A stretch of DNA of 64,000 nt from Minisyncoccota bacterium (GCA_035627655.1 DASPLI010000001.1:112991-176990), one strand, 5' to 3'. Shown: positions 1-64,000, counted from the first letter of the stretch. Program-made: numbers and translations. Notes: a model not told the origin generated them from the sequence alone.

Positions 1-954
1 GCATCGTGCGGAACTTATAGCACTTGATTCTGGTGCAGTTTTTCCCAAAGCGCGTCTGCTGAATAAATATCGGACCTTTGCCTTCAAAACGAAGTGCGAG
101 CGCGACAAACGGAAGCGCGACCAGCGTCACCAGTCCCATGAGCAGCCCGCCGACAATATCAGTTGCCCGCTTCATAACCGGATAGACGAAGGAGCTTGAG
201 AGCGAGACGTTCTTCAAGAACCACTCGTACTGAAGCAGAGAGAGCGGTACGCGGTCAAAGACTTCTTCGTACATGTCGTAAAAATCCGCAAGCGGGTAGC
301 GCGACTGGATGAAGGCCAGCTCGTAGATCTTCGGCAAGAGAGGTCGAAGCGCGTCGTCTTCCATATCAACGACTAGGAGCGAAATGTCCTCTTGTTTGAG
401 CTTAGCCGCAAAGCCGTCGATGTCGCTCGTCACCTCCGCAGGCGTTACCACTAGAGGAAACGAGATGCTGTATCGGGTGTTGCCATTTACTTCGCGCACC
501 AGATCCTCAACTTCAGGGCCAGCGCCAACGAGCGCCGCTCGCTCGCGCGAAAGCGGATGCGAGATTCCGGGGAAAATGTAGAGACGCCAGGCAAGAACAA
601 GCCCGAGCGAGATAAGCAGATACAGAAAGAGGTTGGTCTTCGGCGCAATGCCAATTCCTGGTACGAAGAAGAAGTAGAGCGCGGCAAGCACAATATTTGC
701 AAGCTGGGTGCGTAAAATGGCACCGAAGAGCGCTGTCTTAAAGAGAATGATCCGCTTGCCGTAGAGGCCGGACATGTAGAAAACCAGGAGCCAAAGGAAG
801 AACAGGGGCGCAAACGCCTCAATGTGCGTATTAAAGAGTGTCTCATCCGGGACCGTGGCATACCGGACTAGAAGGGTTAGCCAGAGGGAGGAGAAGAATA
901 TGACGACATCCCCGAGAAACAGGAGGGTGGTGCGGTATCGCGAGCCAAACGTCA
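1..954 (-). CDS. Polyprenyl-phosphate sugar phosphotransferase ('bacterial sugar transferase', WbaP/WcaJ-like); the 3' end runs off the window
   Basis: Reverse-strand reading frame from ATG (rc of cat at 952-954) with no stop before position 1. It is not in the ORF track because it is truncated at the window edge. Translation MTFGSRYRTTLLFLGDVVIFFSSLWLT... has several TM helices then ...KRATDIVGGLLMGLVTLVALPFVALALRFEGKGPIFIQQTRFGKNCTRIKCYKFRTM, matching the C-terminal catalytic domain of PF02397 sugar transferases. Confidence 0.7.
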
Positions 955-1013
955 TGGGAAGCCAATAAGGCAGGGATGTTATATCATGGGGAGGACTGGC
1001 TTCCTAACTCCTT

Positions 1014-2189
1014 ATGACCGAACCCGCAAACGCGAAACGTGTCCTCTATGTCATAACCAAAGGAACCTGGGGCGGCGCTCAACGGTACGTCTTTGAGCTT
1101 GCGACTGCAGCAAAGGCCCGCGGATACAATGTCGCTGTTGCGTATGGCACCCCGGGACTCCTCGTGGATCGGCTTACGGCTGCAAACATTCGCACCCTAC
1201 CCCTTCCCGACGTTGAGCGAGACGTAACCATGTTTTCCGATGCGGAAGACGCGCTCCATCCAACATCCATACTCGACTCCATCAAAAGAGAGTACCGAGC
1301 ACTAAAACTCCTGATCACTCTTATTAAAGAAGAGCGTCCCGACGTACTCCACCTCAACAGCTCAAAGATTGGCGGGCTTGGCGCAGTTGCCGGAAGGCTT
1401 GCTCGCGTTTCATATATTGTATTCACTGCCCACGGCTGGGCCTTCAATGAGCGACGGCCGTGGTGGCAGAAAGTGCTTTTCCGCTTTTTCTATGCAGTAA
1501 CGCTGTGGTTCTCGCATGAAACGATCTGCGTATCAGAAGCAGTGCGCCGCGACATGGCCTGGCTTCCCTTTTCCAAACTTACCGTCGTCCGGCATGGCAT
1601 CGATGCGCCACAATTCCTCGAACAAGGAGCGGCTCGAGAAAAACTGTGGCCAGGACAACAGAAGGCCATCTGGCTTGGCATGCTGGCAGAGCTTCACCCC
1701 ACAAAACGCGTAGAGGACGCAATCGATGCGCTTGCCGAACTCCATAATCGGTTCCCTGAGCTCGTACTCATCGTGCTTGGCGAGGGAGAAAATCGAGTAA
1801 TGCTTGAGGAGCGTATTGCGCATTACAACCTTCAAGACCGCATACGGCTTGCCGGTTTTGTACCGGACGCAGCCAGCTATCTCAAAGCATTTGATTATTT
1901 CCTTATGCCCTCGCGCACAGAAGCGCTTGGGATCGCACTTATCGAAGCTGGTTATGCCGGACTGCCCGCCATCGCTGCGCGTGTTGGCGGTATGCCGGAA
2001 ATCGTACGCCACAAGGAGACTGGCATACTCGTACCAAAAGAGAATCCGCACGTGCTTGCACGAGCTATCCGTAAACTCCTTGAAAACCCAGACGATACCC
2101 GCTCCTACGCTGCTGCACTTGAAAAGAAGGTACGTGAACAGTTCTCTAAGGAGCGAATGCTTGAGGAAACGTTCCTGCTCTACCGTTAG
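1014..2189 (+). CDS. Glycosyltransferase family 4 (group 1 glycosyltransferase)
   Basis: 391-aa ORF. N-terminal KRVLYVITKGTWGGAQRYVFELA and C-terminal E...GIALIEAGYAGLPAIAARVGGMPEIV (EX7E-like) are typical of GT4 enzymes. It is divergent from the sugar transferase gene. Confidence 0.75.
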   Translation: MTEPANAKRVLYVITKGTWGGAQRYVFELATAAKARGYNVAVAYGTPGLLVDRLTAANIRTLPLPDVERDVTMFSDAEDALHPTSILDSIKREYRALKLLITLIKEERPDVLHLNSSKIGGLGAVAGRLARVSYIVFTAHGWAFNERRPWWQKVLFRFFYAVTLWFSHETICVSEAVRRDMAWLPFSKLTVVRHGIDAPQFLEQGAAREKLWPGQQKAIWLGMLAELHPTKRVEDAIDALAELHNRFPELVLIVLGEGENRVMLEERIAHYNLQDRIRLAGFVPDAASYLKAFDYFLMPSRTEALGIALIEAGYAGLPAIAARVGGMPEIVRHKETGILVPKENPHVLARAIRKLLENPDDTRSYAAALEKKVREQFSKERMLEETFLLYR

Positions 2190-3325
2190 GCACCGAGATA
2201 TTCCTGTCCTGCGGCCGTTCGCGGAGCGCTACGAGCATGGCGCGAGAGCGATACCACTATACCGAGCGCTGCAAACTCCGTAAGCAAATGTGATCCGCCA
2301 TAGCTCATGAATGGAATGGTGGTGCCGGTAACCGGGAGGAGACCCAGGTTGATGCCGGCATGAATGAATACGTGCGCTAGAAAAAGAAGTGCGACCCCGA
2401 CCGTAAAGAGAGCGTCGAAGTTTGTTGCCGCTCTTCGCGCAAGCGCCAAGAGCTGGAAGATCAAAAGACCATAGAGCAAGAGTGCGAGCGATACGCCAAT
2501 AAAACCCCACTCTTCCGCAAACGCTGCGAAAATAAAATCGGTCTCATATTCCGGCAAGAACCGGAGCTTCGATTGCGTGCCGTAACCGATTCCCTTTCCA
2601 AAGAGTTCACCGGAACCCGCCGCAACTACTGCCTGGTAGGCGTTGTAGCCAGCACCACGAATATCGGCAGCAGGGTTGAGGAACGCCACGATGCGCGTGC
2701 GCTGGTAGTCATGCAGCCCAAAAAACCAGAGCCCCGCAGCTGCGACCACACCGAGAATAAACACGATTGCCAGATGTTTTTTTGAGATACCAGAGACGAG
2801 CACCATGCCAAACCACACGAACGATAGGATCGCTGCCGTACCAAGGTCGGGCTGAATCAGGACGAGTCCGATGAGAAGTCCTGCATACAAACCGGAAAGT
2901 ATCAGATGCCGAACATGCCGTATTTCAATATGCCGCCGAGAAAAATACTTCGCCAAAAACGCGATCAACGCGAGCTTTGCAAGGTCTGCAGGCTGAAATG
3001 AGAACGCTCCGAACGTAAACCAGGACTTTGCTCCTTTGACGGGATCCGCAAAGATAAGCAGGAGGAGTAAGAGTCCTATAGCGCCTAAATACGCAACCAT
3101 GATGACGCTGGTGCGGCGCAGCACGTGCATGTCCGCAACCGCAAGCACGGCATACACAATCAATCCAACACCGATCCACAGGAGCTGTCGCGGAGCAAAG
3201 GACTCCACTTCCCCAAACGGATGCATCGTAAGCACACCAAGGAGCGCGAGCGCTACCGCCGGCAAGAGGTAGGGCCAGCCGGAGAGAAGCGTGCGCAGAG
3301 CGCCACCTCGCGCAAGCTCGCTCAT
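2186..3325 (-). CDS. ftsW: SEDS-family peptidoglycan glycosyltransferase (FtsW/RodA/SpoVE)
   Basis: 379 aa, polytopic membrane protein. The motif LPEYETDFIFAAFAEEWGFIGVSLALLLYGLLIF matches the conserved SEDS core (PExxTDFIFA...EExG). Confidence 0.8.
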   Translation of the reverse strand: MSELARGGALRTLLSGWPYLLPAVALALLGVLTMHPFGEVESFAPRQLLWIGVGLIVYAVLAVADMHVLRRTSVIMVAYLGAIGLLLLLLIFADPVKGAKSWFTFGAFSFQPADLAKLALIAFLAKYFSRRHIEIRHVRHLILSGLYAGLLIGLVLIQPDLGTAAILSFVWFGMVLVSGISKKHLAIVFILGVVAAAGLWFFGLHDYQRTRIVAFLNPAADIRGAGYNAYQAVVAAGSGELFGKGIGYGTQSKLRFLPEYETDFIFAAFAEEWGFIGVSLALLLYGLLIFQLLALARRAATNFDALFTVGVALLFLAHVFIHAGINLGLLPVTGTTIPFMSYGGSHLLTEFAALGIVVSLSRHARSAPRTAAGQEYLGA

Positions 3326-4116
3326 GGAAGTTCGTAAACGGGGGTTATGTCTATACGTGCTGGCGCCTCCCGGAACGGCGTATTCCAGGTAAACACGAGC
3401 GGTGCCTCTCCCTGCGCTGGCAGAGATGCGACCAGCGTCTGCGATGCTGCCATGGCGTTCCCGCTCGTATCAAAGACCGTGGCAACGACCTTCACGTTTC
3501 GATACGCATGTACTGAAGGATTATTAAGTATCGCCGTTACCCGAGGAGATTCTTCTAAGTTTGCGGTTGTGATGTCTTCAACCGTAAAGAGGTCAAGTTC
3601 ACCATCCTCAATTTCGTACCAGCGAAACGATGCCTCATCAAAGGTAAGGAAAGACTGGCGAACGAACTGGCCGGCTGAGAGTGCGTTTGGAATAAAAATG
3701 GGAACGTTCGCCGCGGGCGGCAGATCCACCCTTCCTGAAGTAGAGCCCACCGGCGTACCGTTCTCTCCTAAGAATTCAATTTCATATCGAACATCTTTTG
3801 CAGCGGCAAAAGGATTTGGATTCTTAATGTAGGCAATGATATCGAGCCGTCCGCCCTGCTGCGGCAACTCGCGCACAAAAGAAACGACGGGCGGCACGAC
3901 AGAGGGCGTACATAACAGCGCGCATGAACCGCCACAATCGATACCCTCTTCGTCCTGATTCTGCTTTCCGTCGCTGCAGGATGGTGGGTTATAGAACGTA
4001 GCAATCAAAAAGCCGGCGATAACCAGCACCGCAGCGCCAACCAGAAGAAGGACGATAAATGTCCGTCGTGATGATGCCCAGGACATGGCACTGAGTATAA
4101 CAAGAAAGGCCCGCAT
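3322..4116 (-). CDS. Hypothetical membrane-anchored (single N-terminal TM) secreted protein
   Basis: Start chosen at MRAFLVILSAMSWASSRRTFIVLLLVGAAVLVIAGFLIATFY (ATG rc at 4114-4116). The longer ORF-track N-terminus up to 4482 overlaps an upstream small gene and an rRNA-unit terminator. Its stop overlaps the ftsW start. No family recognised. Confidence 0.5.
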   Translation of the reverse strand: MRAFLVILSAMSWASSRRTFIVLLLVGAAVLVIAGFLIATFYNPPSCSDGKQNQDEEGIDCGGSCALLCTPSVVPPVVSFVRELPQQGGRLDIIAYIKNPNPFAAAKDVRYEIEFLGENGTPVGSTSGRVDLPPAANVPIFIPNALSAGQFVRQSFLTFDEASFRWYEIEDGELDLFTVEDITTANLEESPRVTAILNNPSVHAYRNVKVVATVFDTSGNAMAASQTLVASLPAQGEAPLVFTWNTPFREAPARIDITPVYELP

Positions 4117-4138
4117 CTGAAGACGCAGGCCTTTTCGT

Positions 4139-4342
4139 TCAAGGAATGAGCGAACCGAGCGCAAAAAGCGCAACGAGAGCCACCACAACAAGCAGTAGAT
4201 CTTTTCCTCGTGCCGCGTCCATCTTCTTCGCAACATACTCGGACTCGGAGAGGTCGCCTCGCTCTGCCGGCGTAAGCCGGTAGAACTCGTCTCGGAGTTC
4301 TTCGCGCTCCAGATAACGGCGTTCACGTATGGATTCAAACAT
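4139..4342 (-). CDS. Small (67 aa) C-terminally membrane-anchored protein
   Basis: MFESIRERRYLEREELRDEFYRLTPAERGDLSESEYVAKKMDAARGKDLLLVVVALVALFALGSLIP. A strong RBS GGGAGGAAACA sits directly before the ATG, immediately downstream of the rRNA-unit terminator. Confidence 0.5.
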   Translation of the reverse strand: MFESIRERRYLEREELRDEFYRLTPAERGDLSESEYVAKKMDAARGKDLLLVVVALVALFALGSLIP

Positions 4343-4371
4343 TGTTTCCTCCCGTTCTGGCTGCGACTGTA

Positions 4372-4413
4372 GCATAAAAGAATGTGAAAGGCCCGGATCA
4401 AAAGATCCGGGCC
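4372..4413 (-). terminator. Intrinsic terminator downstream of 5S rRNA (end of the 23S-5S unit)
   Basis: Perfect hairpin GGCCCGGATC-AAAA-GATCCGGGCC, followed on the minus strand by CTTTCACATTCTTTTATGC. Confidence 0.6.
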
Positions 4414-4654
4414 ACGCACCGCCGAAGCACTACGCTCTTCCCGAAGGAACGAGCAATACTGGGCGGTGCCACACAATACCACACAAAAAAAGAAAGAACG
4501 GAGAGGTCATCTGGATACCTCCGCAGGACCTCCTGATCCTGGTTCGTTGGCAGGTGTTGCTCCGGTTATTCGCCGGCACCTTGCGGGCCCGCATACCAGC
4601 AACCTCTCCTGCCCGAAAAGATAGCAGGTCTGTCTTTAAAAGCAAACACGCCCA

Positions 4655-4768
<114 letters not shown>

Positions 4769-5130
4769 TAGGCGCGTTACGCTCTAGAACAACAAATGCA
4801 TAGGTATAGAAAACACAGAACAGATTGTGACATTCACGATTCCGCACAGAAAACTGGACATATTAGTACTCCTCGGCTGAACGCATTGCTGCGTGTGCAC
4901 CTAGAGCCTATCAACGTAGTAGTCTGCTACGAGTCTCATAACGATTCCTAATCTTGGAGCGAGTTTCCCGCTTATATGCTTTCAGCAGTTATCTCAACCC
5001 GACATAGCTACCCAGCAATGCTCTTGGCAGAACAGCTGGTAGACCAGAGGTCAGTTCACCCCGGTCCTCTCGTACTAGGGGCAAGCCTCCGCAAGAATCA
5101 ACGCCTGTAGTAGATAGGAGACCAACCTGT

Positions 5131-5496
5131 CTCACGCACCATGTTATTTGTGTACTCCGGTTGCTCGGAGGGTCGGACTATAGCTTCGCGAGTTCTTCGC
5201 GACTGACGTTTAGTCTCTACGGGCGCTTTCGCTTCCCTCGGAATCATCCTGTTCCTTGCAGGACTTTTCCGATACGAGTCAGTTCAATCCTATATATCCC
5301 TATATAGGACCGCCGTGATGTGTTGGTTCCTTTGATCTCGCAAAATGCTTTGAACGCGAGTCAAAATCTTATTGTGTTAGTTCTTAGCTAACACATATAT
5401 AGACGAAAAAACATTTATTAGGGATTCTGATAACAATAAACTCAATGGGATTCAGACGGTGAGGGCCTCGATTCCGAAGAATCAAGAACCCTCACG
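5131..5496 (-). mobile_element. ORF-less group I intron in 23S rRNA, in the peptidyl-transferase-centre segment (equivalent to E. coli ~U2593/A2602); boundaries ±6 nt
   Basis: Exon sequence GCGAGCTGGGTTCAGACCGTGAG resumes as CGTGAGACAGGTTGGTC about 360 nt later (CGTGAG repeated at both junctions). The insert is AT-richer than the flanking rRNA. It carries a textbook group I core: GAGACTAAACG (P7 5' strand), hairpin GTCGCGAAGAACTCGCGA (P8), CTATAGTCCGAC (P7 3' strand), a CTCCG-AGCAA-CCGGAG hairpin (P9), and ends in G. A 12-bp P1-like pairing AGACCGTGAGGG/CCCTCACCGTCT lies at the 5' junction. No ORF >60 aa lies inside. Confidence 0.65.
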
Positions 5497-6910
5497 GTCT
5501 GAACCCAGCTCGCGTACCTTTTTAATTGGCGAACAGCCAAACGCTTGGGACCTTCTCCAGCCCCGCGCTAAGGTGAGCCGACATCGAGGTGCCGAACTCC
5601 GCCGTCGCTATGGACGCTTGGGCGGAACTAGCCTGTTATCCCCAGGGTAACTTTTATCCGTTAATCTCTGGCCGCATCTAAGGCGGACCATCGGTTCACT
5701 ATGCTCTGCTTTCGCATCTGCTCGGCATGTACGCCTCGCAGTTAAGCCCTCTTATGCCATTACACTATCGGCACGGTTTCCATTCGCGCCTAGAGGACCT
5801 TAATAGACTCCTCCGTTACTTTTTAGGAGGATAGCGCCCCACCAAAACTACCCGCCACGCACTGTCCCGCCGTAGTTCTATACGGAGGTTAGGAACTGCA
5901 CACTTGAAGAGTGGTATTTCACTGGCGACTCCACGTTCCCCGAAAGGAACGCTTCAAAGTCTCCCACCTATGCTACGCATCAAGCACGCAGCCCCAATAC
6001 GAAGCTGTAGTAAAGCTCCTGGGGTCTTTTCGTCTAACTACAGGTAACCGGCATCTTCACCGGTAGTGCATTTTCACCAAGCGAGTCCTCGAGACAGTTC
6101 CCCAGTCATTACACCATTCGTGCACGTCTGAACTTACCAGACAAGGAATTACGCTACCTTAGGACGATTATAGTTATCGCCGACATTCACCGGGGCTTAT
6201 ATGGCCTAGCCAACAATCCGAAGACCGTTGACCGTCCATGCTTGACCTTCCGGCATTGGTCAGGTGTCACCCCCTATACATCCTCTTACGAGTTCGCAGG
6301 GAGCTGTGTTTTTGGTAAACAGTTGCCAGGGAGTCTTTCGCTGCGGCCCGTATTGCTACGGGCAGGCCTTATTGCGAACGTACGGCCGCTATTTTGCCGA
6401 GTTCCTTGAGGACCTCTCACTTGTTCGTCTTGGTCTTCTCGACCTGAGCACCTGTGTCGGTTTGCGGTACGGGCGTCATATGTTGAAGCTTAGAAGATTT
6501 TCTTGGAACCGCGCTCTCTCTGCTCCTCCCCTCCGAAGAAGGAAATTGCCGCTTCGCTCGGAGTAATGCCTACCGGATTTCCCTAGTAGACCTCCTCACT
6601 AACGGACCCCAATCCAATAAGGGGCCAAAAATACAGCAGTCCGTCTCTCCATCGCACATATGATCGGTCACGGAATATTAACCGTGTGTCCATCGGGTGC
6701 GGCTTTCGCCATCCCCTTAGGCCCGACTAACCCGAAGATGATCACCATTGCTTCGGAAACCTTGCTCTTTCGACGTGCGGGGTTCTCACCCGCATTGTGG
6801 TTACTTGTACCTGCATTCTCACTTCGCAACGCTCCAGTATGGGTCACCCCTTTACCTTCATCGCAGATGCGAACGCTCTCCTACCGCTTGCACGCTTCAT
6901 AGAGGGCGCG

Positions 6911-7150
6911 AATCTTGTTCGCGCAAAATGTTCATGGTGCCGGGGGCTGGAGTCGAACCAGCGACCTCCCAGGGTTTTAGACCAAGGCGCTCTACCTGCT
7001 GAGCTACCCCCGCAACCATAAACCGACCGGGTGCGAGGGTCGGACATCTGCCGACCCTCGCAGCTAACGTATACCAATCACCTTGCGGTAACGGACGACA
7101 TTAGCAACGCCACATATGGGCGTCCTCGGTATTTTGAGAGTATTTTTCAA
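6911..7150 (-). other. Intervening sequence (~240 nt) replacing the tip of 23S helix 45; it contains a tRNA-like element (minus strand, 6943-7018)
   Basis: Flanks CACGTTTCATAGAGGG / CCCTCTATGAAGCGTG are complementary and correspond to E. coli GCGACGC-TTAT-GCGTTG (helix 45, ~1164-1185), between GCCGAAACTGCGG and GGTAGGAGAGCGTTC. Inside are nested perfect hairpins (GCGAGGGTCGG-CAGATGT-CCGACCCTCGC; GCGCGAA-CAAGA-TTCGCGC) and GCGGGGGTAGCTCAGCAGGTAGAGCGCCTTGGTCTAAAACCCTGGGAGGTCGCTGGTTCGACTCCAGCCCCCGGCACCA. That sequence has an acceptor stem (one G·G mismatch), canonical D arm, T arm (GCTGG-TTCGACT-CCAGC) and an encoded CCA, but its anticodon arm does not fold canonically. Confidence 0.55.
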
Positions 7151-7850
7151 CCCTCTATGAAACGTGCAAACCCGCAGTTTCGGCACTACGCTTAACCCCG
7201 ATTATCTTCGGCGCACGGACCCTCGATGAGTGAGCTGTTACGCTTTCTTTAAATGGTGGCTGCTTCTAAGCCAACATCCTCATTGTCAAAGGATCCGCAC
7301 TTCCTTGTGGATATACTCAGCGTAGATTTTGGGGCCTTAACTGGCGATCTAGGCTCTTCCCTTCTCGACCGATGGAGCTTCGCCCCCATGGTCTAACTGC
7401 CGTGCTGTAACTTCCGGTATTCGGAGGTTGATAGGAACAACGAGATTTCTCCCTGTTTGTCCCTTCCAGTGCTCTACCCCCGGAAGGATCACACGACGCC
7501 AGCCCAAAAGCTGTTTCGGAGAGAACCAGCTATTACAGTGTTCGATTAGCTTTTCACTCCTTACCACAAGTCATCCCAAGGCGTTGTACGACCAACGGGT
7601 TCGGGCCTCCATGTGGATTTCTCCACACTTCACCCTGCTCATGGCAAGCTCACACTGCTTCGGGTCGTATATATGCCACCGGCGCGCTATTCACACTCGG
7701 TTTCCCTATGGCTCCACCCAGTAACGGGCTTAGCCGAAGCGACATATATACACTCGCAGGCTCATTCTTCAATAGGCACGCTAGGATGGACCGGAGCCCA
7801 CCCTAACCCTTTGTAAGTACACGGTTTCAGTTCTATTTCACTCCCCTCTC

Positions 7851-7884
<34 letters not shown>

Positions 7885-8711
7885 TCACTATCGGTCTTAT
7901 GAGATATTTAGCCTTACCGGTTAGTTCCGGCAGATTCACCCGGGCTATTCGTGTCCCGAGCTACTCAAGAACAGAAGCACATAAGTCGTCATACATTTCG
8001 TATACGGGGCCATTACCCTCTGGGGCGCTGCTTCCCAGCAGCTTCTACTATGTAGACGTTTTGTAACTCATGCCATACAAGTATGGCGCTTCTGCCTTAC
8101 AACCCCTACTGACGAATCAATAGGTTTGGGCTTCTCCCGTTTCGCTCGCCGCTACTTAGGGAATCGCGAGAGTTGTTTTCCATTCGTACGAGCATACGCA
8201 CGAACGGAAAACAACTCGCTTTTGTTTTCTATTCCTCCAGGTACTGAGATGTTTCACTTCCCTGGGTTCGCTCCTTCTCCATACGGAGTAAGGTGATCCT
8301 TTCTGGATCGGGTTTCCCCATTCGGACATCTCCGGATCACAGGCTATAAGCCGCCTCCCCGGAGCATTTCGCAGGCTAATCACGTCCTTCATCGCTCTCA
8401 TAAGCCTAGGCATCCACCGTGCACCCTTCAGTGTTTCCTGTGCGGAAACCTGAATCCCACAATCTTTTCTGTGTTTGCACTTCTCCTCACGTTCTTGCGA
8501 AACGTGAGTCGATTACCTATGCATGTTGTCAAAGTTCTGTGTCCCTTCAAACGAAAACCGCCCCTCGGGGCGGTGTTCGTGTTTGCACACGAGGCCTTAG
8601 GGCCGTACCCGCTCCGATAAATAAGTGGTGTTCGTAGTGATAGACACGTAGGGGCTAGTCTATAGGAGCGGAAGAGGCATGTCAAGCGACCTGAAACGGC
8701 CTAGGTACGGG

Positions 8712-8752
8712 CCAAAAGCGAAAAGACGGCCACCCTCAAGGTGACCGTCTTA
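8712..8752 (-). terminator. Intrinsic terminator after the TrpF-like gene (spacer before the 23S 5' end)
   Basis: Hairpin AAGACGGCCACC-CTCAA-GGTGACCGTCTT (one mismatch), followed on the minus strand by TTCGCTTTTGG. Confidence 0.45.
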
Positions 8753-8755
8753 AAG

Positions 8756-9550
8756 TTAGGTTCTGCGTGCCTGTTTTATGAGATTTGCCGCCTCGCGCAA
8801 ATAGACCGCGGCCGAGCTCCAGTCGATCGGATCGAGCGCGCTGCCGCTAGGGCGAAGCTTGCTCTGCGCATCGAGACTCACGTCTGGCAAATCCCGGATG
8901 ATCGGGGCGGCCAGATCCATGGATGTGGGTCCGAGCCCGCCAGCAACCGCGACCGCAAGTTCGGGGGTTGCTTCGATCGACTTCCAAATGTGACTCATGA
9001 GTCGGGTCGCCTCAAGCGGCTTCCCCTTCCCCATCGAGAGATCGAAGAGCGCGTAGTCGAGACAGTTGATGCGACGATAGTGCGTCAGCTGCTCGGCGAC
9101 TTTTGCTGGATTGCCGTCGCATTGTTCGATCGCCTTTTCGTTCACCTGCAAGATGAACTTTACACGCTGACCAAACACGGACTTCTTCACGTCCTCGAGC
9201 ATCTGCAGACTTGGCCAGATCATATCGAGCTGAACAGCATCGACACCTGGACCGGCCCACTGAATCGCTTCAATGAGATCGTTCGCGGTCGTCTCGCCGT
9301 CATAGTCGGCGTAGTGGAGCACGTTGAGTACCCCTTCGCGCTGGACAAAAATATCCGCGATCGCCTCTTTGGGCGGCCACGCTTTTGCCCACTTGGTCTC
9401 AAGACCCTTGAGCGTCTTGTAGCTCATCATGACGCCGACACCGAGCAGGTGTCTGCACCCGGCCTTATTGAGGACCGTGCGCATGATCACCACCTGGTTC
9501 ACGTGTGTGAAGTCGGTGATCCCGATGTACGGGAGATTGAGGTTATGCAT
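8756..9550 (-). CDS. TIM-barrel protein, phosphoribosylanthranilate-isomerase-like (TrpF family); function uncertain
   Basis: Start placed at MHNLNLPYIGITDF, preceded by GGAGGAAGGA. ...VDAVQLDMIWP... and ...VAVAGGLGPTSM...DVSLDAQSKL resemble the TrpF motifs (LDAVQLHG; ILAGGLxPxNV; DVSSGVE). The overlapping plus-strand ORF 8741-9625 is antisense noise. Confidence 0.4.
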   Translation of the reverse strand: MHNLNLPYIGITDFTHVNQVVIMRTVLNKAGCRHLLGVGVMMSYKTLKGLETKWAKAWPPKEAIADIFVQREGVLNVLHYADYDGETTANDLIEAIQWAGPGVDAVQLDMIWPSLQMLEDVKKSVFGQRVKFILQVNEKAIEQCDGNPAKVAEQLTHYRRINCLDYALFDLSMGKGKPLEATRLMSHIWKSIEATPELAVAVAGGLGPTSMDLAAPIIRDLPDVSLDAQSKLRPSGSALDPIDWSSAAVYLREAANLIKQARRT

Positions 9551-9629
9551 TCCTTCCTCCAAGAGAACAGTACCCCGCGGCACTGTACCGGTGCTGTGCC
9601 AGAAACGCAAAGGTTACTTATTTAGACAT

Positions 9630-9662
9630 TTTGTGTGTAAGCAAAAAGCGCCCGAAGGCGCT
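9630..9662 (-). terminator. Intrinsic terminator after the TM-helix-repeat membrane protein gene
   Basis: AGCGCC-CGAA-GGCGCT hairpin, followed on the minus strand by TTTTTGCTTAC. Confidence 0.5.
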
Positions 9663-9690
9663 CTTTGCTTCCCGAGTGGGAGAGAAGAAC

Positions 9691-10371
9691 TTAGTCCTTG
9701 ATCTGCTCGCGCATCTTGTCGATGTAGCGAGCGGCAGCTGCCTGGCCGCCAAGGCCGAATGAAAGACCGAAGGCAAGCGCAAGAGCGACCACGACACCCG
9801 TGAAGAGGGTCTGGACGAACGGCGTAACACCGAGCTGATCGAGCGCGGCGAGGATCGCGAAGATCCAGATTGACCAGCGCGCAAGGGCGCCGAGGAAGTT
9901 TGCCGAGCGGAGGTTTGCAGCTGCAGCAGAGCCGGTAACGACGCGCTGTGCTGCTTCTGCAACGACTGCTGCGACAAGCAGGATAAGAACCGCAACGATG
10001 ACCTGCGGGAGGTACCCGAGAACAACGGCGCGGAGGAAGATCGTAACCTCGGTAAGGCCGAGCACATCAAGTGCGGCAACGAGGAAGACGATGATGAAGA
10101 ACCACTTCACGAGCATCCCGAGGAATGCGCCCGCGTTCAGCTTGAAGCCTGCGCGCTCAACGACGCGGTCAACACCTGCGGCGCGAAGGGCCTGATCAAC
10201 CTTGATAGCAGAAATGACCTGCGCAACGACGCGGCCAAGGCCTGCTCCAATGAGCCAACCAATGATGAAGATGATGATCGCAGCTACTAAATTGGGGAGG
10301 AACGCAATCAGTCCGTAGAACAAGTTCTGGAAGGACTGAGTGAGGACATCCGCCCAAGTGGTGAAAAACAT
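9691..10371 (-). CDS. Conserved TM-helix-repeat membrane protein (MscS-like N-terminal module; no MscS beta domain)
   Basis: 226 aa, repeated hydrophobic helices (…NLFYGLIAFLPNLVAAIIIFIIGWLIG… / …FLGALARWSIWIFAILAALDQLGVT…), similar to the PF05552 'conserved TM helix' repeats. The overlapping ORF 9618-10079 is in another frame and rejected. Confidence 0.5.
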   Translation of the reverse strand: MFFTTWADVLTQSFQNLFYGLIAFLPNLVAAIIIFIIGWLIGAGLGRVVAQVISAIKVDQALRAAGVDRVVERAGFKLNAGAFLGMLVKWFFIIVFLVAALDVLGLTEVTIFLRAVVLGYLPQVIVAVLILLVAAVVAEAAQRVVTGSAAAANLRSANFLGALARWSIWIFAILAALDQLGVTPFVQTLFTGVVVALALAFGLSFGLGGQAAAARYIDKMREQIKD

Positions 10372-10563
10372 AGAGTACCGGTTAGGTGGATTAGTTTTGT
10401 AATGCGGGCGCAGGTCAAGGGCCTGCTTCCCTTAAGTGTAGCAGGGGTGACCGTGTCACAAGATAGGCCTGGGGATACGAAAAATGGCGCTTTTTCGGCC
10501 TAGTAGAGGTTGACCCCTCTCTATTCACGTTGTATGGTCCAGTGCAGAAAGAAAGGAGGAGGG

Positions 10564-11094
10564 ATGTTTTTCCAACGTTTCGACACTTGGCTGATTGATC
10601 GCCATTACCAGCGATGGACAGACTGGGTGACAGAAAAGATCGGCACGTCTTCATATACGCTCGCTGCCCTGTGCGGCTTCGTGTACCTGAGCACGTCTAT
10701 TGGCCTTGAAGTCCTCTACGGCTTCATGGGCTGGCTTGCACAGCTTGTGAAAGCACTGCATCTGCTCGTCACCCTCTATCTCGCGCGTAAGGCATACCGG
10801 TTTGCGAAAAATCCGGTTCCGCCGACAGCACGTACTGCAAGTCCACTCCGGCAGTTCATGCCCTGGGGCATGGCTCGCATCATGTACCTTCCGTTCGCCA
10901 TTGTGGTAACGGTACTCATGCTCACCGTTGGTATTGTAAGCGGTCTGCAGTGGCTGCTGCATCCGGTACCCATGTTCATGATCATGAGCAACTGGGGCAT
11001 CGCACTTCTGTACGGGTTTGGCGGTTGCACTCCAAAACCACCAAAACCAAAAGAAGTGTACGTGCCAGCAGGCGCTCTTGAGGGCGCCAGCTAA
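10564..11094 (+). CDS. Hypothetical integral membrane protein
   Basis: Start at MFFQRFDTWLIDRHYQRW, preceded by AGGAGGAGGG. Several TM helices and a Pro/Lys-rich C-terminus (GCTPKPPKPKEVYVP). No family recognised. Confidence 0.5.
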   Translation: MFFQRFDTWLIDRHYQRWTDWVTEKIGTSSYTLAALCGFVYLSTSIGLEVLYGFMGWLAQLVKALHLLVTLYLARKAYRFAKNPVPPTARTASPLRQFMPWGMARIMYLPFAIVVTVLMLTVGIVSGLQWLLHPVPMFMIMSNWGIALLYGFGGCTPKPPKPKEVYVPAGALEGAS

Positions 11095-11100
11095 ACGAAC

Positions 11101-11134
11101 AAGGCCGTGGCAAAATGCCACGGCCTTCTTTCTT
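11101..11134. terminator. Bidirectional intrinsic terminator between convergent genes
   Basis: Perfect hairpin AAGGCCGTGGCA-AAA-TGCCACGGCCTT flanked by T-rich tracts on both strands (CTTTCTT on plus; GTTCGTTT on minus). Confidence 0.6.
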
Positions 11135-11702
11135 ATATGCCAATCTTGTCGATCACCACGCGATGTGGGTAGTCGAGCACGTCGCGAACGAGGCGATCGT
11201 ATACGCCAACCCGATAGCGGAAATCTTCCGTTGAGAAACAGGCGTACCGTAGTTCACGACCAAGTTCCGCCTCAAGCGAGTGAACAACGGTTGCAAGCGT
11301 CCGCTCATCAAGCCGGTCGCCAACAATAAGAATGTCGACTTTTGATTCTGGAACACCGGTAAACAATCCGGAGAGCGCAACAAGCCGGAGTGTGCCTGCC
11401 TTCTTAAGGTTGCTGCTGATGCTTGCGTCGTCAACACCAGAAGACGTTCGCAAGAACGTGCGGAGAGGTTCGTAGTGTGGGAATCGTACGTTTGCAGAAA
11501 ATACCGCGCCCCCCTTCCCTGTCTTCTTTTTGAGAATGGTCGCACCCGCAAGACTCTGTATCTCCCGTCTCGCTGCATCTTTAGAAATCTTGGTGCGCTT
11601 TGCTGCGTCAGCAATCGTGAACGTGTTTTCTTCGTTGAACAGGAACAGGCGAAGCAGTTTTATGCGAGCGGCTGATCCAAAGAGTTTTGCGAGTGGGTCC
11701 AT
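11133..11702 (-). CDS. Winged-helix (wHTH) DNA-binding protein with a C-terminal uncharacterised domain
   Basis: 189 aa. N-terminal ...IKLLRLFLFNEENTFTIADAAKRTKISKDAARREIQSLAGATILKK is a wHTH. The C-terminal half (…VDILIVGDRLDERTLATVVHSLEAELGRELRYACF…) was not recognised. Confidence 0.45.
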   Translation of the reverse strand: MDPLAKLFGSAARIKLLRLFLFNEENTFTIADAAKRTKISKDAARREIQSLAGATILKKKTGKGGAVFSANVRFPHYEPLRTFLRTSSGVDDASISSNLKKAGTLRLVALSGLFTGVPESKVDILIVGDRLDERTLATVVHSLEAELGRELRYACFSTEDFRYRVGVYDRLVRDVLDYPHRVVIDKIGI

Positions 11703-11781
11703 AGGTATAACCCGGCTATTGTACCTACCAGAGACATAAGCTCCAAGAAACTTGCTTTGTCGAGGTTTATGTCGGATAACG

Positions 11782-11810
11782 CAAACGCCCCGCTTTCGCG
11801 GGGCGTTTGC
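11782..11810 (-). terminator. Intrinsic terminator after rplL
   Basis: Perfect hairpin AAACGCCCCGC-TTTC-GCGGGGCGTTT, ~20 nt downstream of the rplL stop. Confidence 0.5.
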
Positions 11811-11827
11811 TTGAAGCCGCTGGTGGG

Positions 11828-12259
11828 TTACTTAAGGGTAACCTTACCGCCTGCCTCTTCAACCTTCTTCTTAAGCTCGTCAGCTTCCTCCTTCTTCATG
11901 CCCGTCTTGAGCATGGCCGGAGCGCCATCAACGAGATCCTTTGCCTCCTTGAGGCCAAGGCCGAGGGCCTCCTTCACGACCTTAATAACGGAGATCTTGT
12001 TTGCACCGCCGTCAGAAAGCTCAACATCGAAGGAAGACTTCTCCTCGCCGCCTGCTGCTGCGCCACCCGCTGCAGGACCTGCAACGGCGACTGCTGCTGC
12101 AGAAACGCCGAACTTCTTCTCAAATACCTTCACGAGCTCAGAGAGTTCGAGAACGGTCATGCTCTCGATCTCCTCAACAAGCTTCTTGAACTTTGCCGGA
12201 ACCTCAACCGCCTCTTCCGGAGAAGCGACAGCGACGTCCTGATTCATTTCATCTGCCAT
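11828..12259 (-). CDS. rplL: 50S ribosomal protein L7/L12
   Basis: 143 aa. ...[27 protein letters not shown]...Ala/Gly-rich hinge...[53 protein letters not shown]. Confidence 0.9.
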
Positions 12260-12281
12260 ATAGGTAGTACTACGTACTTAA

Positions 12282-12773
12282 TTAAGCGCCCTTCTTTTCG
12301 CGAATCTGATCGAGCACGATCGCAAGACCCTGGATCGGGCTGTTGATCACGTTGACGAACATGCCGCGGAGCACTGGTACCGGAGGAATCGTGGCAATTG
12401 CCTTCATGGCAGTTGCGTCGAGGTACTTGCCCTCGAACACGCCGCCAAGAATCGAGATTCCCTCGTGCTTCTTGCCATGTTCCCAAATACCGCGTGCTGC
12501 TGCAGTCGCGTCATCGTTGCTCCACGCAATTGCCACTTCGCCTTCAAGCTCCGGAAGTGTTCCTTCGTATCCACGCTCAGCAAGCGCACGCTTGAGAAGC
12601 GTTTTCTTGGCTACGTAGTAGCCAACTCCCTCATCTTTGAGGGACTTGCGCATTGCGGAGGTGTCCGCGACTGAAATCTTGCCGAAGCGTACGAAGACGA
12701 CGGAAACCGCGTCTTTGATGGCATCTGCCGCTTTCGCGACGATGTCCTGCTTCTTTGCTTTGGTAATTGCCAT
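12282..12773 (-). CDS. rplJ: 50S ribosomal protein L10
   Basis: 163 aa. MAITKAKKQDIVAKAADAIKDAVSVVFVRFGKISVADTSAMRKSLKDEGVGYYVAKKTLLKRAL... Located directly upstream of rplL. Confidence 0.85.
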   Translation of the reverse strand: MAITKAKKQDIVAKAADAIKDAVSVVFVRFGKISVADTSAMRKSLKDEGVGYYVAKKTLLKRALAERGYEGTLPELEGEVAIAWSNDDATAAARGIWEHGKKHEGISILGGVFEGKYLDATAMKAIATIPPVPVLRGMFVNVINSPIQGLAIVLDQIREKKGA

Positions 12774-12920
12774 AATGTGTGGTTCGTACGAGAACGAACA
12801 CGGTCTCCCGTTGTCGGGGAGACCGAGGAGACAGTCGAACAGAAAAGTTTCCTTCTCTGTTCGTCCCTCGGCAGGGCTTATGGATGCCTGCTGTCTTCGG
12901 TCCGTACAGGGGCTACTCTA

Positions 12921-13022
12921 CTAGACCAGGCTGCCGGTGGCAAGGTAGAGGATGCCAAGCGAGAGCGAGATGATAAGAGAGAACCCGCAGGCGAACTTGA
13001 GGAATTCAACGACGTAGTGCAT
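12921..13022 (-). CDS. Possible tiny hydrophobic peptide (33 aa), speculative
   Basis: MHYVVEFLKFACGFSLIISLSLGILYLATGSLV, between the rplJ leader region and the next gene. No clear RBS. Confidence 0.2.
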   Translation of the reverse strand: MHYVVEFLKFACGFSLIISLSLGILYLATGSLV

Positions 13023-13039
13023 CGCCTTTAGGATACCAC

Positions 13040-13660
13040 CTAGCTTGGCGTCTGCTCGAGGAAGAGACGGCAGGTGCCGCTATCGGTCGTGCGGTACGTG
13101 ATTGTGAAGTCGGTGTTGCCGTCAGTGGAGGTTGTCGCACCAGTTATCCGGAAACGGTCTGGGTTCGTGCCGATCATGGCATCAACCTGCGTAGCGCGGA
13201 AGCTTGGGGTCCGCCAGACCTGGTAGAAGTACGCGCGAGTATTATCGACATAGAACGCATACTGAGGAGCTGCTCCGCAGTTCGCGATCACGTTTGCGCC
13301 CGTGTAGGCGGTAAAGTCGTTGAGTCGCTTGAACGTTTCTGCATCTGCATCTGGAACGGCGAGCGCCGCGTTACCCGTGAGCGATCGGAAGAAGACGGTA
13401 TTGTTCTCGATGTAGGAATATTCGTCAACGCGAGTCGCGCCTTGCGGGAGCACGAACGGAAGTTCAGGCGGAAGGACTCCTCCACCAACACGCGGGGTTT
13501 CCGTTTCAGTGCCGGTCGTTTCAGTTGTGGTGGCAACGGTCTCCGGCGTATTGCTCTCAGGAGCTGTAGCTGGTGTCGGCTGACTTACAAACCATGCAAT
13601 GCCGAGGACGATAACAACGGCAAGAGCGGCAAGAATAAGCTGTTTCTGGGAAAGTTTCAT
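13040..13660 (-). CDS. Hypothetical secreted or membrane-anchored protein
   Basis: 206 aa. N-terminal TM/signal KQLILAALAVVIVLGIAWFV, a Thr/Glu/Pro-rich linker, then a globular domain. No family recognised. Confidence 0.5.
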   Translation of the reverse strand: MKLSQKQLILAALAVVIVLGIAWFVSQPTPATAPESNTPETVATTTETTGTETETPRVGGGVLPPELPFVLPQGATRVDEYSYIENNTVFFRSLTGNAALAVPDADAETFKRLNDFTAYTGANVIANCGAAPQYAFYVDNTRAYFYQVWRTPSFRATQVDAMIGTNPDRFRITGATTSTDGNTDFTITYRTTDSGTCRLFLEQTPS

Positions 13661-13676
13661 ACTTCAAGACTATACC

Positions 13677-15659
13677 TTAGAGGTTGGTGAATTTTAAGAC
13701 GGAGATATTCGGGAACTGCCGCTTCTGGCGCTCCAGGTATTCTGCAGCGTCTTTCGTGAATGGGATGTCGGGATTGATGGCAAGCGCTTCTTCCATGAGC
13801 CGATCTGCTTCAGCCAGATTGCCGGCATAGAGCTCTGTGATGGAACCGAGCACATAGGTGACCGGATTCCCGGGCGACAAGTCATAGGATTCTTGTACAA
13901 GAGTACGAGCGTCAGCCAGACGATCCTCTCCAAGTGCCGTCTTCAACAGAAGCAAGTACACGTAATTCATCCGGGCACGGTAATCGTCTGGAATCCGCTC
14001 AAGACGATCTCTGAAGTAGCCTTCGTAGACTGATAGGGTCGAGAGCACGAGATCAATCTTCGCCTGCGACGGCCGCTCAGCAATACTTGCGAGCGCTCCT
14101 TTAACAAAGGAAGCAAATGAAAGACGCAAAGATTCAAAACTTGAAACGCGAGAAAGGGATGCGGCGATCGCAGCACGCTGCTCTTCCGTTGTTGTTACCT
14201 GAATAGTGCGGAAGAGTGCTGATTGACGATTATATTCATCAAGCGCAAGCTTCCCATCAAAAAGCACGAGGAGCACAAGTCCTCCCGCAAGCGCGGTGCG
14301 CACTGACTTCCCCATAGCAAGCTCCTTCCCTTCTCCGCCTCGCTCAAGCGAAAGAGCGTACCCGCCGATAACCGCAAGCAGCGTATAGCTTACGATGGTG
14401 TCGAATCCTGTTTGCATCTGTAAGAGATGTGCCGGCACCACTGCAAAAAGAACAAGCGCTTCCCTGCCAGTAATTCTCCTTTCTCGATACGCTCGATAGA
14501 CCGCAAGCACGTACGCAAGTATGAGAAGTGCAAATGATCCCACACCAAACACTCCACTTACCACCAAAGTGTCGATAAAGACGTTGTGGGCTCGTTCGAA
14601 CCAAATTTCGCCGATGTTTTCTTCGAGAAACACTCGGTTATCAAAGTGGTGCTGGAACGCGAAGTTGAAATTCTCTGGCCCCCAGCCAAAAAGTGGGCGC
14701 TCGACAAACGCATCCATGCTTGTCTGCCAGACGAGCGGACGGGCTGCAGTCGACTCGCGAATGTACGCTTCTTGTACCGCACTTCCGGGGGTAAAGAGCA
14801 TGCCAAGCCCAATTGCAAGACCGACCAAGATAAGAGCGCCGAATCCGACAATACTTTTTATTCGAGTATGTGTCGGGAGAAAGCGCTGTAGTAAGAATGT
14901 TCCAAGGAAGAAGGCAAGAAGTACGTAGAGACTTGCGCTTGAAGCACGAGCAGCACCGAGCAGCGACGCAGGATTAGAGAAGACAGAGAGCAGTGGTGTA
15001 TGACCAAGTACGATACCAACCACATTGGACAAAAGGGGTGAAAGCGCTGCGAGTGCGAGCGATCCAAGGAGTATGAGGCGCCACCGACCGCGTTCCGTTC
15101 GTACAAACTCTATGCAGCCAATAACAAAGGCAAGGAAGAGGAACGCTCCGGCATAGGTTTCATTTCCCATCGAGAGACTTGGAGCTCCGATCGGAACGGT
15201 AAGAAAATGTCCTTCTGCACCCAACCCGTTTACGCCAATAATAGAGAGGAATCCGAAGATGCCGCCGGAAATTGCTATTGCACGGAAAACGAGCGACCAA
15301 TCTTTTTTCCTAAGCAGCATGCCAAGCGAGAGCATGAGCGCCGCCAAGTAACAGAAGAAGAACACGCCGCTTGACCAGAAGATGTCAGACCAGAAGGAGC
15401 GTTCTGGAAAGACACCGAGAAGCGCCGAAACACCCTGCACCAGCAGGACGAGAACGAGCGTGAGCGTGAGCCACGACCGTTTGAGCACTACCCTTCCCTC
15501 ATAGATGCTGCGCGCAAGCAATAAGACAAGAACACTGGCTGAAAGAGCGACGAGAAAGAATTTGCCGTTGACCGCAGGGTAGAAAAAAGTAGCAGGTAGG
15601 AAAAACGGAAGGAGGAACAGAAAGGCGGCGCTCAGGACGCCCGCACCACTGTATTTCAT
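13677..15659 (-). CDS. O-antigen ligase (Wzy_C) family polytopic membrane protein with C-terminal TPR repeats
   Basis: 660 aa, at least 10 TM helices. The periplasmic loop ...PENFNFAFQHHFDNR...AHNVFIDTLVVSGVFGVGSFALLILAY is typical of the PF04932 O-antigen ligase domain. The C-terminal ~200 aa is TPR-like (…YRARMNYVYLLLLKTALGEDRLADARTLVQESYDLSPGNP…AINPDIPF…). Confidence 0.65.
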   Translation of the reverse strand: MKYSGAGVLSAAFLFLLPFFLPATFFYPAVNGKFFLVALSASVLVLLLARSIYEGRVVLKRSWLTLTLVLVLLVQGVSALLGVFPERSFWSDIFWSSGVFFFCYLAALMLSLGMLLRKKDWSLVFRAIAISGGIFGFLSIIGVNGLGAEGHFLTVPIGAPSLSMGNETYAGAFLFLAFVIGCIEFVRTERGRWRLILLGSLALAALSPLLSNVVGIVLGHTPLLSVFSNPASLLGAARASSASLYVLLAFFLGTFLLQRFLPTHTRIKSIVGFGALILVGLAIGLGMLFTPGSAVQEAYIRESTAARPLVWQTSMDAFVERPLFGWGPENFNFAFQHHFDNRVFLEENIGEIWFERAHNVFIDTLVVSGVFGVGSFALLILAYVLAVYRAYRERRITGREALVLFAVVPAHLLQMQTGFDTIVSYTLLAVIGGYALSLERGGEGKELAMGKSVRTALAGGLVLLVLFDGKLALDEYNRQSALFRTIQVTTTEEQRAAIAASLSRVSSFESLRLSFASFVKGALASIAERPSQAKIDLVLSTLSVYEGYFRDRLERIPDDYRARMNYVYLLLLKTALGEDRLADARTLVQESYDLSPGNPVTYVLGSITELYAGNLAEADRLMEEALAINPDIPFTKDAAEYLERQKRQFPNISVLKFTNL

Positions 15660-15768
15660 GTGGGAAGCTTAGCAGTCCCGAAAACAAAAAACCACCCCGT
15701 AGGGTGGTTTTTTGTTTGTTGACCTAGGAATTCCGTAGAACTCCCGAGGCGGTTCCTAAACTAGCGTA

Positions 15769-17739
15769 CTAGTTGAGGTATGCCTGATCCGTCTTGAAGT
15801 CTTCGAGGTTGAAGTCGTAGACGTTGAAGGTGGTCGAATCGTCGGTGTTCCAGCCGATAGCCTTGAGAAGGACACGGTAGAGACCATCATCCGCTGCGTC
15901 GCCGCTGTTGGTGCGAACGACGGTGAGGGTGAAGTCTGCATCCTCGCCTTCCTCGAGCTGTACGCCGTTGGAACCTGCCTCTGCGCCACCTGAGGTGGTG
16001 TAGGTAACACCATCAGAGATGTCGACGACAGTTGCGGTGCTGCCATCCTCTTCAACGAGGTAGCGAACGCCGTCAGTTGCGATGGTTGCATCCGGGATCG
16101 AAGTTGCAATCGTCGGAGCAGCATCGTCAGATACGTAGACCGTATCGCCGAAGGCTTCAACGTTGTACTTGATGCGGAAGGTACCAGAGTCGTTGTCAGC
16201 TGCAGAATCGTTGGCCGTTACTTCCTCAGTTGCTGAGATGAAGGTGACCATGATACCTGCTGCGCGAACTTCGATAGCACCAGCGTTTACGCTGCCGGTG
16301 ACATCAGAGTCGCCGAGCTCTTCACCAGACTCATCTTCTGCGTCGAATTCAGTGTCATCAGTCTGCTCTTCACCGAGGGCGAAGGAGACGGTGTCACCAG
16401 CATCGAGCGTGTCGCCGGTAGAGAAGAAGTCAGCCGTAACAACGACAGACACTTCCTCACCTGCGCCAATGGTCCAGTCAAGGTCATCGAAGACAACCTT
16501 CTCTGCGCTGTTGTCAGAGTCAGAGGTGCTGAGAGACTCAGAAGCAATCTCCTCGCCGTCCACAACGAGGTGGAGGGCAGAGATGAGATCGTCCGGATCG
16601 TTACCCGTACCCTCGGTAGAGGTTACGGATACGACGAGCGAGTCAATGGTGATGTCAGAGTCACCTTCAGCCTCAACGGTGAAGGACATAACCTCAACAT
16701 CATCAGTGTCATCGGTCTCGTCTACATTGATGGTGCGAGCATCGTTGATCGCATCATCATCCTCAGCGAACTTGAGCTCAGTGTCAGACGCCGAAGCGAA
16801 AGATACGAAGCTGAAGGTGCGAGTTGAGGTGCTTGGGTCTTCAGAGACCGTTGCGCCGTCAGCATCGACGAAGCGAATCTGGCGGAAGTCAACCGTCCAG
16901 GTGTCGTTCAAGTCAGAGCTGTCGAGGTTTGCAGCGCCAGTGATGGCAACCGTAAGCTCGCCAGTCTCACCTGCCTCGAGAACTGCGTCATCGAGAGAGA
17001 CAGTCTTGGTCCAGTCGTTGTCGTCGTTGAATTCATCTCCATCAACGCGAGCAACTTCCTCGCCGTCAAACCAGATAGAGACTTCAGAAGCGTAGTCCTC
17101 GAAGTCAGAACCTGCAGTACCCTCATCGAAGACAAGGCGAACTGCAGTGAGTTCAAGGTCAGAGCCATCATCGGCCTCGATCTCAAGACCAGCAATCTCC
17201 TGATCCTCCTCGTCCTCACCGACCTCCTCGTTGTTGAGGGAAGCCATGAGTTCGTAAGAATCTACGGAGCCTGCGCCACCTGAGAGGCCACCGCCGGTAG
17301 AACCGCCAGTAGAGCCGCCGGTAGAACCACCTGCCATGGCGTTAACCTTGGCGCGGGTGATAGGACCGAAGTAGCCAGAAGCTGGCGTAATGCCGTTTGC
17401 AGCCTGGAAGGCAGCAAGAGCTGACTGGGTCTGGGCACCGAAGTATCCGGTTGCGCCAGCTGGGATCGAGTAACCCTTCGAGATGAGCCAGTTCTGGAGA
17501 GCAGTAACCTCAGCACCAGAAGAACCCAAAGTGAGGTCCATGGTGAAGGTCATGCCAGCAGAAGCTGAGCCACCCTGAAGTGCAGCAATCTGAGCAAGAA
17601 GAGCGTTGATCTGAGACTGGAGGTCACCTACCGTCTGTGCGCGGGCCGCAGGGGCAAACGCAGCAAACGAAGAGAACACGAGGCCGAGACCAGCTACAAC
17701 TGCCGCGACGCGTGCAAGTGCATTGCTAGTAGCAATCAT
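15769..17739 (-). CDS. Large secreted, highly acidic low-complexity protein with an N-terminal peptidoglycan-binding domain
   Basis: 656 aa. Signal peptide with ...AARAQTV, a PG_binding_1-like segment (LGSSGAEVTALQNWLISKGYSIPAGATGYFGAQTQSALAAFQAANGI), a GGSTGGSTGGSTGG linker, then ~450 aa extremely D/E/T/S-rich. The antisense ORFs 16163-17095 and others inside it are rejected. Confidence 0.6.
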   Translation of the reverse strand: MIATSNALARVAAVVAGLGLVFSSFAAFAPAARAQTVGDLQSQINALLAQIAALQGGSASAGMTFTMDLTLGSSGAEVTALQNWLISKGYSIPAGATGYFGAQTQSALAAFQAANGITPASGYFGPITRAKVNAMAGGSTGGSTGGSTGGGLSGGAGSVDSYELMASLNNEEVGEDEEDQEIAGLEIEADDGSDLELTAVRLVFDEGTAGSDFEDYASEVSIWFDGEEVARVDGDEFNDDNDWTKTVSLDDAVLEAGETGELTVAITGAANLDSSDLNDTWTVDFRQIRFVDADGATVSEDPSTSTRTFSFVSFASASDTELKFAEDDDAINDARTINVDETDDTDDVEVMSFTVEAEGDSDITIDSLVVSVTSTEGTGNDPDDLISALHLVVDGEEIASESLSTSDSDNSAEKVVFDDLDWTIGAGEEVSVVVTADFFSTGDTLDAGDTVSFALGEEQTDDTEFDAEDESGEELGDSDVTGSVNAGAIEVRAAGIMVTFISATEEVTANDSAADNDSGTFRIKYNVEAFGDTVYVSDDAAPTIATSIPDATIATDGVRYLVEEDGSTATVVDISDGVTYTTSGGAEAGSNGVQLEEGEDADFTLTVVRTNSGDAADDGLYRVLLKAIGWNTDDSTTFNVYDFNLEDFKTDQAYLN

Positions 17740-18347
17740 GTTTTTAAGTTTGTTTTTATCGAAACGCGTGCGACGCGGCTAACTAATAAGGTGCGCCGCG
17801 CGCGCTCCGTTTCAATTGTCTTACTAATGGGTTGTGTCACATTCAGGCACCCGTGGGTGCCGTTTGCGACGGTTCACATCTTTCAGACTAGACCTACAGG
17901 GCGCAGTATCGACCCACGTCCCATAGGCTAGCTGGCAAATTTGGAATCCGTTCCGAGTTCTTCCGTATCTGAAAATGCATCCGTTCCGCGCTCGCCTTCC
18001 TTTTGTGAAGACGAGCATGAAGGCGGTCTATGACCGCTATATTCGCGCATATGCTCAATATCCCTCCCGATTGTAATCGGGAGTAATGAGCACTACGTGA
18101 AGCATGTCAATGACCGCAGGTGCCTTCGCACCCTGCCCTGCCGAAACCCGGAGGCCGTAAGCCCCGCGGGTCCGGTATGCAAAGAAGTATACCGAGCTTC
18201 CGCTTTCCGGAGGGCACAAACGAATGTGGATAACCGCCGAAAGAAACGCAAAATAGACCGCCGAGCGGTCTAGGGGTGCGAGTCTTATCGAGGGGCTCCC
18301 ACGGCGGGATACTAGCCAAATGGACACCTAAAGTCAATCCAGGTTCT

Positions 18348-19124
18348 TTAGGACTTAGCCGCAAGCGTATACGTCGTCCAGCGGCGTTCGCCGGTCTTTT
18401 GGACACGTCCTTCAGACACCAAGGCCTGGAGTTCTCGCTGAATTGTCTTTTCACTTACATCACGAATCATAGTTGATAGATCCTTTATATAGGACGGGCC
18501 CTTGGTTGAAAGGATGGAGAGGATGGCATCCCGCCGCCCGGTCTTTTGCGGCTTGTCCGATATGTGTCCTTTAGATTGTCCTTGATCGGAACTTGGCTTT
18601 GCTGTTCGTTCCAGTACACCTTCTGGTTTATTCGGACGCTCCGTTGTGCGGAACACTGCACGTGAAATAGTCGCTAGCGTCGGAGCTTCTTCAAGGAGAA
18701 CTTTTGGTTCCTCGTACGAAGCAATTTCGTGGAGGAGATGTCCTGCCTCATTACTAATGATTTCGGCATTCATGGGAGACAGGTGTCCGCCGGCTCGTGC
18801 AAGTGCAAGTAAACTACTGAGCGCAAGAAGCTCCCGAGAAAGGGCGTCGCGGGCTTCCATGGGAGGAAGAATAGACGCGTCGATAAGACCCACTGAGACA
18901 CGATCAAGACGTTCTTGAAGTGTCTTTGAATCCTTAAAGGCTGGCGCAATGAGATGTAGTGCCTTTGCAATACGTTCGGCCTTCTTATACAGGTACACCC
19001 TTCTTATGTCCTTATCAAACACGTTAGAAAATATAGATTTCTCAAGGACTAAAGAATCAATACCGGATACCTTTTTTGCATCTTTAGCGGACATAATGTC
19101 CTTTTGTATTTTGCTTTCAGACAT
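18348..19124 (-). CDS. Hypothetical protein with a C-terminal winged-helix DNA-binding domain (putative transcriptional regulator)
   Basis: 258 aa. C-terminus ...RRDAILSILSTKGPSYIKDLSTMIRDVSEKTIQRELQALVSEGRVQKTGERRWTTYTL is a DeoR/HTH_11-like wHTH. The N-terminal ~170 aa is not recognised. Confidence 0.45.
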   Translation of the reverse strand: MSESKIQKDIMSAKDAKKVSGIDSLVLEKSIFSNVFDKDIRRVYLYKKAERIAKALHLIAPAFKDSKTLQERLDRVSVGLIDASILPPMEARDALSRELLALSSLLALARAGGHLSPMNAEIISNEAGHLLHEIASYEEPKVLLEEAPTLATISRAVFRTTERPNKPEGVLERTAKPSSDQGQSKGHISDKPQKTGRRDAILSILSTKGPSYIKDLSTMIRDVSEKTIQRELQALVSEGRVQKTGERRWTTYTLAAKS

Positions 19125-19254
19125 GAAAATTAGTCCTTGAGACAGCCCAAGTATACTCCCCCACCTCGTGTCCGCAAGGACAATGAAATTCCGCGTACTT
19201 ACGCGGTTATACGCAGGTACTGATTAGAGAAGGTGATGATAAAATGAGTGGGAA

Positions 19255-21393
19255 ATGGCGCGGCGAAAGACAAAAGAACCAAAGGCGTACGGAGAACTTC
19301 TGCGCTGGTCAGGCGGCATCATCCTGGTCGCCCTTGGCCTTATCCTTCTCCTGGCTCCCTTTGGCGGAGCAGGCTTTGCTGGTGATGCCCTGTTTACACT
19401 CGCGAAGAACCTCTTCGGGGTTGTAGCGTTTATTCTCCCCCTCCTATTGGTGGCTATTGGAGTGATGGTTATTCTCAAGCGCTCCTTTGTCTCACCAATG
19501 ACCGGTAGCGGTATTGCACTTATTGTCCTCTCTCTACTTGCCCTGTTTGGCATCGCCTCAGAAACCCTTGGCGGCATTGTAGGTACCTTTATTGGCGGAC
19601 TCACCTATGACCTATTCAGGTGGGGTGCCGTCGTTCTTCTCCTGGCGCTTGCACTCGTGGGACTCGTAATGGCGACCGACATTGTTGCGCTTATCACTCA
19701 TCTCTCAACCGCCGCTGAAAGAGCTGGCTCTGCGGCGCTTGCCGTTAAGCTGCCAACCCTTAAAGGACGGGCTCAGGACGAAGAGGACTATGAAGATGAG
19801 CCCGAACCTGTAGAAGCGGTTGCAGAGCCGCAGCGAGATATTGAGCCGACGGTTAAACATTTCAATGAAAAGACTGAGGTGACTGCAGCAACGGCCATCC
19901 CGAACTTCGATGCCGAGTATGATCCTCCTCCCCTTTCCATTCTTGGTGAAGATCGAGGAAAGCCGGGCGTCGGGGATATCAAGGCAAATGCCAATATCAT
20001 CAAGCGCACCTTCCAGAACTTTGGCATTTCTATAGAAATGGACGAAGTATCCATCGGTCCGACCGTTACCCGCTACGCCATCAAGCCAGCCGAAGGCGTC
20101 CGTCTCTCAAAGATTGTTTCTCTCCAAAACAACCTTGAGCTTGCCCTTGCTGCCCATCCCGTCCGTATTGAGGCTCCTATTCCGGGCAAGTCTCTTGTCG
20201 GTATTGAGGTGCCAAACGCCGCGAAGGCAATGGTAGGTCTTGGCGGCGTGCTCTCAGCACCAGAATGGGGTAATAGCGAGAAGCCGCTCCTGTCTGCTAT
20301 CGGGCGCGACATTGCCGGTACACCGCACTACGTAAACATTGCCAAGATGCCACACGGCCTTGTTGCTGGTGCAACGGGATCTGGAAAGTCAGTCGCTATC
20401 CACGCCCTTATTACCTCCCTGCTCTACCGCAACGGACCGAACCAGCTCCGGTTTATCATGATCGACCCAAAGCGCGTGGAGCTTACGCTCTATAACGGTA
20501 TTCCCCACCTCCTCACACCGGTTATTACCGACCCCAAGAAGGCAATCATGGCGCTCAAATGGGCCGCAAAGGAGATGGAGCGGCGCTACAACATTCTCGA
20601 GACCGAACAGGTGCGCGATATCGACTCCTACCACAAGACGGTCGTTGAGCCAGCAAAGAAACGCAAGTCTGCTGATATGCCGGAGTCAATGCCATATATC
20701 GTCGTGGTGATCGACGAGCTTGCTGACATCATGCAGAGCTACCCGCGCGAACTGGAAGCCGGTATCGTACGCCTTGCGCAGATGTCTCGTGCAGTCGGTA
20801 TCCACCTCATCCTCTCTACCCAGCGCCCATCAGTAAACGTCATTACCGGCCTCATCAAAGCGAACGTTCCGACACGTCTTGCGCTTCAGGTGGCAAGCCA
20901 GATAGATTCGCGCACCATTCTCGATTCTGGTGGCGCTGAGTCGTTGCTTGGCGCGGGAGACATGCTCTACCTCTCGTCAGATATGCAAAAGCCAGTGCGT
21001 CTCCAGACGGCCTTTATCAGCGAAGGCGAAGTAAAGAAGGTGGTGAGCTATATCAAGGAGCATAATGCCGGCTCGCTTGGAAGCCTCGATCTTGGTGGAG
21101 GCGGTACTAATGGTGGCCAACCAATTGAAATGAATGATGCGATTATGCTCGCAGGTGAAGAAGACGTTGATGATGATCTCTACCTTGCCGCTAAGGCGGC
21201 AGTCGAAGAAGCGGGACGTGCATCCACGTCCTACCTCCAGCGAAAGCTCCGCATTGGCTACTCGCGCGCAGCACGTCTTATGGATCTTCTTGAAGAAAAG
21301 GGAGTGATCGGCGCTGCTGACGGCTCTCGCCCACGCGACGTGCTTACGCGCACTGGCGCTGCTCCGGCTCCCGAAGAGGAAGCTCCCTACTAA
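19255..21393 (+). CDS. ftsK: DNA translocase FtsK/SpoIIIE
   Basis: 712 aa. N-terminal TM helices, Walker A ...VAGATGSGKSVAIHALITSLLY..., the motor-domain motif ...VVVIDELADIM..., and a C-terminal gamma domain ...ASTSYLQRKLRIGYSRAARLMDLLEEKGVIG. Confidence 0.9.
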   Translation: MARRKTKEPKAYGELLRWSGGIILVALGLILLLAPFGGAGFAGDALFTLAKNLFGVVAFILPLLLVAIGVMVILKRSFVSPMTGSGIALIVLSLLALFGIASETLGGIVGTFIGGLTYDLFRWGAVVLLLALALVGLVMATDIVALITHLSTAAERAGSAALAVKLPTLKGRAQDEEDYEDEPEPVEAVAEPQRDIEPTVKHFNEKTEVTAATAIPNFDAEYDPPPLSILGEDRGKPGVGDIKANANIIKRTFQNFGISIEMDEVSIGPTVTRYAIKPAEGVRLSKIVSLQNNLELALAAHPVRIEAPIPGKSLVGIEVPNAAKAMVGLGGVLSAPEWGNSEKPLLSAIGRDIAGTPHYVNIAKMPHGLVAGATGSGKSVAIHALITSLLYRNGPNQLRFIMIDPKRVELTLYNGIPHLLTPVITDPKKAIMALKWAAKEMERRYNILETEQVRDIDSYHKTVVEPAKKRKSADMPESMPYIVVVIDELADIMQSYPRELEAGIVRLAQMSRAVGIHLILSTQRPSVNVITGLIKANVPTRLALQVASQIDSRTILDSGGAESLLGAGDMLYLSSDMQKPVRLQTAFISEGEVKKVVSYIKEHNAGSLGSLDLGGGGTNGGQPIEMNDAIMLAGEEDVDDDLYLAAKAAVEEAGRASTSYLQRKLRIGYSRAARLMDLLEEKGVIGAADGSRPRDVLTRTGAAPAPEEEAPY

Positions 21394-21717
21394 ATGATTC
21401 GTATTGTTGTCGGATTCGTTCTTCTTCTGCTTGTCGGATACGGTGCAGTAAAAGCAGTACCGCTTCTTTCAGGTCCCTCCCTTGTCATCGCTACCCCCAG
21501 CAACTACACAACTTCTGCCGACGGGTTCATGACCGTTTCAGGCGTAGCACGCAATACTGAAGCCCTCTTTTTGAATGGCGGCCCCTTGTTGATCGACCCA
21601 GATGGGCGCTTTTCAAAGGAACTCCTCCTCCCTTCTGGTGGAGCTATACTTACCTTTACCGCGCGCGATCGTTTCGGCCGCAGTTCGACTGAAACGCGCA
21701 CCGTGTATACACCCTAA
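21394..21717 (+). CDS. Hypothetical small membrane-anchored protein
   Basis: 107 aa. Its ATG overlaps the ftsK stop (TAAATG). N-terminal [18 protein letters not shown]. Confidence 0.45.
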
Positions 21718-21725
21718 TAACTCTT

Positions 21726-22787
21726 ATGGCTCTCAAGAAAAAGGTGAAAAAGACTGCTGACGAAGAACGAGGTGCAAAGATTGCGAAGGCACCAGAAACC
21801 GCTGACGACCGCACAAAGGCGGTTGAGCAAGCACTCAAGGAAATCAAGACGAAGTTTGGCGAAGAAGCCATCATGACCTTCGGCACCGGCAAGGTTGCCG
21901 CTATCCCCTCCATTCCAACCGGATCTATTGGTCTTGATGCCGCGCTTGGTATCGGCGGTCTTCCCCGTGGCCGCATCGTTGAAATTTTTGGCCCTGAATC
22001 ATCAGGTAAAACCACGCTCGCTCTTCATGCAATCGCTGAGGCGCAGAAGAAAGGTGGAATCTGCGCCTTCGTAGATGCGGAGCACGCGCTCGACCCTGAA
22101 TATGCTCGAAAGATTGGCGTAAAACTCAATGAGCTTCTTATTTCGCAGCCAGACACTGGCGAACAGGCGCTCGAGATCGTTGACTCGCTCGTGCGGGCAA
22201 ACTCCGTAGACATTATCGTCGTTGACTCTGTCGCAGCACTCACGCCGAAAGACGAGCTTGAGGGAGAGATGGGACAACAGCACGTCGGTCGCCAGGCGCG
22301 CCTCATGGCGCAGGCGCTCCGCAAGTTGACCGCTATTACAGCAAAGTCAAAGACGATCATCATCTTTATCAATCAGATCCGCATGCAGATCGGCGTGATG
22401 TTTGGAAACCCAGAGACCACCCCAGGCGGCAAGGCGCTCAAGTTCTATACGTCCGTCCGTCTCGATATTCGCCGTATTGCACAGATCAAGAAAGGTGAAG
22501 AAGTAGTCGGCGGCCGCGTGCGCGTGAAGGTCGTGAAGAATAAGGTTGCTGCTCCGTTCAAGACAACTGAATTCGACCTTCTGTATAACGAAGGCATCAG
22601 CCGCGAGGGAGAGCTTCTCGCGCTCGGCGAGAAATACGACATCATTGAGAAGTCTGGTGCCTCGTACAAGTTCGGCGAGATCCCGCTTGGACGCGGCTAC
22701 GACGCATCACGAACCTTTCTTCGAGAGAACAAGCCGATTGCAAACGATATCTTGAAACAAATCCGAGCAAGGCTCGAGCAATCCTAA
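21726..22787 (+). CDS. recA: Recombinase RecA
   Basis: 353 aa. ...[51 protein letters not shown]... (Walker A plus RecA L1/L2 regions). Confidence 0.95.
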
Positions 22788-22835
22788 AACGTAAAAGAGC
22801 CGCTGTCGAGAAGACAGCGGCTCTCTGTTTCGGCA

Positions 22836-23744
22836 TTAATCTGCCGATTCCTCGCGATTCCAATCGCCGACCGAGACGTTTTGGATAGAAAGGCTTTGCA
22901 GCCAGTCCGGTCGAATGGCCGGATTGTCTTCGAGCTGGAGCCCGAGACGAACCGACATCGGCACGGACGCTTGGCTGCGTCCCGCCCAGTACCCTGCTTC
23001 GCCAACGGCCGTCTGACCAGGCGCCGCTTCAGCACGAATAAGGCGCTCCATTTCAGGCTTGAGAAGATCAACGATCTCCTGGCCCAAATAGAATTCGTTT
23101 CCGCCGTCTCGATTTAGATCGGGCGGATGGTTACGAATCTGCGCCTCGAGCTCCGGGGTAAGCACCGCACTCCATTCCAGAGTGAAGCGGACATTGACCC
23201 AGTCGCTGTCGCTCATGGGAATCCGAGCATCGAAGACGCCGGAATCCGTGAGCGGCACCCGTAAGCTTGTAGGCTCCTGATAGTTGCGGGCGACCGACTG
23301 CCCTGCTGTGAGTATAGAACCGTCAGCCGTGATTCGGATTTCTCCGGGAGCGACCGTGTGTGTGTTTGACGAAGCCGTAACAAGCCCCACAAACAGCCAA
23401 CCAACAATCGCCATGACGGCGAAGAAGGTCACCGGTGGCCACACAAGCTCGCTGCGGAACCGGTTCCACTGCCAAGAGCCGACAGCTGGTGCCAGGCTCC
23501 AACCCAGAATACCGCCGCCAATCAGTGCGACCCAGACAAGTGCCGAGGCAAGATTGGAAGCGTTGTTTTCAAGATCCCCGACGAGCGAGGCGGTTGCAAG
23601 CGTGCCAAGCGCCGCAAGCGCAAGAACGAGAGCAACCAGGAGGCCAGCAAGGTTGAGGAGAAAGAAGCTGACGGCACGGCCAAATGCTGGCAACCATCGA
23701 TTCTTTCGGTCCCGGGTATCGTAGTCTGTGTCTATCACCGTCAT
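22836..23744 (-). CDS. Hypothetical membrane protein (three N-terminal TM helices plus a soluble C-terminal domain)
   Basis: 302 aa. No family recognised. Divergently arranged with efp. Confidence 0.45.
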   Translation of the reverse strand: MTVIDTDYDTRDRKNRWLPAFGRAVSFFLLNLAGLLVALVLALAALGTLATASLVGDLENNASNLASALVWVALIGGGILGWSLAPAVGSWQWNRFRSELVWPPVTFFAVMAIVGWLFVGLVTASSNTHTVAPGEIRITADGSILTAGQSVARNYQEPTSLRVPLTDSGVFDARIPMSDSDWVNVRFTLEWSAVLTPELEAQIRNHPPDLNRDGGNEFYLGQEIVDLLKPEMERLIRAEAAPGQTAVGEAGYWAGRSQASVPMSVRLGLQLEDNPAIRPDWLQSLSIQNVSVGDWNREESAD

Positions 23745-23826
23745 GTGACAGTACCCTTTCCGTAGTAACAGATCGATTTGATCCGTCGACGATTATGTCC
23801 CATAACTAGTATATGTCAAAGGCTCG

Positions 23827-23855
23827 TTGAAATCATCGCGGCTTTCAGCTACTAT
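23827..23855 (+). promoter_or_regulatory. Sigma-70-like promoter for efp
   Basis: TTGAAA, 17-nt spacer, TACTAT; ~30 nt upstream of the efp ATG. Confidence 0.5.
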
Positions 23856-23886
23856 TTCCCCACTAACCCGCCTTCGGGCATTTTTT

Positions 23887-24462
23887 ATGGCAATTCTTTC
23901 CTACAACGAAATTACCCAAAAGAAGGTCATCGAATACAACGGCGAGCCGTACAAGGTGCTCTCCTCGCACGTGTTCCGCATGCAACAGCGCAAGCCGGTC
24001 AACCAGACGAAGCTGCAGCACCTGGTTTCCGGAAAGGTCGTGGAGATCTCCTTTCATCAGAACGAATCGGTACCGGAAGCCGATATCGAAACCATGGACG
24101 CAACATATCTCTACACCAACCGCGGCGAATCGTGGTTCTGCGAGGCGGGCAATCCAAAGAATCGGTTCTCTTTCCCTGAGGATGTCGTGCATGAGAAAGT
24201 GCAATGGCTTATTCAGAACGCTCCGGTAGAAGTGTTGGTCTATAAGGAAAAGCCGATCATGGTAGAGATTCCAGTCAAAGTTGACCTCAAGGTGACCGAA
24301 GCACCTCCGGCGGTCAAAGGAGACACCGCAACGGGCGGCTCCAAGCAGGTCACCCTTGAATCAGGCGCAACTGTCTCTACCCCGCTTTTCATCAACGAAG
24401 GAGATGTTCTTCGTATCAACACCGAAACCGGCGAATACGTAGAACGCATGGAAAAGGCGTAA
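23887..24462 (+). CDS. efp: Translation elongation factor P
   Basis: Start at MAILSYNEITQKKVIEYNGEPYKVLSSHVFRMQQRKPVNQTKLQHLVSGKV... The KPG-loop region is conserved (...RMQQRKPV...). The ORF-track N-terminal extension overlaps the promoter and is rejected. Confidence 0.85.
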   Translation: MAILSYNEITQKKVIEYNGEPYKVLSSHVFRMQQRKPVNQTKLQHLVSGKVVEISFHQNESVPEADIETMDATYLYTNRGESWFCEAGNPKNRFSFPEDVVHEKVQWLIQNAPVEVLVYKEKPIMVEIPVKVDLKVTEAPPAVKGDTATGGSKQVTLESGATVSTPLFINEGDVLRINTETGEYVERMEKA

Positions 24463-24557
24463 TATACTCCTTTCCAGACAGTCACCCGTGGAGAGTGGGC
24501 AAGGTAGGAGGGTTCTCCAACGGGTCGGGCGTCGACTCTCCTACCGTTCTCCAAACG

Positions 24558-24583
24558 AAAAGACCGCTCAGTGAGCGGTCTTT
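24558..24583. terminator. Intrinsic terminator between efp (+) and rpsR (-)
   Basis: Palindrome AAAGACCGCTCA-G-TGAGCGGTCTTT, located just downstream of the rpsR stop. Confidence 0.55.
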
Positions 24584-24599
24584 CCTGTACTACACCGTC

Positions 24600-24806
24600 T
24601 TACGCTGAGAGATACGGCAAGAGCGCCATATAGCGAGCGCGCTTGATTGCAAGTGCAATCTGGCGCTGCTTCTCAGCGGACATGCCCGTGCGCTTCTTGG
24701 GAAGCATCTTGGCATGCGGGTTCATGAACTTGCGAAGATAGCCGACGTCTTTGTAGTCGACAAACTTCTTGTGTTCGATTTCCTCTCGTTCTGCTTGATA
24801 TGCCAT
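24600..24806 (-). CDS. rpsR: 30S ribosomal protein S18
   Basis: 68 aa. ...KKFVDYKDVGYLRKFMNPHAKMLPKKRTGMSAEKQRQIALAIKRARYMALLPY. Confidence 0.9.
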   Translation of the reverse strand: MAYQAEREEIEHKKFVDYKDVGYLRKFMNPHAKMLPKKRTGMSAEKQRQIALAIKRARYMALLPYLSA

Positions 24807-24817
24807 AGTTTCAATAA

Positions 24818-25255
24818 TTAAAACGGAATGTCTTCCGGGTTGATCTCCTCATCTGGGTACTGAATCTGGTCGCCCGAATCCTGCTGCGGCGCTTCGTCGC
24901 GATCATCGCCGCGACCGCCACCAGCAGCCCCGCCGCCCGGACCAAACTGGAAGTTCTCAACGACAATTTCCGTTCGGTACTGCTTGGAGCCATCCTTCTC
25001 CCAAGAACGGGTCTGGATGCGGCCCTCGACGAAGATGGGGCGGCCCTTCTTCATGTACTGCCCGATAAGCTCTGCCTGACGGCCGAACGCGACGACGTTA
25101 TGGTACTCAACCTGCTCCTTCTTTGCCCCATCGCGGTCCTTATAGACGCGGTTGGTGGCAATGGAGAAGTTTGCTACCTGCTGGCCCGACGGAAGCGCCC
25201 GCATTTCAGGGTCGCGGGTGAGGTTTCCGTAGATAAAGGCCTTGTTGAGGTACAT
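24818..25255 (-). CDS. ssb: Single-stranded DNA-binding protein
   Basis: 145 aa. OB-fold MYLNKAFIYGNLTRDPEMRALPSGQQVANFSIATNR..., a Gly-rich linker, and an acidic tail ending DIPF. Confidence 0.9.
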   Translation of the reverse strand: MYLNKAFIYGNLTRDPEMRALPSGQQVANFSIATNRVYKDRDGAKKEQVEYHNVVAFGRQAELIGQYMKKGRPIFVEGRIQTRSWEKDGSKQYRTEIVVENFQFGPGGGAAGGGRGDDRDEAPQQDSGDQIQYPDEEINPEDIPF

Positions 25256-25262
25256 GCAGTAA

Positions 25263-25751
25263 TTATACTCCTACCTCCTTGAGCGCAGCGTCGATTTCGG
25301 CATCAGACACCTCAGGCTCTCCTTCCGGTTCTGAGACCTTTGCAAGAAGCTCCTGCATCTCCGCAGAGTGGCGAGCCTCCTCCTTGGTCGTGCGAAGGTC
25401 GATGAAGCGGAATACGCGGGACTCACCCTTTACCGCCTCCAGGGCGGCATCATGCCCTTCCCCGTCTACTTCGTACGCAATCCACGAGAAGTGGCTTGCA
25501 TCGAAGTCGCGGCGACCTCCCTGCTCCTGACGATAGATCGTGTACGCAAGCGGGATTTTGACCGGCTCGCCCTCAGCGACAATCTCGCCCTTGATAGCAT
25601 CGCGAATACCCTGGTAGACCTTGCGAGCCTCCTCTGCAGTGAGCTCAGGATCAATGTGAAAACCGAGCTCGTAGACACGAGGCTCTGCGTGATTATCGTC
25701 CTCTGTCATGACGTCTTCGACGTCGAGGACCTCTTTCTCCTTCTTTGCCAT
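25263..25751 (-). CDS. rpsF: 30S ribosomal protein S6 (with an acidic C-terminal extension)
   Basis: 162 aa. ...RVYELGFHIDPELTAEEARKVYQGIRDAIKGEIVAEGEPVKIPLAYTIYRQ... First gene of the classic rpsF-ssb-rpsR operon. Confidence 0.8.
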   Translation of the reverse strand: MAKKEKEVLDVEDVMTEDDNHAEPRVYELGFHIDPELTAEEARKVYQGIRDAIKGEIVAEGEPVKIPLAYTIYRQEQGGRRDFDASHFSWIAYEVDGEGHDAALEAVKGESRVFRFIDLRTTKEEARHSAEMQELLAKVSEPEGEPEVSDAEIDAALKEVGV

Positions 25752-25806
25752 GATGGGGGCATCCTAGCACGGCCTATTTCCGAGGGCAAACCGCCCCAGG
25801 CGGGCC

Positions 25807-26598
25807 CTAGGAGAGCCGAAACACCCTCCGGGCGTTCTCAAGCATGGCCAGACGGATGGTTTCCTCGTCTTCCCCTCGAATACGGGCTATAGCCTTCACC
25901 ACCTCTCGTACAGCAAGCGGGTCATTGCGCTTCCCGCGATTGGGTGCCGGCGCAACGTACGGAGCGTCCGTTTCCGAAAGAATGGCAGAGAGAGGAAGGA
26001 ATCGGACCACGTCATCGTAGTCGCTCGTAAAGGTAAGCACGGCAGTAAAAGAAAAGGTGCACCCAAGGGCAAGAAGTTCTTTTGTAACCTCGATGTTTCC
26101 GACATAAAAATGCATGTTCCCGCGCACACGCGCTCCGTGACGTTCCTGTGCAGCTTTCAAGAGCGTGATTGTGTCTTCATAGGCGTTCATTGATCCTTTG
26201 GAGGGGCGCGCATGAATCATGAGGGGCTTATCAAGCTCTGCCGCAAGATCGATCTGCGCGACAAATGCATTTTTCTGACGGTCTTTCTCCTCCTCTGGGT
26301 TTTCCGGCCGGTAATAATCAAGCCCGCACTCCCCTATCGCAACTACCTTTGGATCCTGTCCAAGTGTTTTATAGAAATCGTGATCGTACCCTTCCTGCGG
26401 CTTATCGTTTGGATGGAGGCCAATGGTTGCAAAATAGGTTGTGCCGTCTGCAAGCGCGACTGCCTTCTCAGATGATTCTCGATCGGTACCAACAATGATG
26501 CCGCCAACGTCCGCTTCTCGCATGGCAGCAAACACGGCGTCACGGTCGGCGTCGTACGGTTCGTATTGAATATGGCAGTGCGCATCGAAATACCGCAT
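25807..26598 (-). CDS. tatD: TatD-family metal-dependent deoxyribonuclease
   Basis: MRYFDAHCHIQYEPYDADRD..., ...FATIGLHPND..., ...GECGLDYYR... The start could alternatively be 26610. Confidence 0.8.
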   Translation of the reverse strand: MRYFDAHCHIQYEPYDADRDAVFAAMREADVGGIIVGTDRESSEKAVALADGTTYFATIGLHPNDKPQEGYDHDFYKTLGQDPKVVAIGECGLDYYRPENPEEEKDRQKNAFVAQIDLAAELDKPLMIHARPSKGSMNAYEDTITLLKAAQERHGARVRGNMHFYVGNIEVTKELLALGCTFSFTAVLTFTSDYDDVVRFLPLSAILSETDAPYVAPAPNRGKRNDPLAVREVVKAIARIRGEDEETIRLAMLENARRVFRLS

Positions 26599-26667
26599 GC
26601 GAGCTACCATACCATAACGAGTTCGCCGCGCCCCAGGATATACATCCCAAGACGCGGCGTGGTTCGG

Positions 26668-26862
26668 TTATTCGACGACCATCAAGGCCAAGCTCGCGAG
26701 GGCGCCGTTGGCGATGCCCCCGAAAGCCTTCAGACCCGCTTCTTCATGTTGACGCAGCAGCGTGCGGCGCTCGGTGAGGAGCTCGCGCGCTTCTACAAGC
26801 GGGCTGGGCTCTGCAAGAGCCGCAGCAAGAGTGTCGTTCGACGAACCATTTTGATGTGACAT
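26668..26862 (-). CDS. Small hypothetical protein (64 aa)
   Basis: MSHQNGSSNDTLAAALAEPSPLVEARELLTERRTLLRQHEEAGLKAFGGIANGALASLALMVVE. The RBS AGGAG sits 6 nt before the ATG and a near-consensus promoter lies upstream. Confidence 0.5.
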   Translation of the reverse strand: MSHQNGSSNDTLAAALAEPSPLVEARELLTERRTLLRQHEEAGLKAFGGIANGALASLALMVVE

Positions 26863-26907
26863 CTGAATGCTCCTGTTACGGGCGAGACGTCCACCTACCC
26901 AATGTCC

Positions 26908-26936
26908 ATAGTATCACACTATGGTGAATATGTCAA
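26908..26936 (-). promoter_or_regulatory. Near-consensus sigma-70 promoter for the small ORF and probably tatD
   Basis: On the minus strand: TTGACA, 17-nt spacer (tattcaccatagtgtga), TACTAT; directly after the metG stop. Confidence 0.55.
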
Positions 26937-26941
26937 TAGCC

Positions 26942-28378
26942 CTACGGAAGTCGCGGGAAGAGGTTTTCTGGCTTTCGGTTATCACGAACGGCAGCCTGTA
27001 TTGCCTCGGCAGTCGCCGGCAGTACGGGAGCGAGGTGTGCGGCAAGTTTTGCAAGGTGACGTACCAGCTTCTCAATGTCTGCAATCGCCTCCCCTTTCGT
27101 TTCCTCTTGCTTCACCTTCTTATATGGCTCCCGTTCCGTCATATAGGCGTCTCCCTGAGCTACATGCTCGAACACGAGATCAAGTGCCTGCTGGAACTCG
27201 AACGCCTGTAAACGGTCGGTGAACGCCGCTTCAAGTACAGTGTCTTGATCCGTAAGAGCAATCGGCGCAACAAGATGCTCCTCTGCAAGCTTCATGACGC
27301 GTGCGACAAGATTCCCCAGTCCATTGACGAGGTTTGCGGTGTACCACTCATCAAGTCGCTCCCAGGTGACATCTGAATCTTCGAACGGATGCACGTGGCG
27401 AAGCAGGAGGTAACGGGTTGCGTCCGTTCCGTACTTTGCCGTGAGCTCATACGGATTTATGACGTTTCCAAGCGACTTAGACATCTTCTGTCCACCGGAT
27501 GTGATGAAGCCGTGATAGAACACCTGGTCGCTATTTTTGATGCCTGCAGAAAAAAGCATTGCTTGCCACATGAGTGACTGAAAACGGACCTGATCCTTCC
27601 CCGCTACCTGCAGCGCCAGACCGTCGAGCCAGAACTTCTTGAAGTTCCCTTCTTCGTTTGGCCAGCCGAGCGTTGAGATGTAATTAGTGAGCGCATCAAA
27701 CCAGACATACATGACCTGAGTGTCGTCTCCCGGCACTGGCACACCCCACGAAAGGCGCGCTTTCTCGCGAGAGATGCTGAAATCTTCAAGACCACCCTTC
27801 ACAAAAGCAATCGCCTCTTCTCGACGCCAGTCCGGTACAACAACATTCGGACGAGCGAGATACTCTAGAAGCTTGTCCTGATATTTTGAGAAACGGAAAA
27901 AGTAGTTTTCTTCGGTAAGCGTCTGGAGCTCTTGGTTCGGATGCAGCAAGCAGCGTCCTGCATCGTCGAGATCCTTTTCCGTCTTATAGGATTCGCACCC
28001 GACGCAGTATTGGCCAGAATATGATTTTTTATAGATATCCCCCGCTGCATCACAGCGGCGCCACATCTCCTGCGCTGCGGCATAGTGTTCTGGATTCGTC
28101 GTACGGATAAAAGTGTCGTTGCTGAGAGCAAGCGCTTCTTTGAGCTTGCGGAACTCCGCGGCGTAGTGATCGGTATACGCTTTGACATCCTGTCCGGCTT
28201 TCTCCGACGCTTCAAAAATCTTCTGTCCATGCTCGTCAGTTCCCGTCGAGAAAAAGACTCTATCTCCCGTGAGTCGCCAGAAACGAGCAAGTGCATCTGC
28301 CTGAATAATCTCGAGTGCAAATCCGATGTGCGGATCTGCATTTACATACGGAAGCGTCGTCGTGATGTAGCGGTTCAT
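26942..28378 (-). CDS. metG: Methionyl-tRNA synthetase (short form, no C-terminal tRNA-binding domain)
   Basis: 478 aa. ...TTTLPYVNADPHIGFALE... (HIGH-region variant), ...GQKMSKSLGNVI... (KMSKS), MetRS anticodon-binding helices. Confidence 0.9.
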   Translation of the reverse strand: MNRYITTTLPYVNADPHIGFALEIIQADALARFWRLTGDRVFFSTGTDEHGQKIFEASEKAGQDVKAYTDHYAAEFRKLKEALALSNDTFIRTTNPEHYAAAQEMWRRCDAAGDIYKKSYSGQYCVGCESYKTEKDLDDAGRCLLHPNQELQTLTEENYFFRFSKYQDKLLEYLARPNVVVPDWRREEAIAFVKGGLEDFSISREKARLSWGVPVPGDDTQVMYVWFDALTNYISTLGWPNEEGNFKKFWLDGLALQVAGKDQVRFQSLMWQAMLFSAGIKNSDQVFYHGFITSGGQKMSKSLGNVINPYELTAKYGTDATRYLLLRHVHPFEDSDVTWERLDEWYTANLVNGLGNLVARVMKLAEEHLVAPIALTDQDTVLEAAFTDRLQAFEFQQALDLVFEHVAQGDAYMTEREPYKKVKQEETKGEAIADIEKLVRHLAKLAAHLAPVLPATAEAIQAAVRDNRKPENLFPRLP

Positions 28379-29409
28379 TCTGGCTGCGATACCTTCCCTT
28401 TCTGAAGATCAGACACGAATTCCTGGATACAGGCGGCGGCAGGAACAGCAAGCAGCACGCCAAGGAAACCTGCCAGCTGACCACCCGCAAGAAGCGCGAT
28501 GATGACGATAATAGGCGGCACGCCCACAATCTTTTTCACCACGAGCGGATAGATAAGGTGTGCCTGGAACTGGTTCACGATGAGATAGAGACCAGCAACT
28601 ACGACCGCAAGCGTCAGGTCTCCAGATATGAGTGCTACGAGAATGCCGGGAACGGCAGCGACAAGCGAGCCGAATACCGGAATCAACTCCATAACGCCCG
28701 CAAAGATAGCGAGCAGGAGCGCGTACTGGACGCCCAGGAGCGAAAGACCAAGGAAAAGGAGTACTGTGATGATCACCGAGAGCAGAATCTGTCCCTGCAT
28801 CCAGAGACCAATCTTCTTCTGAGAGCGCTTCCAGAGACCAAGAATGTAGTCGCGATGCTTCGCTGGAGTCACGAGGCGCAGGAAGTCGTCGATGCCTGTC
28901 TCCTGAAGGGAGAAGTAGATTGAGACAACCATCGTAAGAAGGAAGTAGACAGCGCCGCCGAAGATCGACGATACGAACTGGAGAACGCCGGCGCCGGTAT
29001 CGACGAAGGCATTCTGGAGCTGCACGATCGATTCGGTAAACGACGGACCAACAACAGTTCCCTCAAGAAACGGTAGCGAGGTGAGGTTGCTGACCTGGCT
29101 TGCGTACTGTGGAAGCACGGCCAGGACCGCAATCGCTTCTGCAAGCATGGGTGGGATAAAGAACCATACCAGCATCACCAGAAGGGCGATAATAAGCGCG
29201 TAGACAAGCACAACCGCAAGCGGACGGGGGAACTTACGTCTGAGGAAGAACTCGACGCCTGGCTCTACCGCTGACGCGATCACAATCGCCGAAAGAAGCA
29301 TGAGCACCAAGGTCGAGAGCTGCCAGAACGCCCAGGCGGCAGCCACGACAATAAGGACTTTTACCAGGGTTCCGAATGATACCGAGACGGAGAGGTGGCG
29401 GTATTCCAT
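28375..29409 (-). CDS. AI-2E family transporter (UPF0118/PerM/YhhT-like)
   Basis: 344 aa, 7-8 TM helices. ...GLWMQGQILLSVIITVLLFLGLSLLGVQYALLLAIFAGVMELIPVFGSLVAAVPGILVAL... is typical of PF01594. Confidence 0.75.
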   Translation of the reverse strand: MEYRHLSVSVSFGTLVKVLIVVAAAWAFWQLSTLVLMLLSAIVIASAVEPGVEFFLRRKFPRPLAVVLVYALIIALLVMLVWFFIPPMLAEAIAVLAVLPQYASQVSNLTSLPFLEGTVVGPSFTESIVQLQNAFVDTGAGVLQFVSSIFGGAVYFLLTMVVSIYFSLQETGIDDFLRLVTPAKHRDYILGLWKRSQKKIGLWMQGQILLSVIITVLLFLGLSLLGVQYALLLAIFAGVMELIPVFGSLVAAVPGILVALISGDLTLAVVVAGLYLIVNQFQAHLIYPLVVKKIVGVPPIIVIIALLAGGQLAGFLGVLLAVPAAACIQEFVSDLQKGKVSQPE

Positions 29410-29445
29410 GGGGCTGATACTAGCACAACCGCCGCAAAGCAGCTG

Positions 29446-29838
29446 CTATCCGATAACGACTTTGAAACCACCGTACGCCATGCGCTGCATCTCAAACGGC
29501 ATTGGCTGATTCGCCCACTTCGGGTCGTTCATGGCGGGATCTTTCATGACTTTCGCATTCACGCTATCCCGATGCGCTTTCGAACGGAATGTAATGTAGG
29601 AGAACCACACCGTCTCCCCCGCTTTTGCCTTGGCGAGCGCTGGAAACGCCTGCGGACGCATGTTCTTGGATCCCTTGGGACGCAGGTCGTCGCCCATGCA
29701 CTCTTTGTAATCAAGTGCTCCGTGCTTGAGCCAAAGCTTCTTTCCCACAGAAGCCATCTTGCGATAAGCATCGATATTCTTATTCGGCACAACAAACACA
29801 AATCCGTCTACGTACTTTGCAGCGTGTGGTTTTTTCAT
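29446..29838 (-). CDS. DUF1428-family protein
   Basis: Start at MKKPHAAKYVDGFVFVVPNKNIDAYRKMASVGKKLWLKHGALDYKECMGDD...TVWFSYITFRSKAHRDSVNAKVMKDPAM..., matching the DUF1428 (YdhG-like) pattern. Confidence 0.6.
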   Translation of the reverse strand: MKKPHAAKYVDGFVFVVPNKNIDAYRKMASVGKKLWLKHGALDYKECMGDDLRPKGSKNMRPQAFPALAKAKAGETVWFSYITFRSKAHRDSVNAKVMKDPAMNDPKWANQPMPFEMQRMAYGGFKVVIG

Positions 29839-29916
29839 GTCAGGAAGTATAGCAAATTTGACTTCTAAGCTCTCCACGATCATTATGCGCACCGGCATGA
29901 ACCTTGGGAGAACATC

Positions 29917-30285
29917 ATGCGTAGACTGCTGAGTGAAACGGAACTTCGCAGCTTCAACCTGAACGAAGACTATCGGTACCGCTATCAGGCGGAATCGTTC
30001 GTCGCGAGCGCCTGCATCATTCTCGATGCAAAATCAGCCAACTGGTTCAACGAGCTTGATCTGAATTACGTACGGACAGAAAGCCCGTATCGAGCTCTCG
30101 AGCACATCGAGAAGTTCTTCAAAGAAGAAACGCAACCACGTGATCTGACGGTCGAGATCGAGGAGGTGCTTGGCATCATTGAGTCTGCTGGTGCAGACGC
30201 CAAGCATTTGACCGCTGCCTGGATCGACGAGATTACGATGCGCCGAGCAAAGCGCTTCATGCGCAACCTGATGAACCTTTTCTAA
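29917..30285 (+). CDS. Hypothetical protein
   Basis: 122 aa. RBS GGGAGAA before the ATG, a TTGACT-17-CATTAT promoter-like element upstream, and a strong terminator downstream. Confidence 0.45.
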   Translation: MRRLLSETELRSFNLNEDYRYRYQAESFVASACIILDAKSANWFNELDLNYVRTESPYRALEHIEKFFKEETQPRDLTVEIEEVLGIIESAGADAKHLTAAWIDEITMRRAKRFMRNLMNLF

Positions 30286-30290
30286 TCGTG

Positions 30291-30326
30291 CAGACGGCCC
30301 GCTTCGTGCGGGCCGTCTTTCGTTTA
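30291..30326 (+). terminator. Intrinsic terminator
   Basis: AGACGGCCCGC-TTCGT-GCGGGCCGTCT followed by TTCGTTT. It overlaps the glyQS stop on the other strand. Confidence 0.6.
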
Positions 30327-31694
30327 TCCAAGCTTTGCAAGCAGCTCCCCAATTGGCACACGTTCCTGCGCTCCCGTATCGCGATCACGTACAGTAACAG
30401 TGTCGTCTTCAAGCGTATCGAAGTCGATGGTGATGCATGCGGGCGTACCAATCTCGTCCTGACGTCGGTAGCGCTTCCCAATGTTTCCATTGTCGTCAAA
30501 CTCAACCATCATTTCCTTGGCGAGCATCTTATAGACTTCGCGCGCTTTTGAGACAAGTTCTGGCTTGTTGCGCAGAAGCGGGAAGACTGCCGCCTTGATT
30601 GGCGCCAGCTGCTTGGGGAAGCGCAGAACAGTGCGCGTATCTTCGCCAAGCGTATCCTGGTCGTAAAACTCCGTCAGTACCGCAAGGAACGTACGGTCAA
30701 GACCTACGGAGGTCTCAACGATATGCGGTACGAACTTCTTCCCTTCTTCGTCCGTGTACGAGAGGTCAGTGCTAGAGAACTTCTGGTGCTGTGTCAGGTC
30801 GTAATCGCCGCGCGCATGAATACCCTCAAGTTCCTTAAAGCCAAACGGGAATCGGTACTCAATGTCCCATGCTGCCTTTGCATAGAAGACGAGATTCTCA
30901 TGCTCATGCCACTGGAGATTCTCCCGCTTGAATCCAAGGTCGAGGTAGTACTGGAAGCGCTTCTCTCGCCACTCTTCATAGATACGCATCTCATCTTCTG
31001 GACGGACGAACATCTGCATTTCCATTTGCTCAAATTCGCGCTTGCGGAAGATGTACTGTCGCGGCGCGATCTCGTTGCGAAACGCCTTACCGATCTGCGC
31101 GATACCGAATGGCACCTTAACGCGGACCGTATCGAGTACGTTCTTAAAGTTTATGTAAATGCCCTGGCAGGTTTCTCCGCGCAGATATGTCGGCTCCTGC
31201 GTCCAATCTTCAGAAAAGTTTCCGAGGTTCGACTGCACCAGGAGGTTAAAGCGCTTTACTGGCGTAAAATCTTTCTTGCCACAGTTCGGGCAAACGATTT
31301 CTTTTCGATGCGCGTCGAAGATCGTATTGATCTCCTCGATGCTCATCTTTTCGTCGGCAAATGCTCCCACTGCCTCAAGCAGATGATCAGCGCGCGAGCG
31401 CGTGTTGCAGGCACGACATTCAACCAGCGGATCGGAGAAGCCACCGACATGGCCAGACGCCTCCCACACCTTTGGATGCGTGAAGATTGCGGAGTCGAGT
31501 CCGACAATATTCTCCTCTTCTTGCACCATGGCCTTGCGCCAGGCACTCCGGATATTCTCCGCAAGCAATGCGCCATATGGGCCGAAGTCATAGGTGCCTG
31601 GGAATCCGCCGTAGATCTCGGATCCGGGGTATACAAATCCGCGTCGCTTGGCGAGCGAAACAATGTCTTCAAGTGTTGGCGTGGTTTTTTCCAT
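30324..31694 (-). CDS. glyQS: Glycyl-tRNA synthetase (alpha2 dimeric, class II)
   Basis: 456 aa. MEKTTPTLEDIVSLAKRRGFVYPGSEIYGGFPGTYDFGPYGALL... is the hallmark N-terminus of alpha2 GlyRS. The class II motifs are present. Confidence 0.85.
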   Translation of the reverse strand: MEKTTPTLEDIVSLAKRRGFVYPGSEIYGGFPGTYDFGPYGALLAENIRSAWRKAMVQEEENIVGLDSAIFTHPKVWEASGHVGGFSDPLVECRACNTRSRADHLLEAVGAFADEKMSIEEINTIFDAHRKEIVCPNCGKKDFTPVKRFNLLVQSNLGNFSEDWTQEPTYLRGETCQGIYINFKNVLDTVRVKVPFGIAQIGKAFRNEIAPRQYIFRKREFEQMEMQMFVRPEDEMRIYEEWREKRFQYYLDLGFKRENLQWHEHENLVFYAKAAWDIEYRFPFGFKELEGIHARGDYDLTQHQKFSSTDLSYTDEEGKKFVPHIVETSVGLDRTFLAVLTEFYDQDTLGEDTRTVLRFPKQLAPIKAAVFPLLRNKPELVSKAREVYKMLAKEMMVEFDDNGNIGKRYRRQDEIGTPACITIDFDTLEDDTVTVRDRDTGAQERVPIGELLAKLG

Positions 31695-31698
31695 GATG

Positions 31699-33582
31699 TT
31701 ACTTAACGGTTCCCTTCTCTATCGTATAGGACGGATCTGAGGTTGCCTGAATATTAATTTCACGCACGGTTTGTGATACCTGTTGCTGCACGAAACGGTC
31801 AAAGCCTGCAATAACCATATCCGAAGTAAGTTCCGGACTTGTACCTTTTTGCGTAGTGCTTGGCAAGAGTTCAACCTGGAAGGCGCCCTCCTTGGTTGTA
31901 GCAGCTGCCATTTCTCCTACCGACCAGGTCATCGTACGGGATGCTTCGTCAAAGGTAATTGCTCCGACGGGCGTCACCTGGCCGGTAAAGCGAACGTAGG
32001 GTGGCAGCGTAGCGGTAACGGTCGCATCGGCAACCGAGTTGACCGTATTCTTCGCCGTGAGCAGGACTGTGTATGTTGTTTTCTGCTCTGCGACTGGCGG
32101 CCACGGACCCGTATTGGTAAATGGTCCGGTTGAGTACATCGTACGAGCAGTCAGGGAGAGATCAGTTGCTACTTTAAGCGTACGGGTTAGCGTCGAGGTA
32201 ACGGTCTCCGGCACCTTATCAGCCCCAACGCGTGTTCCGGCGACGGATACGGAGAGCGTAATCACCGGCTGACGAAGCGACGCCATCGCTGAGCCACTCT
32301 TCGTGCCAAAGAGAAACGATCCGCTACCTGTTTCTCCCGGTGCGAGATTCGCGAGTCGTTCGTTGGTCGAAACATCAAAGACAACCGTGCGGTCGGAAGA
32401 ACGGTAAAAGCCGCCACTTGCTTTTACGCTTCCCGGATCGAATGCGTCTCCCGAGATAGCAACGGTGAGCCGAGCATTAGTTACCGGTGTCGAGAGTGTG
32501 TTCTGCCATGACAGAAGCGCTGAGGTCATTTCATTGCTCTGAATCACAACCGTGTCCGAAGTATTGCGATCAATACCGAGCGAAACCGCAAGAAACGCTT
32601 TCGTGATTGAAACTGCCGCTTCTTTCGTACTGTATGGAATGCCGAGGTCGTTTGAACCAGTGGCACGCAGTGTGCCGACGGAGAAATGGAATACCCGCTC
32701 CTCCCCTTCAAGACCGGTTAGCGGTCCTTCGATGGTAATTTGTTTCTCCTCTCCAGGGCGAAGCGTGCCAAGTACAAAGAGGTCACCGACCGGAACCAGC
32801 GATGTTCTCGTTGGCGAGAAGCCGAACGGATAGTCTGCGCGTACCGCTACGTTCTCAAGCGCGCTTAGAGCATTGGAACGCACCGTAACGGTCAGCTTGA
32901 GCGGTTGTCCTGCTGAAATTTCCGAGAGTGTATCGACAGAAAGCGTAACAGGCGCGGTCGCAATCACCAGGTCGTACGAACGTTTTGAGACAAAAGTAGC
33001 GTTCGACTTTTCCGTCTGGTACTCAACCGTAATAGGAATGGAAACCTTGCTATTCTCCTCTCCAAAGAAGGTTGCGCGTACAGTTTTTCGAACGCTCTCG
33101 CCTGCTGGGATAGTGCCGAGCTCTTCAACCACACTGGTAAGTTCTTCTGATCCATCAGCCGCAGCATACACGCCCTCAGGGAACGCGAGTTCGAGCGTTG
33201 CGTCCTGAATAGCGCTTGGATTCTCGTTGGTGACGGTAATGAGGAGCGACACGCTCTCCCCTCCCGATACCGTTGTTGGACCCTCGACGTTGATATCGAG
33301 GTGGTCGCTTGAAAGCGAACGGCCGCCAAGGAATAGGACGACTGCAGCAACAATGCCGGCAAGCACAAAAAAGCCAACGGCAAATATGAGAAACAGTGCC
33401 GGACCAGAGAAGCGCGGCGGGCGGCTTTCTGGAGCCGGTCCTTCCTCATGCTTCCATCCTTCCGGTTTTGCCGGAGCAAAGTTTTGGAGCGGCTCTGCCT
33501 TGATCCCGTCGACGGGCACCGGGTCGTACAACCGATCGCGCGCTCTTCCTAGCGGACTCTCGCCATTATCTCGTTCGGACAT
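31699..33582 (-). CDS. Hypothetical large membrane-anchored surface protein with repeated beta-sandwich-like (CARDB/DUF11-like) segments
   Basis: 627 aa. N-terminal cytoplasmic tail plus one TM helix (ALFLIFAVGFFVLAGIVAAVVLFLGG), then ~520 aa of T/S/V-rich repeats. No enzyme motifs. Confidence 0.5.
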   Translation of the reverse strand: MSERDNGESPLGRARDRLYDPVPVDGIKAEPLQNFAPAKPEGWKHEEGPAPESRPPRFSGPALFLIFAVGFFVLAGIVAAVVLFLGGRSLSSDHLDINVEGPTTVSGGESVSLLITVTNENPSAIQDATLELAFPEGVYAAADGSEELTSVVEELGTIPAGESVRKTVRATFFGEENSKVSIPITVEYQTEKSNATFVSKRSYDLVIATAPVTLSVDTLSEISAGQPLKLTVTVRSNALSALENVAVRADYPFGFSPTRTSLVPVGDLFVLGTLRPGEEKQITIEGPLTGLEGEERVFHFSVGTLRATGSNDLGIPYSTKEAAVSITKAFLAVSLGIDRNTSDTVVIQSNEMTSALLSWQNTLSTPVTNARLTVAISGDAFDPGSVKASGGFYRSSDRTVVFDVSTNERLANLAPGETGSGSFLFGTKSGSAMASLRQPVITLSVSVAGTRVGADKVPETVTSTLTRTLKVATDLSLTARTMYSTGPFTNTGPWPPVAEQKTTYTVLLTAKNTVNSVADATVTATLPPYVRFTGQVTPVGAITFDEASRTMTWSVGEMAAATTKEGAFQVELLPSTTQKGTSPELTSDMVIAGFDRFVQQQVSQTVREINIQATSDPSYTIEKGTVK

Positions 33583-33605
33583 TACGAGACAGTATACCGT
33601 GCCTA

Positions 33606-34166
33606 TCAGAGACCCGAAGCAGAGAGGCCTCGATTTATTTTTCGAATGTAGTCGCTGCGTTCCTGAGTAATCTTCTCTAGAAGCTCCCCTGCGTAGCCAG
33701 TTTCTGGGAGCGCTGTGTCTGCCAAACCAAGGAAGGTTAGAAGACGGAGTGCAACGAGCGTTTCAGCGGCATCGGCCTGTGCCTCACTGAGTGTCGGCAG
33801 TACTTCAAGAAATTCTGCAAAAAGTGTGAACGGTATTGGATCGTTAGCTTCGCCGTGTATGAGACGAAGCATCAGGCTCGCAATTCGTCCGGCTCGCTTA
33901 CGACCGTCGGGAGATAGATCACGAAAGCGGTTATGAACAAGATTGGCACCTGAGAGTCGCCATCCGTCCTTGCCGCGCACCAAGATAACGTCACACTCGG
34001 CAAACGTCTGGACCGCTCCGGCAAGCTTCGCCCCGGGCTTTCGGATTCCCTGCGCACGGGCGCGAATCAAACCGAATTCTTCGGTAAGCATCGAGAGCGA
34101 AGCGCTCGCTTCTGCAAGTGGCGTGCGGGCAAGCACAATCCCTCGCGTACCGTATCTAGGACGCAT
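33606..34166 (-). CDS. recO: DNA repair protein RecO (short form)
   Basis: 186 aa. ...RGIVLARTPLAEASASLSMLTEEFGLIRARAQGIRKPGAKLAGAVQTFAECDVILVRGKDGWRLSGANLV matches the RecO N-terminal OB domain pattern. It overlaps the ileS 3' end by 11 nt. Confidence 0.6.
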   Translation of the reverse strand: MRPRYGTRGIVLARTPLAEASASLSMLTEEFGLIRARAQGIRKPGAKLAGAVQTFAECDVILVRGKDGWRLSGANLVHNRFRDLSPDGRKRAGRIASLMLRLIHGEANDPIPFTLFAEFLEVLPTLSEAQADAAETLVALRLLTFLGLADTALPETGYAGELLEKITQERSDYIRKINRGLSASGL

Positions 34167-37100
34167 CTCGCTTCAGGTCGAACTGCAGCGCGCCAGTCGA
34201 GAGCTGGACGCTGTACGGTCCTTCCCCGCGAACAACCGTTACTGTGTCTTTCGGAGATAGGCCGAGAGTCTTTCGCGCATCAGCAACTGCGCGCGCCAGC
34301 TCGCGCTCATCTCCTTCCTGGATGAGTGCGGGTGTGAGATTGGTATCAAGCTGCATCTCAGCCGCCTGCTGGCGAACCTCTTTGACGTTCACCTCATCCT
34401 TGAGAATCGCGACGAGCTCCTCGGGAAGCGTTCCTGAGATGGAAAGCGTGGCAAGCGGCTGGCGCACTTTAATATTCGCCTTTTGTCGGAGCATGAGCGC
34501 CTCTGAAGCTATGGTGCGCGTACGTGCCATATCTTTAAGAAGTTGTGCATTCGGATTGCCGAACCAGCGGCGTGGCGCCTTTGGCCAGTCGCTGAGGTGT
34601 ACGCTTTCTGGATCGTGCTCCGTTCGCACGCTTCGGTACAACTCTTCGGCGACAAACGGGAGAACTGGCGCAGTGATCTTGGAGAACTCCATAAGAACGT
34701 GGCGAAGCGTCCGGAGCGCTGCCTGCTTGTCCTGTTCATCAGTACCCTTCATACGGTCGCGCGAGCGGCGCAGGTACCACGTGGATAGGTCTTCAATGAA
34801 ATCTCGGAACGGGCGGACGCCGCGAGGAATGTCATAGCGATCAAACGCATCTGTTACCGTTTGGAGTGTTTCTTCCAGGCGCGCAAGAATCCAACGATCG
34901 AGCGGATGCGCACTCTTCCCTGTCTTCTGCTCATCAAGATCACCAGCGTAGAGGAGATAGAATGACAGTACGTTTCGAAGCATGTTGACGATACGTGCAT
35001 GCGCGTCTTTGACATCATCGTCACGGAATTGCAGATCTTCCGCTTGCATTACGGGACTTGCAAGCAGGTAGTAGCGGAATGCGTCGGCGCCATATTGATC
35101 GAAGAGCGCGTACGGGTCGGTGTAGTTACCCTTACTCTTCGAAAGCTTGGCGCCATCTTTGGCAAGCACGGTTCCAGTCGTAACTACATGGCGGAACGGC
35201 GCACGGCCGAACAGTTCAACGGAGATCGCGTGCATGTAGTAGAACCAGGCGCGCGTCTGTCCGATATATTCCGATACGAAATCTCCTGGAGAGCGCTTTT
35301 CAAATACGCCGCGGTTTTCAAACGGATAGTGATATTCGGCAAACGGCATTGAGCCGGACTCTACCCAGCAGTCCACCACTTCCGGCGTACGTGTAAGTGG
35401 CTTGCCGTCTTTCTCAAGCGTTACACGATCAAGATACGGCAAATGCAGATCAAGGTCATAGTCGCGATTGTGCGGCAGCGGCACGAAGTCGAGCTGCTTT
35501 GCTGTTCCGCGATCAAGATACGTAATCGATTCGATCATCTCGCGCGGTTTACCGCTTGCGACAAAGAACAGCATCCAGATCGGGTCGCCATGGGAAACAA
35601 TCAGAATGCGTTTGCCCTGATGCTTTTCTTCAAGCTCGTAGAGAAATTCAGCGACGCGTCGGCGCACCTGTTCATAGGACTCGCCACCTTCCGGACCATG
35701 CAGAAAACGTTTTGGAACATCACGCTCGTACGCTCGGTACTCCTCGTATTTTTTTCCCTCGAACACGCCGACTTCGATCTCTCGCAACCGGAGGTCGGTA
35801 ACGATCGCATCGGGCGAAATACCAAGCAGGCCGGCCGCAATGCGCGCTGTCTCAAGCGTCCGCGTAAACGGCGAAGAAACGATGAGGTCAATGCCATCTG
35901 CCTTCAATTGCTCAACGGTTGCCACAACGTCCTGCTTCCCTTTATCAGTGAGGGTATGACCGGTTTCCGCGCCGCCTAGCACCGTGCTGTTGATGCCCGG
36001 AACATTATTTACTGCTTCTCCGTGGCGCAAGACGATATACGTATTGCCAGAAGTTTTCGTGAGTGACTTGAGCTCCTCCACCGAACCTACGACGGTAACG
36101 TTTCCTTCCGGATCCTTCCAGATTGGGAGCGGACTTGCCCAGAACCGGTTTCGAGAAATGGTCCAATCCGGCGCACTTTCAATAATCTTGCGGAAGCGCC
36201 CTTCCTTGAGGTGGTCAGGTGCCCAAGAGATATTTTTGTTCTCCGCGAGCATTTGGTCTTTCACCGCCTGGATGTTGATGAACCACGATGAAACTGCGTT
36301 ATAGATGAGTGGTGTGCCGCAGCGATAGCAGTGCGGATACGAGTGCGTATGCATCCCGCGCGCAAACATAAGCCCGCGCGCCTCCAGATCTTCCTTGATA
36401 GGCGCTTCCGCTTTTTTCAGGTACTGGCCGCGAACGAATTCTGGCGCATCATCATTGAACGTACCGTTTGGCTGCAAAAGCGGAACCATTGGAAGTCCTT
36501 CTTTCTGGCCAAGCGCGTAATCGTCTTCGCCGTAAATGACGGCGGTATGCACAATGCCGGTTCCGTCATCAGTCGTAACAAAGTCTGCAGGAAGCACCAT
36601 CCACTTCTTCCCTTCCGATGCGGCAACCTTTGCAATAGCGTAGAGCGGCTCATAGGAAATTCCCGCCAACTCTTTTCCCGTAAGCGTGCGGGTCGGTGCT
36701 GCAAGTCCGAGAGATTCCGCGCGAGTGGTAGCGGCAACGTAGTGCACGTCATCTTGCTTGTAGATGCCGTATGTAATGTCTGGACCGACCGCTAACCCAA
36801 CGTTTCCGGGAAGCGTCCACGGCGTCGTAGTCCATGCGAGCAAATAGGTGTTCGAGGGTAGCCCATGCGTTTCTGGATCACACACCTTGAACTTCACGGT
36901 CACAGCTTCTTCCGTGATGTCCTTATAGGTGTTGTCCATGGCGATCTCCGCCTTAGCAAGCGGCGTTTCGCAATGAGTGCAGTACATCAGCACCTTTCTT
37001 CCCTCATAGAGACGTCCTTTTTTGTGGATTTCTTTAAGGCCCCACCACACGCTTTCCATGAAGGTTGGATCCATGGTCTTGTAGGAATTGTCGAAGTCGA

Positions 37101-37518
37101 CAAAGCGGCCGAGGCGGTCGATGTAGCGCTTCCAGTCATGTACGTACTCAAGCACCATCGAGCGCGCCGTCTCATTGAACGTCTCGATGCCGATAGAAAG
37201 AATTTCTTTCTTATTCTTGAGCCCAAGCTTCTTCTCAACCAAGGATTCGATCGGCAGACCATGCGTATCCCACCCCCAGCGGCGGCGCACGCGATATCCG
37301 CGCATCGTTTTGTAGCGCGGCACCATGTCCTTTGCCGTTGAAGAAAGGAGTGACCCTTGGTGTGGTAAGCCGGTTGCAAACGGTGGGCCGTCGTAAAAGG
37401 TGTACTCCCCATTCGGAGCGGGCTTTTCAAGCGTCTTCTCGAAAATCTTCTGCTCTTTCCAAAATACCAAAACAGCTTCTTCGCGCTGTGCGGTTTCCGA
37501 CTTACCCTCAACTGCCAT
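34156..37518 (-). CDS. ileS: Isoleucyl-tRNA synthetase (type 2, eukaryote-like) with a ~195-aa histidine-phosphatase (PGAM-family) domain inserted in the catalytic core
   Basis: 1120-aa single ORF. HIGH region PFATGLPHQGSLL; CP1 editing motif WTTTPWTLPGNVGLAV; WTISRNRFWASPLPIW; KMSKS variant KLSKS; CWVESGSMPFAEYHYPFENRG. Between ...GSVEELKSLTKTSGN and DLDLHLPYLDRVTL lies TYIVLRHGEAVNN...SSPFTRTLETA...LREIEVGVFEGK...GPEGGESYEQVRRRV...KRILIVSHGDPIWML, containing the RHGE and SHG catalytic signatures of His_Phos_1. Insert is nt ~35455-36042. Confidence 0.9.
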   Translation of the reverse strand: MAVEGKSETAQREEAVLVFWKEQKIFEKTLEKPAPNGEYTFYDGPPFATGLPHQGSLLSSTAKDMVPRYKTMRGYRVRRRWGWDTHGLPIESLVEKKLGLKNKKEILSIGIETFNETARSMVLEYVHDWKRYIDRLGRFVDFDNSYKTMDPTFMESVWWGLKEIHKKGRLYEGRKVLMYCTHCETPLAKAEIAMDNTYKDITEEAVTVKFKVCDPETHGLPSNTYLLAWTTTPWTLPGNVGLAVGPDITYGIYKQDDVHYVAATTRAESLGLAAPTRTLTGKELAGISYEPLYAIAKVAASEGKKWMVLPADFVTTDDGTGIVHTAVIYGEDDYALGQKEGLPMVPLLQPNGTFNDDAPEFVRGQYLKKAEAPIKEDLEARGLMFARGMHTHSYPHCYRCGTPLIYNAVSSWFINIQAVKDQMLAENKNISWAPDHLKEGRFRKIIESAPDWTISRNRFWASPLPIWKDPEGNVTVVGSVEELKSLTKTSGNTYIVLRHGEAVNNVPGINSTVLGGAETGHTLTDKGKQDVVATVEQLKADGIDLIVSSPFTRTLETARIAAGLLGISPDAIVTDLRLREIEVGVFEGKKYEEYRAYERDVPKRFLHGPEGGESYEQVRRRVAEFLYELEEKHQGKRILIVSHGDPIWMLFFVASGKPREMIESITYLDRGTAKQLDFVPLPHNRDYDLDLHLPYLDRVTLEKDGKPLTRTPEVVDCWVESGSMPFAEYHYPFENRGVFEKRSPGDFVSEYIGQTRAWFYYMHAISVELFGRAPFRHVVTTGTVLAKDGAKLSKSKGNYTDPYALFDQYGADAFRYYLLASPVMQAEDLQFRDDDVKDAHARIVNMLRNVLSFYLLYAGDLDEQKTGKSAHPLDRWILARLEETLQTVTDAFDRYDIPRGVRPFRDFIEDLSTWYLRRSRDRMKGTDEQDKQAALRTLRHVLMEFSKITAPVLPFVAEELYRSVRTEHDPESVHLSDWPKAPRRWFGNPNAQLLKDMARTRTIASEALMLRQKANIKVRQPLATLSISGTLPEELVAILKDEVNVKEVRQQAAEMQLDTNLTPALIQEGDERELARAVADARKTLGLSPKDTVTVVRGEGPYSVQLSTGALQFDLKRDAS

Positions 37519-37540
37519 AATTCCCTTATCCTAGGCGGTT

Positions 37541-37580
37541 TGTGGATAAAAAGAAAGACCGGCGCGCTCGCGCCGGTCTT
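37541..37580 (-). terminator. Intrinsic terminator/attenuator ending ~22 nt upstream of the ileS start codon
   Basis: Perfect 12-bp hairpin AAGACCGGCGCG-CTC-GCGCCGGTCTT, followed on the minus strand by TCTTTTTATCC, then AAGGGAATT-ATG (ileS). Confidence 0.6.
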
Positions 37581-37807
37581 GGCCTTCATTACCGTTTCTT
37601 GCGAAGGCAATTGGTCGGGAGGATGTGCTGTGGCGCCATATCCTTTGTTGCGCGCGCCGCGAGAACTTTCGCTTCGTGCGCTTGAGACATAGGCGCGTAT
37701 CGGTCGCGGTTGTGAAGCGGTACCGATTCTTGCTGCATGGATTCTCTCCCTAATCTAAGCTCCCGAAAGAGCTATGGAGGCGTAGCGTAGCATATGAGCC
37801 TCATGCC

Positions 37808-37848
37808 GCAAGAGTAAAAGAACGGCCGACGTGTATTACGTCGGCCGT
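37808..37848 (-). terminator. Intrinsic terminator (end of an argS-downstream transcript; upstream boundary of the ileS leader)
   Basis: CGGCCGACG-TGTATTA-CGTCGGCCG hairpin, followed on the minus strand by TTCTTTTACTCTT. Confidence 0.5.
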
Positions 37849-38057
37849 GTGATCACGCCTGTTTCCGATTTCCAGACTTCGCCTGAACGCTGGGCTGCTG
37901 ACGTTCCTCCCGCCGCTTCAATTGCGAGCGTAGAAACATAAGTCGCACCGCGCCGGAGATACTGCGTGGCCTCATCTGAGCAAGGTCACGCGATGACAAA
38001 TCTTGAAAAGCAGAGACAGACGGATGGTGAGGGTTACCTTTCATGTTCTTCCCCCGT

Positions 38058-38089
38058 TTTGAAAAAACAATCGCGCGATTGCGCGACCA
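38058..38089 (-). terminator. Intrinsic terminator after argS
   Basis: TCGCGC-AATC-GCGCGA hairpin (palindromic CAATCGCGCGATTG), followed on the minus strand by TTGTTTTTTC. Confidence 0.5.
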
Positions 38090-38125
38090 AGGCACCATAC
38101 CACAGCCGTTTTCAGGACCGCAACC

Positions 38126-39787
38126 CTACATCTTCTTCGGGGTGGGGATGGCAAGGAGGCGCAGTCCGTTTGCCATAGTTGCAGCAAACGCTTCCGCAAT
38201 CAGAAGCTTGTACGCTTCGTGTTCTCCTCCAATGATTCGTTCTTGCGCGTAAAATGAATTCCATTCGCTGGCAAGAAGAGTTAGGTACTGAGCGACGTGG
38301 TGCGGTGCGCGTTCCCGCTCTGCGCGCGCGGCAACTTCTGGAAAACGAGTAATCAACCGCTCAAGCGTGTAAGGTTCGCTTGGCACATCCTGCACGCTGC
38401 CGCCCTTCCCTGCCTGCGCAAGCACCGAGCGTGCGCGCACAAGCGCGTACTGCAAATACGGTCCGGATTCTCCTTCAAGCGACAGTGATTTTTCTGGATC
38501 GAAGATCACGTTGGAGCCAGCTGCCTGCCGAAGAATCATGTACTTAATGGCGCCCACAGCCACTTCAGCAGCAATCATTGGATCGTCGTTCTTTTCTTTC
38601 GCCTGCTCAATGACGCCGGCAAGGAGTCCGCTTGCGGTAATGGTATTCCCGAGTCGAGAAGACATCTTTCCAGTCGTGAGCGTGAGGAGGCCATGCGAAA
38701 TATGCGACGTCTTTGCCGCAAGCGTAGGCGCAATCTCGGAAAGAGCGGCAAGGAATACTTTGAAATGTCCGATCTGCTCACTCCCGGTTTCAATAATGAC
38801 CTCATCGCTTTCAAAGCGCTGCTCCTTATAAAACGCAAGTCCAAGGTCCTTTGCTTCATAGGTCGGCGTGCCGCGGGACGTTATGAAAACCAACGTATGG
38901 AGTCCCTTCTCTTCCCCCGGATAGATAATGGCACCATCGCTTTCCCGGAAGATGCCTTTCTGCAATCCGTCGTTCACTATCTCAATACCAATCGGCGTGA
39001 CTTCGCTTTCAAAGAAATAGTAATCGAATTTCGTATCCAGAAGTCCGTAGATTTCGCGGAACGCCTCAAGACACACCTCTCGACACTTGCGCCAGAGATC
39101 CATCAATGCCTGATCCTCGCCTTTGTAGATTTCCTGGTTGAGTGCATCAATTTCGACTTTGGCCGTCTCACTCTCTTCATACGCGCGCGAACCATGCGCA
39201 TACGCCTTATCTACCTCCGCCGCATTCGCAACGTCAGTGACATTATCTTTGCGAAGCGCCCAGAGTGCTTTTGCCACATGCGGACCCACGTCCCCGCCAT
39301 ATGAGTCGCGAATAACAGCCGCGCCCGCATTTTCCGTCAGGCGCGCAACCGACTCACCGATGATCGTGCTCATCAGGTGACCAATATGCATTTCTTTAAA
39401 TGGATTCGGGCACGAATATTCAATGGCAACGCGCTTCCCTTCTTTTGCGCTTCCCACGCCCCAGTCTTCGTCTCGCGCAACAACCAAGGTTTTTGTGATC
39501 TCTTCGCGCGGAAGCGTCATATTGATGAATCCCGGTCCTGCTACCGCAATCTCCCACCCAAGCGAGTCTCGCAAAGAGGCAGCGAGCTCTTCCGCTAGTT
39601 CTTTTGGATTGCGTGCGAGCTGTTTTGCAGCAGCAAGTGCAGCGTTCGTTGCAAAGTCTCCGTGAGAGAGCTCAGCGGGCCACTCTACCGCAAAGGAAAC
39701 GTCAGACGCGCCAGCACCTGCGAGCGCCTCTTCGACGGCCTTCCGGATAGTTGCTTCCATAGAGTCTGAGTGTAGCAAATGACGCAC
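38126..39787 (-). CDS. argS: Arginyl-tRNA synthetase
   Basis: 553 aa. HIGH region ...PNPFKEMHIGHLMSTIIGES..., the Add-1 N-terminal domain, the DALR anticodon-binding region, and a C-terminal Met as in ArgRS. Confidence 0.9.
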   Translation of the reverse strand: MRHLLHSDSMEATIRKAVEEALAGAGASDVSFAVEWPAELSHGDFATNAALAAAKQLARNPKELAEELAASLRDSLGWEIAVAGPGFINMTLPREEITKTLVVARDEDWGVGSAKEGKRVAIEYSCPNPFKEMHIGHLMSTIIGESVARLTENAGAAVIRDSYGGDVGPHVAKALWALRKDNVTDVANAAEVDKAYAHGSRAYEESETAKVEIDALNQEIYKGEDQALMDLWRKCREVCLEAFREIYGLLDTKFDYYFFESEVTPIGIEIVNDGLQKGIFRESDGAIIYPGEEKGLHTLVFITSRGTPTYEAKDLGLAFYKEQRFESDEVIIETGSEQIGHFKVFLAALSEIAPTLAAKTSHISHGLLTLTTGKMSSRLGNTITASGLLAGVIEQAKEKNDDPMIAAEVAVGAIKYMILRQAAGSNVIFDPEKSLSLEGESGPYLQYALVRARSVLAQAGKGGSVQDVPSEPYTLERLITRFPEVAARAERERAPHHVAQYLTLLASEWNSFYAQERIIGGEHEAYKLLIAEAFAATMANGLRLLAIPTPKKM

Positions 39788-41080
39788 TTAGGCGAATGAT
39801 TCCGGAACCGGATGCGCAAGCGCAAGTGTACGCACCTCTTCCCGCATGGAAGCCGGATCTTTAGTACGCAATGCCTCAACAATGAGCTCCGCCACCCGGG
39901 CACTCTCCTTCTCTTTAAAGCCGCGCGTCGTAATCGCCGGCGTGCCAAGTCGAATACCCGATGGATCAAATGCCTTCCGCTCGTCGTTAGGAATCGTATT
40001 TTTATTCAGCGTAATGCCTGCTGCATCGAGCAACGTCTCGGCCTCGCCGCCAGAAAGTCCAAGCGAGCTCTGCACATCAAGAAGCAAGAGATGGTTATCA
40101 GTACCGCCGGCAATCATGCGAATGCCACTTGCGCGGAAAACGTCTTCCATCGCCTTTGCGTTCTTCACGACTTGCGCAGCATAGTCTTTAAAGGAAGGAT
40201 CAAGCGCTTCTTTAAAGCACACTGCCTTCGCTGCGATTTGATGCATATGCGGACCGCCCTGAAGGCCTGGAAAAACGGAGCGATCAATCAACGTCGGCAG
40301 GTTTTCGATCGTCTTCTCCGGCGCCTTAAGGGGGCTTGAGACAATTCCCTTCGAAAGGATCATGCCGCCGCGCGGACCTCGGAGCGTCTTGTGCGTGGTG
40401 GTCGTCATGATATGGAATCCATGTTCAAGCGGATTTTCTGCCACGCCGCCGGCAATAAGGCCTGCTGTGTGTGCAACATCCGCCATCGCCACCGCACCAA
40501 CCTCGCGCGCAATGTCCGCAATCTTCTTCCAATCTAGTTCACGCGGATACGCGGAAAAACCCGCGAGTATAAGCTTTGGCTTCTCCTGCTGTGCGAGCGC
40601 CCGCAGCGCTTCATAATCGATCGCTCCCGTATCAACATCGCTCATGCCATAGCGGACGAAGCGGAAGAGTTTTGCCATGTAGGTTACCGGAGCACCATGA
40701 GTCAGGTGTCCGCCGTGCGAGAGATCCATACCAAGAACCGTGTCCCCCGGCTCAAGCCAGGAAAAGTACGCTGCGATATTCGCTGCCGCTCCACCAAGCG
40801 GCTGGACGTTTGCATGGTCGGCGCCAAACAATTCCTTGGCGCGTGAAATCGCGAACGTTTCAACCTGATCGGTGTACTCCTGGCCGCCGTAGTAACGCTT
40901 CCCCGGGTATCCTTCCGAGTACTTGTTCGTCATCACACTCCCCATCGCCTCGCGGACTGCACGCGAGACGTAGTTTTCAGACGGGATAAGCTCAAGACCC
41001 TCGCGTTCGCGCGTCTCCTCCCCCATAAGAGTCTCGTATACGTCCGGGTCTTCTCCCTTCAGGTGAGCATAGGGGTCCAT
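39788..41080 (-). CDS. glyA: Serine hydroxymethyltransferase
   Basis: Start at MDPYAHLKGEDPDVYETLMGEETREREGLELIPSENYVSRAVREAMGSVMTNKYSEGYPGKRYYGG... The PLP lysine region ...TTTTHKTLRGPRGGMI... is present. The ORF-track's 170-aa upstream extension (to 41557) has no homology and overlaps the divergent gene, so it is rejected. Confidence 0.9.
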   Translation of the reverse strand: MDPYAHLKGEDPDVYETLMGEETREREGLELIPSENYVSRAVREAMGSVMTNKYSEGYPGKRYYGGQEYTDQVETFAISRAKELFGADHANVQPLGGAAANIAAYFSWLEPGDTVLGMDLSHGGHLTHGAPVTYMAKLFRFVRYGMSDVDTGAIDYEALRALAQQEKPKLILAGFSAYPRELDWKKIADIAREVGAVAMADVAHTAGLIAGGVAENPLEHGFHIMTTTTHKTLRGPRGGMILSKGIVSSPLKAPEKTIENLPTLIDRSVFPGLQGGPHMHQIAAKAVCFKEALDPSFKDYAAQVVKNAKAMEDVFRASGIRMIAGGTDNHLLLLDVQSSLGLSGGEAETLLDAAGITLNKNTIPNDERKAFDPSGIRLGTPAITTRGFKEKESARVAELIVEALRTKDPASMREEVRTLALAHPVPESFA

Positions 41081-41125
41081 AGTGTGCTCATCATACTCAT
41101 CAAACCTATAGAAAGAAAAGGTTAT

Positions 41126-42130
41126 ATGCTGGAATCTATGCACGAACCCCTGAAGCCCGTACGGAAGATTGGACCCCTCTTCGTATCTGAACGCTTCAAA
41201 GACATGAAGGATCCCTGCATCTGTTTTGATGGCACCACGTGGCACATCTTCGGTTCCGGCGGAGACACCCGTCCGGAAGTGTGGCAAATCCTTCATGCAA
41301 CCGCGCCGCATATAGAAGGACCGTGGACTGAAGTGGAACCGGCAAAACTGCGCGGAGCAGACGGTCCGCATGTTGCGGCCCCTTCGGTCGTGTTTGATCC
41401 AGAGGATCGCCTCTTTCATATGGCGGTGCAAAAAGATTTCATGTCTATCGGCGGCGACATCACGTACCTTGCGTCTGCAGACGGACATACGTTTACGAAA
41501 ATGCGCACTCTGGTGCGCCCGCGCGGCTCTTCCGAAGCGGGACTCTATGATCCGCAACTCTCGCTCATACGCGGCAAAAAATATCTAGTCTACTCCGGAA
41601 TACCGAAGCGACTCGTGGAAGACGTGCCGATCATTCCGCAGCCGGACGTGTATCTAGCACGCAGCATTACCGATCAGTGGTCAGGTCCGTGGAAACGGAT
41701 CGGAAAGATTCTCGACCACGAAGATATTGCGTGGCACCACAACCGTCGCGAGTTTCCGGATTACGAATGGGGTATCGAAGGTCCGCAGATCGTTGAGCTT
41801 CCCGGCGGACGTATGCTCTTAAACGCAACCTGCTTTATGGAAGAAGGTCCGCGCGGAACGCGGCAGCGCGTATTCTTCGCAGTAGCTGATAACGTCGACG
41901 GGCCGTACCAAAGCCTCGGTCCGGTGCTCACAGATCGAAGCGAGGAATGGGAGAGCGGTGAGAACGGACACGCGAGCGCGTGGGTTGAAGGAGACGAGCT
42001 CTATCTCTTCTATCAGGCGCGCTCCATTACCAACCCTATTCCGGTTGAAAACCGGTGGTACTACGGCATTGCCGTATACCGCGTCAAAGACATTCTTGAG
42101 AAAGCAGAGGCGCCTATTGTCGCCGCTTGA
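41126..42130 (+). CDS. Hypothetical protein, possibly a five-bladed beta-propeller glycoside-hydrolase-like fold (GH43/GH32-like)
   Basis: Start at MLESMHEPLKP (ATG 41126). ...FKDMKDPCICFDGTTWHIFGSGG... and repeated W/G/D-containing segments suggest a beta-propeller. Function uncertain. Confidence 0.4.
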   Translation: MLESMHEPLKPVRKIGPLFVSERFKDMKDPCICFDGTTWHIFGSGGDTRPEVWQILHATAPHIEGPWTEVEPAKLRGADGPHVAAPSVVFDPEDRLFHMAVQKDFMSIGGDITYLASADGHTFTKMRTLVRPRGSSEAGLYDPQLSLIRGKKYLVYSGIPKRLVEDVPIIPQPDVYLARSITDQWSGPWKRIGKILDHEDIAWHHNRREFPDYEWGIEGPQIVELPGGRMLLNATCFMEEGPRGTRQRVFFAVADNVDGPYQSLGPVLTDRSEEWESGENGHASAWVEGDELYLFYQARSITNPIPVENRWYYGIAVYRVKDILEKAEAPIVAA

Positions 42131-42187
42131 CCTCCCCCGCTCCCCACGTAGGATGAGCGAGGAAACCTCAACCACAAGGAGTGTCCT

Positions 42188-43075
42188 TTGCAGGATTTCT
42201 ACAAACCGCTCTCCGAGCGGACACCAGACACTCAGTATCAAGACCGGCTCCGGTTCATTCTCGAGCATGGCGAACTGCTGAGTGAAACGCCACAGGATGT
42301 CGGGGCGATCACCTGCTTCGACACGCTGCCACAAATGGTCTTTGACCTTGCAAACGGCGTGCCGCTCATTACCGAGCGAGACTGCAGCAAGTTCTGGCGC
42401 AAGGCAGTCGCGGAAATCATCGCGTTTATAAACGGCGCGCGCACTATCGACGACATCGAGTCGTACGGGTGTGATTTCTGGAAAGACTACCGAAGGAAAG
42501 GGACGAAGCTCGGGCTTGCGCCTGATGATCTTGGTCCCGGCTCCTACGGCGCGGCTTTCCACGACTTTCCGATGCCAGACGGCGGGACGTTCAATCAATT
42601 CGCAAACGTGATTGAGCAGATCCGCAGCTACCCCAACATGCGGTCGTTTCGGATCCATCCCTGGGTCCCCTACTACGCTGTTCGTGGTCCTGGCCGCAAG
42701 GTCGTTGTGACTCCCTGTCACGGTTGGCTGCACTTCCGGGTGATGAACGGTCGGCTCAACATGGGTATGCGGCAGTATTCCGCTGACATGCCCATCGGCG
42801 TGCCGTCGAACATGATCCAGTACGCGGCGTTGCTCTTGATGATGGCGCAAGTGACCGGCTATCAGCCGGGCAAATTCAGCCACAGCTTCAGCGACGCGCA
42901 TATCTACGAGAATCAGGTGGAGAAGGTTCGCGAACTTATCGAACGCAAACCGCGCCCCTTCCCGATTCTCCGCGTCGACCCGTCGATCACGGATCTCTTC
43001 GCTTTTCGCGTAGAGCACTTCGAAATCGAAGAGTACGATCCGCACAAGGGCATGAAGATTCCCTACGCGCCCTAA
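42188..43075 (+). CDS. thyA: Thymidylate synthase family protein (ThyA-like, divergent)
   Basis: 295 aa. Catalytic ...VTPCHGWLHFRV... (Cys-His), ...RQYSADMPIGVPSNMIQYAALLLMMAQ... (Asn retained as in dUMP-specific enzymes), ...SDAHIYENQ..., C-terminal FEIEEYDPHKGMKIPYAP versus ThyA FEIEGYDPHPGIKAPVAI. The N-terminal phosphate-binding Arg (DRTGTGT) and the folate loop GPVYGxQWR are not conserved (GPGSYGAAFHDF). The antisense ORF 41819-43231 is rejected. Confidence 0.65.
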   Translation: MQDFYKPLSERTPDTQYQDRLRFILEHGELLSETPQDVGAITCFDTLPQMVFDLANGVPLITERDCSKFWRKAVAEIIAFINGARTIDDIESYGCDFWKDYRRKGTKLGLAPDDLGPGSYGAAFHDFPMPDGGTFNQFANVIEQIRSYPNMRSFRIHPWVPYYAVRGPGRKVVVTPCHGWLHFRVMNGRLNMGMRQYSADMPIGVPSNMIQYAALLLMMAQVTGYQPGKFSHSFSDAHIYENQVEKVRELIERKPRPFPILRVDPSITDLFAFRVEHFEIEEYDPHKGMKIPYAP

Positions 43076-43081
43076 GTGCCG

Positions 43082-43114
43082 AAGCGCCCCCATCACTGGG
43101 GGCGCTTTTGTATA
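43082..43114 (+). terminator. Intrinsic terminator after the thyA-like gene
   Basis: AAGCGCCCCCA-TCAC-TGGGGGCGCTT followed by TTTGTAT. Confidence 0.6.
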
Positions 43115-43172
43115 ACCAACTACTGCTGCGTATACTCCATGCATGCCCAAGAAACAGCAGGGGTCCGTATAT

Positions 43173-43625
43173 ATGCCACATGCGCGCACTGAGGCGCAGC
43201 GGGAAAACATGAAGCGTATCCGTAAAGACAAGGTCGATCCGTTTGACTGGAAGCATGTCGAGCGCTACCACACCGAACCGATTCTCAAGAAAGGTCGTTA
43301 CTGGCTCATTACCCCAAACGACTATCCGTACGAAGGTACTTCCCTCCACCTGCTACTTATCTATAAGAAAGACGTGCGTCTCCCGTCTGAAACCGCGCCG
43401 CAAGCTTGGCCTGAGCTTCGGCATCATATCGCGTGGATTGAGAAAACATACAAGGTCAAAGGCGGCAGTCTTCTGATGCGGTTTGGTGATCCTTCGATGA
43501 CTGGCGGCAGTGTGCACCACCTGCATCTCCATGTGATTGTCGGTGGCAAGCGACGAGCTGGAGCAGAAAAGCTCAAGGTAACGGCTGGTTACCAGGCAAA
43601 AAAGAACGTGCGGCGCCCCCGTTAG
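43173..43625 (+). CDS. HIT-family (histidine triad) hydrolase
   Basis: The histidine triad ...GGSVHHLHLHVIVGG... is present. Start ambiguous (43143, 43173 or ~43212); a TTGTAT-17-TATACT promoter-like element lies upstream. Confidence 0.6.
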   Translation: MPHARTEAQRENMKRIRKDKVDPFDWKHVERYHTEPILKKGRYWLITPNDYPYEGTSLHLLLIYKKDVRLPSETAPQAWPELRHHIAWIEKTYKVKGGSLLMRFGDPSMTGGSVHHLHLHVIVGGKRRAGAEKLKVTAGYQAKKNVRRPR

Positions 43626-43640
43626 GGAACACCGCACGTA

Positions 43641-44486
43641 TTACACGACGCGAATCAACTCCACGCCCGCCGCTTCAAGCGTCGAGGCGCTTTCAAGCCT
43701 CGAGTAGCCTTGGCGGAAGAACAGTCGTTTGATTCCTGCCTCCTTGAGACCTTCTGCGCACGGCACGCACGGAAAGTGCGTGACATATGCGTCGGTTCCA
43801 AGAAGCGAGACGCCGGCGCGCGCTGCCTGGGATACCAGACTGCGCTCTGCATGCAAGACGAGCGTATCGTCCGTGCCTTCTCCGCGCGAATACAAGCTAC
43901 GCGGGTCGCCAAGAACATTGACGATGTCGGGGTCCGGCACGGCCTTGTTCCAGGCGGTAAACAACGGGACGCCGTCGCGAGCAACAAGCGCGCCGACCTG
44001 TAGCCACCAATCGTGGCTTCGGTACGTTTGTTCTTCCGCATGGCGCATCAGAATCAGATGTGCCTCATCGGAAGTCACGCATGCGGATTCGGGAACCGGA
44101 TCCACGCGCGCAACGCCCTTGCGGTCATACCGCAGTCGAAGCGAGCCGTCGTACGTCACTGGAACGCCCGGGAAGAATCGCTCCGCAGCAAGGACAGAGA
44201 TGTCCTCGTCTGGCGCGACAATCTCGTCAGGATGGCCTGGGTCATTCGGATCCAGAAGTTTCGAGGACGCAAACAACCCAAGCGCTCCGACGAAGTACCG
44301 AGTAAGATCATCCGGTATGGCACGAATTGCTTTGTCTTTCTTGAGCACATACGCAGCTTCGGGCCCGAGGGCCGAAAGCGCGTCCGCGCCCAGCAGACGG
44401 CAGTGCGTGTCGTTGTACTTGTGCTTCTCGAAGAAGTCCAAGTAGCCGCGATGCAGCACCGGCATATAGAGGAGGAGGAACTTCAT
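43641..44486 (-). CDS. dCMP/cytidine-deaminase-domain protein with an uncharacterised ~150-aa N-terminal domain
   Basis: Start at MKFLLLYMPVLHRGY, preceded by GGAGGAGGG. C-terminal zinc motifs ...VLHAERSLVSQAARAG... (HAE) and ...VTHFPCVPCAEGLKEAG... (PCxxC). The longer ORF-track version (to 44732) is rejected. Confidence 0.6.
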   Translation of the reverse strand: MKFLLLYMPVLHRGYLDFFEKHKYNDTHCRLLGADALSALGPEAAYVLKKDKAIRAIPDDLTRYFVGALGLFASSKLLDPNDPGHPDEIVAPDEDISVLAAERFFPGVPVTYDGSLRLRYDRKGVARVDPVPESACVTSDEAHLILMRHAEEQTYRSHDWWLQVGALVARDGVPLFTAWNKAVPDPDIVNVLGDPRSLYSRGEGTDDTLVLHAERSLVSQAARAGVSLLGTDAYVTHFPCVPCAEGLKEAGIKRLFFRQGYSRLESASTLEAAGVELIRVV

Positions 44487-45073
44487 GCGCCCTCCTCCCC
44501 CACCAGCTCGCGCTCGATTTCGTTGACGGTTGCGCGAATCCGTTCGAGATTCGGCAAGAGCGTCTCCGTCTGCAAGCGTCGGAACTGTGCGCTCGTCGAC
44601 GTGGTGGCTTGCGACTGCAGGTTTTCGATCTTTCCGCAGTACTGCAGCAGTTCGGCCTGTGTCGCTTCGTCGTAGCCAGTCCGTTCCGAAATGACGAGCA
44701 CATCGGGACGAACCAGCTTGATGAGTCCCCACTTTTCGCCGCCACCATCCTTGATCGTGATGATGTCAGCATAGCGAGTGTGAGCGATCATTTCCGCGCG
44801 CTCGAGTTCAGGGATGATCGGACGATACTTCCCCTTGCGCGCGCGGACTTTTGCATCCGAGTCGATGCCGACGATGAGAAAGTCACCCAGCATGCGCGCG
44901 GCATGCAGGTAGCGCATGTGTCCGATGTGCGGCAGATCGAAACTGCCGGACGTCAGCACAAGCTTGGCTTTGAGCGCCTTGAGCGCTTCAACTTTCTGCA
45001 ACAGATCGGCTTCGTCGAGGATGAGTCTGCTTTCCATCGCCGCATCATCGGCGAAGATAGAGCCGCGCTTCAT
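44483..45073 (-). CDS. Cytidylyltransferase-like nucleotidyltransferase (RfaE domain II / heptose-1-phosphate adenylyltransferase-like)
   Basis: 196 aa. ...KLVLTSGSFDLPHIGHMRYLHAARMLGDFLIVGIDSDAKVRARKGKYRPIIPELERAEMIAHTRYADIITI... (HxGH motif). It overlaps the downstream deaminase gene by 4 nt. Confidence 0.6.
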   Translation of the reverse strand: MKRGSIFADDAAMESRLILDEADLLQKVEALKALKAKLVLTSGSFDLPHIGHMRYLHAARMLGDFLIVGIDSDAKVRARKGKYRPIIPELERAEMIAHTRYADIITIKDGGGEKWGLIKLVRPDVLVISERTGYDEATQAELLQYCGKIENLQSQATTSTSAQFRRLQTETLLPNLERIRATVNEIERELVGEEGA

Positions 45074-45208
45074 GAGAGTCTCCTTTCATGTCTAAGAACG
45101 GTCTGCGCGGATGGTAGCACAGGCAGCAACGTCCGCTACTTGCGCATGGAAAAATGCGTGTCGAGATAGGTGTGGTAAGGTCAAACCAGACAACCACGGA
45201 GGTTCTCT

Positions 45209-45709
45209 ATGAGTATCATCACTATGGTAGTCGCCATTGGGGCGACCAATCGCGTCATCGGAAAAGACGGCGGTCTGCCCTGGCCACGAATCAAGCCAGA
45301 CATGGACCACTTCAAGACGCAGACACTCGGGCATCCGGTCCTCATGGGCCGGAAGACTTGGGAATCACTGCCGCAAAAGTTTCGACCGCTTCCTGGACGC
45401 ACCAACATCGTCATCACCCGCGCTACAGACTATGAGGCTGTTGGCGGCATCGTGGCGAACAACCCGAGTCAAGCACTTGCGCTTGCAGAGACCGCGCCTG
45501 GCGGAGACGAGGTTATGGTGATCGGCGGCGCTGAAATATACAACGCGTTCCTGTCGGTCGCTCATCGCCTCATTCTTACCAAGGTCCATGGCGACTGGGA
45601 CGGCGACACGTACCTTGCGCCGTACGAAGAAGATTTCACACGGCAAACGAGTTATCGCGAACTCACCGGCGATCACCCGCGGCTTGAGTTCGTCACACTC
45701 GAACGCTAA
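45209..45709 (+). CDS. folA: Dihydrofolate reductase
   Basis: 166 aa. MSIITMVVAIGATNRVIGKDGGLPWPRIKPDMDHFKTQTLGHPVLMGRKTWESLP... Confidence 0.9.
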   Translation: MSIITMVVAIGATNRVIGKDGGLPWPRIKPDMDHFKTQTLGHPVLMGRKTWESLPQKFRPLPGRTNIVITRATDYEAVGGIVANNPSQALALAETAPGGDEVMVIGGAEIYNAFLSVAHRLILTKVHGDWDGDTYLAPYEEDFTRQTSYRELTGDHPRLEFVTLER

Positions 45710-45715
45710 GCAACA

Positions 45716-45745
45716 AATAGCCGGAGCAGATGCTCCGGCTATTTC
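45716..45745. terminator. Bidirectional intrinsic terminator between folA and the convergent gene
   Basis: Perfect hairpin AATAGCCGGAGCA-GAT-GCTCCGGCTATT with T-rich flanks on both strands. Confidence 0.55.
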
Positions 45746-45747
45746 TG

Positions 45748-46470
45748 TTACTGCGGCTCGAGTCCTTCGAGCATCTCAAAGCAGCGGTCAATGAGTGCCG
45801 GGTCTGCTCCAGCCGGAACAACGAACTTCTCTCGAGCGCGTTTGAGAATATCCTCCCATACCATGCGACTGGCGGCGCGTCGTGCGCTATCCCGTTCGCC
45901 TCCCGGCTCAAGCTCCCAGTGTTCTTTACGAAACCGGTCTCGGTAGGCGTTGAGCGCCTCCTGGGAATCTTTGCTTTTGAGCTCTGTGACTGCCGCCTTC
46001 AATACTGCGCGCAGTTCGTGAAGTGGAAACTCTGGTCGGGTAAGGCCTTCAGTAATGAAAGTGTGAACATCCGCATCATTCGACGTATACACCCGTTCGC
46101 TAATGGAAGCCGCGTTGAGCAGAAACAGCAGTACCTCTTCGATCTTATACTTCCCCGCCTCATGAATGAAGCGCATATGGTCGAGCGTTATCGGCACCAT
46201 ATATTCCCGATCCTCTTTGGGAATGTATGCATCGTGTGCGCGTCGTGCGCGTTCAAGCATGTGTTCTGCCCGCTCGTCAGAGAGTTCTTCGGTCAGATAC
46301 TGGCCAACAAGATTGACATAGTCGTCTTGCGAAAGAAGTGCGTTTAGAACCAACGTGTCGGCCATGTAATCAGCTTGTGGAAACCGCAGCATGCCGTAGA
46401 GCTCCTGCTGGAGCACTAAGTCCATGCCGGTGAGTGGCGGCTGTTCCCCTCCTCCTTCAAGATGCTTCAT
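45748..46470 (-). CDS. Hypothetical protein
   Basis: ATG start at MKHLEGGGEQ (the ORF-track start at 46488 is TTG). No family recognised. Confidence 0.45.
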   Translation of the reverse strand: MKHLEGGGEQPPLTGMDLVLQQELYGMLRFPQADYMADTLVLNALLSQDDYVNLVGQYLTEELSDERAEHMLERARRAHDAYIPKEDREYMVPITLDHMRFIHEAGKYKIEEVLLFLLNAASISERVYTSNDADVHTFITEGLTRPEFPLHELRAVLKAAVTELKSKDSQEALNAYRDRFRKEHWELEPGGERDSARRAASRMVWEDILKRAREKFVVPAGADPALIDRCFEMLEGLEPQ

Positions 46471-46516
46471 ATAGTCCGATAGTAGCAAGAAACCGGCTTT
46501 CGCCGGTTTCTGTGTG

Positions 46517-46936
46517 TTACTTCACATCGACACCCATGGAGCGGGCCGTACCTTCGATGATGCGCTCAGCCGCTTCCTGGCTGCCAGCATTCAAGTCCGG
46601 CATCTTCTGCTTTGCGATCTCAGAGACCTGCGCCTTCGTGAGGACACCTGCCTTCTTCGACGGCGTCTTGCCAGAACCCTTCTCGATGCCGAGCATCTTG
46701 AGGATAAGGCGAGATGCCGGCGGAGTCTTAAGGACGAACGAGAAGGTGCGATCTTCGTAGACGGTGAGGTCTACCGGGATGATGTCCCCCATCTTGTCGC
46801 GGGTCGCCTCGTTGAACTTGTTTACGAAGTCACCAATGTTGACGCCTGCAGGACCAAGCACGGTACCAACCGGCGGCGCAGGGGTTGCCTTGCCTGCCGG
46901 GATCTGGAGCTTAATTTTCTTTACAACTTTTGCCAT
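46517..46936 (-). CDS. rplK: 50S ribosomal protein L11
   Basis: 139 aa. [45 protein letters not shown]... Confidence 0.9.
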
Positions 46937-46958
46937 AGGAATGTCTTAGGACTCTAAA

Positions 46959-47528
46959 TTACAGCTTGCGAATCTGCAAGAAATCGAGCTCCACGGGCGT
47001 CTCCCGTCCGAACATCGATACCAGCACCTTCACCTTGCCACGTTCTTCATCAATTTCGCCCACCTTGCCCTCAAGGTCCTTGAATGGTCCGTCGTTGATG
47101 ACGACCGGATCATCCTTCATAAGGTCAATGCGGTGCTTCGGTGCTTCTGCATCCATGCGCTTCATCAGGGTCGCAACCTCTGCCTCTTCCATCGGAACAG
47201 GTGTGGTGCCGGAACCCACGAAGCCGGTGACGCGCGGCGTGTTGCGCACAACGAACCACGAATCCTCATCCACGATCATCTTTACGAGGATGTAGCCCGG
47301 ATAAATCTTCTCCTCTTCAACGATGCGCTTGCCGCCCTTTACGCGAACTTTCTTCTCAGTCGGAACGACGACTTCGAAAATCTTGTTCTGCATGCCCAGG
47401 GACTCAATACGCTGCTTGAGGTTGCGTTCGACGGCATTCTCATAGCCGGCGTACGTGTGAATGGTGTACCAACGCGGCTCTGCAGACGCTGCGTTTTCAT
47501 CAAACTGCGGTGCGGTGCGTGTATCCAT
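46959..47528 (-). CDS. nusG: Transcription termination/antitermination factor NusG
   Basis: 189 aa. ...RWYTIHTYAGYENAVERNL... (NGN domain) and a C-terminal KOW ...GPFKDLEGKVGEIDEERGKVKVLVSMFGRETPVELDFLQI. Confidence 0.9.
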   Translation of the reverse strand: MDTRTAPQFDENAASAEPRWYTIHTYAGYENAVERNLKQRIESLGMQNKIFEVVVPTEKKVRVKGGKRIVEEEKIYPGYILVKMIVDEDSWFVVRNTPRVTGFVGSGTTPVPMEEAEVATLMKRMDAEAPKHRIDLMKDDPVVINDGPFKDLEGKVGEIDEERGKVKVLVSMFGRETPVELDFLQIRKL

Positions 47529-47533
47529 ACGAA

Positions 47534-47716
47534 TTAGATGATGAAACTACCGACCAAATTCGTCAGCAGGTAGTCGAGCACGCCGATAAACACCGCCACG
47601 AATGCGGAAATCACAATGATGAGAATGGTGTGCTGCACCGCCGTTTTTGGCGCTGGCCAGACAACATGCTTGAGCTCACCGCGCACATTCTTGAGATAGG
47701 TAATGAGACTGTTCAT
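47534..47716 (-). CDS. secE: Preprotein translocase subunit SecE
   Basis: 60 aa. ...VRGELKHVVWPAPKTAVQHTILIIVISAFVAVFIGVLDYLLT..., immediately upstream of nusG. Confidence 0.85.
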   Translation of the reverse strand: MNSLITYLKNVRGELKHVVWPAPKTAVQHTILIIVISAFVAVFIGVLDYLLTNLVGSFII

Positions 47717-47834
47717 GGCGGGTTATTTAAAAACGCCCCTGGGGCGCTTATGTCCGTAGTATACCAGAGCCCTTTTGGGCGTCAATGACAAGGGCCGCCG
47801 CGATAGTATGCGGCGGCCCCAGGAGCCCGAATGC

Positions 47835-48356
47835 TCAGCTTTGCGCAGAAGAAGCGTTTGCGTCGGCGGCCGGTTCGACCGGCTTGGCCTTCGCCTTTTT
47901 CTTCTTCTTTCTCGACAGCGACCCGAAGCGGGCTTTCGCCTGCGCCTCAAGCTCGGGGGTGAGATCCCCGTGCTTTTTGGCTTGGCGGAAGACGTTCTTC
48001 GCCTGCCCCATCAGATTCAGGGGCAGTTTGCCGGTGCCGGTGATCCGGAGGATCGCGCGCAAGGCGTGTTGACAGTCCGTCGCCGGAGTGTCCTTCGTCG
48101 CGTTGTTGAGATAGTCGACGGCCCCGTAGAACGAGGCGACGACGCTCTCCGGACGACGCTTCTGCTGCTTCGGCGCAGGACGATCATTATCGACGACGAC
48201 CGAGAGATGGTCGGCCTTCGACTTGCGCGTCCGCTGCTTCGCCGTTTTCGGGCGAGGCGCGGCAGCGAGATCGACCGGCGCACCGGAGCGAACAGCGGCG
48301 AGCACGGCGGCTGAGCGAGGATCGAGAAACTCTGTGAGAGCGAAGGGTTGAGTCAT
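47835..48356 (-). CDS. Hypothetical basic protein with a Lys-rich C-terminal tail (possible nucleoid-associated or nucleic-acid-binding protein)
   Basis: 173 aa. Tail ...FGSLSRKKKKKAKAKPVEPAADANASSAQS. A near-consensus promoter lies upstream. Confidence 0.45.
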   Translation of the reverse strand: MTQPFALTEFLDPRSAAVLAAVRSGAPVDLAAAPRPKTAKQRTRKSKADHLSVVVDNDRPAPKQQKRRPESVVASFYGAVDYLNNATKDTPATDCQHALRAILRITGTGKLPLNLMGQAKNVFRQAKKHGDLTPELEAQAKARFGSLSRKKKKKAKAKPVEPAADANASSAQS

Positions 48357-48401
48357 TTCCGTATGTCTCCTTCCACAGAATCAGGTGAAACTATTTCACC
48401 C

Positions 48402-48430
48402 TCTGTCTAATACTATATCATAATCAATAT
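48402..48430 (-). promoter_or_regulatory. Near-consensus sigma-70 promoter for the 47835-48356 gene
   Basis: On the minus strand: TTGACA, 17-nt spacer (ttatatattgattatga), TATAGT, within an AT-rich island. Confidence 0.55.
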
Positions 48431-48460
48431 ATAATGTCAAGAATACAAAAACAGCCCCAT
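48430..48460 (-). terminator. Intrinsic terminator after the SIMPL-domain gene
   Basis: GCCCC-ATAC-GGGGC hairpin, followed on the minus strand by TGTTTTTGTATTC. Confidence 0.4.
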
Positions 48461-48489
48461 ACGGGGCCGCTTTTGTGTACGAGAATCGT

Positions 48490-49287
48490 TTAGTGAATCT
48501 CGAACGTGACTGATACCGAGACGGTAGTCTCCTGTTCTCCGGTCGGGAGTGATGGAGCGGATTGTGCAACTTCCATCATGCCTGCACCTCCCTTCCCGTC
48601 GTAGCCGTACATAGGATACGGACCGGTGTTCTCGTAGAAGGAAACGACTTTGCCGAGGCGAACACCGAGCTGGTCGGCAAGCGCTTCTGCTTTTGCCTTA
48701 GCGTTCTCAATTGCTTCTTCGCGAGCAACGTTCTTAATTGCATCGTCCTCGTCAACAGTGAAGTTCGGACCGTAGACGTTCTGTACGCCGAGGCTTCCAA
48801 GTGCCTGAAGGACGTCTCCAGCTTTCGTCGTGTCATGCACCTTCACGTCGACAGTCTGCGATACCTGATAACCCGTAATGCGCGGCGCACTCATCGGGCA
48901 GTAGGTTCCGTAGCACGGCGGCACTGTTGCGTATTCCGGCGAGATTGAGTACGAGGTGGTCTTCAGATCCTTCTCTTCAATGCCGAGATTCTCCATTGTG
49001 GCGAGCGCAGCATCCGTCTTTGCGGTTGCTTCTGCCTGCGCCTCAGCAACGGTCGGTGCGGTTTCAAAAACCGTGAAGCTTACCGTGGCGAGGTTTGGAA
49101 CCATGGTGCCCGTTCCCGTACCCTCAACCGTAATGGTGTTGGTGTAGGACGTGTAGCGACCAAGGTTACCGATCTGATGAATAGTAAGGACGAGGAGGAA
49201 GAGCGCGAGCAGGGACAGCGCTGCCGCAGCGGCATAGCGTACCGGCTTGGTTGCCTTCAAAAACGTCTCAGCGAATGATTCTTGCAT
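48490..49287 (-). CDS. SIMPL-domain (DUF541) periplasmic/secreted protein
   Basis: 265 aa. N-terminal TM anchor; ...ITVEGTGTGTMVPNLATVSFTVFETAPTVAEAQAEATAKTDAALATMENLGIEEKDLKTTSYSISP... is typical of SIMPL/26-kDa periplasmic immunogenic protein family members. Confidence 0.65.
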   Translation of the reverse strand: MQESFAETFLKATKPVRYAAAAALSLLALFLLVLTIHQIGNLGRYTSYTNTITVEGTGTGTMVPNLATVSFTVFETAPTVAEAQAEATAKTDAALATMENLGIEEKDLKTTSYSISPEYATVPPCYGTYCPMSAPRITGYQVSQTVDVKVHDTTKAGDVLQALGSLGVQNVYGPNFTVDEDDAIKNVAREEAIENAKAKAEALADQLGVRLGKVVSFYENTGPYPMYGYDGKGGAGMMEVAQSAPSLPTGEQETTVSVSVTFEIH

Positions 49288-49362
49288 GGTGTTTATATTA
49301 ATTTGTGGTCTTCATGGTAGCACGACGCTTCTAACGCCCATTTGTGACAAAGTGCTATCCTA

Positions 49363-50127
49363 ATGCCTATGATTCCCCTCGCCCAAAGCGTCTTGGCCGT
49401 TGGCGCCCTGAGCCTTATTTCCCTGCTTGGTATCGCTACCTTGTCGCTTCGTCAGGCGGTTATTACTCGCGGCCTCTTTATTCTTATCTCTCTTGCCGCC
49501 GGCGCACTTTTGGGAGATGCATTCATTCACCTCCTTCCGGAAGCATTTGAGGAAGCTTCCGTGCTTACCGTATCGTTTGCGACGCTTGGCGGCATTCTCG
49601 CGTTCTTCGTTCTCGAGAAACTGCTCAACTGGCACCACAACCACGGCGAAGACGAGTATGCGCCGGATCACGCGCAACGCCACCCGGTCGGTCGGCTAGT
49701 ACTCATTTCAGATGCGCTCCATAACATGATCGATGGTCTCGCGATCGGCATCGCATTCCTCGTGTCTCCAGAGGTTGGTATTGGAACGACCCTCGCAATT
49801 GCGCTCCATGAGATTCCGCAGGAGATCGGCGACTTCGGCCTCCTGTTGCATGCCGGCTATACGCGTACCAAGGCGCTCCTCTTTAACTTTGTATCGGCAC
49901 TTACCGCATTCATTGGTCTTGGCATTGCCTTTATGGTCGGAGACACCGTTGCGGGATTCATCCCCGTAGTGACCGCCTTTACTGCCGGCATGTTCATCTA
50001 CATTGCCATGAGCGACATCGTGCCGGAGCTTCAAAAAACCAAGCGGCTACGCAACTCAGTATTACAAATAGCAATGATGCTGGTAGGCATCATCGCTATG
50101 GCACTTCTGCTGGTGCTTGAGGTTTAG
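49363..50127 (+). CDS. ZIP-family divalent metal transporter (ZupT-like)
   Basis: 254 aa, 8 TM helices. ...HNMIDGLAIGIAFLVSPEVGIGTTLAIALHEIPQEIGDFGLLLHAGYTR... Confidence 0.8.
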   Translation: MPMIPLAQSVLAVGALSLISLLGIATLSLRQAVITRGLFILISLAAGALLGDAFIHLLPEAFEEASVLTVSFATLGGILAFFVLEKLLNWHHNHGEDEYAPDHAQRHPVGRLVLISDALHNMIDGLAIGIAFLVSPEVGIGTTLAIALHEIPQEIGDFGLLLHAGYTRTKALLFNFVSALTAFIGLGIAFMVGDTVAGFIPVVTAFTAGMFIYIAMSDIVPELQKTKRLRNSVLQIAMMLVGIIAMALLLVLEV

Positions 50128-50780
50128 CGAAGCTCGACTGAGGCAAGGAGATCGAGCAGTGCCTGGTGCTCCGGCAGATCCGCAACAACAAGATTCGGAT
50201 CCGTCCAATCCACTACATCGTGTTCAATGATCTCGAACCGTAGCACCTGAAACGCGCCGAGCCAGTAGTAAGCGCTGTGCACCTGTGCCTCGAAGCGCTC
50301 AATCACCGTGGCGCGATATTCGCGACCATTTGTAACCACGCTCTCAAAACGCGAGAAATCGGTCGCTTGCATGTCTGCCGGCTGGTAGCGAGTGTTTTCG
50401 AGAATAATATCCTCACCCGGCACACCGTCTGGAACCGTGTACCGGCGAATGATGATGGTATGCTGCGGCGTTCCCGAAAGCGACGGCTTCACGAATGCGG
50501 CAAGCACGGTTGGGTCGGCACCATAGGCGTTTTCATCCGCGTGATATCCGGCTGGCACAACAAACGATAGGCCCGCCTCTGCAACCGATACGCGATTGGT
50601 CACCGGGCACTCGGCAAACTCGCAGGAAGGCGGGATACGCCCAACCGAAGTTCCGTCTGGGCAGATCTTCGCCTCTTCCGTACAGGCAACGGTCGGCGAC
50701 TGTTCGGAAACGGTGCGGTAAAAGAATCCGCCGATGCCAATCAAGAGAATAAGTACAATGCCAAAGATAAGTGATTTCAT
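50124..50780 (-). CDS. Hypothetical secreted protein (N-terminal TM/signal, Cys-containing mature domain)
   Basis: 218 aa. MKSLIFGIVLILLIGIGGFFY..., then ...CTEEAKICPDGTSVGRIPPSCEFAECP... Stop and start overlaps with neighbouring genes. Confidence 0.45.
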   Translation of the reverse strand: MKSLIFGIVLILLIGIGGFFYRTVSEQSPTVACTEEAKICPDGTSVGRIPPSCEFAECPVTNRVSVAEAGLSFVVPAGYHADENAYGADPTVLAAFVKPSLSGTPQHTIIIRRYTVPDGVPGEDIILENTRYQPADMQATDFSRFESVVTNGREYRATVIERFEAQVHSAYYWLGAFQVLRFEIIEHDVVDWTDPNLVVADLPEHQALLDLLASVELR

Positions 50781-51172
50781 ATGCGGGTAGTAGGGTTTTT
50801 AAGCAGGTCTCGGATTTCCTCAAGCAATTCAATATCCCGGGGTGTTGTTGCAGGCGTCGCTTCAGCATGCGCCTTGCGAACAAATTTATTGATGAACTTG
50901 ACGAGGAGGAAGAGCGCGAAGGCGGTAATAATAAAGTTCACCGCGACCTGAATGAAGTGGCCGTACGCGATGACCGCCTCTCCCCCAAGCCCGAAGGTGA
51001 GCGCGCTGAAGTCTACCCCGCCCATCAGGCGTCCGATCGGCGGCGTCAGGATATCGGTCACGAGCGAATTGGTAACTGCAGTAAACGCTGCGCCGATCAC
51101 CACGCCGACCGCCAGATCAAGCGCGTTGCCGCGAATCGCAAACGTTTTGAATTCTTGCCATAAGGAAGTCAT
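50777..51172 (-). CDS. mscL: Large-conductance mechanosensitive channel
   Basis: 131 aa. ...FKTFAIRGNALDLAVGVVIGAAFTAVTNSLVTDILTPPIG... Confidence 0.9.
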   Translation of the reverse strand: MTSLWQEFKTFAIRGNALDLAVGVVIGAAFTAVTNSLVTDILTPPIGRLMGGVDFSALTFGLGGEAVIAYGHFIQVAVNFIITAFALFLLVKFINKFVRKAHAEATPATTPRDIELLEEIRDLLKNPTTRI

Positions 51173-51180
51173 GGTTCGGA

Positions 51181-51216
51181 GTATAACAAAAACGGGAAGG
51201 CTGGAGCCTTCCCGTT
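51181..51216 (-). terminator. Intrinsic terminator after thpR
   Basis: ACGGGAAGGC-TGGA-GCCTTCCCGT, followed on the minus strand by TTTTTGTTATAC. Confidence 0.6.
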
Positions 51217-51223
51217 CAAAGAA

Positions 51224-51802
51224 CTATGCGACGAGCTGTTTGCCCCCTAGGTGGTAGGACGTTTCCGCCTGCCACACGTCCTGCTGCTTTCCAAACACCG
51301 TCAGGCCCGAACACGACACTGAGAGTTTGAGGGCAGCCGACTGTTCGCAGTACGCTTGCGCGCATGCGTCCCGTACGTCCGTGAAGCGTTCCGCCGGAAA
51401 CTTCCGCGCAACACTGACGTGCGGGAAAAACTGCGGCCGCAGTATCGGATGACCCAGATCACTGTGCAGCGTAGCGCGAAACGCGGTGAATCGGTTCCGA
51501 TCGCTTGCAAGCAGGCAGACGGTGTCTTCCTGCAAGACGCCAAGCAGCTCAAGCTGAAACGTAAACGGCGCGTGCCGCTGACTAAACCGAGTGAGCTTAT
51601 GCTCGAGACGGCTATCCTGTTCGCTGCTTCGCGTTCGAAATGGCGAAACAAGCGTCAGGTGGAATGGGCTCTTGCCGTGCGAAATAGTGAGTGCTTCGCA
51701 GCCAGGACGATTTTGAACCAGCTCTTGCGCCCGTGCTTGTAACGCAGCAAGCGCACTTGCAACGGACGGCGGCATTAAAATGCCAATGAACACTTCCCGC
51801 AT
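51224..51802 (-). CDS. thpR: RNA 2',3'-cyclic phosphodiesterase (2H phosphoesterase, LigT/ThpR)
   Basis: Two HxT/S motifs are present (...SPFHLTLVSP... and ...FFPHVSVARKF...). Start chosen at MREVFIGIL. Confidence 0.65.
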   Translation of the reverse strand: MREVFIGILMPPSVASALAALQARAQELVQNRPGCEALTISHGKSPFHLTLVSPFRTRSSEQDSRLEHKLTRFSQRHAPFTFQLELLGVLQEDTVCLLASDRNRFTAFRATLHSDLGHPILRPQFFPHVSVARKFPAERFTDVRDACAQAYCEQSAALKLSVSCSGLTVFGKQQDVWQAETSYHLGGKQLVA

Positions 51803-51877
51803 GATGTGTACTCCATGCAAGGGAATACTCCCTCTAAAATTGAGGATACGTGGTTACGATACGTGCGTCAAAATGTT

Positions 51878-51952
51878 GGGCGACCTATGGGACTCGAACC
51901 CATAACCGCCTGGACCACAACCAGGAGCTCTACCAATTGAGCTAAGGCCGCC
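51878..51952 (-). tRNA. tRNA-His (anticodon GTG) with genomically encoded G-1
   Basis: rc GGCGGCCTTAGCTCAATTGGTAGAGCTCCTGGTTGTGGTCCAGGCGGTTATGGGTTCGAGTCCCATAGGTCGCCC. The anticodon loop is TTGTGGT. An extra 5' G pairs with discriminator C73. No CCA is encoded. Confidence 0.85.
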
Positions 51953-51999
51953 ATGTGAACGGTGTTCCTTATACCACGCGCACTGCGCAGACGAAAGCG

Positions 52000-52191
52000 T
52001 TACGCGTGCGTCTCGCGAAGGAAATACCAGCCGAAATGCGTGACAAAGAGAATAAGTTGTAGCGACAGCGCAAGAATTGTTGCGTGCCAAAGTTCGCCCG
52101 TGGTGGCGTAGAAGAAAACTTCCGTTATCAAAAATGCAATAGCACGCCACTCAAGTGATACCTTCATCGATTTGATAAGGCGTTGCTTCAT
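52000..52191 (-). CDS. Small two-TM membrane protein (DUF2061-like)
   Basis: 63 aa. MKQRLIKSMKVSLEWRAIAFLITEVFFYATTGELWHATILALSLQLILFVTHFGWYFLRETHA. Confidence 0.4.
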   Translation of the reverse strand: MKQRLIKSMKVSLEWRAIAFLITEVFFYATTGELWHATILALSLQLILFVTHFGWYFLRETHA

Positions 52192-52244
52192 AAAATAATC
52201 ATGCCACTTAATGCCTACACGACAAGCTGTGTATAACGCCTGGC

Positions 52245-52718
52245 TTATATGAAGTTTGCTGCCTCTGTCTTCAGAATTCCTATCGCCTCTTCAAGCGTCT
52301 CGCACTTTTGAATGTTGTAACTAATACAAACGATATCCACATTCCCTTTTCGCCAGAAACCTTCGGGGCAGACCACGAGCAGCTTGCTGCTTCGCGCAAA
52401 GAGCCCAAGCTCCAAAAGAGAAATGGGAGATTTTGTCTCAGGCGAAAAATACATCAAGATTCGGTCTGCACTTTCAAGACCAGCAAGCTCCCACTCCACC
52501 TGATTTCGAAAGGGACCAGCATCTTCTCGTTGCTCCCACGAAGGGTCCCATGATTCGTGGCGTGGATTGAGCACCACCCAGTCTGTTTCCTCAAGCATTT
52601 CCTCCACGCGCTCCTGCCAATCATCTGCCGTTCCCATCTCGATAGAACCGGCGAGAAAGAGCCGGGGCCTGCCTTCGGGAGCGGGATGCGGCGGCTTATA
52701 TACCTTCATTGCTTGCAT
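52245..52718 (-). CDS. Nucleoside 2-deoxyribosyltransferase-like protein
   Basis: Start at MQAMKVYKPPHPAPEGRPRLFLAGSIEMGTADDWQERV... (LAGS...DW motif of the PF05014/PF15891 families). The ORF-track start at 52811 would overlap tRNA-Leu and is rejected. Confidence 0.5.
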   Translation of the reverse strand: MQAMKVYKPPHPAPEGRPRLFLAGSIEMGTADDWQERVEEMLEETDWVVLNPRHESWDPSWEQREDAGPFRNQVEWELAGLESADRILMYFSPETKSPISLLELGLFARSSKLLVVCPEGFWRKGNVDIVCISYNIQKCETLEEAIGILKTEAANFI

Positions 52719-52766
52719 GATAACGCACGAAGGCGCCCGATCGGGCGCCTTCGTTTGTATGTTTTG

Positions 52767-52848
52767 TGCCCAGGAGAGGACTCGAACCTCCACCCCTTTC
52801 GGGACTACCACCTCAAGGTAGCGTGTATACCAATTTCACCACCTGGGC
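52767..52848 (-). tRNA. tRNA-Leu (anticodon GAG), long variable arm
   Basis: rc GCCCAGGTGGTGAAATTGGTATACACGCTACCTTGAGGTGGTAGTCCCGAAAGGGGTGGAGGTTCGAGTCCTCTCCTGGGCA. The anticodon arm is CTACC-TTGAGGT-GGTAG. Confidence 0.85.
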
Positions 52849-52890
52849 AGGTGCGAACTCGCCCACTATACGAGAAACGGCCCGCAAACG

Positions 52891-53436
52891 CTAGGCCGTT
52901 GCCTTCTCTTCTGACTCCGCTGCCGGAGCTTCCTCAGTAGGAGCTGCAGCAACTTCTGCTTCCGCTACCGTCTCTTCTGCTGGAGCGGCGACAACTTCCT
53001 CTGCCGGAGCCTCTTCAACAGGAGCTGCCTCAGCAACAACCGGGGTCTCCTCTGGCTTCTGTGCGAAGTCGTCTGTCGAGACATTCATCATGCGCATGTT
53101 GCGAAGCTGGCGGCGAACTTCGCGAGCAACCTTCTCGCGGATGAAGTAGAGCTTTGCACGGCGGACCTTCGAGCGGCGTACGATCTCAATCTTTTCGATG
53201 AAGGGAGCGTAGAGCGGGAAAATGCGCTCGACGCCAATGCCAGAGAGCGTTGCGCGTACCGTGAAGGTGGCGCCCGCCTCCGTACCGTGCTTCACCGCAA
53301 GCACCAGGCCTTCAAAGGTCTGGGTACGGGTCTTTCCCTTTTCGACGATCTTCTGATGGACACGAACCGTATCCCCGGGACGGACCCCGAGTTTCTGGCG
53401 CTCCTCGATCGCAACTGGCGTGATAACACCTGCCAT
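52891..53436 (-). CDS. rplS: 50S ribosomal protein L19 with an acidic Ala/Glu/Pro-rich C-terminal extension
   Basis: 181 aa. ...[43 protein letters not shown]... followed by ~60 aa of AEEAPA-type low complexity. Confidence 0.85.
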
Positions 53437-53460
53437 AGATGCCGCACTCTAGCATGAGGC

Positions 53461-54201
53461 TTAGAGGGAAGCAACGATCCCGGCTCCATCGGGGAAAGTC
53501 TCGACTGCAGCCGCGAAGTCTGCCGGGAGCGGAGACCGGAGCGTTACCCGTTCCCCATCCGGGAGTGGGAGCTCTAAACTGAGCGCGTGGAGCGCCAGGC
53601 GCGTAAAGCCAAGGCCCTGTTTTTTACCCGGAGCATAGAGCGGATCGGCGACAACCGGATGATGAATGGCCTTGAGATGCACCCGGATCTGGTGCGTACG
53701 GCCTGTTTCCGGAATCAGTTGTATAAGCGCGTACTCCCCTGCTTCGGCAAGCACCTGGTAGTGCGTGATGGCATCCCGGAGCATGCCTTTTGCCTTTGGC
53801 TGCGCGGAGCGGAGGCGGAAGTCTTGGCGCGAACGGCCAATAGGAAAATCAATCGTTCCTTTCTTTTCTTTCGGCGCCCCGTACGTTACGGCAATATAGG
53901 TCTTCTTGGTATCGCGTCCTTGAAACGCCGCCTTAAGGAATGCGTGCGCGTCCTGCGTTTTTGCAAACACCAGAACACCGGACGTGTCGCGGTCGAGCCG
54001 ATGCACGACGCCCGGGCGGAGCAACTCGCTTCCATCTGGAAGTCGCTGCGTCTCGCCAACCGTCGCGGAAGCGGGATACTGAGCGGCAAACCAGTCGCTT
54101 GCCGTCTCTTCGGTGTTTCGCCCATCAGGATGCGTCATGATGCCTGCCGGCTTGTTTACCGCAACGATGGCATCGTTCTCAAAGAGGATCGGAAGCTCCA
54201 T
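53461..54201 (-). CDS. RluA-family pseudouridine synthase
   Basis: 246 aa. ...GVVHRLDRDTSGVLVFAKT... (catalytic Asp motif) and ...GRTHQIRVHL... Confidence 0.8.
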   Translation of the reverse strand: MELPILFENDAIVAVNKPAGIMTHPDGRNTEETASDWFAAQYPASATVGETQRLPDGSELLRPGVVHRLDRDTSGVLVFAKTQDAHAFLKAAFQGRDTKKTYIAVTYGAPKEKKGTIDFPIGRSRQDFRLRSAQPKAKGMLRDAITHYQVLAEAGEYALIQLIPETGRTHQIRVHLKAIHHPVVADPLYAPGKKQGLGFTRLALHALSLELPLPDGERVTLRSPLPADFAAAVETFPDGAGIVASL

Positions 54202-54242
54202 ACTTCCAAAAGTACCCTAAATCGGCTATCGTGCACACTGTA

Positions 54243-54318
54243 GCGCGCTTAGCTCAGTTGGTAGAGCATCCCGTTTACACCGGGCAGGTCGGGGGTTCGA
54301 GTCCCTCAGCGCGCACCA
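54243..54318 (+). tRNA. tRNA-Val (anticodon TAC), CCA encoded
   Basis: GCGCGCTTAGCTCAGTTGGTAGAGCATCCCGTTTACACCGGGCAGGTCGGGGGTTCGAGTCCCTCAGCGCGCACCA. Confidence 0.85.
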
Positions 54319-54339
54319 CTAGGCTATACTGCAAGGTAT

Positions 54340-55599
54340 ATGCCTGAATTTCCTCCGCGTACTGGCGAGCGCAATGAATGGTGGCGACGACTCGGACGAC
54401 GAGCCATGACTCCGTTTGTAGGTATGGAAGCAATTTGGCAGGACGCGCAGAAAGCGTCTGCTGAACGAGAACTTAAATGGGAAGAGGTAACGTCGAGCCT
54501 CTACCACTTCCCTGAGTGGGCGATGCTCGATCTTCGTGCACAATGGGAAGCATTTCGTTTTGAACAGCTGCAAAAGCCAAAAAATCAGGAGCGTGTTGAG
54601 GGGCGACGAGAAAAGATCCAGGAACTCCACGATGATCTTGCCGCAGAAGAACACCTGCTGCAGGAGCGCATATATGCATGGCGCACGCAAACGGAAGAAG
54701 CGCTGGATGCATTCAATGACGACCTACAGGAGCTCACCGGAAACCGCCTGGCCTGGAAGGACAAAACCTTCGACTCCCTCCTGTCGACAGTGGAGGTGAC
54801 GATGGAAGCGCTCAAAGAGCAGATGAAGATGATTGAGAAGCATGGCACACACGTCGCACAACAAAGTGAAAATGTTGCCGGTGAGTTGCAGTCGTACGAA
54901 CAGATACACACGAACACAGGTGAAGCGATCAAGCGGTTGAAACTCTTCAAGCGCGATCTGATTGTTTCTTGGGGTGAAGATGTAACAAAGCTCGGTACAG
55001 AGGAAACCATACCGGACATCGCCCATCGGATTACCAAAAAGCGCGCGAAGCTTGAGAAGGCGCTGAAGAGTGAAGGTACGCCTGAAGCTATCGCCATGCG
55101 CCGACAGCAGCTTGTTGCTGAACGTGATGCGCTCCTTGAAAGCGTCGATCACGCGAAACTCCGCATTGAGATGTACCGCCGCAAGCTCAACGAAAAGAAG
55201 AGCGCCATCAAGGAACTGCTTGCCGGTAACGATCCACGCATTGCACAGGAGCAGCGTGAACGAGCAGGTATTGAAGTATTCTTGGATCAGCTTGCTGGGT
55301 ATGAGAGTCTTGCTGTTCGATTCGAAACACCGGAGATGGTGCGACTCTCCACTGAGCATGCCGAGACCGTACGCGATCTCGGCGACCGTCCGCTCGCTAT
55401 CGATCTCGAGCGCATACTTGAACGCACGCCGGTACCTAATGATTTGCGTCTTACCCTTGAGCAGTCGTTCGGCGAACGGTATGAACCCGTTACGCTCGAT
55501 CAGGTGCGCGGACTGCGCAATATTGTTCTTGGGTACGTGCACTACACGTATACTGAACCCGATACCCAAACGCCTGATGAACTAACTGAAGCTGCATGA
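54340..55599 (+). CDS. Hypothetical coiled-coil protein
   Basis: 419 aa, extensively heptad-like and E/K/R/Q-rich. No family recognised. Flanked by tRNA genes. Confidence 0.45.
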   Translation: MPEFPPRTGERNEWWRRLGRRAMTPFVGMEAIWQDAQKASAERELKWEEVTSSLYHFPEWAMLDLRAQWEAFRFEQLQKPKNQERVEGRREKIQELHDDLAAEEHLLQERIYAWRTQTEEALDAFNDDLQELTGNRLAWKDKTFDSLLSTVEVTMEALKEQMKMIEKHGTHVAQQSENVAGELQSYEQIHTNTGEAIKRLKLFKRDLIVSWGEDVTKLGTEETIPDIAHRITKKRAKLEKALKSEGTPEAIAMRRQQLVAERDALLESVDHAKLRIEMYRRKLNEKKSAIKELLAGNDPRIAQEQRERAGIEVFLDQLAGYESLAVRFETPEMVRLSTEHAETVRDLGDRPLAIDLERILERTPVPNDLRLTLEQSFGERYEPVTLDQVRGLRNIVLGYVHYTYTEPDTQTPDELTEAA

Positions 55600-55820
55600 C
55601 CGTCGCCTCCCTCATCGCCCAATTCCTCTCCGAACCGGTTCTTTATCCGCTTCTCAAAGAGCCTGAGCTAGAATCAATCGCGAAACGCGAGCCGGCCTCC
55701 TTGCTCTCACCTGCAGATATCGCCAAAGTGCTTGCGCTCTTTGATCGTATTGAAAGCGTGCTTGATACTGAAGAAAAGAAACTTTCCCGCTACGAAGCGG
55801 AGCTTGTTGCAATGCAATAG
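55596..55820 (+). CDS. Hypothetical small protein
   Basis: 74 aa. Its start overlaps the upstream stop (ATGA), suggesting translational coupling. Confidence 0.4.
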   Translation: MTVASLIAQFLSEPVLYPLLKEPELESIAKREPASLLSPADIAKVLALFDRIESVLDTEEKKLSRYEAELVAMQ

Positions 55821-55822
55821 TG

Positions 55823-55904
55823 TGCCCAGAAGAGGATTCGAACCTCCAACCCTTGCGGGATACGCTTCTGAGGCGTACGCGTATACCAATTCCGCCACCT
55901 GGGC
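55823..55904 (-). tRNA. tRNA-Leu (anticodon CAG)
   Basis: rc GCCCAGGTGGCGGAATTGGTATACGCGTACGCCTCAGAAGCGTATCCCGCAAGGGTTGGAGGTTCGAATCCTCTTCTGGGCA. Confidence 0.85.
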
Positions 55905-55918
55905 AGGTGTGCTGCTTG

Positions 55919-55990
55919 CGCCCCCAGAAGGAATCGAACCTCCATCAAGAGCTTAGAAGTCTCCTGCTCTATCCATTGAGCTATGGGGGC
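55919..55990 (-). tRNA. tRNA-Arg (anticodon TCT)
   Basis: rc GCCCCCATAGCTCAATGGATAGAGCAGGAGACTTCTAAGCTCTTGATGGAGGTTCGATTCCTTCTGGGGGCG. The anticodon stem has one A·G mismatch. Confidence 0.75.
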
Positions 55991-56011
55991 ACGTACTGCT
56001 ACCCTACCGCA

Positions 56012-56305
56012 TCAGCGAGAGGGGTCAACGAATTGATATTCAGTACTGTAGCGTGCGCCTTCTTCAAGCTGCGCACGAAACGCATCCTGCAGTCCCTCAA
56101 CGCCAGCAGTGGTGATATGTGTCGGCGTTGCAGACGCCGCTTCGCCCGAGAGAACACGCAGGAAGAACGACGTATTCCACCAAACACTGATTGCAAGCGC
56201 GAGCAATGCGCACGCAAGAATGATGAGCCAGTCGCGTTCAGGATGTCGCCCACCAAGACCTTTAGGCAGTGACAGCTGCGTTAGATTTTTGGGGAGTGAA
56301 ATCAT
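56012..56305 (-). CDS. Hypothetical small membrane protein, fourth gene of the pilMNO-like operon (PilP-like position)
   Basis: Start MISLPKNLTQ overlaps the upstream stop (ATGA). One TM helix (LIILACALLALAISVWW). Confidence 0.4.
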   Translation of the reverse strand: MISLPKNLTQLSLPKGLGGRHPERDWLIILACALLALAISVWWNTSFFLRVLSGEAASATPTHITTAGVEGLQDAFRAQLEEGARYSTEYQFVDPSR

Positions 56306-56805
56306 GGTGTAAGTGCAGCGACGGACATGCGGTAGGTAGCGCGCCACGAACTGTCGCCCCGGGCATCGAGCGATAGTGCGCCAGTTGCTCCTGCATATGG
56401 TCCATGTTCAAGCGCTCCAATCGTGCGCATGACCGCTTCAAACGACCCTTCAATGGAAAGCGCGATGGTGATGCGTCCGTTTTCAACATCTGAAACCGAA
56501 GCAATATCTACCGACGCCCCATGCGTTCGTCCCATCACTTCAAGCGTCTCAAGAAAGGCAACAACATCTTCTTCAGAAACTGCGTGCGTTGCGACAAACG
56601 CCTCTCCTTCGGCAAGCTCTTCTGCAGCGAGCCGTGCTGTCGCCGAAAGTGCGCGCGCACCACTCTTCTCTTCAATCTGCGCGGCAAGTGAACGAGCATC
56701 TTCGGCCGTTGCTTCAACGCGCGCAAGCCAGAACCAGTACGCGCCAATGGAAACAACCGCAAGCAATACGGCGATCACAGTATGGCTGAGGGCTGGGTTT
56801 TTCAT
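56302..56805 (-). CDS. pilO: Type IV pilus assembly protein PilO-like
   Basis: 167 aa. N-terminal TM (VIAVLLAVVSIGAYWFW), a coiled segment, then a soluble domain. Position and topology match PilO. Confidence 0.45.
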   Translation of the reverse strand: MKNPALSHTVIAVLLAVVSIGAYWFWLARVEATAEDARSLAAQIEEKSGARALSATARLAAEELAEGEAFVATHAVSEEDVVAFLETLEVMGRTHGASVDIASVSDVENGRITIALSIEGSFEAVMRTIGALEHGPYAGATGALSLDARGDSSWRATYRMSVAALTP

Positions 56806-57356
56806 GGTGCAAGTACTCCCGTTAGCGTAATCGTAAACGGAATATCCGATTCCGCTGCATATACCGAGAGTGGAAGGTTGGCGGAGGATACGAACGAGAG
56901 ATTGTTGAGTGCCGTGTGATAGCGGCGTAATGCCTCCCGAGAAGCGGCAATGCCGGTAATCGTCATTGCAGACTCGCCGCTTGGGCTTGGAGAAACGGAG
57001 AAGCCGGTGAGGCGCACGCCCTCGTGCGGGAGTGCAAGGAAATCGCGTACGACGGGCGTTGTTTTTGGCTGTGCAAGCAGCGCGGAGAGCTCCCCCGCCT
57101 TCCTGGCAAGCTCGTTCGCACGCTCGCTCACCGGCCGCTCATTGGCCGCGCCAGGAAGCAGTGTGAGATCTGCAAGATGCTTTTGGCGTGTCGCTACCTC
57201 TTCCGAAAGATAAAAGTACGACGGGAGCAATAAAATACCGTGCAGGACCACCACCACAAATACAACGCTCGCAGCAACGGTAATCAGACGAAGCATATAC
57301 TCGCGATTGAGGTCGCGCAGACGATTGGCCGGTAAGAGATTGGTGAGGTTAGGCAT
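56802..57356 (-). CDS. pilN: Type IV pilus assembly protein PilN-like
   Basis: Start at MPNLTNLLPANRLRDLNREYMLRLITVAASVVFVVVVLHGILLLPSYFYL (cytoplasmic tail plus one TM, as in PilN). It overlaps pilM by 8 nt. The ORF-track N-terminal extension is rejected. Confidence 0.5.
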   Translation of the reverse strand: MPNLTNLLPANRLRDLNREYMLRLITVAASVVFVVVVLHGILLLPSYFYLSEEVATRQKHLADLTLLPGAANERPVSERANELARKAGELSALLAQPKTTPVVRDFLALPHEGVRLTGFSVSPSPSGESAMTITGIAASREALRRYHTALNNLSFVSSANLPLSVYAAESDIPFTITLTGVLAP

Positions 57357-58422
57357 AGTCTCGTAGGGCAAGTCCGATCGCCGTTCCGTACGCAAGAGAC
57401 GCCGTGTACTCAAGCGGTGGCAGCCAAACCTCGCGTGGGGCGAAATTGGTGAACACGTCTCCAAGCGCAACAGGAACCTTGAGCGATGCTTCAAGATACT
57501 CCGGAAGTCCGAGCACTGTTGCGTTACCACCGACCAGGAGCACGCGCGAAACCGGTTCATGGGTCGCGTTTGCGCGCGACTGCCAATACTCAAGACGCTT
57601 CATGATTTCGTCTCGAATGACCGATACCGTCGAGAGCATGGCAGCCAAGTATTCTTCGTTTCCGCTTCCGGGCGCAATTCCCTTCTCCGCTTTAACTCGC
57701 TTGGCTTCTTCCTCCGAAACGCCGAAATGTTTCTGGACGGCAAGCGTAAGTGCGTGACCGCCGATATCCAACGTTGTAACAAATCGCGGAAGGCGCGCCG
57801 TTGCTATCAAAAGCTTGGTGGTTGTTTTCCCAATATCAATAATGAGTACCGTTTCGTCCGTGCGTACTGGAAGGAGTGCTCGCGGAAGCGCGAACGTTTC
57901 GCTCTCAAGCGCACGAACCCGTACGCGCGCTTCGTCAAACACCGCGAGTGTTTCTTCAACGACGCGCCTGGCATATCCAACGCCTACCAGCTGTGTTCCC
58001 TGCTCGCCTTTGCGCACCGGAGCAACCGTAAACTCTACGTCTTGAGACGGAAGTGGAACGTATTCTTCAAGATGCTGCTCGACGGCGATCTTCTGCGCCC
58101 CTGGCTCGTCTGCTTGCACCACCGCTTCAAACAAATAGCCGCGCGCTTCTGGAAGTGCTACGTTTGCAAAGCGGACCTTATGTTTTTTCATCAAATCCTT
58201 GAGCGTGCTTGCAACAGCGCCCGGATCGCGAAGCTCCCCGCCGACAACCGCTCCGGTCGGAAGCGCAACTTCGTCAAATGCCGACAACTCAAGGCCGTGT
58301 ACATGTTCGCGGATGCGGGCAAGTTTAATACCGCTCGTGGAGATATCGATGCCTGCTGACGGCATCGATAGATAGTCTGGCGGCGCAAGTTCGACCCGAA
58401 GAAAGCGCGAAAGAGCCTGCAT
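57349..58422 (-). CDS. pilM: Type IV pilus assembly ATPase-fold protein PilM
   Basis: 357 aa, actin/FtsA-like. ...SAGIDISTSGIKLARI... and ...TTLDIGGHALTLAV... Confidence 0.75.
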   Translation of the reverse strand: MQALSRFLRVELAPPDYLSMPSAGIDISTSGIKLARIREHVHGLELSAFDEVALPTGAVVGGELRDPGAVASTLKDLMKKHKVRFANVALPEARGYLFEAVVQADEPGAQKIAVEQHLEEYVPLPSQDVEFTVAPVRKGEQGTQLVGVGYARRVVEETLAVFDEARVRVRALESETFALPRALLPVRTDETVLIIDIGKTTTKLLIATARLPRFVTTLDIGGHALTLAVQKHFGVSEEEAKRVKAEKGIAPGSGNEEYLAAMLSTVSVIRDEIMKRLEYWQSRANATHEPVSRVLLVGGNATVLGLPEYLEASLKVPVALGDVFTNFAPREVWLPPLEYTASLAYGTAIGLALRDYA

Positions 58423-58442
58423 GCTCTTTAGTATACCAGTGC

Positions 58443-58769
58443 TTAGTGCGCGCTTGTGCCGGGAGGAACGGGGCGATCGGGTGTTAGAAATGCGAACGTG
58501 TCTCCAGAGCCAACGGCAAACAGCATGCCGTTTGATTCAATGCCTTTGATGGTGCGCGGTTCAAGGTTCGCAACAAACGCAAGCTGGCGACCAACCAGTG
58601 TCGCTGGGTCGGCGACATACGCTGCGATGCCCGACACAATTTGGCGCGGAGCGTCTTCCCCAAAATCAACCATGAGCCGTAAGAGCTTGTCGGTTTCAGG
58701 AACTCGCTCGGCACTCAAGACGGTGCCGACCTTCACTTGAATCTTTCCCAGATCATCAATGGTTGCCAT
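58443..58769 (-). CDS. tRNA-binding domain protein (CsaA/Trbp111/MetRS-C-terminal-like)
   Basis: Start at MATIDDLGKIQVKVGTVLSAERVPETDKLLRLMVDFGEDAPRQIVSGIAAY... (OB-fold tRNA-binding domain signature). Confidence 0.65.
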   Translation of the reverse strand: MATIDDLGKIQVKVGTVLSAERVPETDKLLRLMVDFGEDAPRQIVSGIAAYVADPATLVGRQLAFVANLEPRTIKGIESNGMLFAVGSGDTFAFLTPDRPVPPGTSAH

Positions 58770-59154
58770 GGCGTGTAAGATAGCTCGTAAGAATAAGGGC
58801 TGCCGCGCTCGCGTCAACATCTTTCATGGCGCCACGCTCACCGTCAAACCCGCGACCCGCCTCCTGTGTGGTAAACACTTCTGGTTCGAAGTGAACCGGA
58901 AGACCCGTTTCCACTTGTAGCTTTTCGGCAAACACCTTTGCCTCTTTTGCAACTGGATTCTCTTCCCCGGCAAGATTGCGGGATTCCCCCACCACCACCG
59001 CCTCCACGTCGTTGGCACGTATGAGCGAAACTATGTTGGCAAGCAGCTGATCGTCGTTTTTGAGCGTACTGTGCGGGAAGCCCATCTGACCTCCTTCGTC
59101 AGATACTGCCACTCCCACTTTTTTCGTCCCGAAGTCGATTCCGAGGTGTCGCAT
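58756..59154 (-). CDS. ruvX: Holliday-junction resolvase-like RNase YqgF/RuvX
   Basis: Start at MRHLGIDFGTKKVGVAVSDEGGQMGFPHSTL... Classic RuvX N-terminus. Confidence 0.8.
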   Translation of the reverse strand: MRHLGIDFGTKKVGVAVSDEGGQMGFPHSTLKNDDQLLANIVSLIRANDVEAVVVGESRNLAGEENPVAKEAKVFAEKLQVETGLPVHFEPEVFTTQEAGRGFDGERGAMKDVDASAAALILTSYLTRHGNH

Positions 59155-59181
59155 ACACCAATCGTAGCAGAAAAGGCCGTT

Positions 59182-59526
59182 ATGGTATTCTGCTTGCGTA
59201 TGTGGAATCCATTTGTGGGCGACCCGATCGTTGGTCCGCTCTTGCATTCAGTCGGCCTGGGCATTCTCTTCCCTGTCTTCTGGATTGTGCTCTTGGTCTG
59301 GACCTTCGCTTCGAAGGCGCTTGGGCTCTGGTATGCTGCGCGAAACTGTCAGCGTGTATGGTTCGTCGTATTCATGCTTGTGCACACGATCGGCATTCTT
59401 GAGATGATCTATCTCAAGTGGTACCAGAAGGACCGCCATGACGGAAACACCCGCCTCTTCCCTTTCCTGAAGGGGTGGATGCAACGGGCGCGCGAAATGG
59501 TATCATCACGCGCGTCAGACAAATAA
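59182..59526 (+). CDS. Hypothetical membrane protein
   Basis: Start near MVFCLRMWNPFVG. Three predicted TM helices. Divergent from ruvX. Confidence 0.35.
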   Translation: MVFCLRMWNPFVGDPIVGPLLHSVGLGILFPVFWIVLLVWTFASKALGLWYAARNCQRVWFVVFMLVHTIGILEMIYLKWYQKDRHDGNTRLFPFLKGWMQRAREMVSSRASDK

Positions 59527-59530
59527 ACAC

Positions 59531-59615
59531 GGAGGAGTGGCAGAGTGGTCTATCGCACCTGTCTTGAAAACAGGAGTCTCGCAAGGGACCGTGAGTTCGA
59601 ATCTCACCTCCTCCG
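59531..59615 (+). tRNA. tRNA-Ser (anticodon TGA), long variable arm
   Basis: GGAGGAGTGGCAGAGTGGTCTATCGCACCTGTCTTGAAAACAGGAGTCTCGCAAGGGACCGTGAGTTCGAATCTCACCTCCTCCG. Confidence 0.85.
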
Positions 59616-59656
59616 CTAAATGCAAAACTGCTCGCTAACAATCTGTTAGCGAGCAG
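59616..59656 (-). terminator. Intrinsic terminator overlapping the 3' end of the Zn-ribbon small gene
   Basis: Perfect 13-bp hairpin CTGCTCGCTAACA-ATC-TGTTAGCGAGCAG, followed on the minus strand by TTTTGCATTTAG. Confidence 0.6.
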
Positions 59657-59900
59657 TGAGCCGTTCCATGAGCCGCTGACTTTTTGGCTCGAAACGGGGA
59701 CTATTGATGGTTGCTGTAGTGAAGTCTGTCGCGACAAGCTTGCGTCCGAGCCTTGCTTCAAGATGCTCGACGCACAGCATGCCGTTGACGGTAGGCATCA
59801 CCTGCAACCAGAGGTCAGTGTGAACGAAGTAGTGTTCGTGGATTTTCCCGGTATCGACGCCACAATCGACACAAAGAAATTTACGGCGAGATTTTGCCAC
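59646..59900 (-). CDS. Small Cys/His-rich (putative Zn-ribbon) protein, GTG start
   Basis: 84 aa. MAKSRRKFLCVDCGVDTGKIHEHYFVHTDLW...MLCVEHLEARLGRKL. RBS GGAGGAGGG sits 2 nt before the GTG, and a near-consensus promoter lies upstream. Confidence 0.5.
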   Translation of the reverse strand: MAKSRRKFLCVDCGVDTGKIHEHYFVHTDLWLQVMPTVNGMLCVEHLEARLGRKLVATDFTTATINSPRFEPKSQRLMERLTAR

Positions 59901-59937
59901 CGCCCTCCTCCTCTGTTCCGGTGCTAACCGAATCGTG

Positions 59938-59965
59938 ATAGTACGTCGATTTTTATGTATGTCAA
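59938..59965 (-). promoter_or_regulatory. Near-consensus sigma-70 promoter for the Zn-ribbon small gene
   Basis: On the minus strand: TTGACA, 16-nt spacer, TACTAT. Confidence 0.5.
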
Positions 59966-60036
59966 TAATTACCTCATAACCGTAGCAATGGATGGCACTA
60001 CGTACACATCACTAGGTTGCGCGAGGTATTCATGAA

Positions 60037-60552
60037 TTGACCGCAAAACACCCCATCACCTGGTGGTATGATGGGCGCATGGAAGAGACGCCCGTCTTTG
60101 CATGGGAGGGCCGCGAGTACCAATTTGAAGAAAAGACTGCGGACTGGTACTGGGCACTCGGCATTATCGCGACTGCTGCCGCGATTGCCTCGGTCTTGTT
60201 TGGAAATATTCTGCTTGCGCTCGTTATTGCCGCAGCTGCTGTCTCTGTTGCGCTCGTCGCCTCTCGCGGCAGCCGCATGCATCGTTTCGCCATCTTTGAA
60301 AATGGCGTTGCGATCGACGATCATTTTTACCCGTTTGAGATCATGCTCCACTTCTCCGTGCTTGAGTATGTTGACGAAACCCTCCCTCCTTCCCTCTCCA
60401 TAAAAACCCGGCGCTTCCTTACGCCGCATTTCCTCATTCCTATCGTCGGCCATGATCCGGTCGAGATTTACGAGTTCATCTCGCAGCACCTTCCGGAAGG
60501 CAACCACCACGAGTCGCCCATGGACCGACTGGTCGAACTCTTCCGCATCTAG
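60037..60552 (+). CDS. Hypothetical membrane protein
   Basis: 171 aa (TTG start in the ORF track; the alternative ATG at 60079 gives MEETPVFAW...). Two or three TM helices. The antisense ORF 59998-60510 is rejected. Confidence 0.4.
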   Translation: MTAKHPITWWYDGRMEETPVFAWEGREYQFEEKTADWYWALGIIATAAAIASVLFGNILLALVIAAAAVSVALVASRGSRMHRFAIFENGVAIDDHFYPFEIMLHFSVLEYVDETLPPSLSIKTRRFLTPHFLIPIVGHDPVEIYEFISQHLPEGNHHESPMDRLVELFRI

Positions 60553-60591
60553 CTTGCGGTAGAGCCGTCAAAACGATAGAGTCATCAGGAC

Positions 60592-60663
60592 GCTCTCGTC
60601 GTTCAATGGATAGGACGCTAGCTTGCGGAGCTGGTAATGTAGGTTCGATTCCTACCGAGAGCA
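60592..60663 (+). tRNA. tRNA-Arg (anticodon GCG as encoded)
   Basis: GCTCTCGTCGTTCAATGGATAGGACGCTAGCTTGCGGAGCTGGTAATGTAGGTTCGATTCCTACCGAGAGCA. Anticodon loop TTGCGGA. Confidence 0.75.
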
Positions 60664-60674
60664 CACACTGATTC

Positions 60675-60746
60675 GCTTCCGTCGTTCAATGGATAGGACA
60701 TCTCCCTCCGAAGGAGAAAATGCAGGTTCGATTCCTGCCGGGAGCA
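60675..60746 (+). tRNA. tRNA-Arg (anticodon CCG)
   Basis: GCTTCCGTCGTTCAATGGATAGGACATCTCCCTCCGAAGGAGAAAATGCAGGTTCGATTCCTGCCGGGAGCA. Confidence 0.85.
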
Positions 60747-60756
60747 CCGAAGAAAA

Positions 60757-60783
60757 AAGCCGGAGTATATCCGGCTTTTTTCT
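60757..60783. terminator. Bidirectional intrinsic terminator (tRNA-Arg pair on plus; rpsT on minus)
   Basis: AAGCCGG-AGTATAT-CCGGCTT followed by TTTTTTC on plus; the rc gives hairpin plus TTTTTTCTTCGG on minus. Confidence 0.65.
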
Positions 60784-61028
60784 TACTTCTTCGCAGCAGC
60801 GAGTGCTTTAGCGAGTCGAGATTTCTTACGGGCGGCGGCGTTCTTCTTGATAATGCCGCGCTTCGCTGCCTTATCGATTGCCTGGTAGGCCTCAGAGAGT
60901 GCCTCAGGAGTCATAACCTTGCGAGCATCCTTAACAGAGGAGGTCATGGCGCGCTTGCGGCGCAGGTTGAAAACGCGCTTACGGAGGGATGCGCGGTGTG
61001 CCTTCTTTGCGGATGAAGTAATTGCCAT
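60783..61028 (-). CDS. rpsT: 30S ribosomal protein S20
   Basis: MAITSSAKKAHRASLRKRVFNLRRKRAMTSSVKDARKVM...AAKRGIIKKNAAARKKSRLAKALAAAKK. Confidence 0.85.
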   Translation of the reverse strand: MAITSSAKKAHRASLRKRVFNLRRKRAMTSSVKDARKVMTPEALSEAYQAIDKAAKRGIIKKNAAARKKSRLAKALAAAKK

Positions 61029-61115
61029 GCGCCGCATCCTACGCTACTTGGCGGCCTTTCGCAAGACGAGTACGAAAATGGGCTCCCCCACGAAGGAGGG
61101 AGCCCGAACTTCGGT

Positions 61116-61664
61116 TCAAAGTGTGGGGATCGCAACGACACTTCGATCGGGGAAATAACGCCCCGGGATCCGCCGTTTGATGACCCAATTAGAGCACCGA
61201 TAGGCGACATGCGCCCACAGCACATCATCATAGTCATCATCGACGACTTTTACGAAGAAGTCGTTTTGTTCCCCCATGGGAATCGATTTCCCACCTTCAT
61301 ACAGACGCATGATGTGGTGAATCGCTGCCCACGAGAGTGCAGCTCCTGACCAGCGGCGAGCGAGCCGTTCCCTGTGTTCCAGCAACGCTGAAGCACAGTT
61401 ATTCAGACGCGCGAGTCCGATGGTCTCCGATGGAGCCTCCTCGCGCGCGGGAATGCGCTCAAGGAAGATGGGGTCGATCTTCTCAATGATGGGTGCCCCC
61501 TTGGTTCCCTTGAACCCCTTTCTGAACACCTTCTTCGCCTGAAACTTCGGATCACCCGGAAAAGTGATGCGGAGTTCCGGCTGAGAAAATGGTGTGGTCA
61601 GAGGAACCGGGAGGAACGCATCAGAGTTTCGTTCGATCCTCAGTGCTGGTTCAGCCAATGACAT
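61116..61664 (-). CDS. Hypothetical protein
   Basis: 182 aa. RBS AAGGGGA 9 nt before the ATG. No family recognised. Confidence 0.45.
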   Translation of the reverse strand: MSLAEPALRIERNSDAFLPVPLTTPFSQPELRITFPGDPKFQAKKVFRKGFKGTKGAPIIEKIDPIFLERIPAREEAPSETIGLARLNNCASALLEHRERLARRWSGAALSWAAIHHIMRLYEGGKSIPMGEQNDFFVKVVDDDYDDVLWAHVAYRCSNWVIKRRIPGRYFPDRSVVAIPTL

Positions 61665-61823
61665 TGTAGTGTGTCCCCTTTTCTGACTGTTGAACCGCTA
61701 CGCCGCAGCAGGAAGGGTCCCCGGTGGGGGCGCTTTCTGCTGCGGCGAAGAATGTAAAAGTGCCGTCCTGGCACTATATCACCATGAAATAAATGAAAAC
61801 GCAATGAGTGCTAGGATAAGGGA

Positions 61824-62378
61824 ATGATTCGGCAGATCCGCGGTACCGTCCTTTCCGTTGAACCGCTCGGCGTCATTATTGACGTCTCCGGCTGGGGCGT
61901 TTTGGTCTATGTGTCGGCCCCGGACGCCTTTGCGCTCGGCGACGAGGTAACGCTTATGACCCATATGGCCGTCAAACAGGATGGCATCGAACTGTATGGA
62001 TTCGCAGATCCTGCAGATCTTCGCTTCTTTGAACTCTCCCTTTCCGTGTCTGGCGTTGGACCCAAGACCGCCCTTTCCCTGCTGCGTCGTGCGTCACGCG
62101 AAAGTCTTGAGAAAGCGATCGGTACTCGAGACGTTTCCTACCTGACGCGCGTTGTCGGACTTGGAAAGAAAGCTGCGGAAAAACTAATCGTTGAAATCAG
62201 CGAGAAGCTGTCCGTGGGAGAAGCGTCCGCTACCGGCGAAGACGCAGAAGTCTTTGATACGCTCGTTGCGCTTGGCTACACCGAGCGCGAAGCGCGCAAG
62301 GCCATTGGCGCTATTCCGGCGTCTGTTTCTGGCAAAGAAGCACGCCTTAAAGCTGCGCTGGCTTCAGGCGCCCACTAG
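61824..62378 (+). CDS. ruvA: Holliday junction branch-migration complex subunit RuvA
   Basis: 184 aa. MIRQIRGTVLSVEPLGVIIDVSGWGVLVYVS... (OB domain) and ...LSVSGVGPKTALSLL... (HhH). Confidence 0.85.
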   Translation: MIRQIRGTVLSVEPLGVIIDVSGWGVLVYVSAPDAFALGDEVTLMTHMAVKQDGIELYGFADPADLRFFELSLSVSGVGPKTALSLLRRASRESLEKAIGTRDVSYLTRVVGLGKKAAEKLIVEISEKLSVGEASATGEDAEVFDTLVALGYTEREARKAIGAIPASVSGKEARLKAALASGAH

Positions 62379-62380
62379 GT

Positions 62381-63649
62381 ATGTACAAACTTGTCAACGC
62401 GTTTGTAGTGGTTCTCAAGCGTTTTGTGCCGGAGCCGCTTGTCGCGCTTATTCGCACGCCATACCACTTCGCCCTCACGCTTCTTGCGGCAATCTCCTAC
62501 GGCTTCCCCGGCAAGTCGATGACGGTCATTGGCGTGACTGGCACCAAGGGAAAATCTACCGTTTCTGAAATGCTCTATATTGCGCTCAAGGGAGCGGGAT
62601 ACCAAACAGCAGTAGCGTCAACGATCCGCTTCGCCATCGGCGAACAGTCGGAACCAAACCTCTTTAAGATGACCATGCCCGGACGTGGCTTTATCCAGGA
62701 TTTTCTCGCTCGTGCGCGAAAAGCTGGCTGCACGCATGTAGTTATTGAAATAACGTCTGAGAGTACCCGTCAGTTCCGCCATCAATTTCTCTTTCTAAAC
62801 GCACTGGTCTTCACCAATCTTCAGAAAGAACATATTGAGTCACACGGATCGTTTGAGAACTATGCGGCAGCAAAGCTCAAGATCGGGAAAGCGCTCGCTG
62901 CCTCACCGAAGCGACCCCGCGCCATCGTCGCAAACGCAGACGACCCTAATAGCAAGCCGTTCCTTTCGCTCCCGGTAGAACAGACACTCCCCTTCTCGTA
63001 TGCGGATGCAAAAAACGTAGCGCTCAAGCCCGGCGCGGTGTCATTTACCTATAAGAATGTACCGTTTGACCTCCGACTTCCTGGAAGCTTTAGCGTTATG
63101 AACACTCTCGCGGTTATCAAAGCAGCGGAGTTTGTCGGTGCTTCGCTTGGGAAAATCTCTGACGCGCTTCGCTCGCTTGAACGCATTCCTGGAAGAACAG
63201 AGCGCATTGAGTGTGGCCAGTCGTTCCAGGCGGTCGTAGATTACGCCCACACTCCTGATTCTCTTAAAGCGCTCTATGACGCGTATCCTGGAAGGAAAAT
63301 TTGCGTCTTAGGAAACACCGGCGGTGGACGCGACACGTGGAAACGGCCAGAGATGGGACGTATTGCAGATACAGAATGCGCAGAGGTGATTCTCACGGAT
63401 GAGGATCCGTACGACGAAGACCCGCAAGCGATTGTGGACGCCATGGCAAAAGGCATGGATCGCGCACCAAAGATTATTCTTGATCGACGCGAGGCTATTC
63501 GTACTGCGCTCTCGCTCGCACAGCCAGGTGACAGCGTACTTATAACCGGCAAAGGAACAGATCCGTATATTATGCGCGCGAAGGGTATCAAAGAAGCATG
63601 GAGTGACGCAGCGGTAGTCCGGGAAGAGCTCCAGAAGCTGGTATCATAA
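62381..63649 (+). CDS. Mur-ligase-family protein (UDP-N-acetylmuramoyl-peptide ligase-like; MurE/MurT-like)
   Basis: 422 aa. ATP-binding P-loop ...VIGVTGTKGKSTVSEML... and the Mur ligase middle/C-terminal pattern (...NADDP..., ...DYAHTPDSL..., ...GNTGGGRD...). Exact substrate unknown. Confidence 0.6.
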   Translation: MYKLVNAFVVVLKRFVPEPLVALIRTPYHFALTLLAAISYGFPGKSMTVIGVTGTKGKSTVSEMLYIALKGAGYQTAVASTIRFAIGEQSEPNLFKMTMPGRGFIQDFLARARKAGCTHVVIEITSESTRQFRHQFLFLNALVFTNLQKEHIESHGSFENYAAAKLKIGKALAASPKRPRAIVANADDPNSKPFLSLPVEQTLPFSYADAKNVALKPGAVSFTYKNVPFDLRLPGSFSVMNTLAVIKAAEFVGASLGKISDALRSLERIPGRTERIECGQSFQAVVDYAHTPDSLKALYDAYPGRKICVLGNTGGGRDTWKRPEMGRIADTECAEVILTDEDPYDEDPQAIVDAMAKGMDRAPKIILDRREAIRTALSLAQPGDSVLITGKGTDPYIMRAKGIKEAWSDAAVVREELQKLVS

Positions 63650-63655
63650 ACAGCA

Positions 63656-64000
63656 ATGGCTGAAACACCTTCAGGCGGCGGCGGAACCGATCTGATGTTC
63701 TTCGTGGGGATGATGCTTCTCTTCTTTTTGGTATGGATTGCCGGAGGCGGACCTTCTCGTCCTATATCGCTCTCGGGTCCCCTCCTGACGCCGATTGCTA
63801 TTCCTGGCCCCGGCGGCGTGACGTACGGAACCACGACCCCTGGTGGTTCTGGCATTAGCGCAGGCGCAACCGTCTCCATAACCAAAGACTCGACCGGCGC
63901 AAAAAGCACTGACGCAAAGACGGAGTACCTCACTATTTATGTCTCTCCGGTTGCAGACGGACCGATATCAACTGCGGGATGGCGTCTCGTGTCGCGGCAG
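63656..64000 (+). CDS. Hypothetical Gly/Pro-rich membrane protein; the 3' end runs off the window
   Basis: ATG at 63656. MAETPSGGGGTDLMFFVGMMLLFFLVWIAGGGPSRPISLSGPLLTPIAIPGPGG... The antisense ORF 63274-63933 is rejected. Confidence 0.35.
   Translation, partial: MAETPSGGGGTDLMFFVGMMLLFFLVWIAGGGPSRPISLSGPLLTPIAIPGPGGVTYGTTTPGGSGISAGATVSITKDSTGAKSTDAKTEYLTIYVSPVADGPISTAGWRLVSRQ

Follow-up and report, generated by a model that had tools for sequence, protein, structure and literature searches.

Few enzymes are as conserved as aminoacyl-tRNA synthetases, and the domains added to them are classically eukaryotic and mostly non-catalytic. The locus described here raises the question of why a bacterial synthetase should carry, nested within it and under equal selection, the whole of a second enzyme, active site intact, and what that enzyme does. 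The locus resides in a window of 64,000 nucleotides (the whole stretch of DNA that was analysed) from a tiny-genome member of the Patescibacteria and encodes an isoleucyl-tRNA synthetase (IleRS) that is interrupted by a histidine phosphatase domain. The reading that we favour, with a probability of about one half, is a bifunctional protein: a working type-2 IleRS predicted to bear a tethered, active phosphomonoesterase that is nested in the CP3 subdomain and uses a low-molecular-weight phosphoester as its substrate. Independent captures of such domains are found at several sites of IleRS and valyl-tRNA synthetase (ValRS) across the Candidate Phyla Radiation, often beside other nested enzymes. 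If the two activities are indeed coupled, the charging of tRNA in minimal genomes would have an unrecognised tie to phosphate chemistry, such as the repair of tRNA ends, the reversal of toxin action or the sensing of metabolism. Alternatively, essential synthetases may be the scaffolds on which streamlined genomes mount accessory enzymes.

The host protein is a type-2 IleRS

The ileS open reading frame (ORF) occupies positions 34156–37518 on the minus strand, stop codon included, and encodes a protein of 1120 aa without interruption. The NCBIfam model for ileS (TIGR00392) matches this product with 811.9 bits, compared with a cutoff of 621.4, in two stretches that flank the insert. When the product is used as a query, its best solved relatives are the IleRS structures 1ILE, 8C8V, 7D5C and 6LDK. 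Matches to 1ILE, IleRS2 and the yeast and Candida enzymes yield E values of 1e-199 to 1e-178, whereas type-1 enzymes (Staphylococcus aureus IleRS and IleRS1) reach only about 1e-96 to 1e-99, which bears out the type-2 assignment made in the initial annotation. Homology to Thermus thermophilus IleRS (1ILE, E = 2.5e-199) and to Priestia megaterium IleRS2 (8C8V, E = 6e-197) extends from end to end outside the insert, and the order of the Rossmann fold, CP core, CP1 editing domain, CP2, CP3, KMSKS loop and anticodon-binding domain is shared with type-2 enzymes.

Residues 1–492 (36043–37518, minus strand) align to 1ILE residues 11–479 and comprise the first half of the Rossmann fold, the CP core, CP1, CP2 and the first half of CP3. 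Residues 689–1120 (34159–35454, minus strand) supply the second halves of CP3 and of the Rossmann fold, the KMSKS-type loop, and the anticodon-binding and C-terminal domains; part of this region aligns to 1ILE residues 488–790, and Pfam Anticodon_1 covers residues 874–1023 (E = 7.6e-29). The Pfam match to tRNA-synt_1 is split in two by His_Phos_1, with its first piece spanning residues 16–489. The sequence motifs quoted in the initial annotation are all present in order: the threonine-rich motif WTTTPWT of the CP1 editing site (residues 229–235; 36814–36834, minus strand), WTISRNRFW (residues 452–460), CWVESGSMPF (residues 717–726), and the KMSKS-type loop, which reads KLSKS (residues 791–795; 35134–35148, minus strand). 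The position of the HIGH signature (residues 53–56; 37351–37362, minus strand) reads HQGS (H-x-G-S) rather than the standard H-x-G-H. Approximately 100 of 120 close relatives have H-x-G-S/T, as do Saccharibacteria IleRS proteins that lack the insert, and HQGS therefore represents a conserved variant and not decay; no correlation between this signature and the insert was evident among relatives.

The WTTTPWT motif and residues H324 and D333 of CP1 are invariant across 120 relatives, and the invariance of the motif implies that editing has been retained; KLSKS and the anticodon-binding domain are conserved as well. A model of the full-length protein has a pLDDT of 87.5 and a pTM of 0.78, with junction blocks scoring 91–96. 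We therefore predict that the protein very probably retains IleRS activity. A search of the 607-nt gap upstream of ileS for a riboswitch or T-box gave no Rfam match at E ≤ 0.1.

A complete PhoE-like phosphatase domain

The insert corresponds exactly, and in frame, to residues 493–688 (35455–36042, minus strand), beginning with TYIVLRHGEAVN and ending with DFVPLPHNRDYD. Pfam His_Phos_1 (PF00300) matches residues 495–666 with E = 2.7e-34 (119 bits; cutoff 21.7), and an AlphaFold2 model of the insert adopts the alpha/beta phosphoglycerate mutase-like fold with a pLDDT of 95.8 and a pTM of 0.92. A Foldseek search with this model produced 295 matches in the PDB at E ≤ 1e-3, and the best 50 of the 295 all belong to the histidine phosphatase family. 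The best match is PhoE (YhfR; 1H2E) of Geobacillus stearothermophilus, with a TM score of 0.77, 30% identity and E = 8e-16. Other nearest folds are those of GpgP (Rv2419c), PspA and a riboflavin-pathway phosphatase, which, like PhoE, are small-molecule phosphatases of about 200 aa. PhoE (1H2E/1EBB), a broad-specificity enzyme, shares with the insert its fold, its catalytic residues and its size of about 200 aa. However, PhoE is free-standing, whereas the insert is nested in another enzyme and ends in a clade-specific linker, FVPLPHN..YELD.

Every catalytic residue of a branch-1 histidine phosphatase can be assigned by alignment with PhoE, as the initial annotation had proposed, and conservation among 120 relatives is nearly complete (all coordinates on the minus strand). 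The RHG motif is formed by R498, the nucleophile H499 and G500 (36019–36027), of which the arginine and histidine are invariant and correspond to PhoE R9 and H10. The second phosphate-binding arginine, R553 (35860–35862), lies in SSPFTRTLETA, corresponds to PhoE R59 and is also invariant. The catalytic acid E580 (35779–35781), located in RLRE and equivalent to PhoE E83, is glutamate in 115 relatives and aspartate in 5. Finally, H643 and G644 (35587–35592), in IVSHG, correspond to ‘VTHG’ of PhoE, and this second catalytic histidine is present in all 120 sequences. Surface positions are free to vary in the same set. By the mechanism that is standard for the superfamily, R498, R553 and H643 would grip the phosphomonoester while H499 attacks; E580 would give a proton to the leaving group, and the resulting phospho-histidine would then be hydrolysed.

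Of approximately 299 copies embedded in IleRS, 293 (~98%) have RHREH or RHRDH as their catalytic pentad. Values of dN/dS range from 0.026 to 0.145 for the insert, compared with 0.027 to 0.085 for the IleRS core, and thus purifying selection on the domain, where it is present, matches in strength that on the host synthetase. We are confident, though slightly less so than for aminoacylation, in predicting that the phosphatase is catalytically active. GC content is unremarkable (0.52–0.55). The net charge of the insert is -6, and such an acidic domain is unlike an RNA-binding surface.

Assignment to a named family is less straightforward. A ‘PGAM/CobC-like’ label, as first given, is too specific, because the insert scores below the cutoffs of all NCBIfam equivalogs. 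The model in that collection that fits it best is PRK07238, matched in its C-terminal half (E = 1.8e-25; 90 bits, cutoff 326), and the named small phosphatases all score below their cutoffs (CobC, 71 vs 163; PspA, 65 vs 350; GpmB, 60 vs 261; SixA, 19 vs 74.5 bits), as does the PhoE-like model PRK13463 relative to its curated equivalog cutoff. The insert is therefore closest to PhoE-type phosphatases (with GpgP and PspA-type enzymes also among its nearest structures) and not to phosphoglycerate mutases, and is a member of no named NCBIfam equivalog. PRK07238 describes the actinobacterial RNase HI/acid phosphatase (CobC-like; Mycobacterium tuberculosis Rv2228c type), which is a precedent for a branch-1 histidine phosphatase joined to a nucleic-acid enzyme. 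That protein is an end-to-end fusion with a different partner, whereas the domain in IleRS is nested.

The insert resides in a CP3 surface loop

Residue 486 of the query aligns to residue 479 of 1ILE and residue 689 to residue 488, and therefore about 8 residues have been replaced by about 200, at the point identified in the initial annotation. Relatives without the domain have 10–20 residues at this point. Candida IleRS, whose CP3 spans residues 473–534, aligns by its residue 499 to query residue 487. The insertion point is the loop between the two cysteine pairs of the Thermus-type CP3 zinc knuckle, and KLSKS is located about 100 core residues downstream. Thus, the insert lies in a loop of the peripheral and variable CP3 subdomain, and not, as had been suggested, in the catalytic core of the Rossmann fold near the KMSKS loop and beside the active site. 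The CP3 subdomains of Thermus, Candida and S. aureus IleRS already have different topologies (PMC7191050). Thermus IleRS has a CP3 loop of ~8 residues flanked by four zinc-ligand cysteines, whereas the query has ~200 residues there and, like its whole clade, lacks all four cysteines.

The C-terminal junction FVPLPHNRDYDLDLH (residues 678–692; 35443–35487, minus strand) leads back into CP3 and is itself conserved: F678 is invariant, and P680, P682, H683, N684, Y687, E688, L689 and D690 are invariant or at least 90% conserved. According to the proposed architecture, the chain would exit CP3 after the GSVEELKSL strand, build the whole alpha/beta phosphatase fold, and re-enter the ‘DLH.PY.D’ segment of CP3 through the conserved FVPLPHN..YELD linker. 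One polypeptide would then comprise two enzymes, with an autonomous PhoE-like domain of ~190 residues displayed on a CP3 surface loop. The insertion modules typical of class Ia synthetases (CP1 editing, CP2 and CP3, and the leucine-specific domain of LeuRS) are likewise whole modules placed in surface loops of the Rossmann fold. However, their work is the handling of tRNA or editing, and none is an enzyme taken over, active site included, from an unrelated superfamily.

Nested domains are widespread and sometimes lost

The uniqueness that the initial annotation might imply is not supported, as the architecture is lineage-wide in Paceibacteria. Our searches of other Patescibacteria found the same insert to be near-universal in Paceibacteria IleRS, where hundreds of orthologues from independent samples share the arrangement. 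His_Phos domains also reside at no fewer than four further sites in other Patescibacteria IleRS proteins, with one to four copies per protein. Copies within one protein share only 27–36% identity, and recent tandem duplication was therefore rejected as the source of the multi-copy forms. Among ValRS relatives at 65–88% identity the distribution of the domain is patchy, and in a few of the copies in ValRS the catalytic residues are degenerate (VHREH, RHRES or AHRG-). Among the best 150 representatives from an exhaustive search, the multidomain hosts are IleRS (111) and ValRS (2), with no other.

The domain has also been lost cleanly. One Paceibacteria IleRS (L062), which has 68% core identity and is nested among insert-bearing sequences, has neither the insert nor the zinc knuckle and keeps only the linker vestige LPKNARGELDL; five more Paceibacteria IleRS proteins are without the insert. 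Such secondary losses indicate that the phosphatase domain is probably dispensable for charging. No standalone His_Phos gene was found within 3 kb of ileS in the insert-less genomes, as might be produced by gene fission. Standalone relatives of ~190 aa do exist at ~45% identity, and the genomic context of the nearest two (P0146 and P0182) was uninformative.

At the same sites, often beside His_Phos, related IleRS proteins nest GNAT, P-loop kinase, alpha/beta-hydrolase, HAD, DUF559 and Y1_Tnp domains. Site B of one relative (P0457) holds a non-homologous HAD phosphatase where other relatives have His_Phos or GNAT, which suggests selection for phosphatase activity as such in the setting of IleRS. 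This nested HAD domain resembles phosphoglycolate phosphatases and not the phosphatase of polynucleotide kinase-phosphatase (PNKP). For one nested kinase (P0473), the best solved match is Pnkp1 (E = 8e-4) and the best NCBIfam match is seryl-tRNA(Sec) kinase (PSTK; E = 1e-9), although both similarities fall far short of the family cutoffs; another nested kinase (P0479) resembles small-molecule kinases. In five proteins (L033, L036, L037, L038 and L066) the phosphatase takes a short, cap-less form, which would have a more open active site by analogy with the protein phosphatase SixA.

Within the window, a six-frame HMM scan revealed no second His_Phos domain, no ValRS was found, and the ArgRS, GlyRS and MetRS have no such domain. 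The neighbourhood of ileS holds no kinase, toxin or RNA-repair gene. A role as a component of a known defence system was rejected, as PADLOC gave no match. Full-text literature searches retrieved no description of a synthetase with a histidine phosphatase domain, in agreement with the initial annotation, which knew of no IleRS of this kind.

What does the nested phosphatase do?

The protein would be best understood as a synthetase whose phosphatase is an accessory module, such that aminoacylation proceeds independently of the domain. This accessory nature is indicated by the clean loss in L062, by the five other Paceibacteria IleRS proteins without the insert and by the patchy distribution in ValRS. 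The class Ia synthetase would serve mainly as an abundant, constitutively expressed and insertion-tolerant scaffold, an idea supported by the spread of the domain over five or more sites, by its diverged copies (one to four per protein) and by the other domains nested at the same sites. On the choice of a small molecule over tRNA or protein as the substrate we lean only tentatively, at slightly less than even odds, because the insert is acidic, standalone relatives of the same length exist, kinase, toxin and RNA-repair neighbours are absent, and PADLOC found no match. Some observations count against this reading. Repeated independent capture by just two paralogous synthetases would not be expected from mere hitch-hiking. 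The HAD domain at site B, the more open active site predicted for the cap-less form and the weak resemblance of a co-nested kinase to the RNA/tRNA kinases Pnkp1 and PSTK also weigh against it.

Nucleotide hydrolysis, dephosphorylation of tRNA ends and regulation were put forward as possible roles in the initial annotation, and the domains nested in relatives lend the second of these weak, indirect support. A translation-linked repair function is, in our view, unlikely but the most credible competitor. The phosphatase would strip a 3′- or 2′-phosphate or a pyrophosphate, left by nucleases or by tRNA-pyrophosphorylating toxins, from the CCA end of the tRNA bound by the synthetase. In an extended version, the co-nested kinase, acetyltransferase and hydrolase would join it as a kit for tRNA-end healing and aminoacyl-tRNA quality control. 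The restriction of hosts to IleRS and ValRS among the best 150 representatives and the repeated independent insertions accord with this proposal, and the opened active site of the cap-less variants would suit it. For each of the nested P-loop kinase, GNAT, serine hydrolase and HAD domains, an RNA end or an aminoacyl ester is a conceivable target. A kinase paired with a phosphatase follows the end-healing logic of PNKP, and CCA pyrophosphorylation is known to be reversed by small alarmone hydrolases. The pairing in some related IleRS proteins recalls T4 PNKP and bacterial Pnkp1 (4XRP), the second of which is the best solved match of the P0473 kinase. However, that match is marginal, the P0479 kinase resembles small-molecule kinases, and the phosphatases of PNKP enzymes belong to the HAD or calcineurin type rather than to the histidine phosphatases; to our knowledge, no branch-1 histidine phosphatase acts on RNA ends. 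The nested HAD domain is not PNKP-like, and in the query itself Pfam shows neither a kinase nor a GNAT or hydrolase domain. The negative charge of the insert, the lack of a phosphatase domain in the other synthetases of the window and the absence of RNA-repair genes nearby also speak against repair. It is doubtful, and a little more so than repair by this domain in itself, that IleRS and ValRS serve Patescibacteria as platforms for a modular set of tools, invented anew many times, that repairs tRNA 3′-ends and aminoacyl-tRNA or counters toxins. Nested histidine or HAD phosphatases, PNK/PSTK-like kinases, GNAT acetyltransferases and serine hydrolases would then work on the tRNA bound by their host synthetase, and the phosphatase of this window would clear phosphate or pyrophosphate blocks off the CCA end before charging.

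It is improbable that the domain is a regulatory module, which would reverse inhibitory phosphorylation of the synthetase by HipA-like or Ser/Thr kinases, or would sense a phosphorylated metabolite, for example if phosphorylation of H499 tuned charging to the energy state. The superfamily does include the protein phosphatases SixA, PGAM5 and Sts-1 as well as enzymes primed by metabolite phosphodonors. Short, confidently modelled junctions make conformational coupling conceivable, cap-less variants resemble the minimal SixA-type architecture, and some relatives co-nest P-loop kinases. However, the many sites and diverged copies speak against a precise allosteric or cis-acting geometry, clean loss has occurred with no obvious compensation, the neighbourhood provides no kinase, and the nearest structural relatives are metabolite phosphatases.

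Two further readings have very little probability. The first holds that the domain is a structural pseudo-enzyme, a stabilising or tRNA-positioning substitute for the lost CP3 zinc knuckle in which catalysis is irrelevant. Loss of the four cysteines that flank the insertion point in Thermus, and the degenerate ValRS copies, would fit this proposal, but the pentad is intact in nearly all IleRS copies, and an invariant active site accompanies a freely varying surface. Moreover, three IleRS proteins (P0234, P0235 and P0219) have both the insert and an intact knuckle, whereas L062 has neither. The second, equally hard to sustain, holds that the domain is the cell's own cofactor-dependent phosphoglycerate mutase (dPGM), which a streamlined genome has joined to a housekeeping gene. 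The superfamily and catalytic residues are the same, and there is a weak match to the model for short archaeal dPGMs (E = 2.6e-22). Its 79.6 bits fall far below the cutoff of 225 for dPGM_arch, though, and pgm_1 is missed as well (17.7 vs 81.7). At ~190 aa, compared with about 230–250 aa, the domain lacks dPGM-specific extensions, and in the fold search dPGMs come after PhoE, GpgP and PspA and superpose with a poorer rmsd. Multiple diverged copies, patchy occurrence in ValRS and clean losses are a poor fit to a single essential glycolytic step.

That the insert is an artefact (a chimeric assembly or two genes joined by a frameshift) or a selfish element (intein-like or otherwise mobile) is effectively refuted for this protein by the continuous ORF (from which the initial annotation had already argued against a fusion artefact), an identical product called on three independent contigs, hundreds of orthologues, normal GC content, host-like dN/dS, only short chance repeats at the insert flanks, the lack of a Hint match in Pfam, and termini unsuited to intein splicing (the insert begins TYI, and ‘HN’ is followed by R and not by C, S or T). 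In-frame segments resembling Y1 transposases and DUF559 endonucleases do reside in CP1 of related IleRS proteins, and element-driven insertion may have contributed historically.

A curated precedent exists for a catalytic domain in or on IleRS, namely NF040702 (‘ileS_w_GNAT’), in which the guest is a GNAT domain; the query has no GNAT domain and scores 335 bits against this model, compared with a cutoff of 1999 bits. The nested domains also matter for annotation, where many of these proteins bear NCBI names that go no further than ‘class I tRNA ligase family protein’ or ‘GNAT family N-acetyltransferase’.

A complete phosphatase domain is nested within the isoleucyl-tRNA synthetase ORF

An open reading frame (ORF) of 1120 codons runs without interruption on the minus strand of the window (34156-37518), and its product scores 812 bits against TIGR00392, the NCBIfam ileS equivalog (cutoff 621 bits). 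Residue i of this isoleucyl-tRNA synthetase (IleRS) begins at window position 37518-3(i-1), and therefore positions 35455-36042 correspond exactly, and in frame, to residues 493-688, which read TYIVLRHGEAVN...DFVPLPHNRDYD. In Pfam, the class I synthetase match falls into two parts, residues 495-666 are assigned to the histidine phosphatase family His_Phos_1 (PF00300; E=2.7e-34, 119 bits versus a cutoff of 21.7), and the anticodon-binding domain covers residues 874-1023. When the protein is aligned to the Thermus thermophilus IleRS structure 1ILE, residues 486 and 689 match reference residues 479 and 488, so that approximately 8 reference residues give way to about 200. Relatives that lack the insert have 10-20 residues at this point.

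The initial annotation had proposed that an extra domain is inserted in the ileS ORF, which is borne out by the intact frame, the Pfam match and the recovery of the identical protein on three contigs, one of which is 742 kb in length. GC content over the insert is unremarkable, and a search for flanking repeats around it returned nothing beyond chance matches. The insert is real, far beyond chance, and its explanation as an artefact or an intein is effectively excluded.

The host enzyme is a type 2 synthetase. Its type 2 matches, which include Thermus IleRS, Priestia megaterium IleRS2 and the cytoplasmic IleRS of yeast and Candida, range from E=1e-199 to 1e-178, whereas the type 1 enzyme of Staphylococcus aureus reaches only about 1e-96. 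As initially annotated, the editing-site motif WTTTPWT and the WTISRNRFW, CWVESGSMPF and KLSKS motifs are present and conserved, as are H324 and D333 of the CP1 domain. The HIGH signature listed along with them differs in one detail and reads HQGS (residues 53-56; window 37351-37362, minus strand). About 100 of 120 relatives carry H-x-G-S here, the commonest form in the query clade, and H-x-G-S/T is also found in Saccharibacteria and Micavibrio enzymes that have no insert. Because the signature occurs in insert-less Saccharibacteria enzymes, it is a lineage trait independent of the insert. The fourth-position histidine of HIGH, which is normally held to be catalytic, is systematically replaced in the query clade. 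Two insert-bearing Parcubacteria loci (L052 and L053) read GIHH and ALHH at the same position, resembling the altered G-x-H-H signature reported for mupirocin-hyper-resistant IleRS2.

Fold, family and selection of the nested domain

A structural model of residues 489-692, for which insert segments were aligned with standalone relatives, forms a complete alpha/beta domain with high confidence (pLDDT 95.8, pTM 0.92). Its top match in the PDB, as ranked by Foldseek, is PhoE of Geobacillus stearothermophilus (30% identity, TM 0.77), followed by a mycobacterial glucosyl-3-phosphoglycerate phosphatase, a Hydrogenobacter phosphoserine phosphatase and a riboflavin-pathway phosphatase. Cofactor-dependent mutases of approximately 250 amino acids rank below this group and superimpose with worse rmsd. 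The catalytic residues align with those of PhoE: R498 and H499 correspond to R9 and H10, R553 to R59, E580 to E83, and H643 to the histidine of the ‘THG’ motif. Thus, the significant profile match, the confidently predicted fold and the PhoE-like active site together confirm the assignment of the insert as a histidine phosphatase domain. The NCBIfam equivalogs for RNase H/acid phosphatase, archaeal dPGM, CobC, PspA, GpmB and SixA are all missed by a wide margin, and the insert is therefore a superfamily member that belongs to no characterised subfamily.

No other part of the protein varies as much as the insert among 120 relatives with 62-72% identity, the mean majority-residue fraction being 0.53 versus 0.80-0.88 for the Rossmann halves. 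R498, H499, R553, R621 and H643 are nonetheless invariant in this set, and position 580 is glutamate in 115 relatives and aspartate in the other five. The Arg-His pair, second Arg, Glu and second His to which the initial annotation had drawn attention are therefore intact and conserved. When all embedded copies collected from IleRS are considered, the catalytic pentad reads RHREH in 280 and RHRDH in 13, and nearly all of the rest are partial copies truncated at contig ends. A few copies embedded in valyl-tRNA synthetase (ValRS) have degenerate active sites. In seven close genome pairs, dN/dS is 0.026-0.145 for the insert and 0.027-0.085 for the IleRS core. These values and conservation patterns show that the whole insert domain is maintained by selection, and its chemistry in particular.

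The insertion point maps to the peripheral CP3 module

In the alignment to 1ILE, the insertion point is bracketed by the cysteine motifs CQAC (upstream) and ACAC (downstream), which are the zinc ligands of the CP3 subdomain. Related proteins such as P0219, P0234 and P0235 carry the phosphatase between intact CxxC...CxC pairs, which puts the insert in the loop at the tip of a peripheral zinc-knuckle module. Residue 487 of the query aligns with residue 499 of Candida IleRS, in which CP3 comprises residues 473-534 (PMC7191050). The initial annotation had therefore identified the correct insertion point in ileS, but its placement of this point in the Rossmann core next to the KMSKS loop was mistaken. 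The topology of CP3 varies between the IleRS of Thermus, Candida and S. aureus, with zinc bound by Thermus CP3 alone (PMC7191050).

In a model of the full-length synthetase (pLDDT 87.5, pTM 0.78), both junction blocks are predicted with pLDDT values of 91-96, and the C-terminal junction, FVPLPHN..YELD, is among the best-conserved stretches of the region. From general Rossmann-fold topology, CP3 would lead into the N-terminal end of the CWVESG strand, at the sheet edge away from the adenylate pocket.

The query clade lacks all four CP3 cysteines, whose expected positions fall at approximately residues 467-478 and 697-712 (window about 36085-36120 and 35395-35440, minus strand). The CxxC...CxC knuckle is present in Thermus IleRS, in the related loci L063-L065, and in P0234 and P0235. 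Knuckle loss is thus not strictly tied to carriage of the insert.

Distribution of the insert among IleRS enzymes

The uniqueness implied by the initial annotation does not hold, and of its overall interpretation the domain identity and insertion point stand while the structural placement and uniqueness do not. PF00300 is found in all of the best 120 database matches to the query, and a scan of Paceibacteria/Parcubacteria with one genome per species located the insert at the same site in about 60 IleRS enzymes. This lineage-wide set includes Kaiser-, Adler- and Campbellbacteria, with core identities to the query of 43-77%.

The same scan revealed six loci without the insert (L062, L063, L064, L065, L067 and L068). 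L062, from Paceibacterota isolate SO_2016_GW1_95, has 68% core identity and nests within the cysteine-less, insert-bearing group, and its CP3 retains LPKNARGELDL at the position of LPHNRDYELDL in its relatives. This indicates that the phosphatase domain was cleanly deleted in a secondary event. The zinc knuckle is retained in L063, L064 and L065, three of the loci that lack the insert. Among more distant enzymes, the insert is absent from IleRS of Saccharibacteria, one Peregrinibacteria representative, Micavibrio, Chlamydiales and one Promethearchaeote. Given the near-fixed distribution and the clean losses, the module is ancient in the clade and valuable, yet probably dispensable for charging.

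A shorter form of the insert occurs in Adlerbacteria-like IleRS from five species (L033, L036, L037, L038 and L066). It lacks approximately 35 residues between the catalytic glutamate and the GGES motif, and retains the RHG, R, E and H residues. The missing segment probably corresponds to the cap that covers the active site of PhoE-type phosphatases.

Additional sites, hosts and guest domains

When only the insert served as the query of an exhaustive HMMER search, 11,242 relatives were recovered at E<=1e-3. The best 150 representatives comprise 111 IleRS, 2 ValRS, and otherwise short standalone proteins or fragments, with no fusion partner other than IleRS or ValRS. By reading the junctions, we identified at least five insertion positions. 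In IleRS, these are the CP3 loop (site A), a point just past the second cysteine pair (site A'), a point past CWFESGSMPYA..HYPF.N (site B) and the point where the anticodon-binding domain begins (site C), and in ValRS they lie past SPQWF, past RIPVWY and past DTWFSSGLW.FSTLGWP.

Each protein carries one to four nested copies, the maximum being reached by P0171, a 1161-aa ValRS fragment from an ENA metagenome with one domain past SPQWF and three in tandem past RIPVWY. Copies inside one protein share only 27-36% identity (32-36% for those of P0171), and so they are not recent duplications. One IleRS site-B copy is nearest to ValRS site-B copies (42%). The domain has a patchy distribution among ValRS of Magasanikbacteria-like organisms, where it is present in about 35 of 120 relatives, interleaved with domain-less proteins at 65-88% identity. 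A neighbour-joining tree and a nearest-neighbour analysis are indicative only as to independent insertions and losses.

About 100 of the 120 closest relatives of the related protein P0175, which include IleRS of Gracilibacteria, Peregrinibacteria and Peribacteria, carry PF00300, and many have, at the same set of sites, additional domains of the GNAT, P-loop kinase (AAA_33/AAA_18/Zeta-toxin-like), serine hydrolase, DUF559 or Y1-transposase-like kind. Up to four foreign domains are nested in frame in Gracilibacteria/Peregrinibacteria-type IleRS of 1066-1790 aa (P0473, P0479, P0458, P0447, P0396 and P0234). In these mosaics, a DUF559 or Y1 (IS200-like) transposase domain lies within CP1, the phosphatase in CP3, a GNAT or serine hydrolase past CWFESG, and a P-loop kinase (AAA_33, AAA_18 or Zeta-toxin-like) at the start of the anticodon-binding domain. 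The 1504-aa IleRS P0457 has no histidine phosphatase and carries a phosphoglycolate-phosphatase-like HAD domain past CWFESG (residues 566-759), which may be a non-homologous replacement of phosphatase function.

Automatic JGI names already include ‘valyl-tRNA synthetase/broad specificity phosphatase PhoE’ and ‘isoleucyl-tRNA synthetase/phosphohistidine phosphatase SixA/...GNAT’. At NCBI, P0001, P0004, P0009, P0408, P0477 and other members are labelled no more specifically than ‘class I tRNA ligase family protein’, or are even listed as ‘GNAT family N-acetyltransferase’, and nested domains therefore degrade the automatic naming of an essential gene. Full-text literature searches yielded no paper on a synthetase with a nested histidine phosphatase. 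Both enzymes are known already, whereas their nesting, the recurrence of this arrangement and the accompanying domains seem not to have been described before. The repeated capture of a phosphatase by synthetases is a pattern that is hard to write off as accident.

Possible functions of the nested phosphatase

An otherwise normal IleRS thus holds, rigidly nested in a peripheral loop, a complete histidine phosphatase fold with an intact and selected active site. One polypeptide would provide both synthetase and phosphatase activities, with the phosphatase probably using the canonical phospho-histidine mechanism as a module accessory to charging. We lean slightly towards a small phosphoester as the substrate, with the synthetase serving as an abundant, insertion-tolerant scaffold (probability roughly 0.4-0.45). 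This preference is based on the nearest structures being metabolite phosphatases, the acidic nature of the insert (net charge -6) and the existence of standalone cousins. In addition, coupling that depends on geometry is disfavoured by the large number of sites and of diverged copies, and neither the ileS neighbourhood nor PADLOC offers any pointer to conflict systems.

The main alternative, which we consider less likely, is that the nested phosphatase acts on tRNA itself. Hosts among the best 150 representatives are exclusively IleRS and ValRS, P0457 has a non-homologous HAD phosphatase at a site that is also used by the other inserts, and the cap-less short form would open the active site, all of which would suit an RNA substrate. 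RNA ends or aminoacyl esters could likewise be the targets of the co-nested kinase, GNAT and hydrolase domains, and one of the nested kinases bears a weak resemblance to Pnkp1 and seryl-tRNA(Sec) kinase, although these similarities are marginal. However, the query itself has the phosphatase only. A regulatory or self-dephosphorylation role, a structural pseudo-enzyme and a moonlighting mutase are each less probable still than action on tRNA.

Genomic context of ileS

The neighbourhood of ileS in the window is of housekeeping character (SHMT, ArgRS, IleRS, RecO, a 627-aa protein, GlyRS and MetRS). In the gene calls for locus L082, the ArgRS, IleRS, GlyRS and MetRS genes lie within about 13 kb, together with those for SHMT, RecO, TatD, SSB and S18 (window 26942-41557). 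Of the four synthetases in this cluster, only IleRS carries a foreign domain.

From the stop of argS to the start of ileS (window 37519-38125), the gap measures 607 nt, which is unusually long for a streamlined genome. Three strong terminator-like hairpins occur on its coding strand (38089-38068, 37848-37822 and 37580-37555) versus 1.0 expected, and no Rfam family matches the gap at E<=0.1. Immediately upstream of ileS (window 37519-37580, minus strand), a GC-rich hairpin is followed by TTTC(C/T)TTTT, approximately 10 nt, and a ‘AAACGCTAGGATAAGGAAA’-like motif that adjoins the start codon. The last 120 nt 5' of ileS show the same arrangement in many related loci (L009, L010, L012, L014, L016, L020, L061 and L062), and this conserved order of elements may represent either a terminator together with a promoter/RBS or an attenuator.
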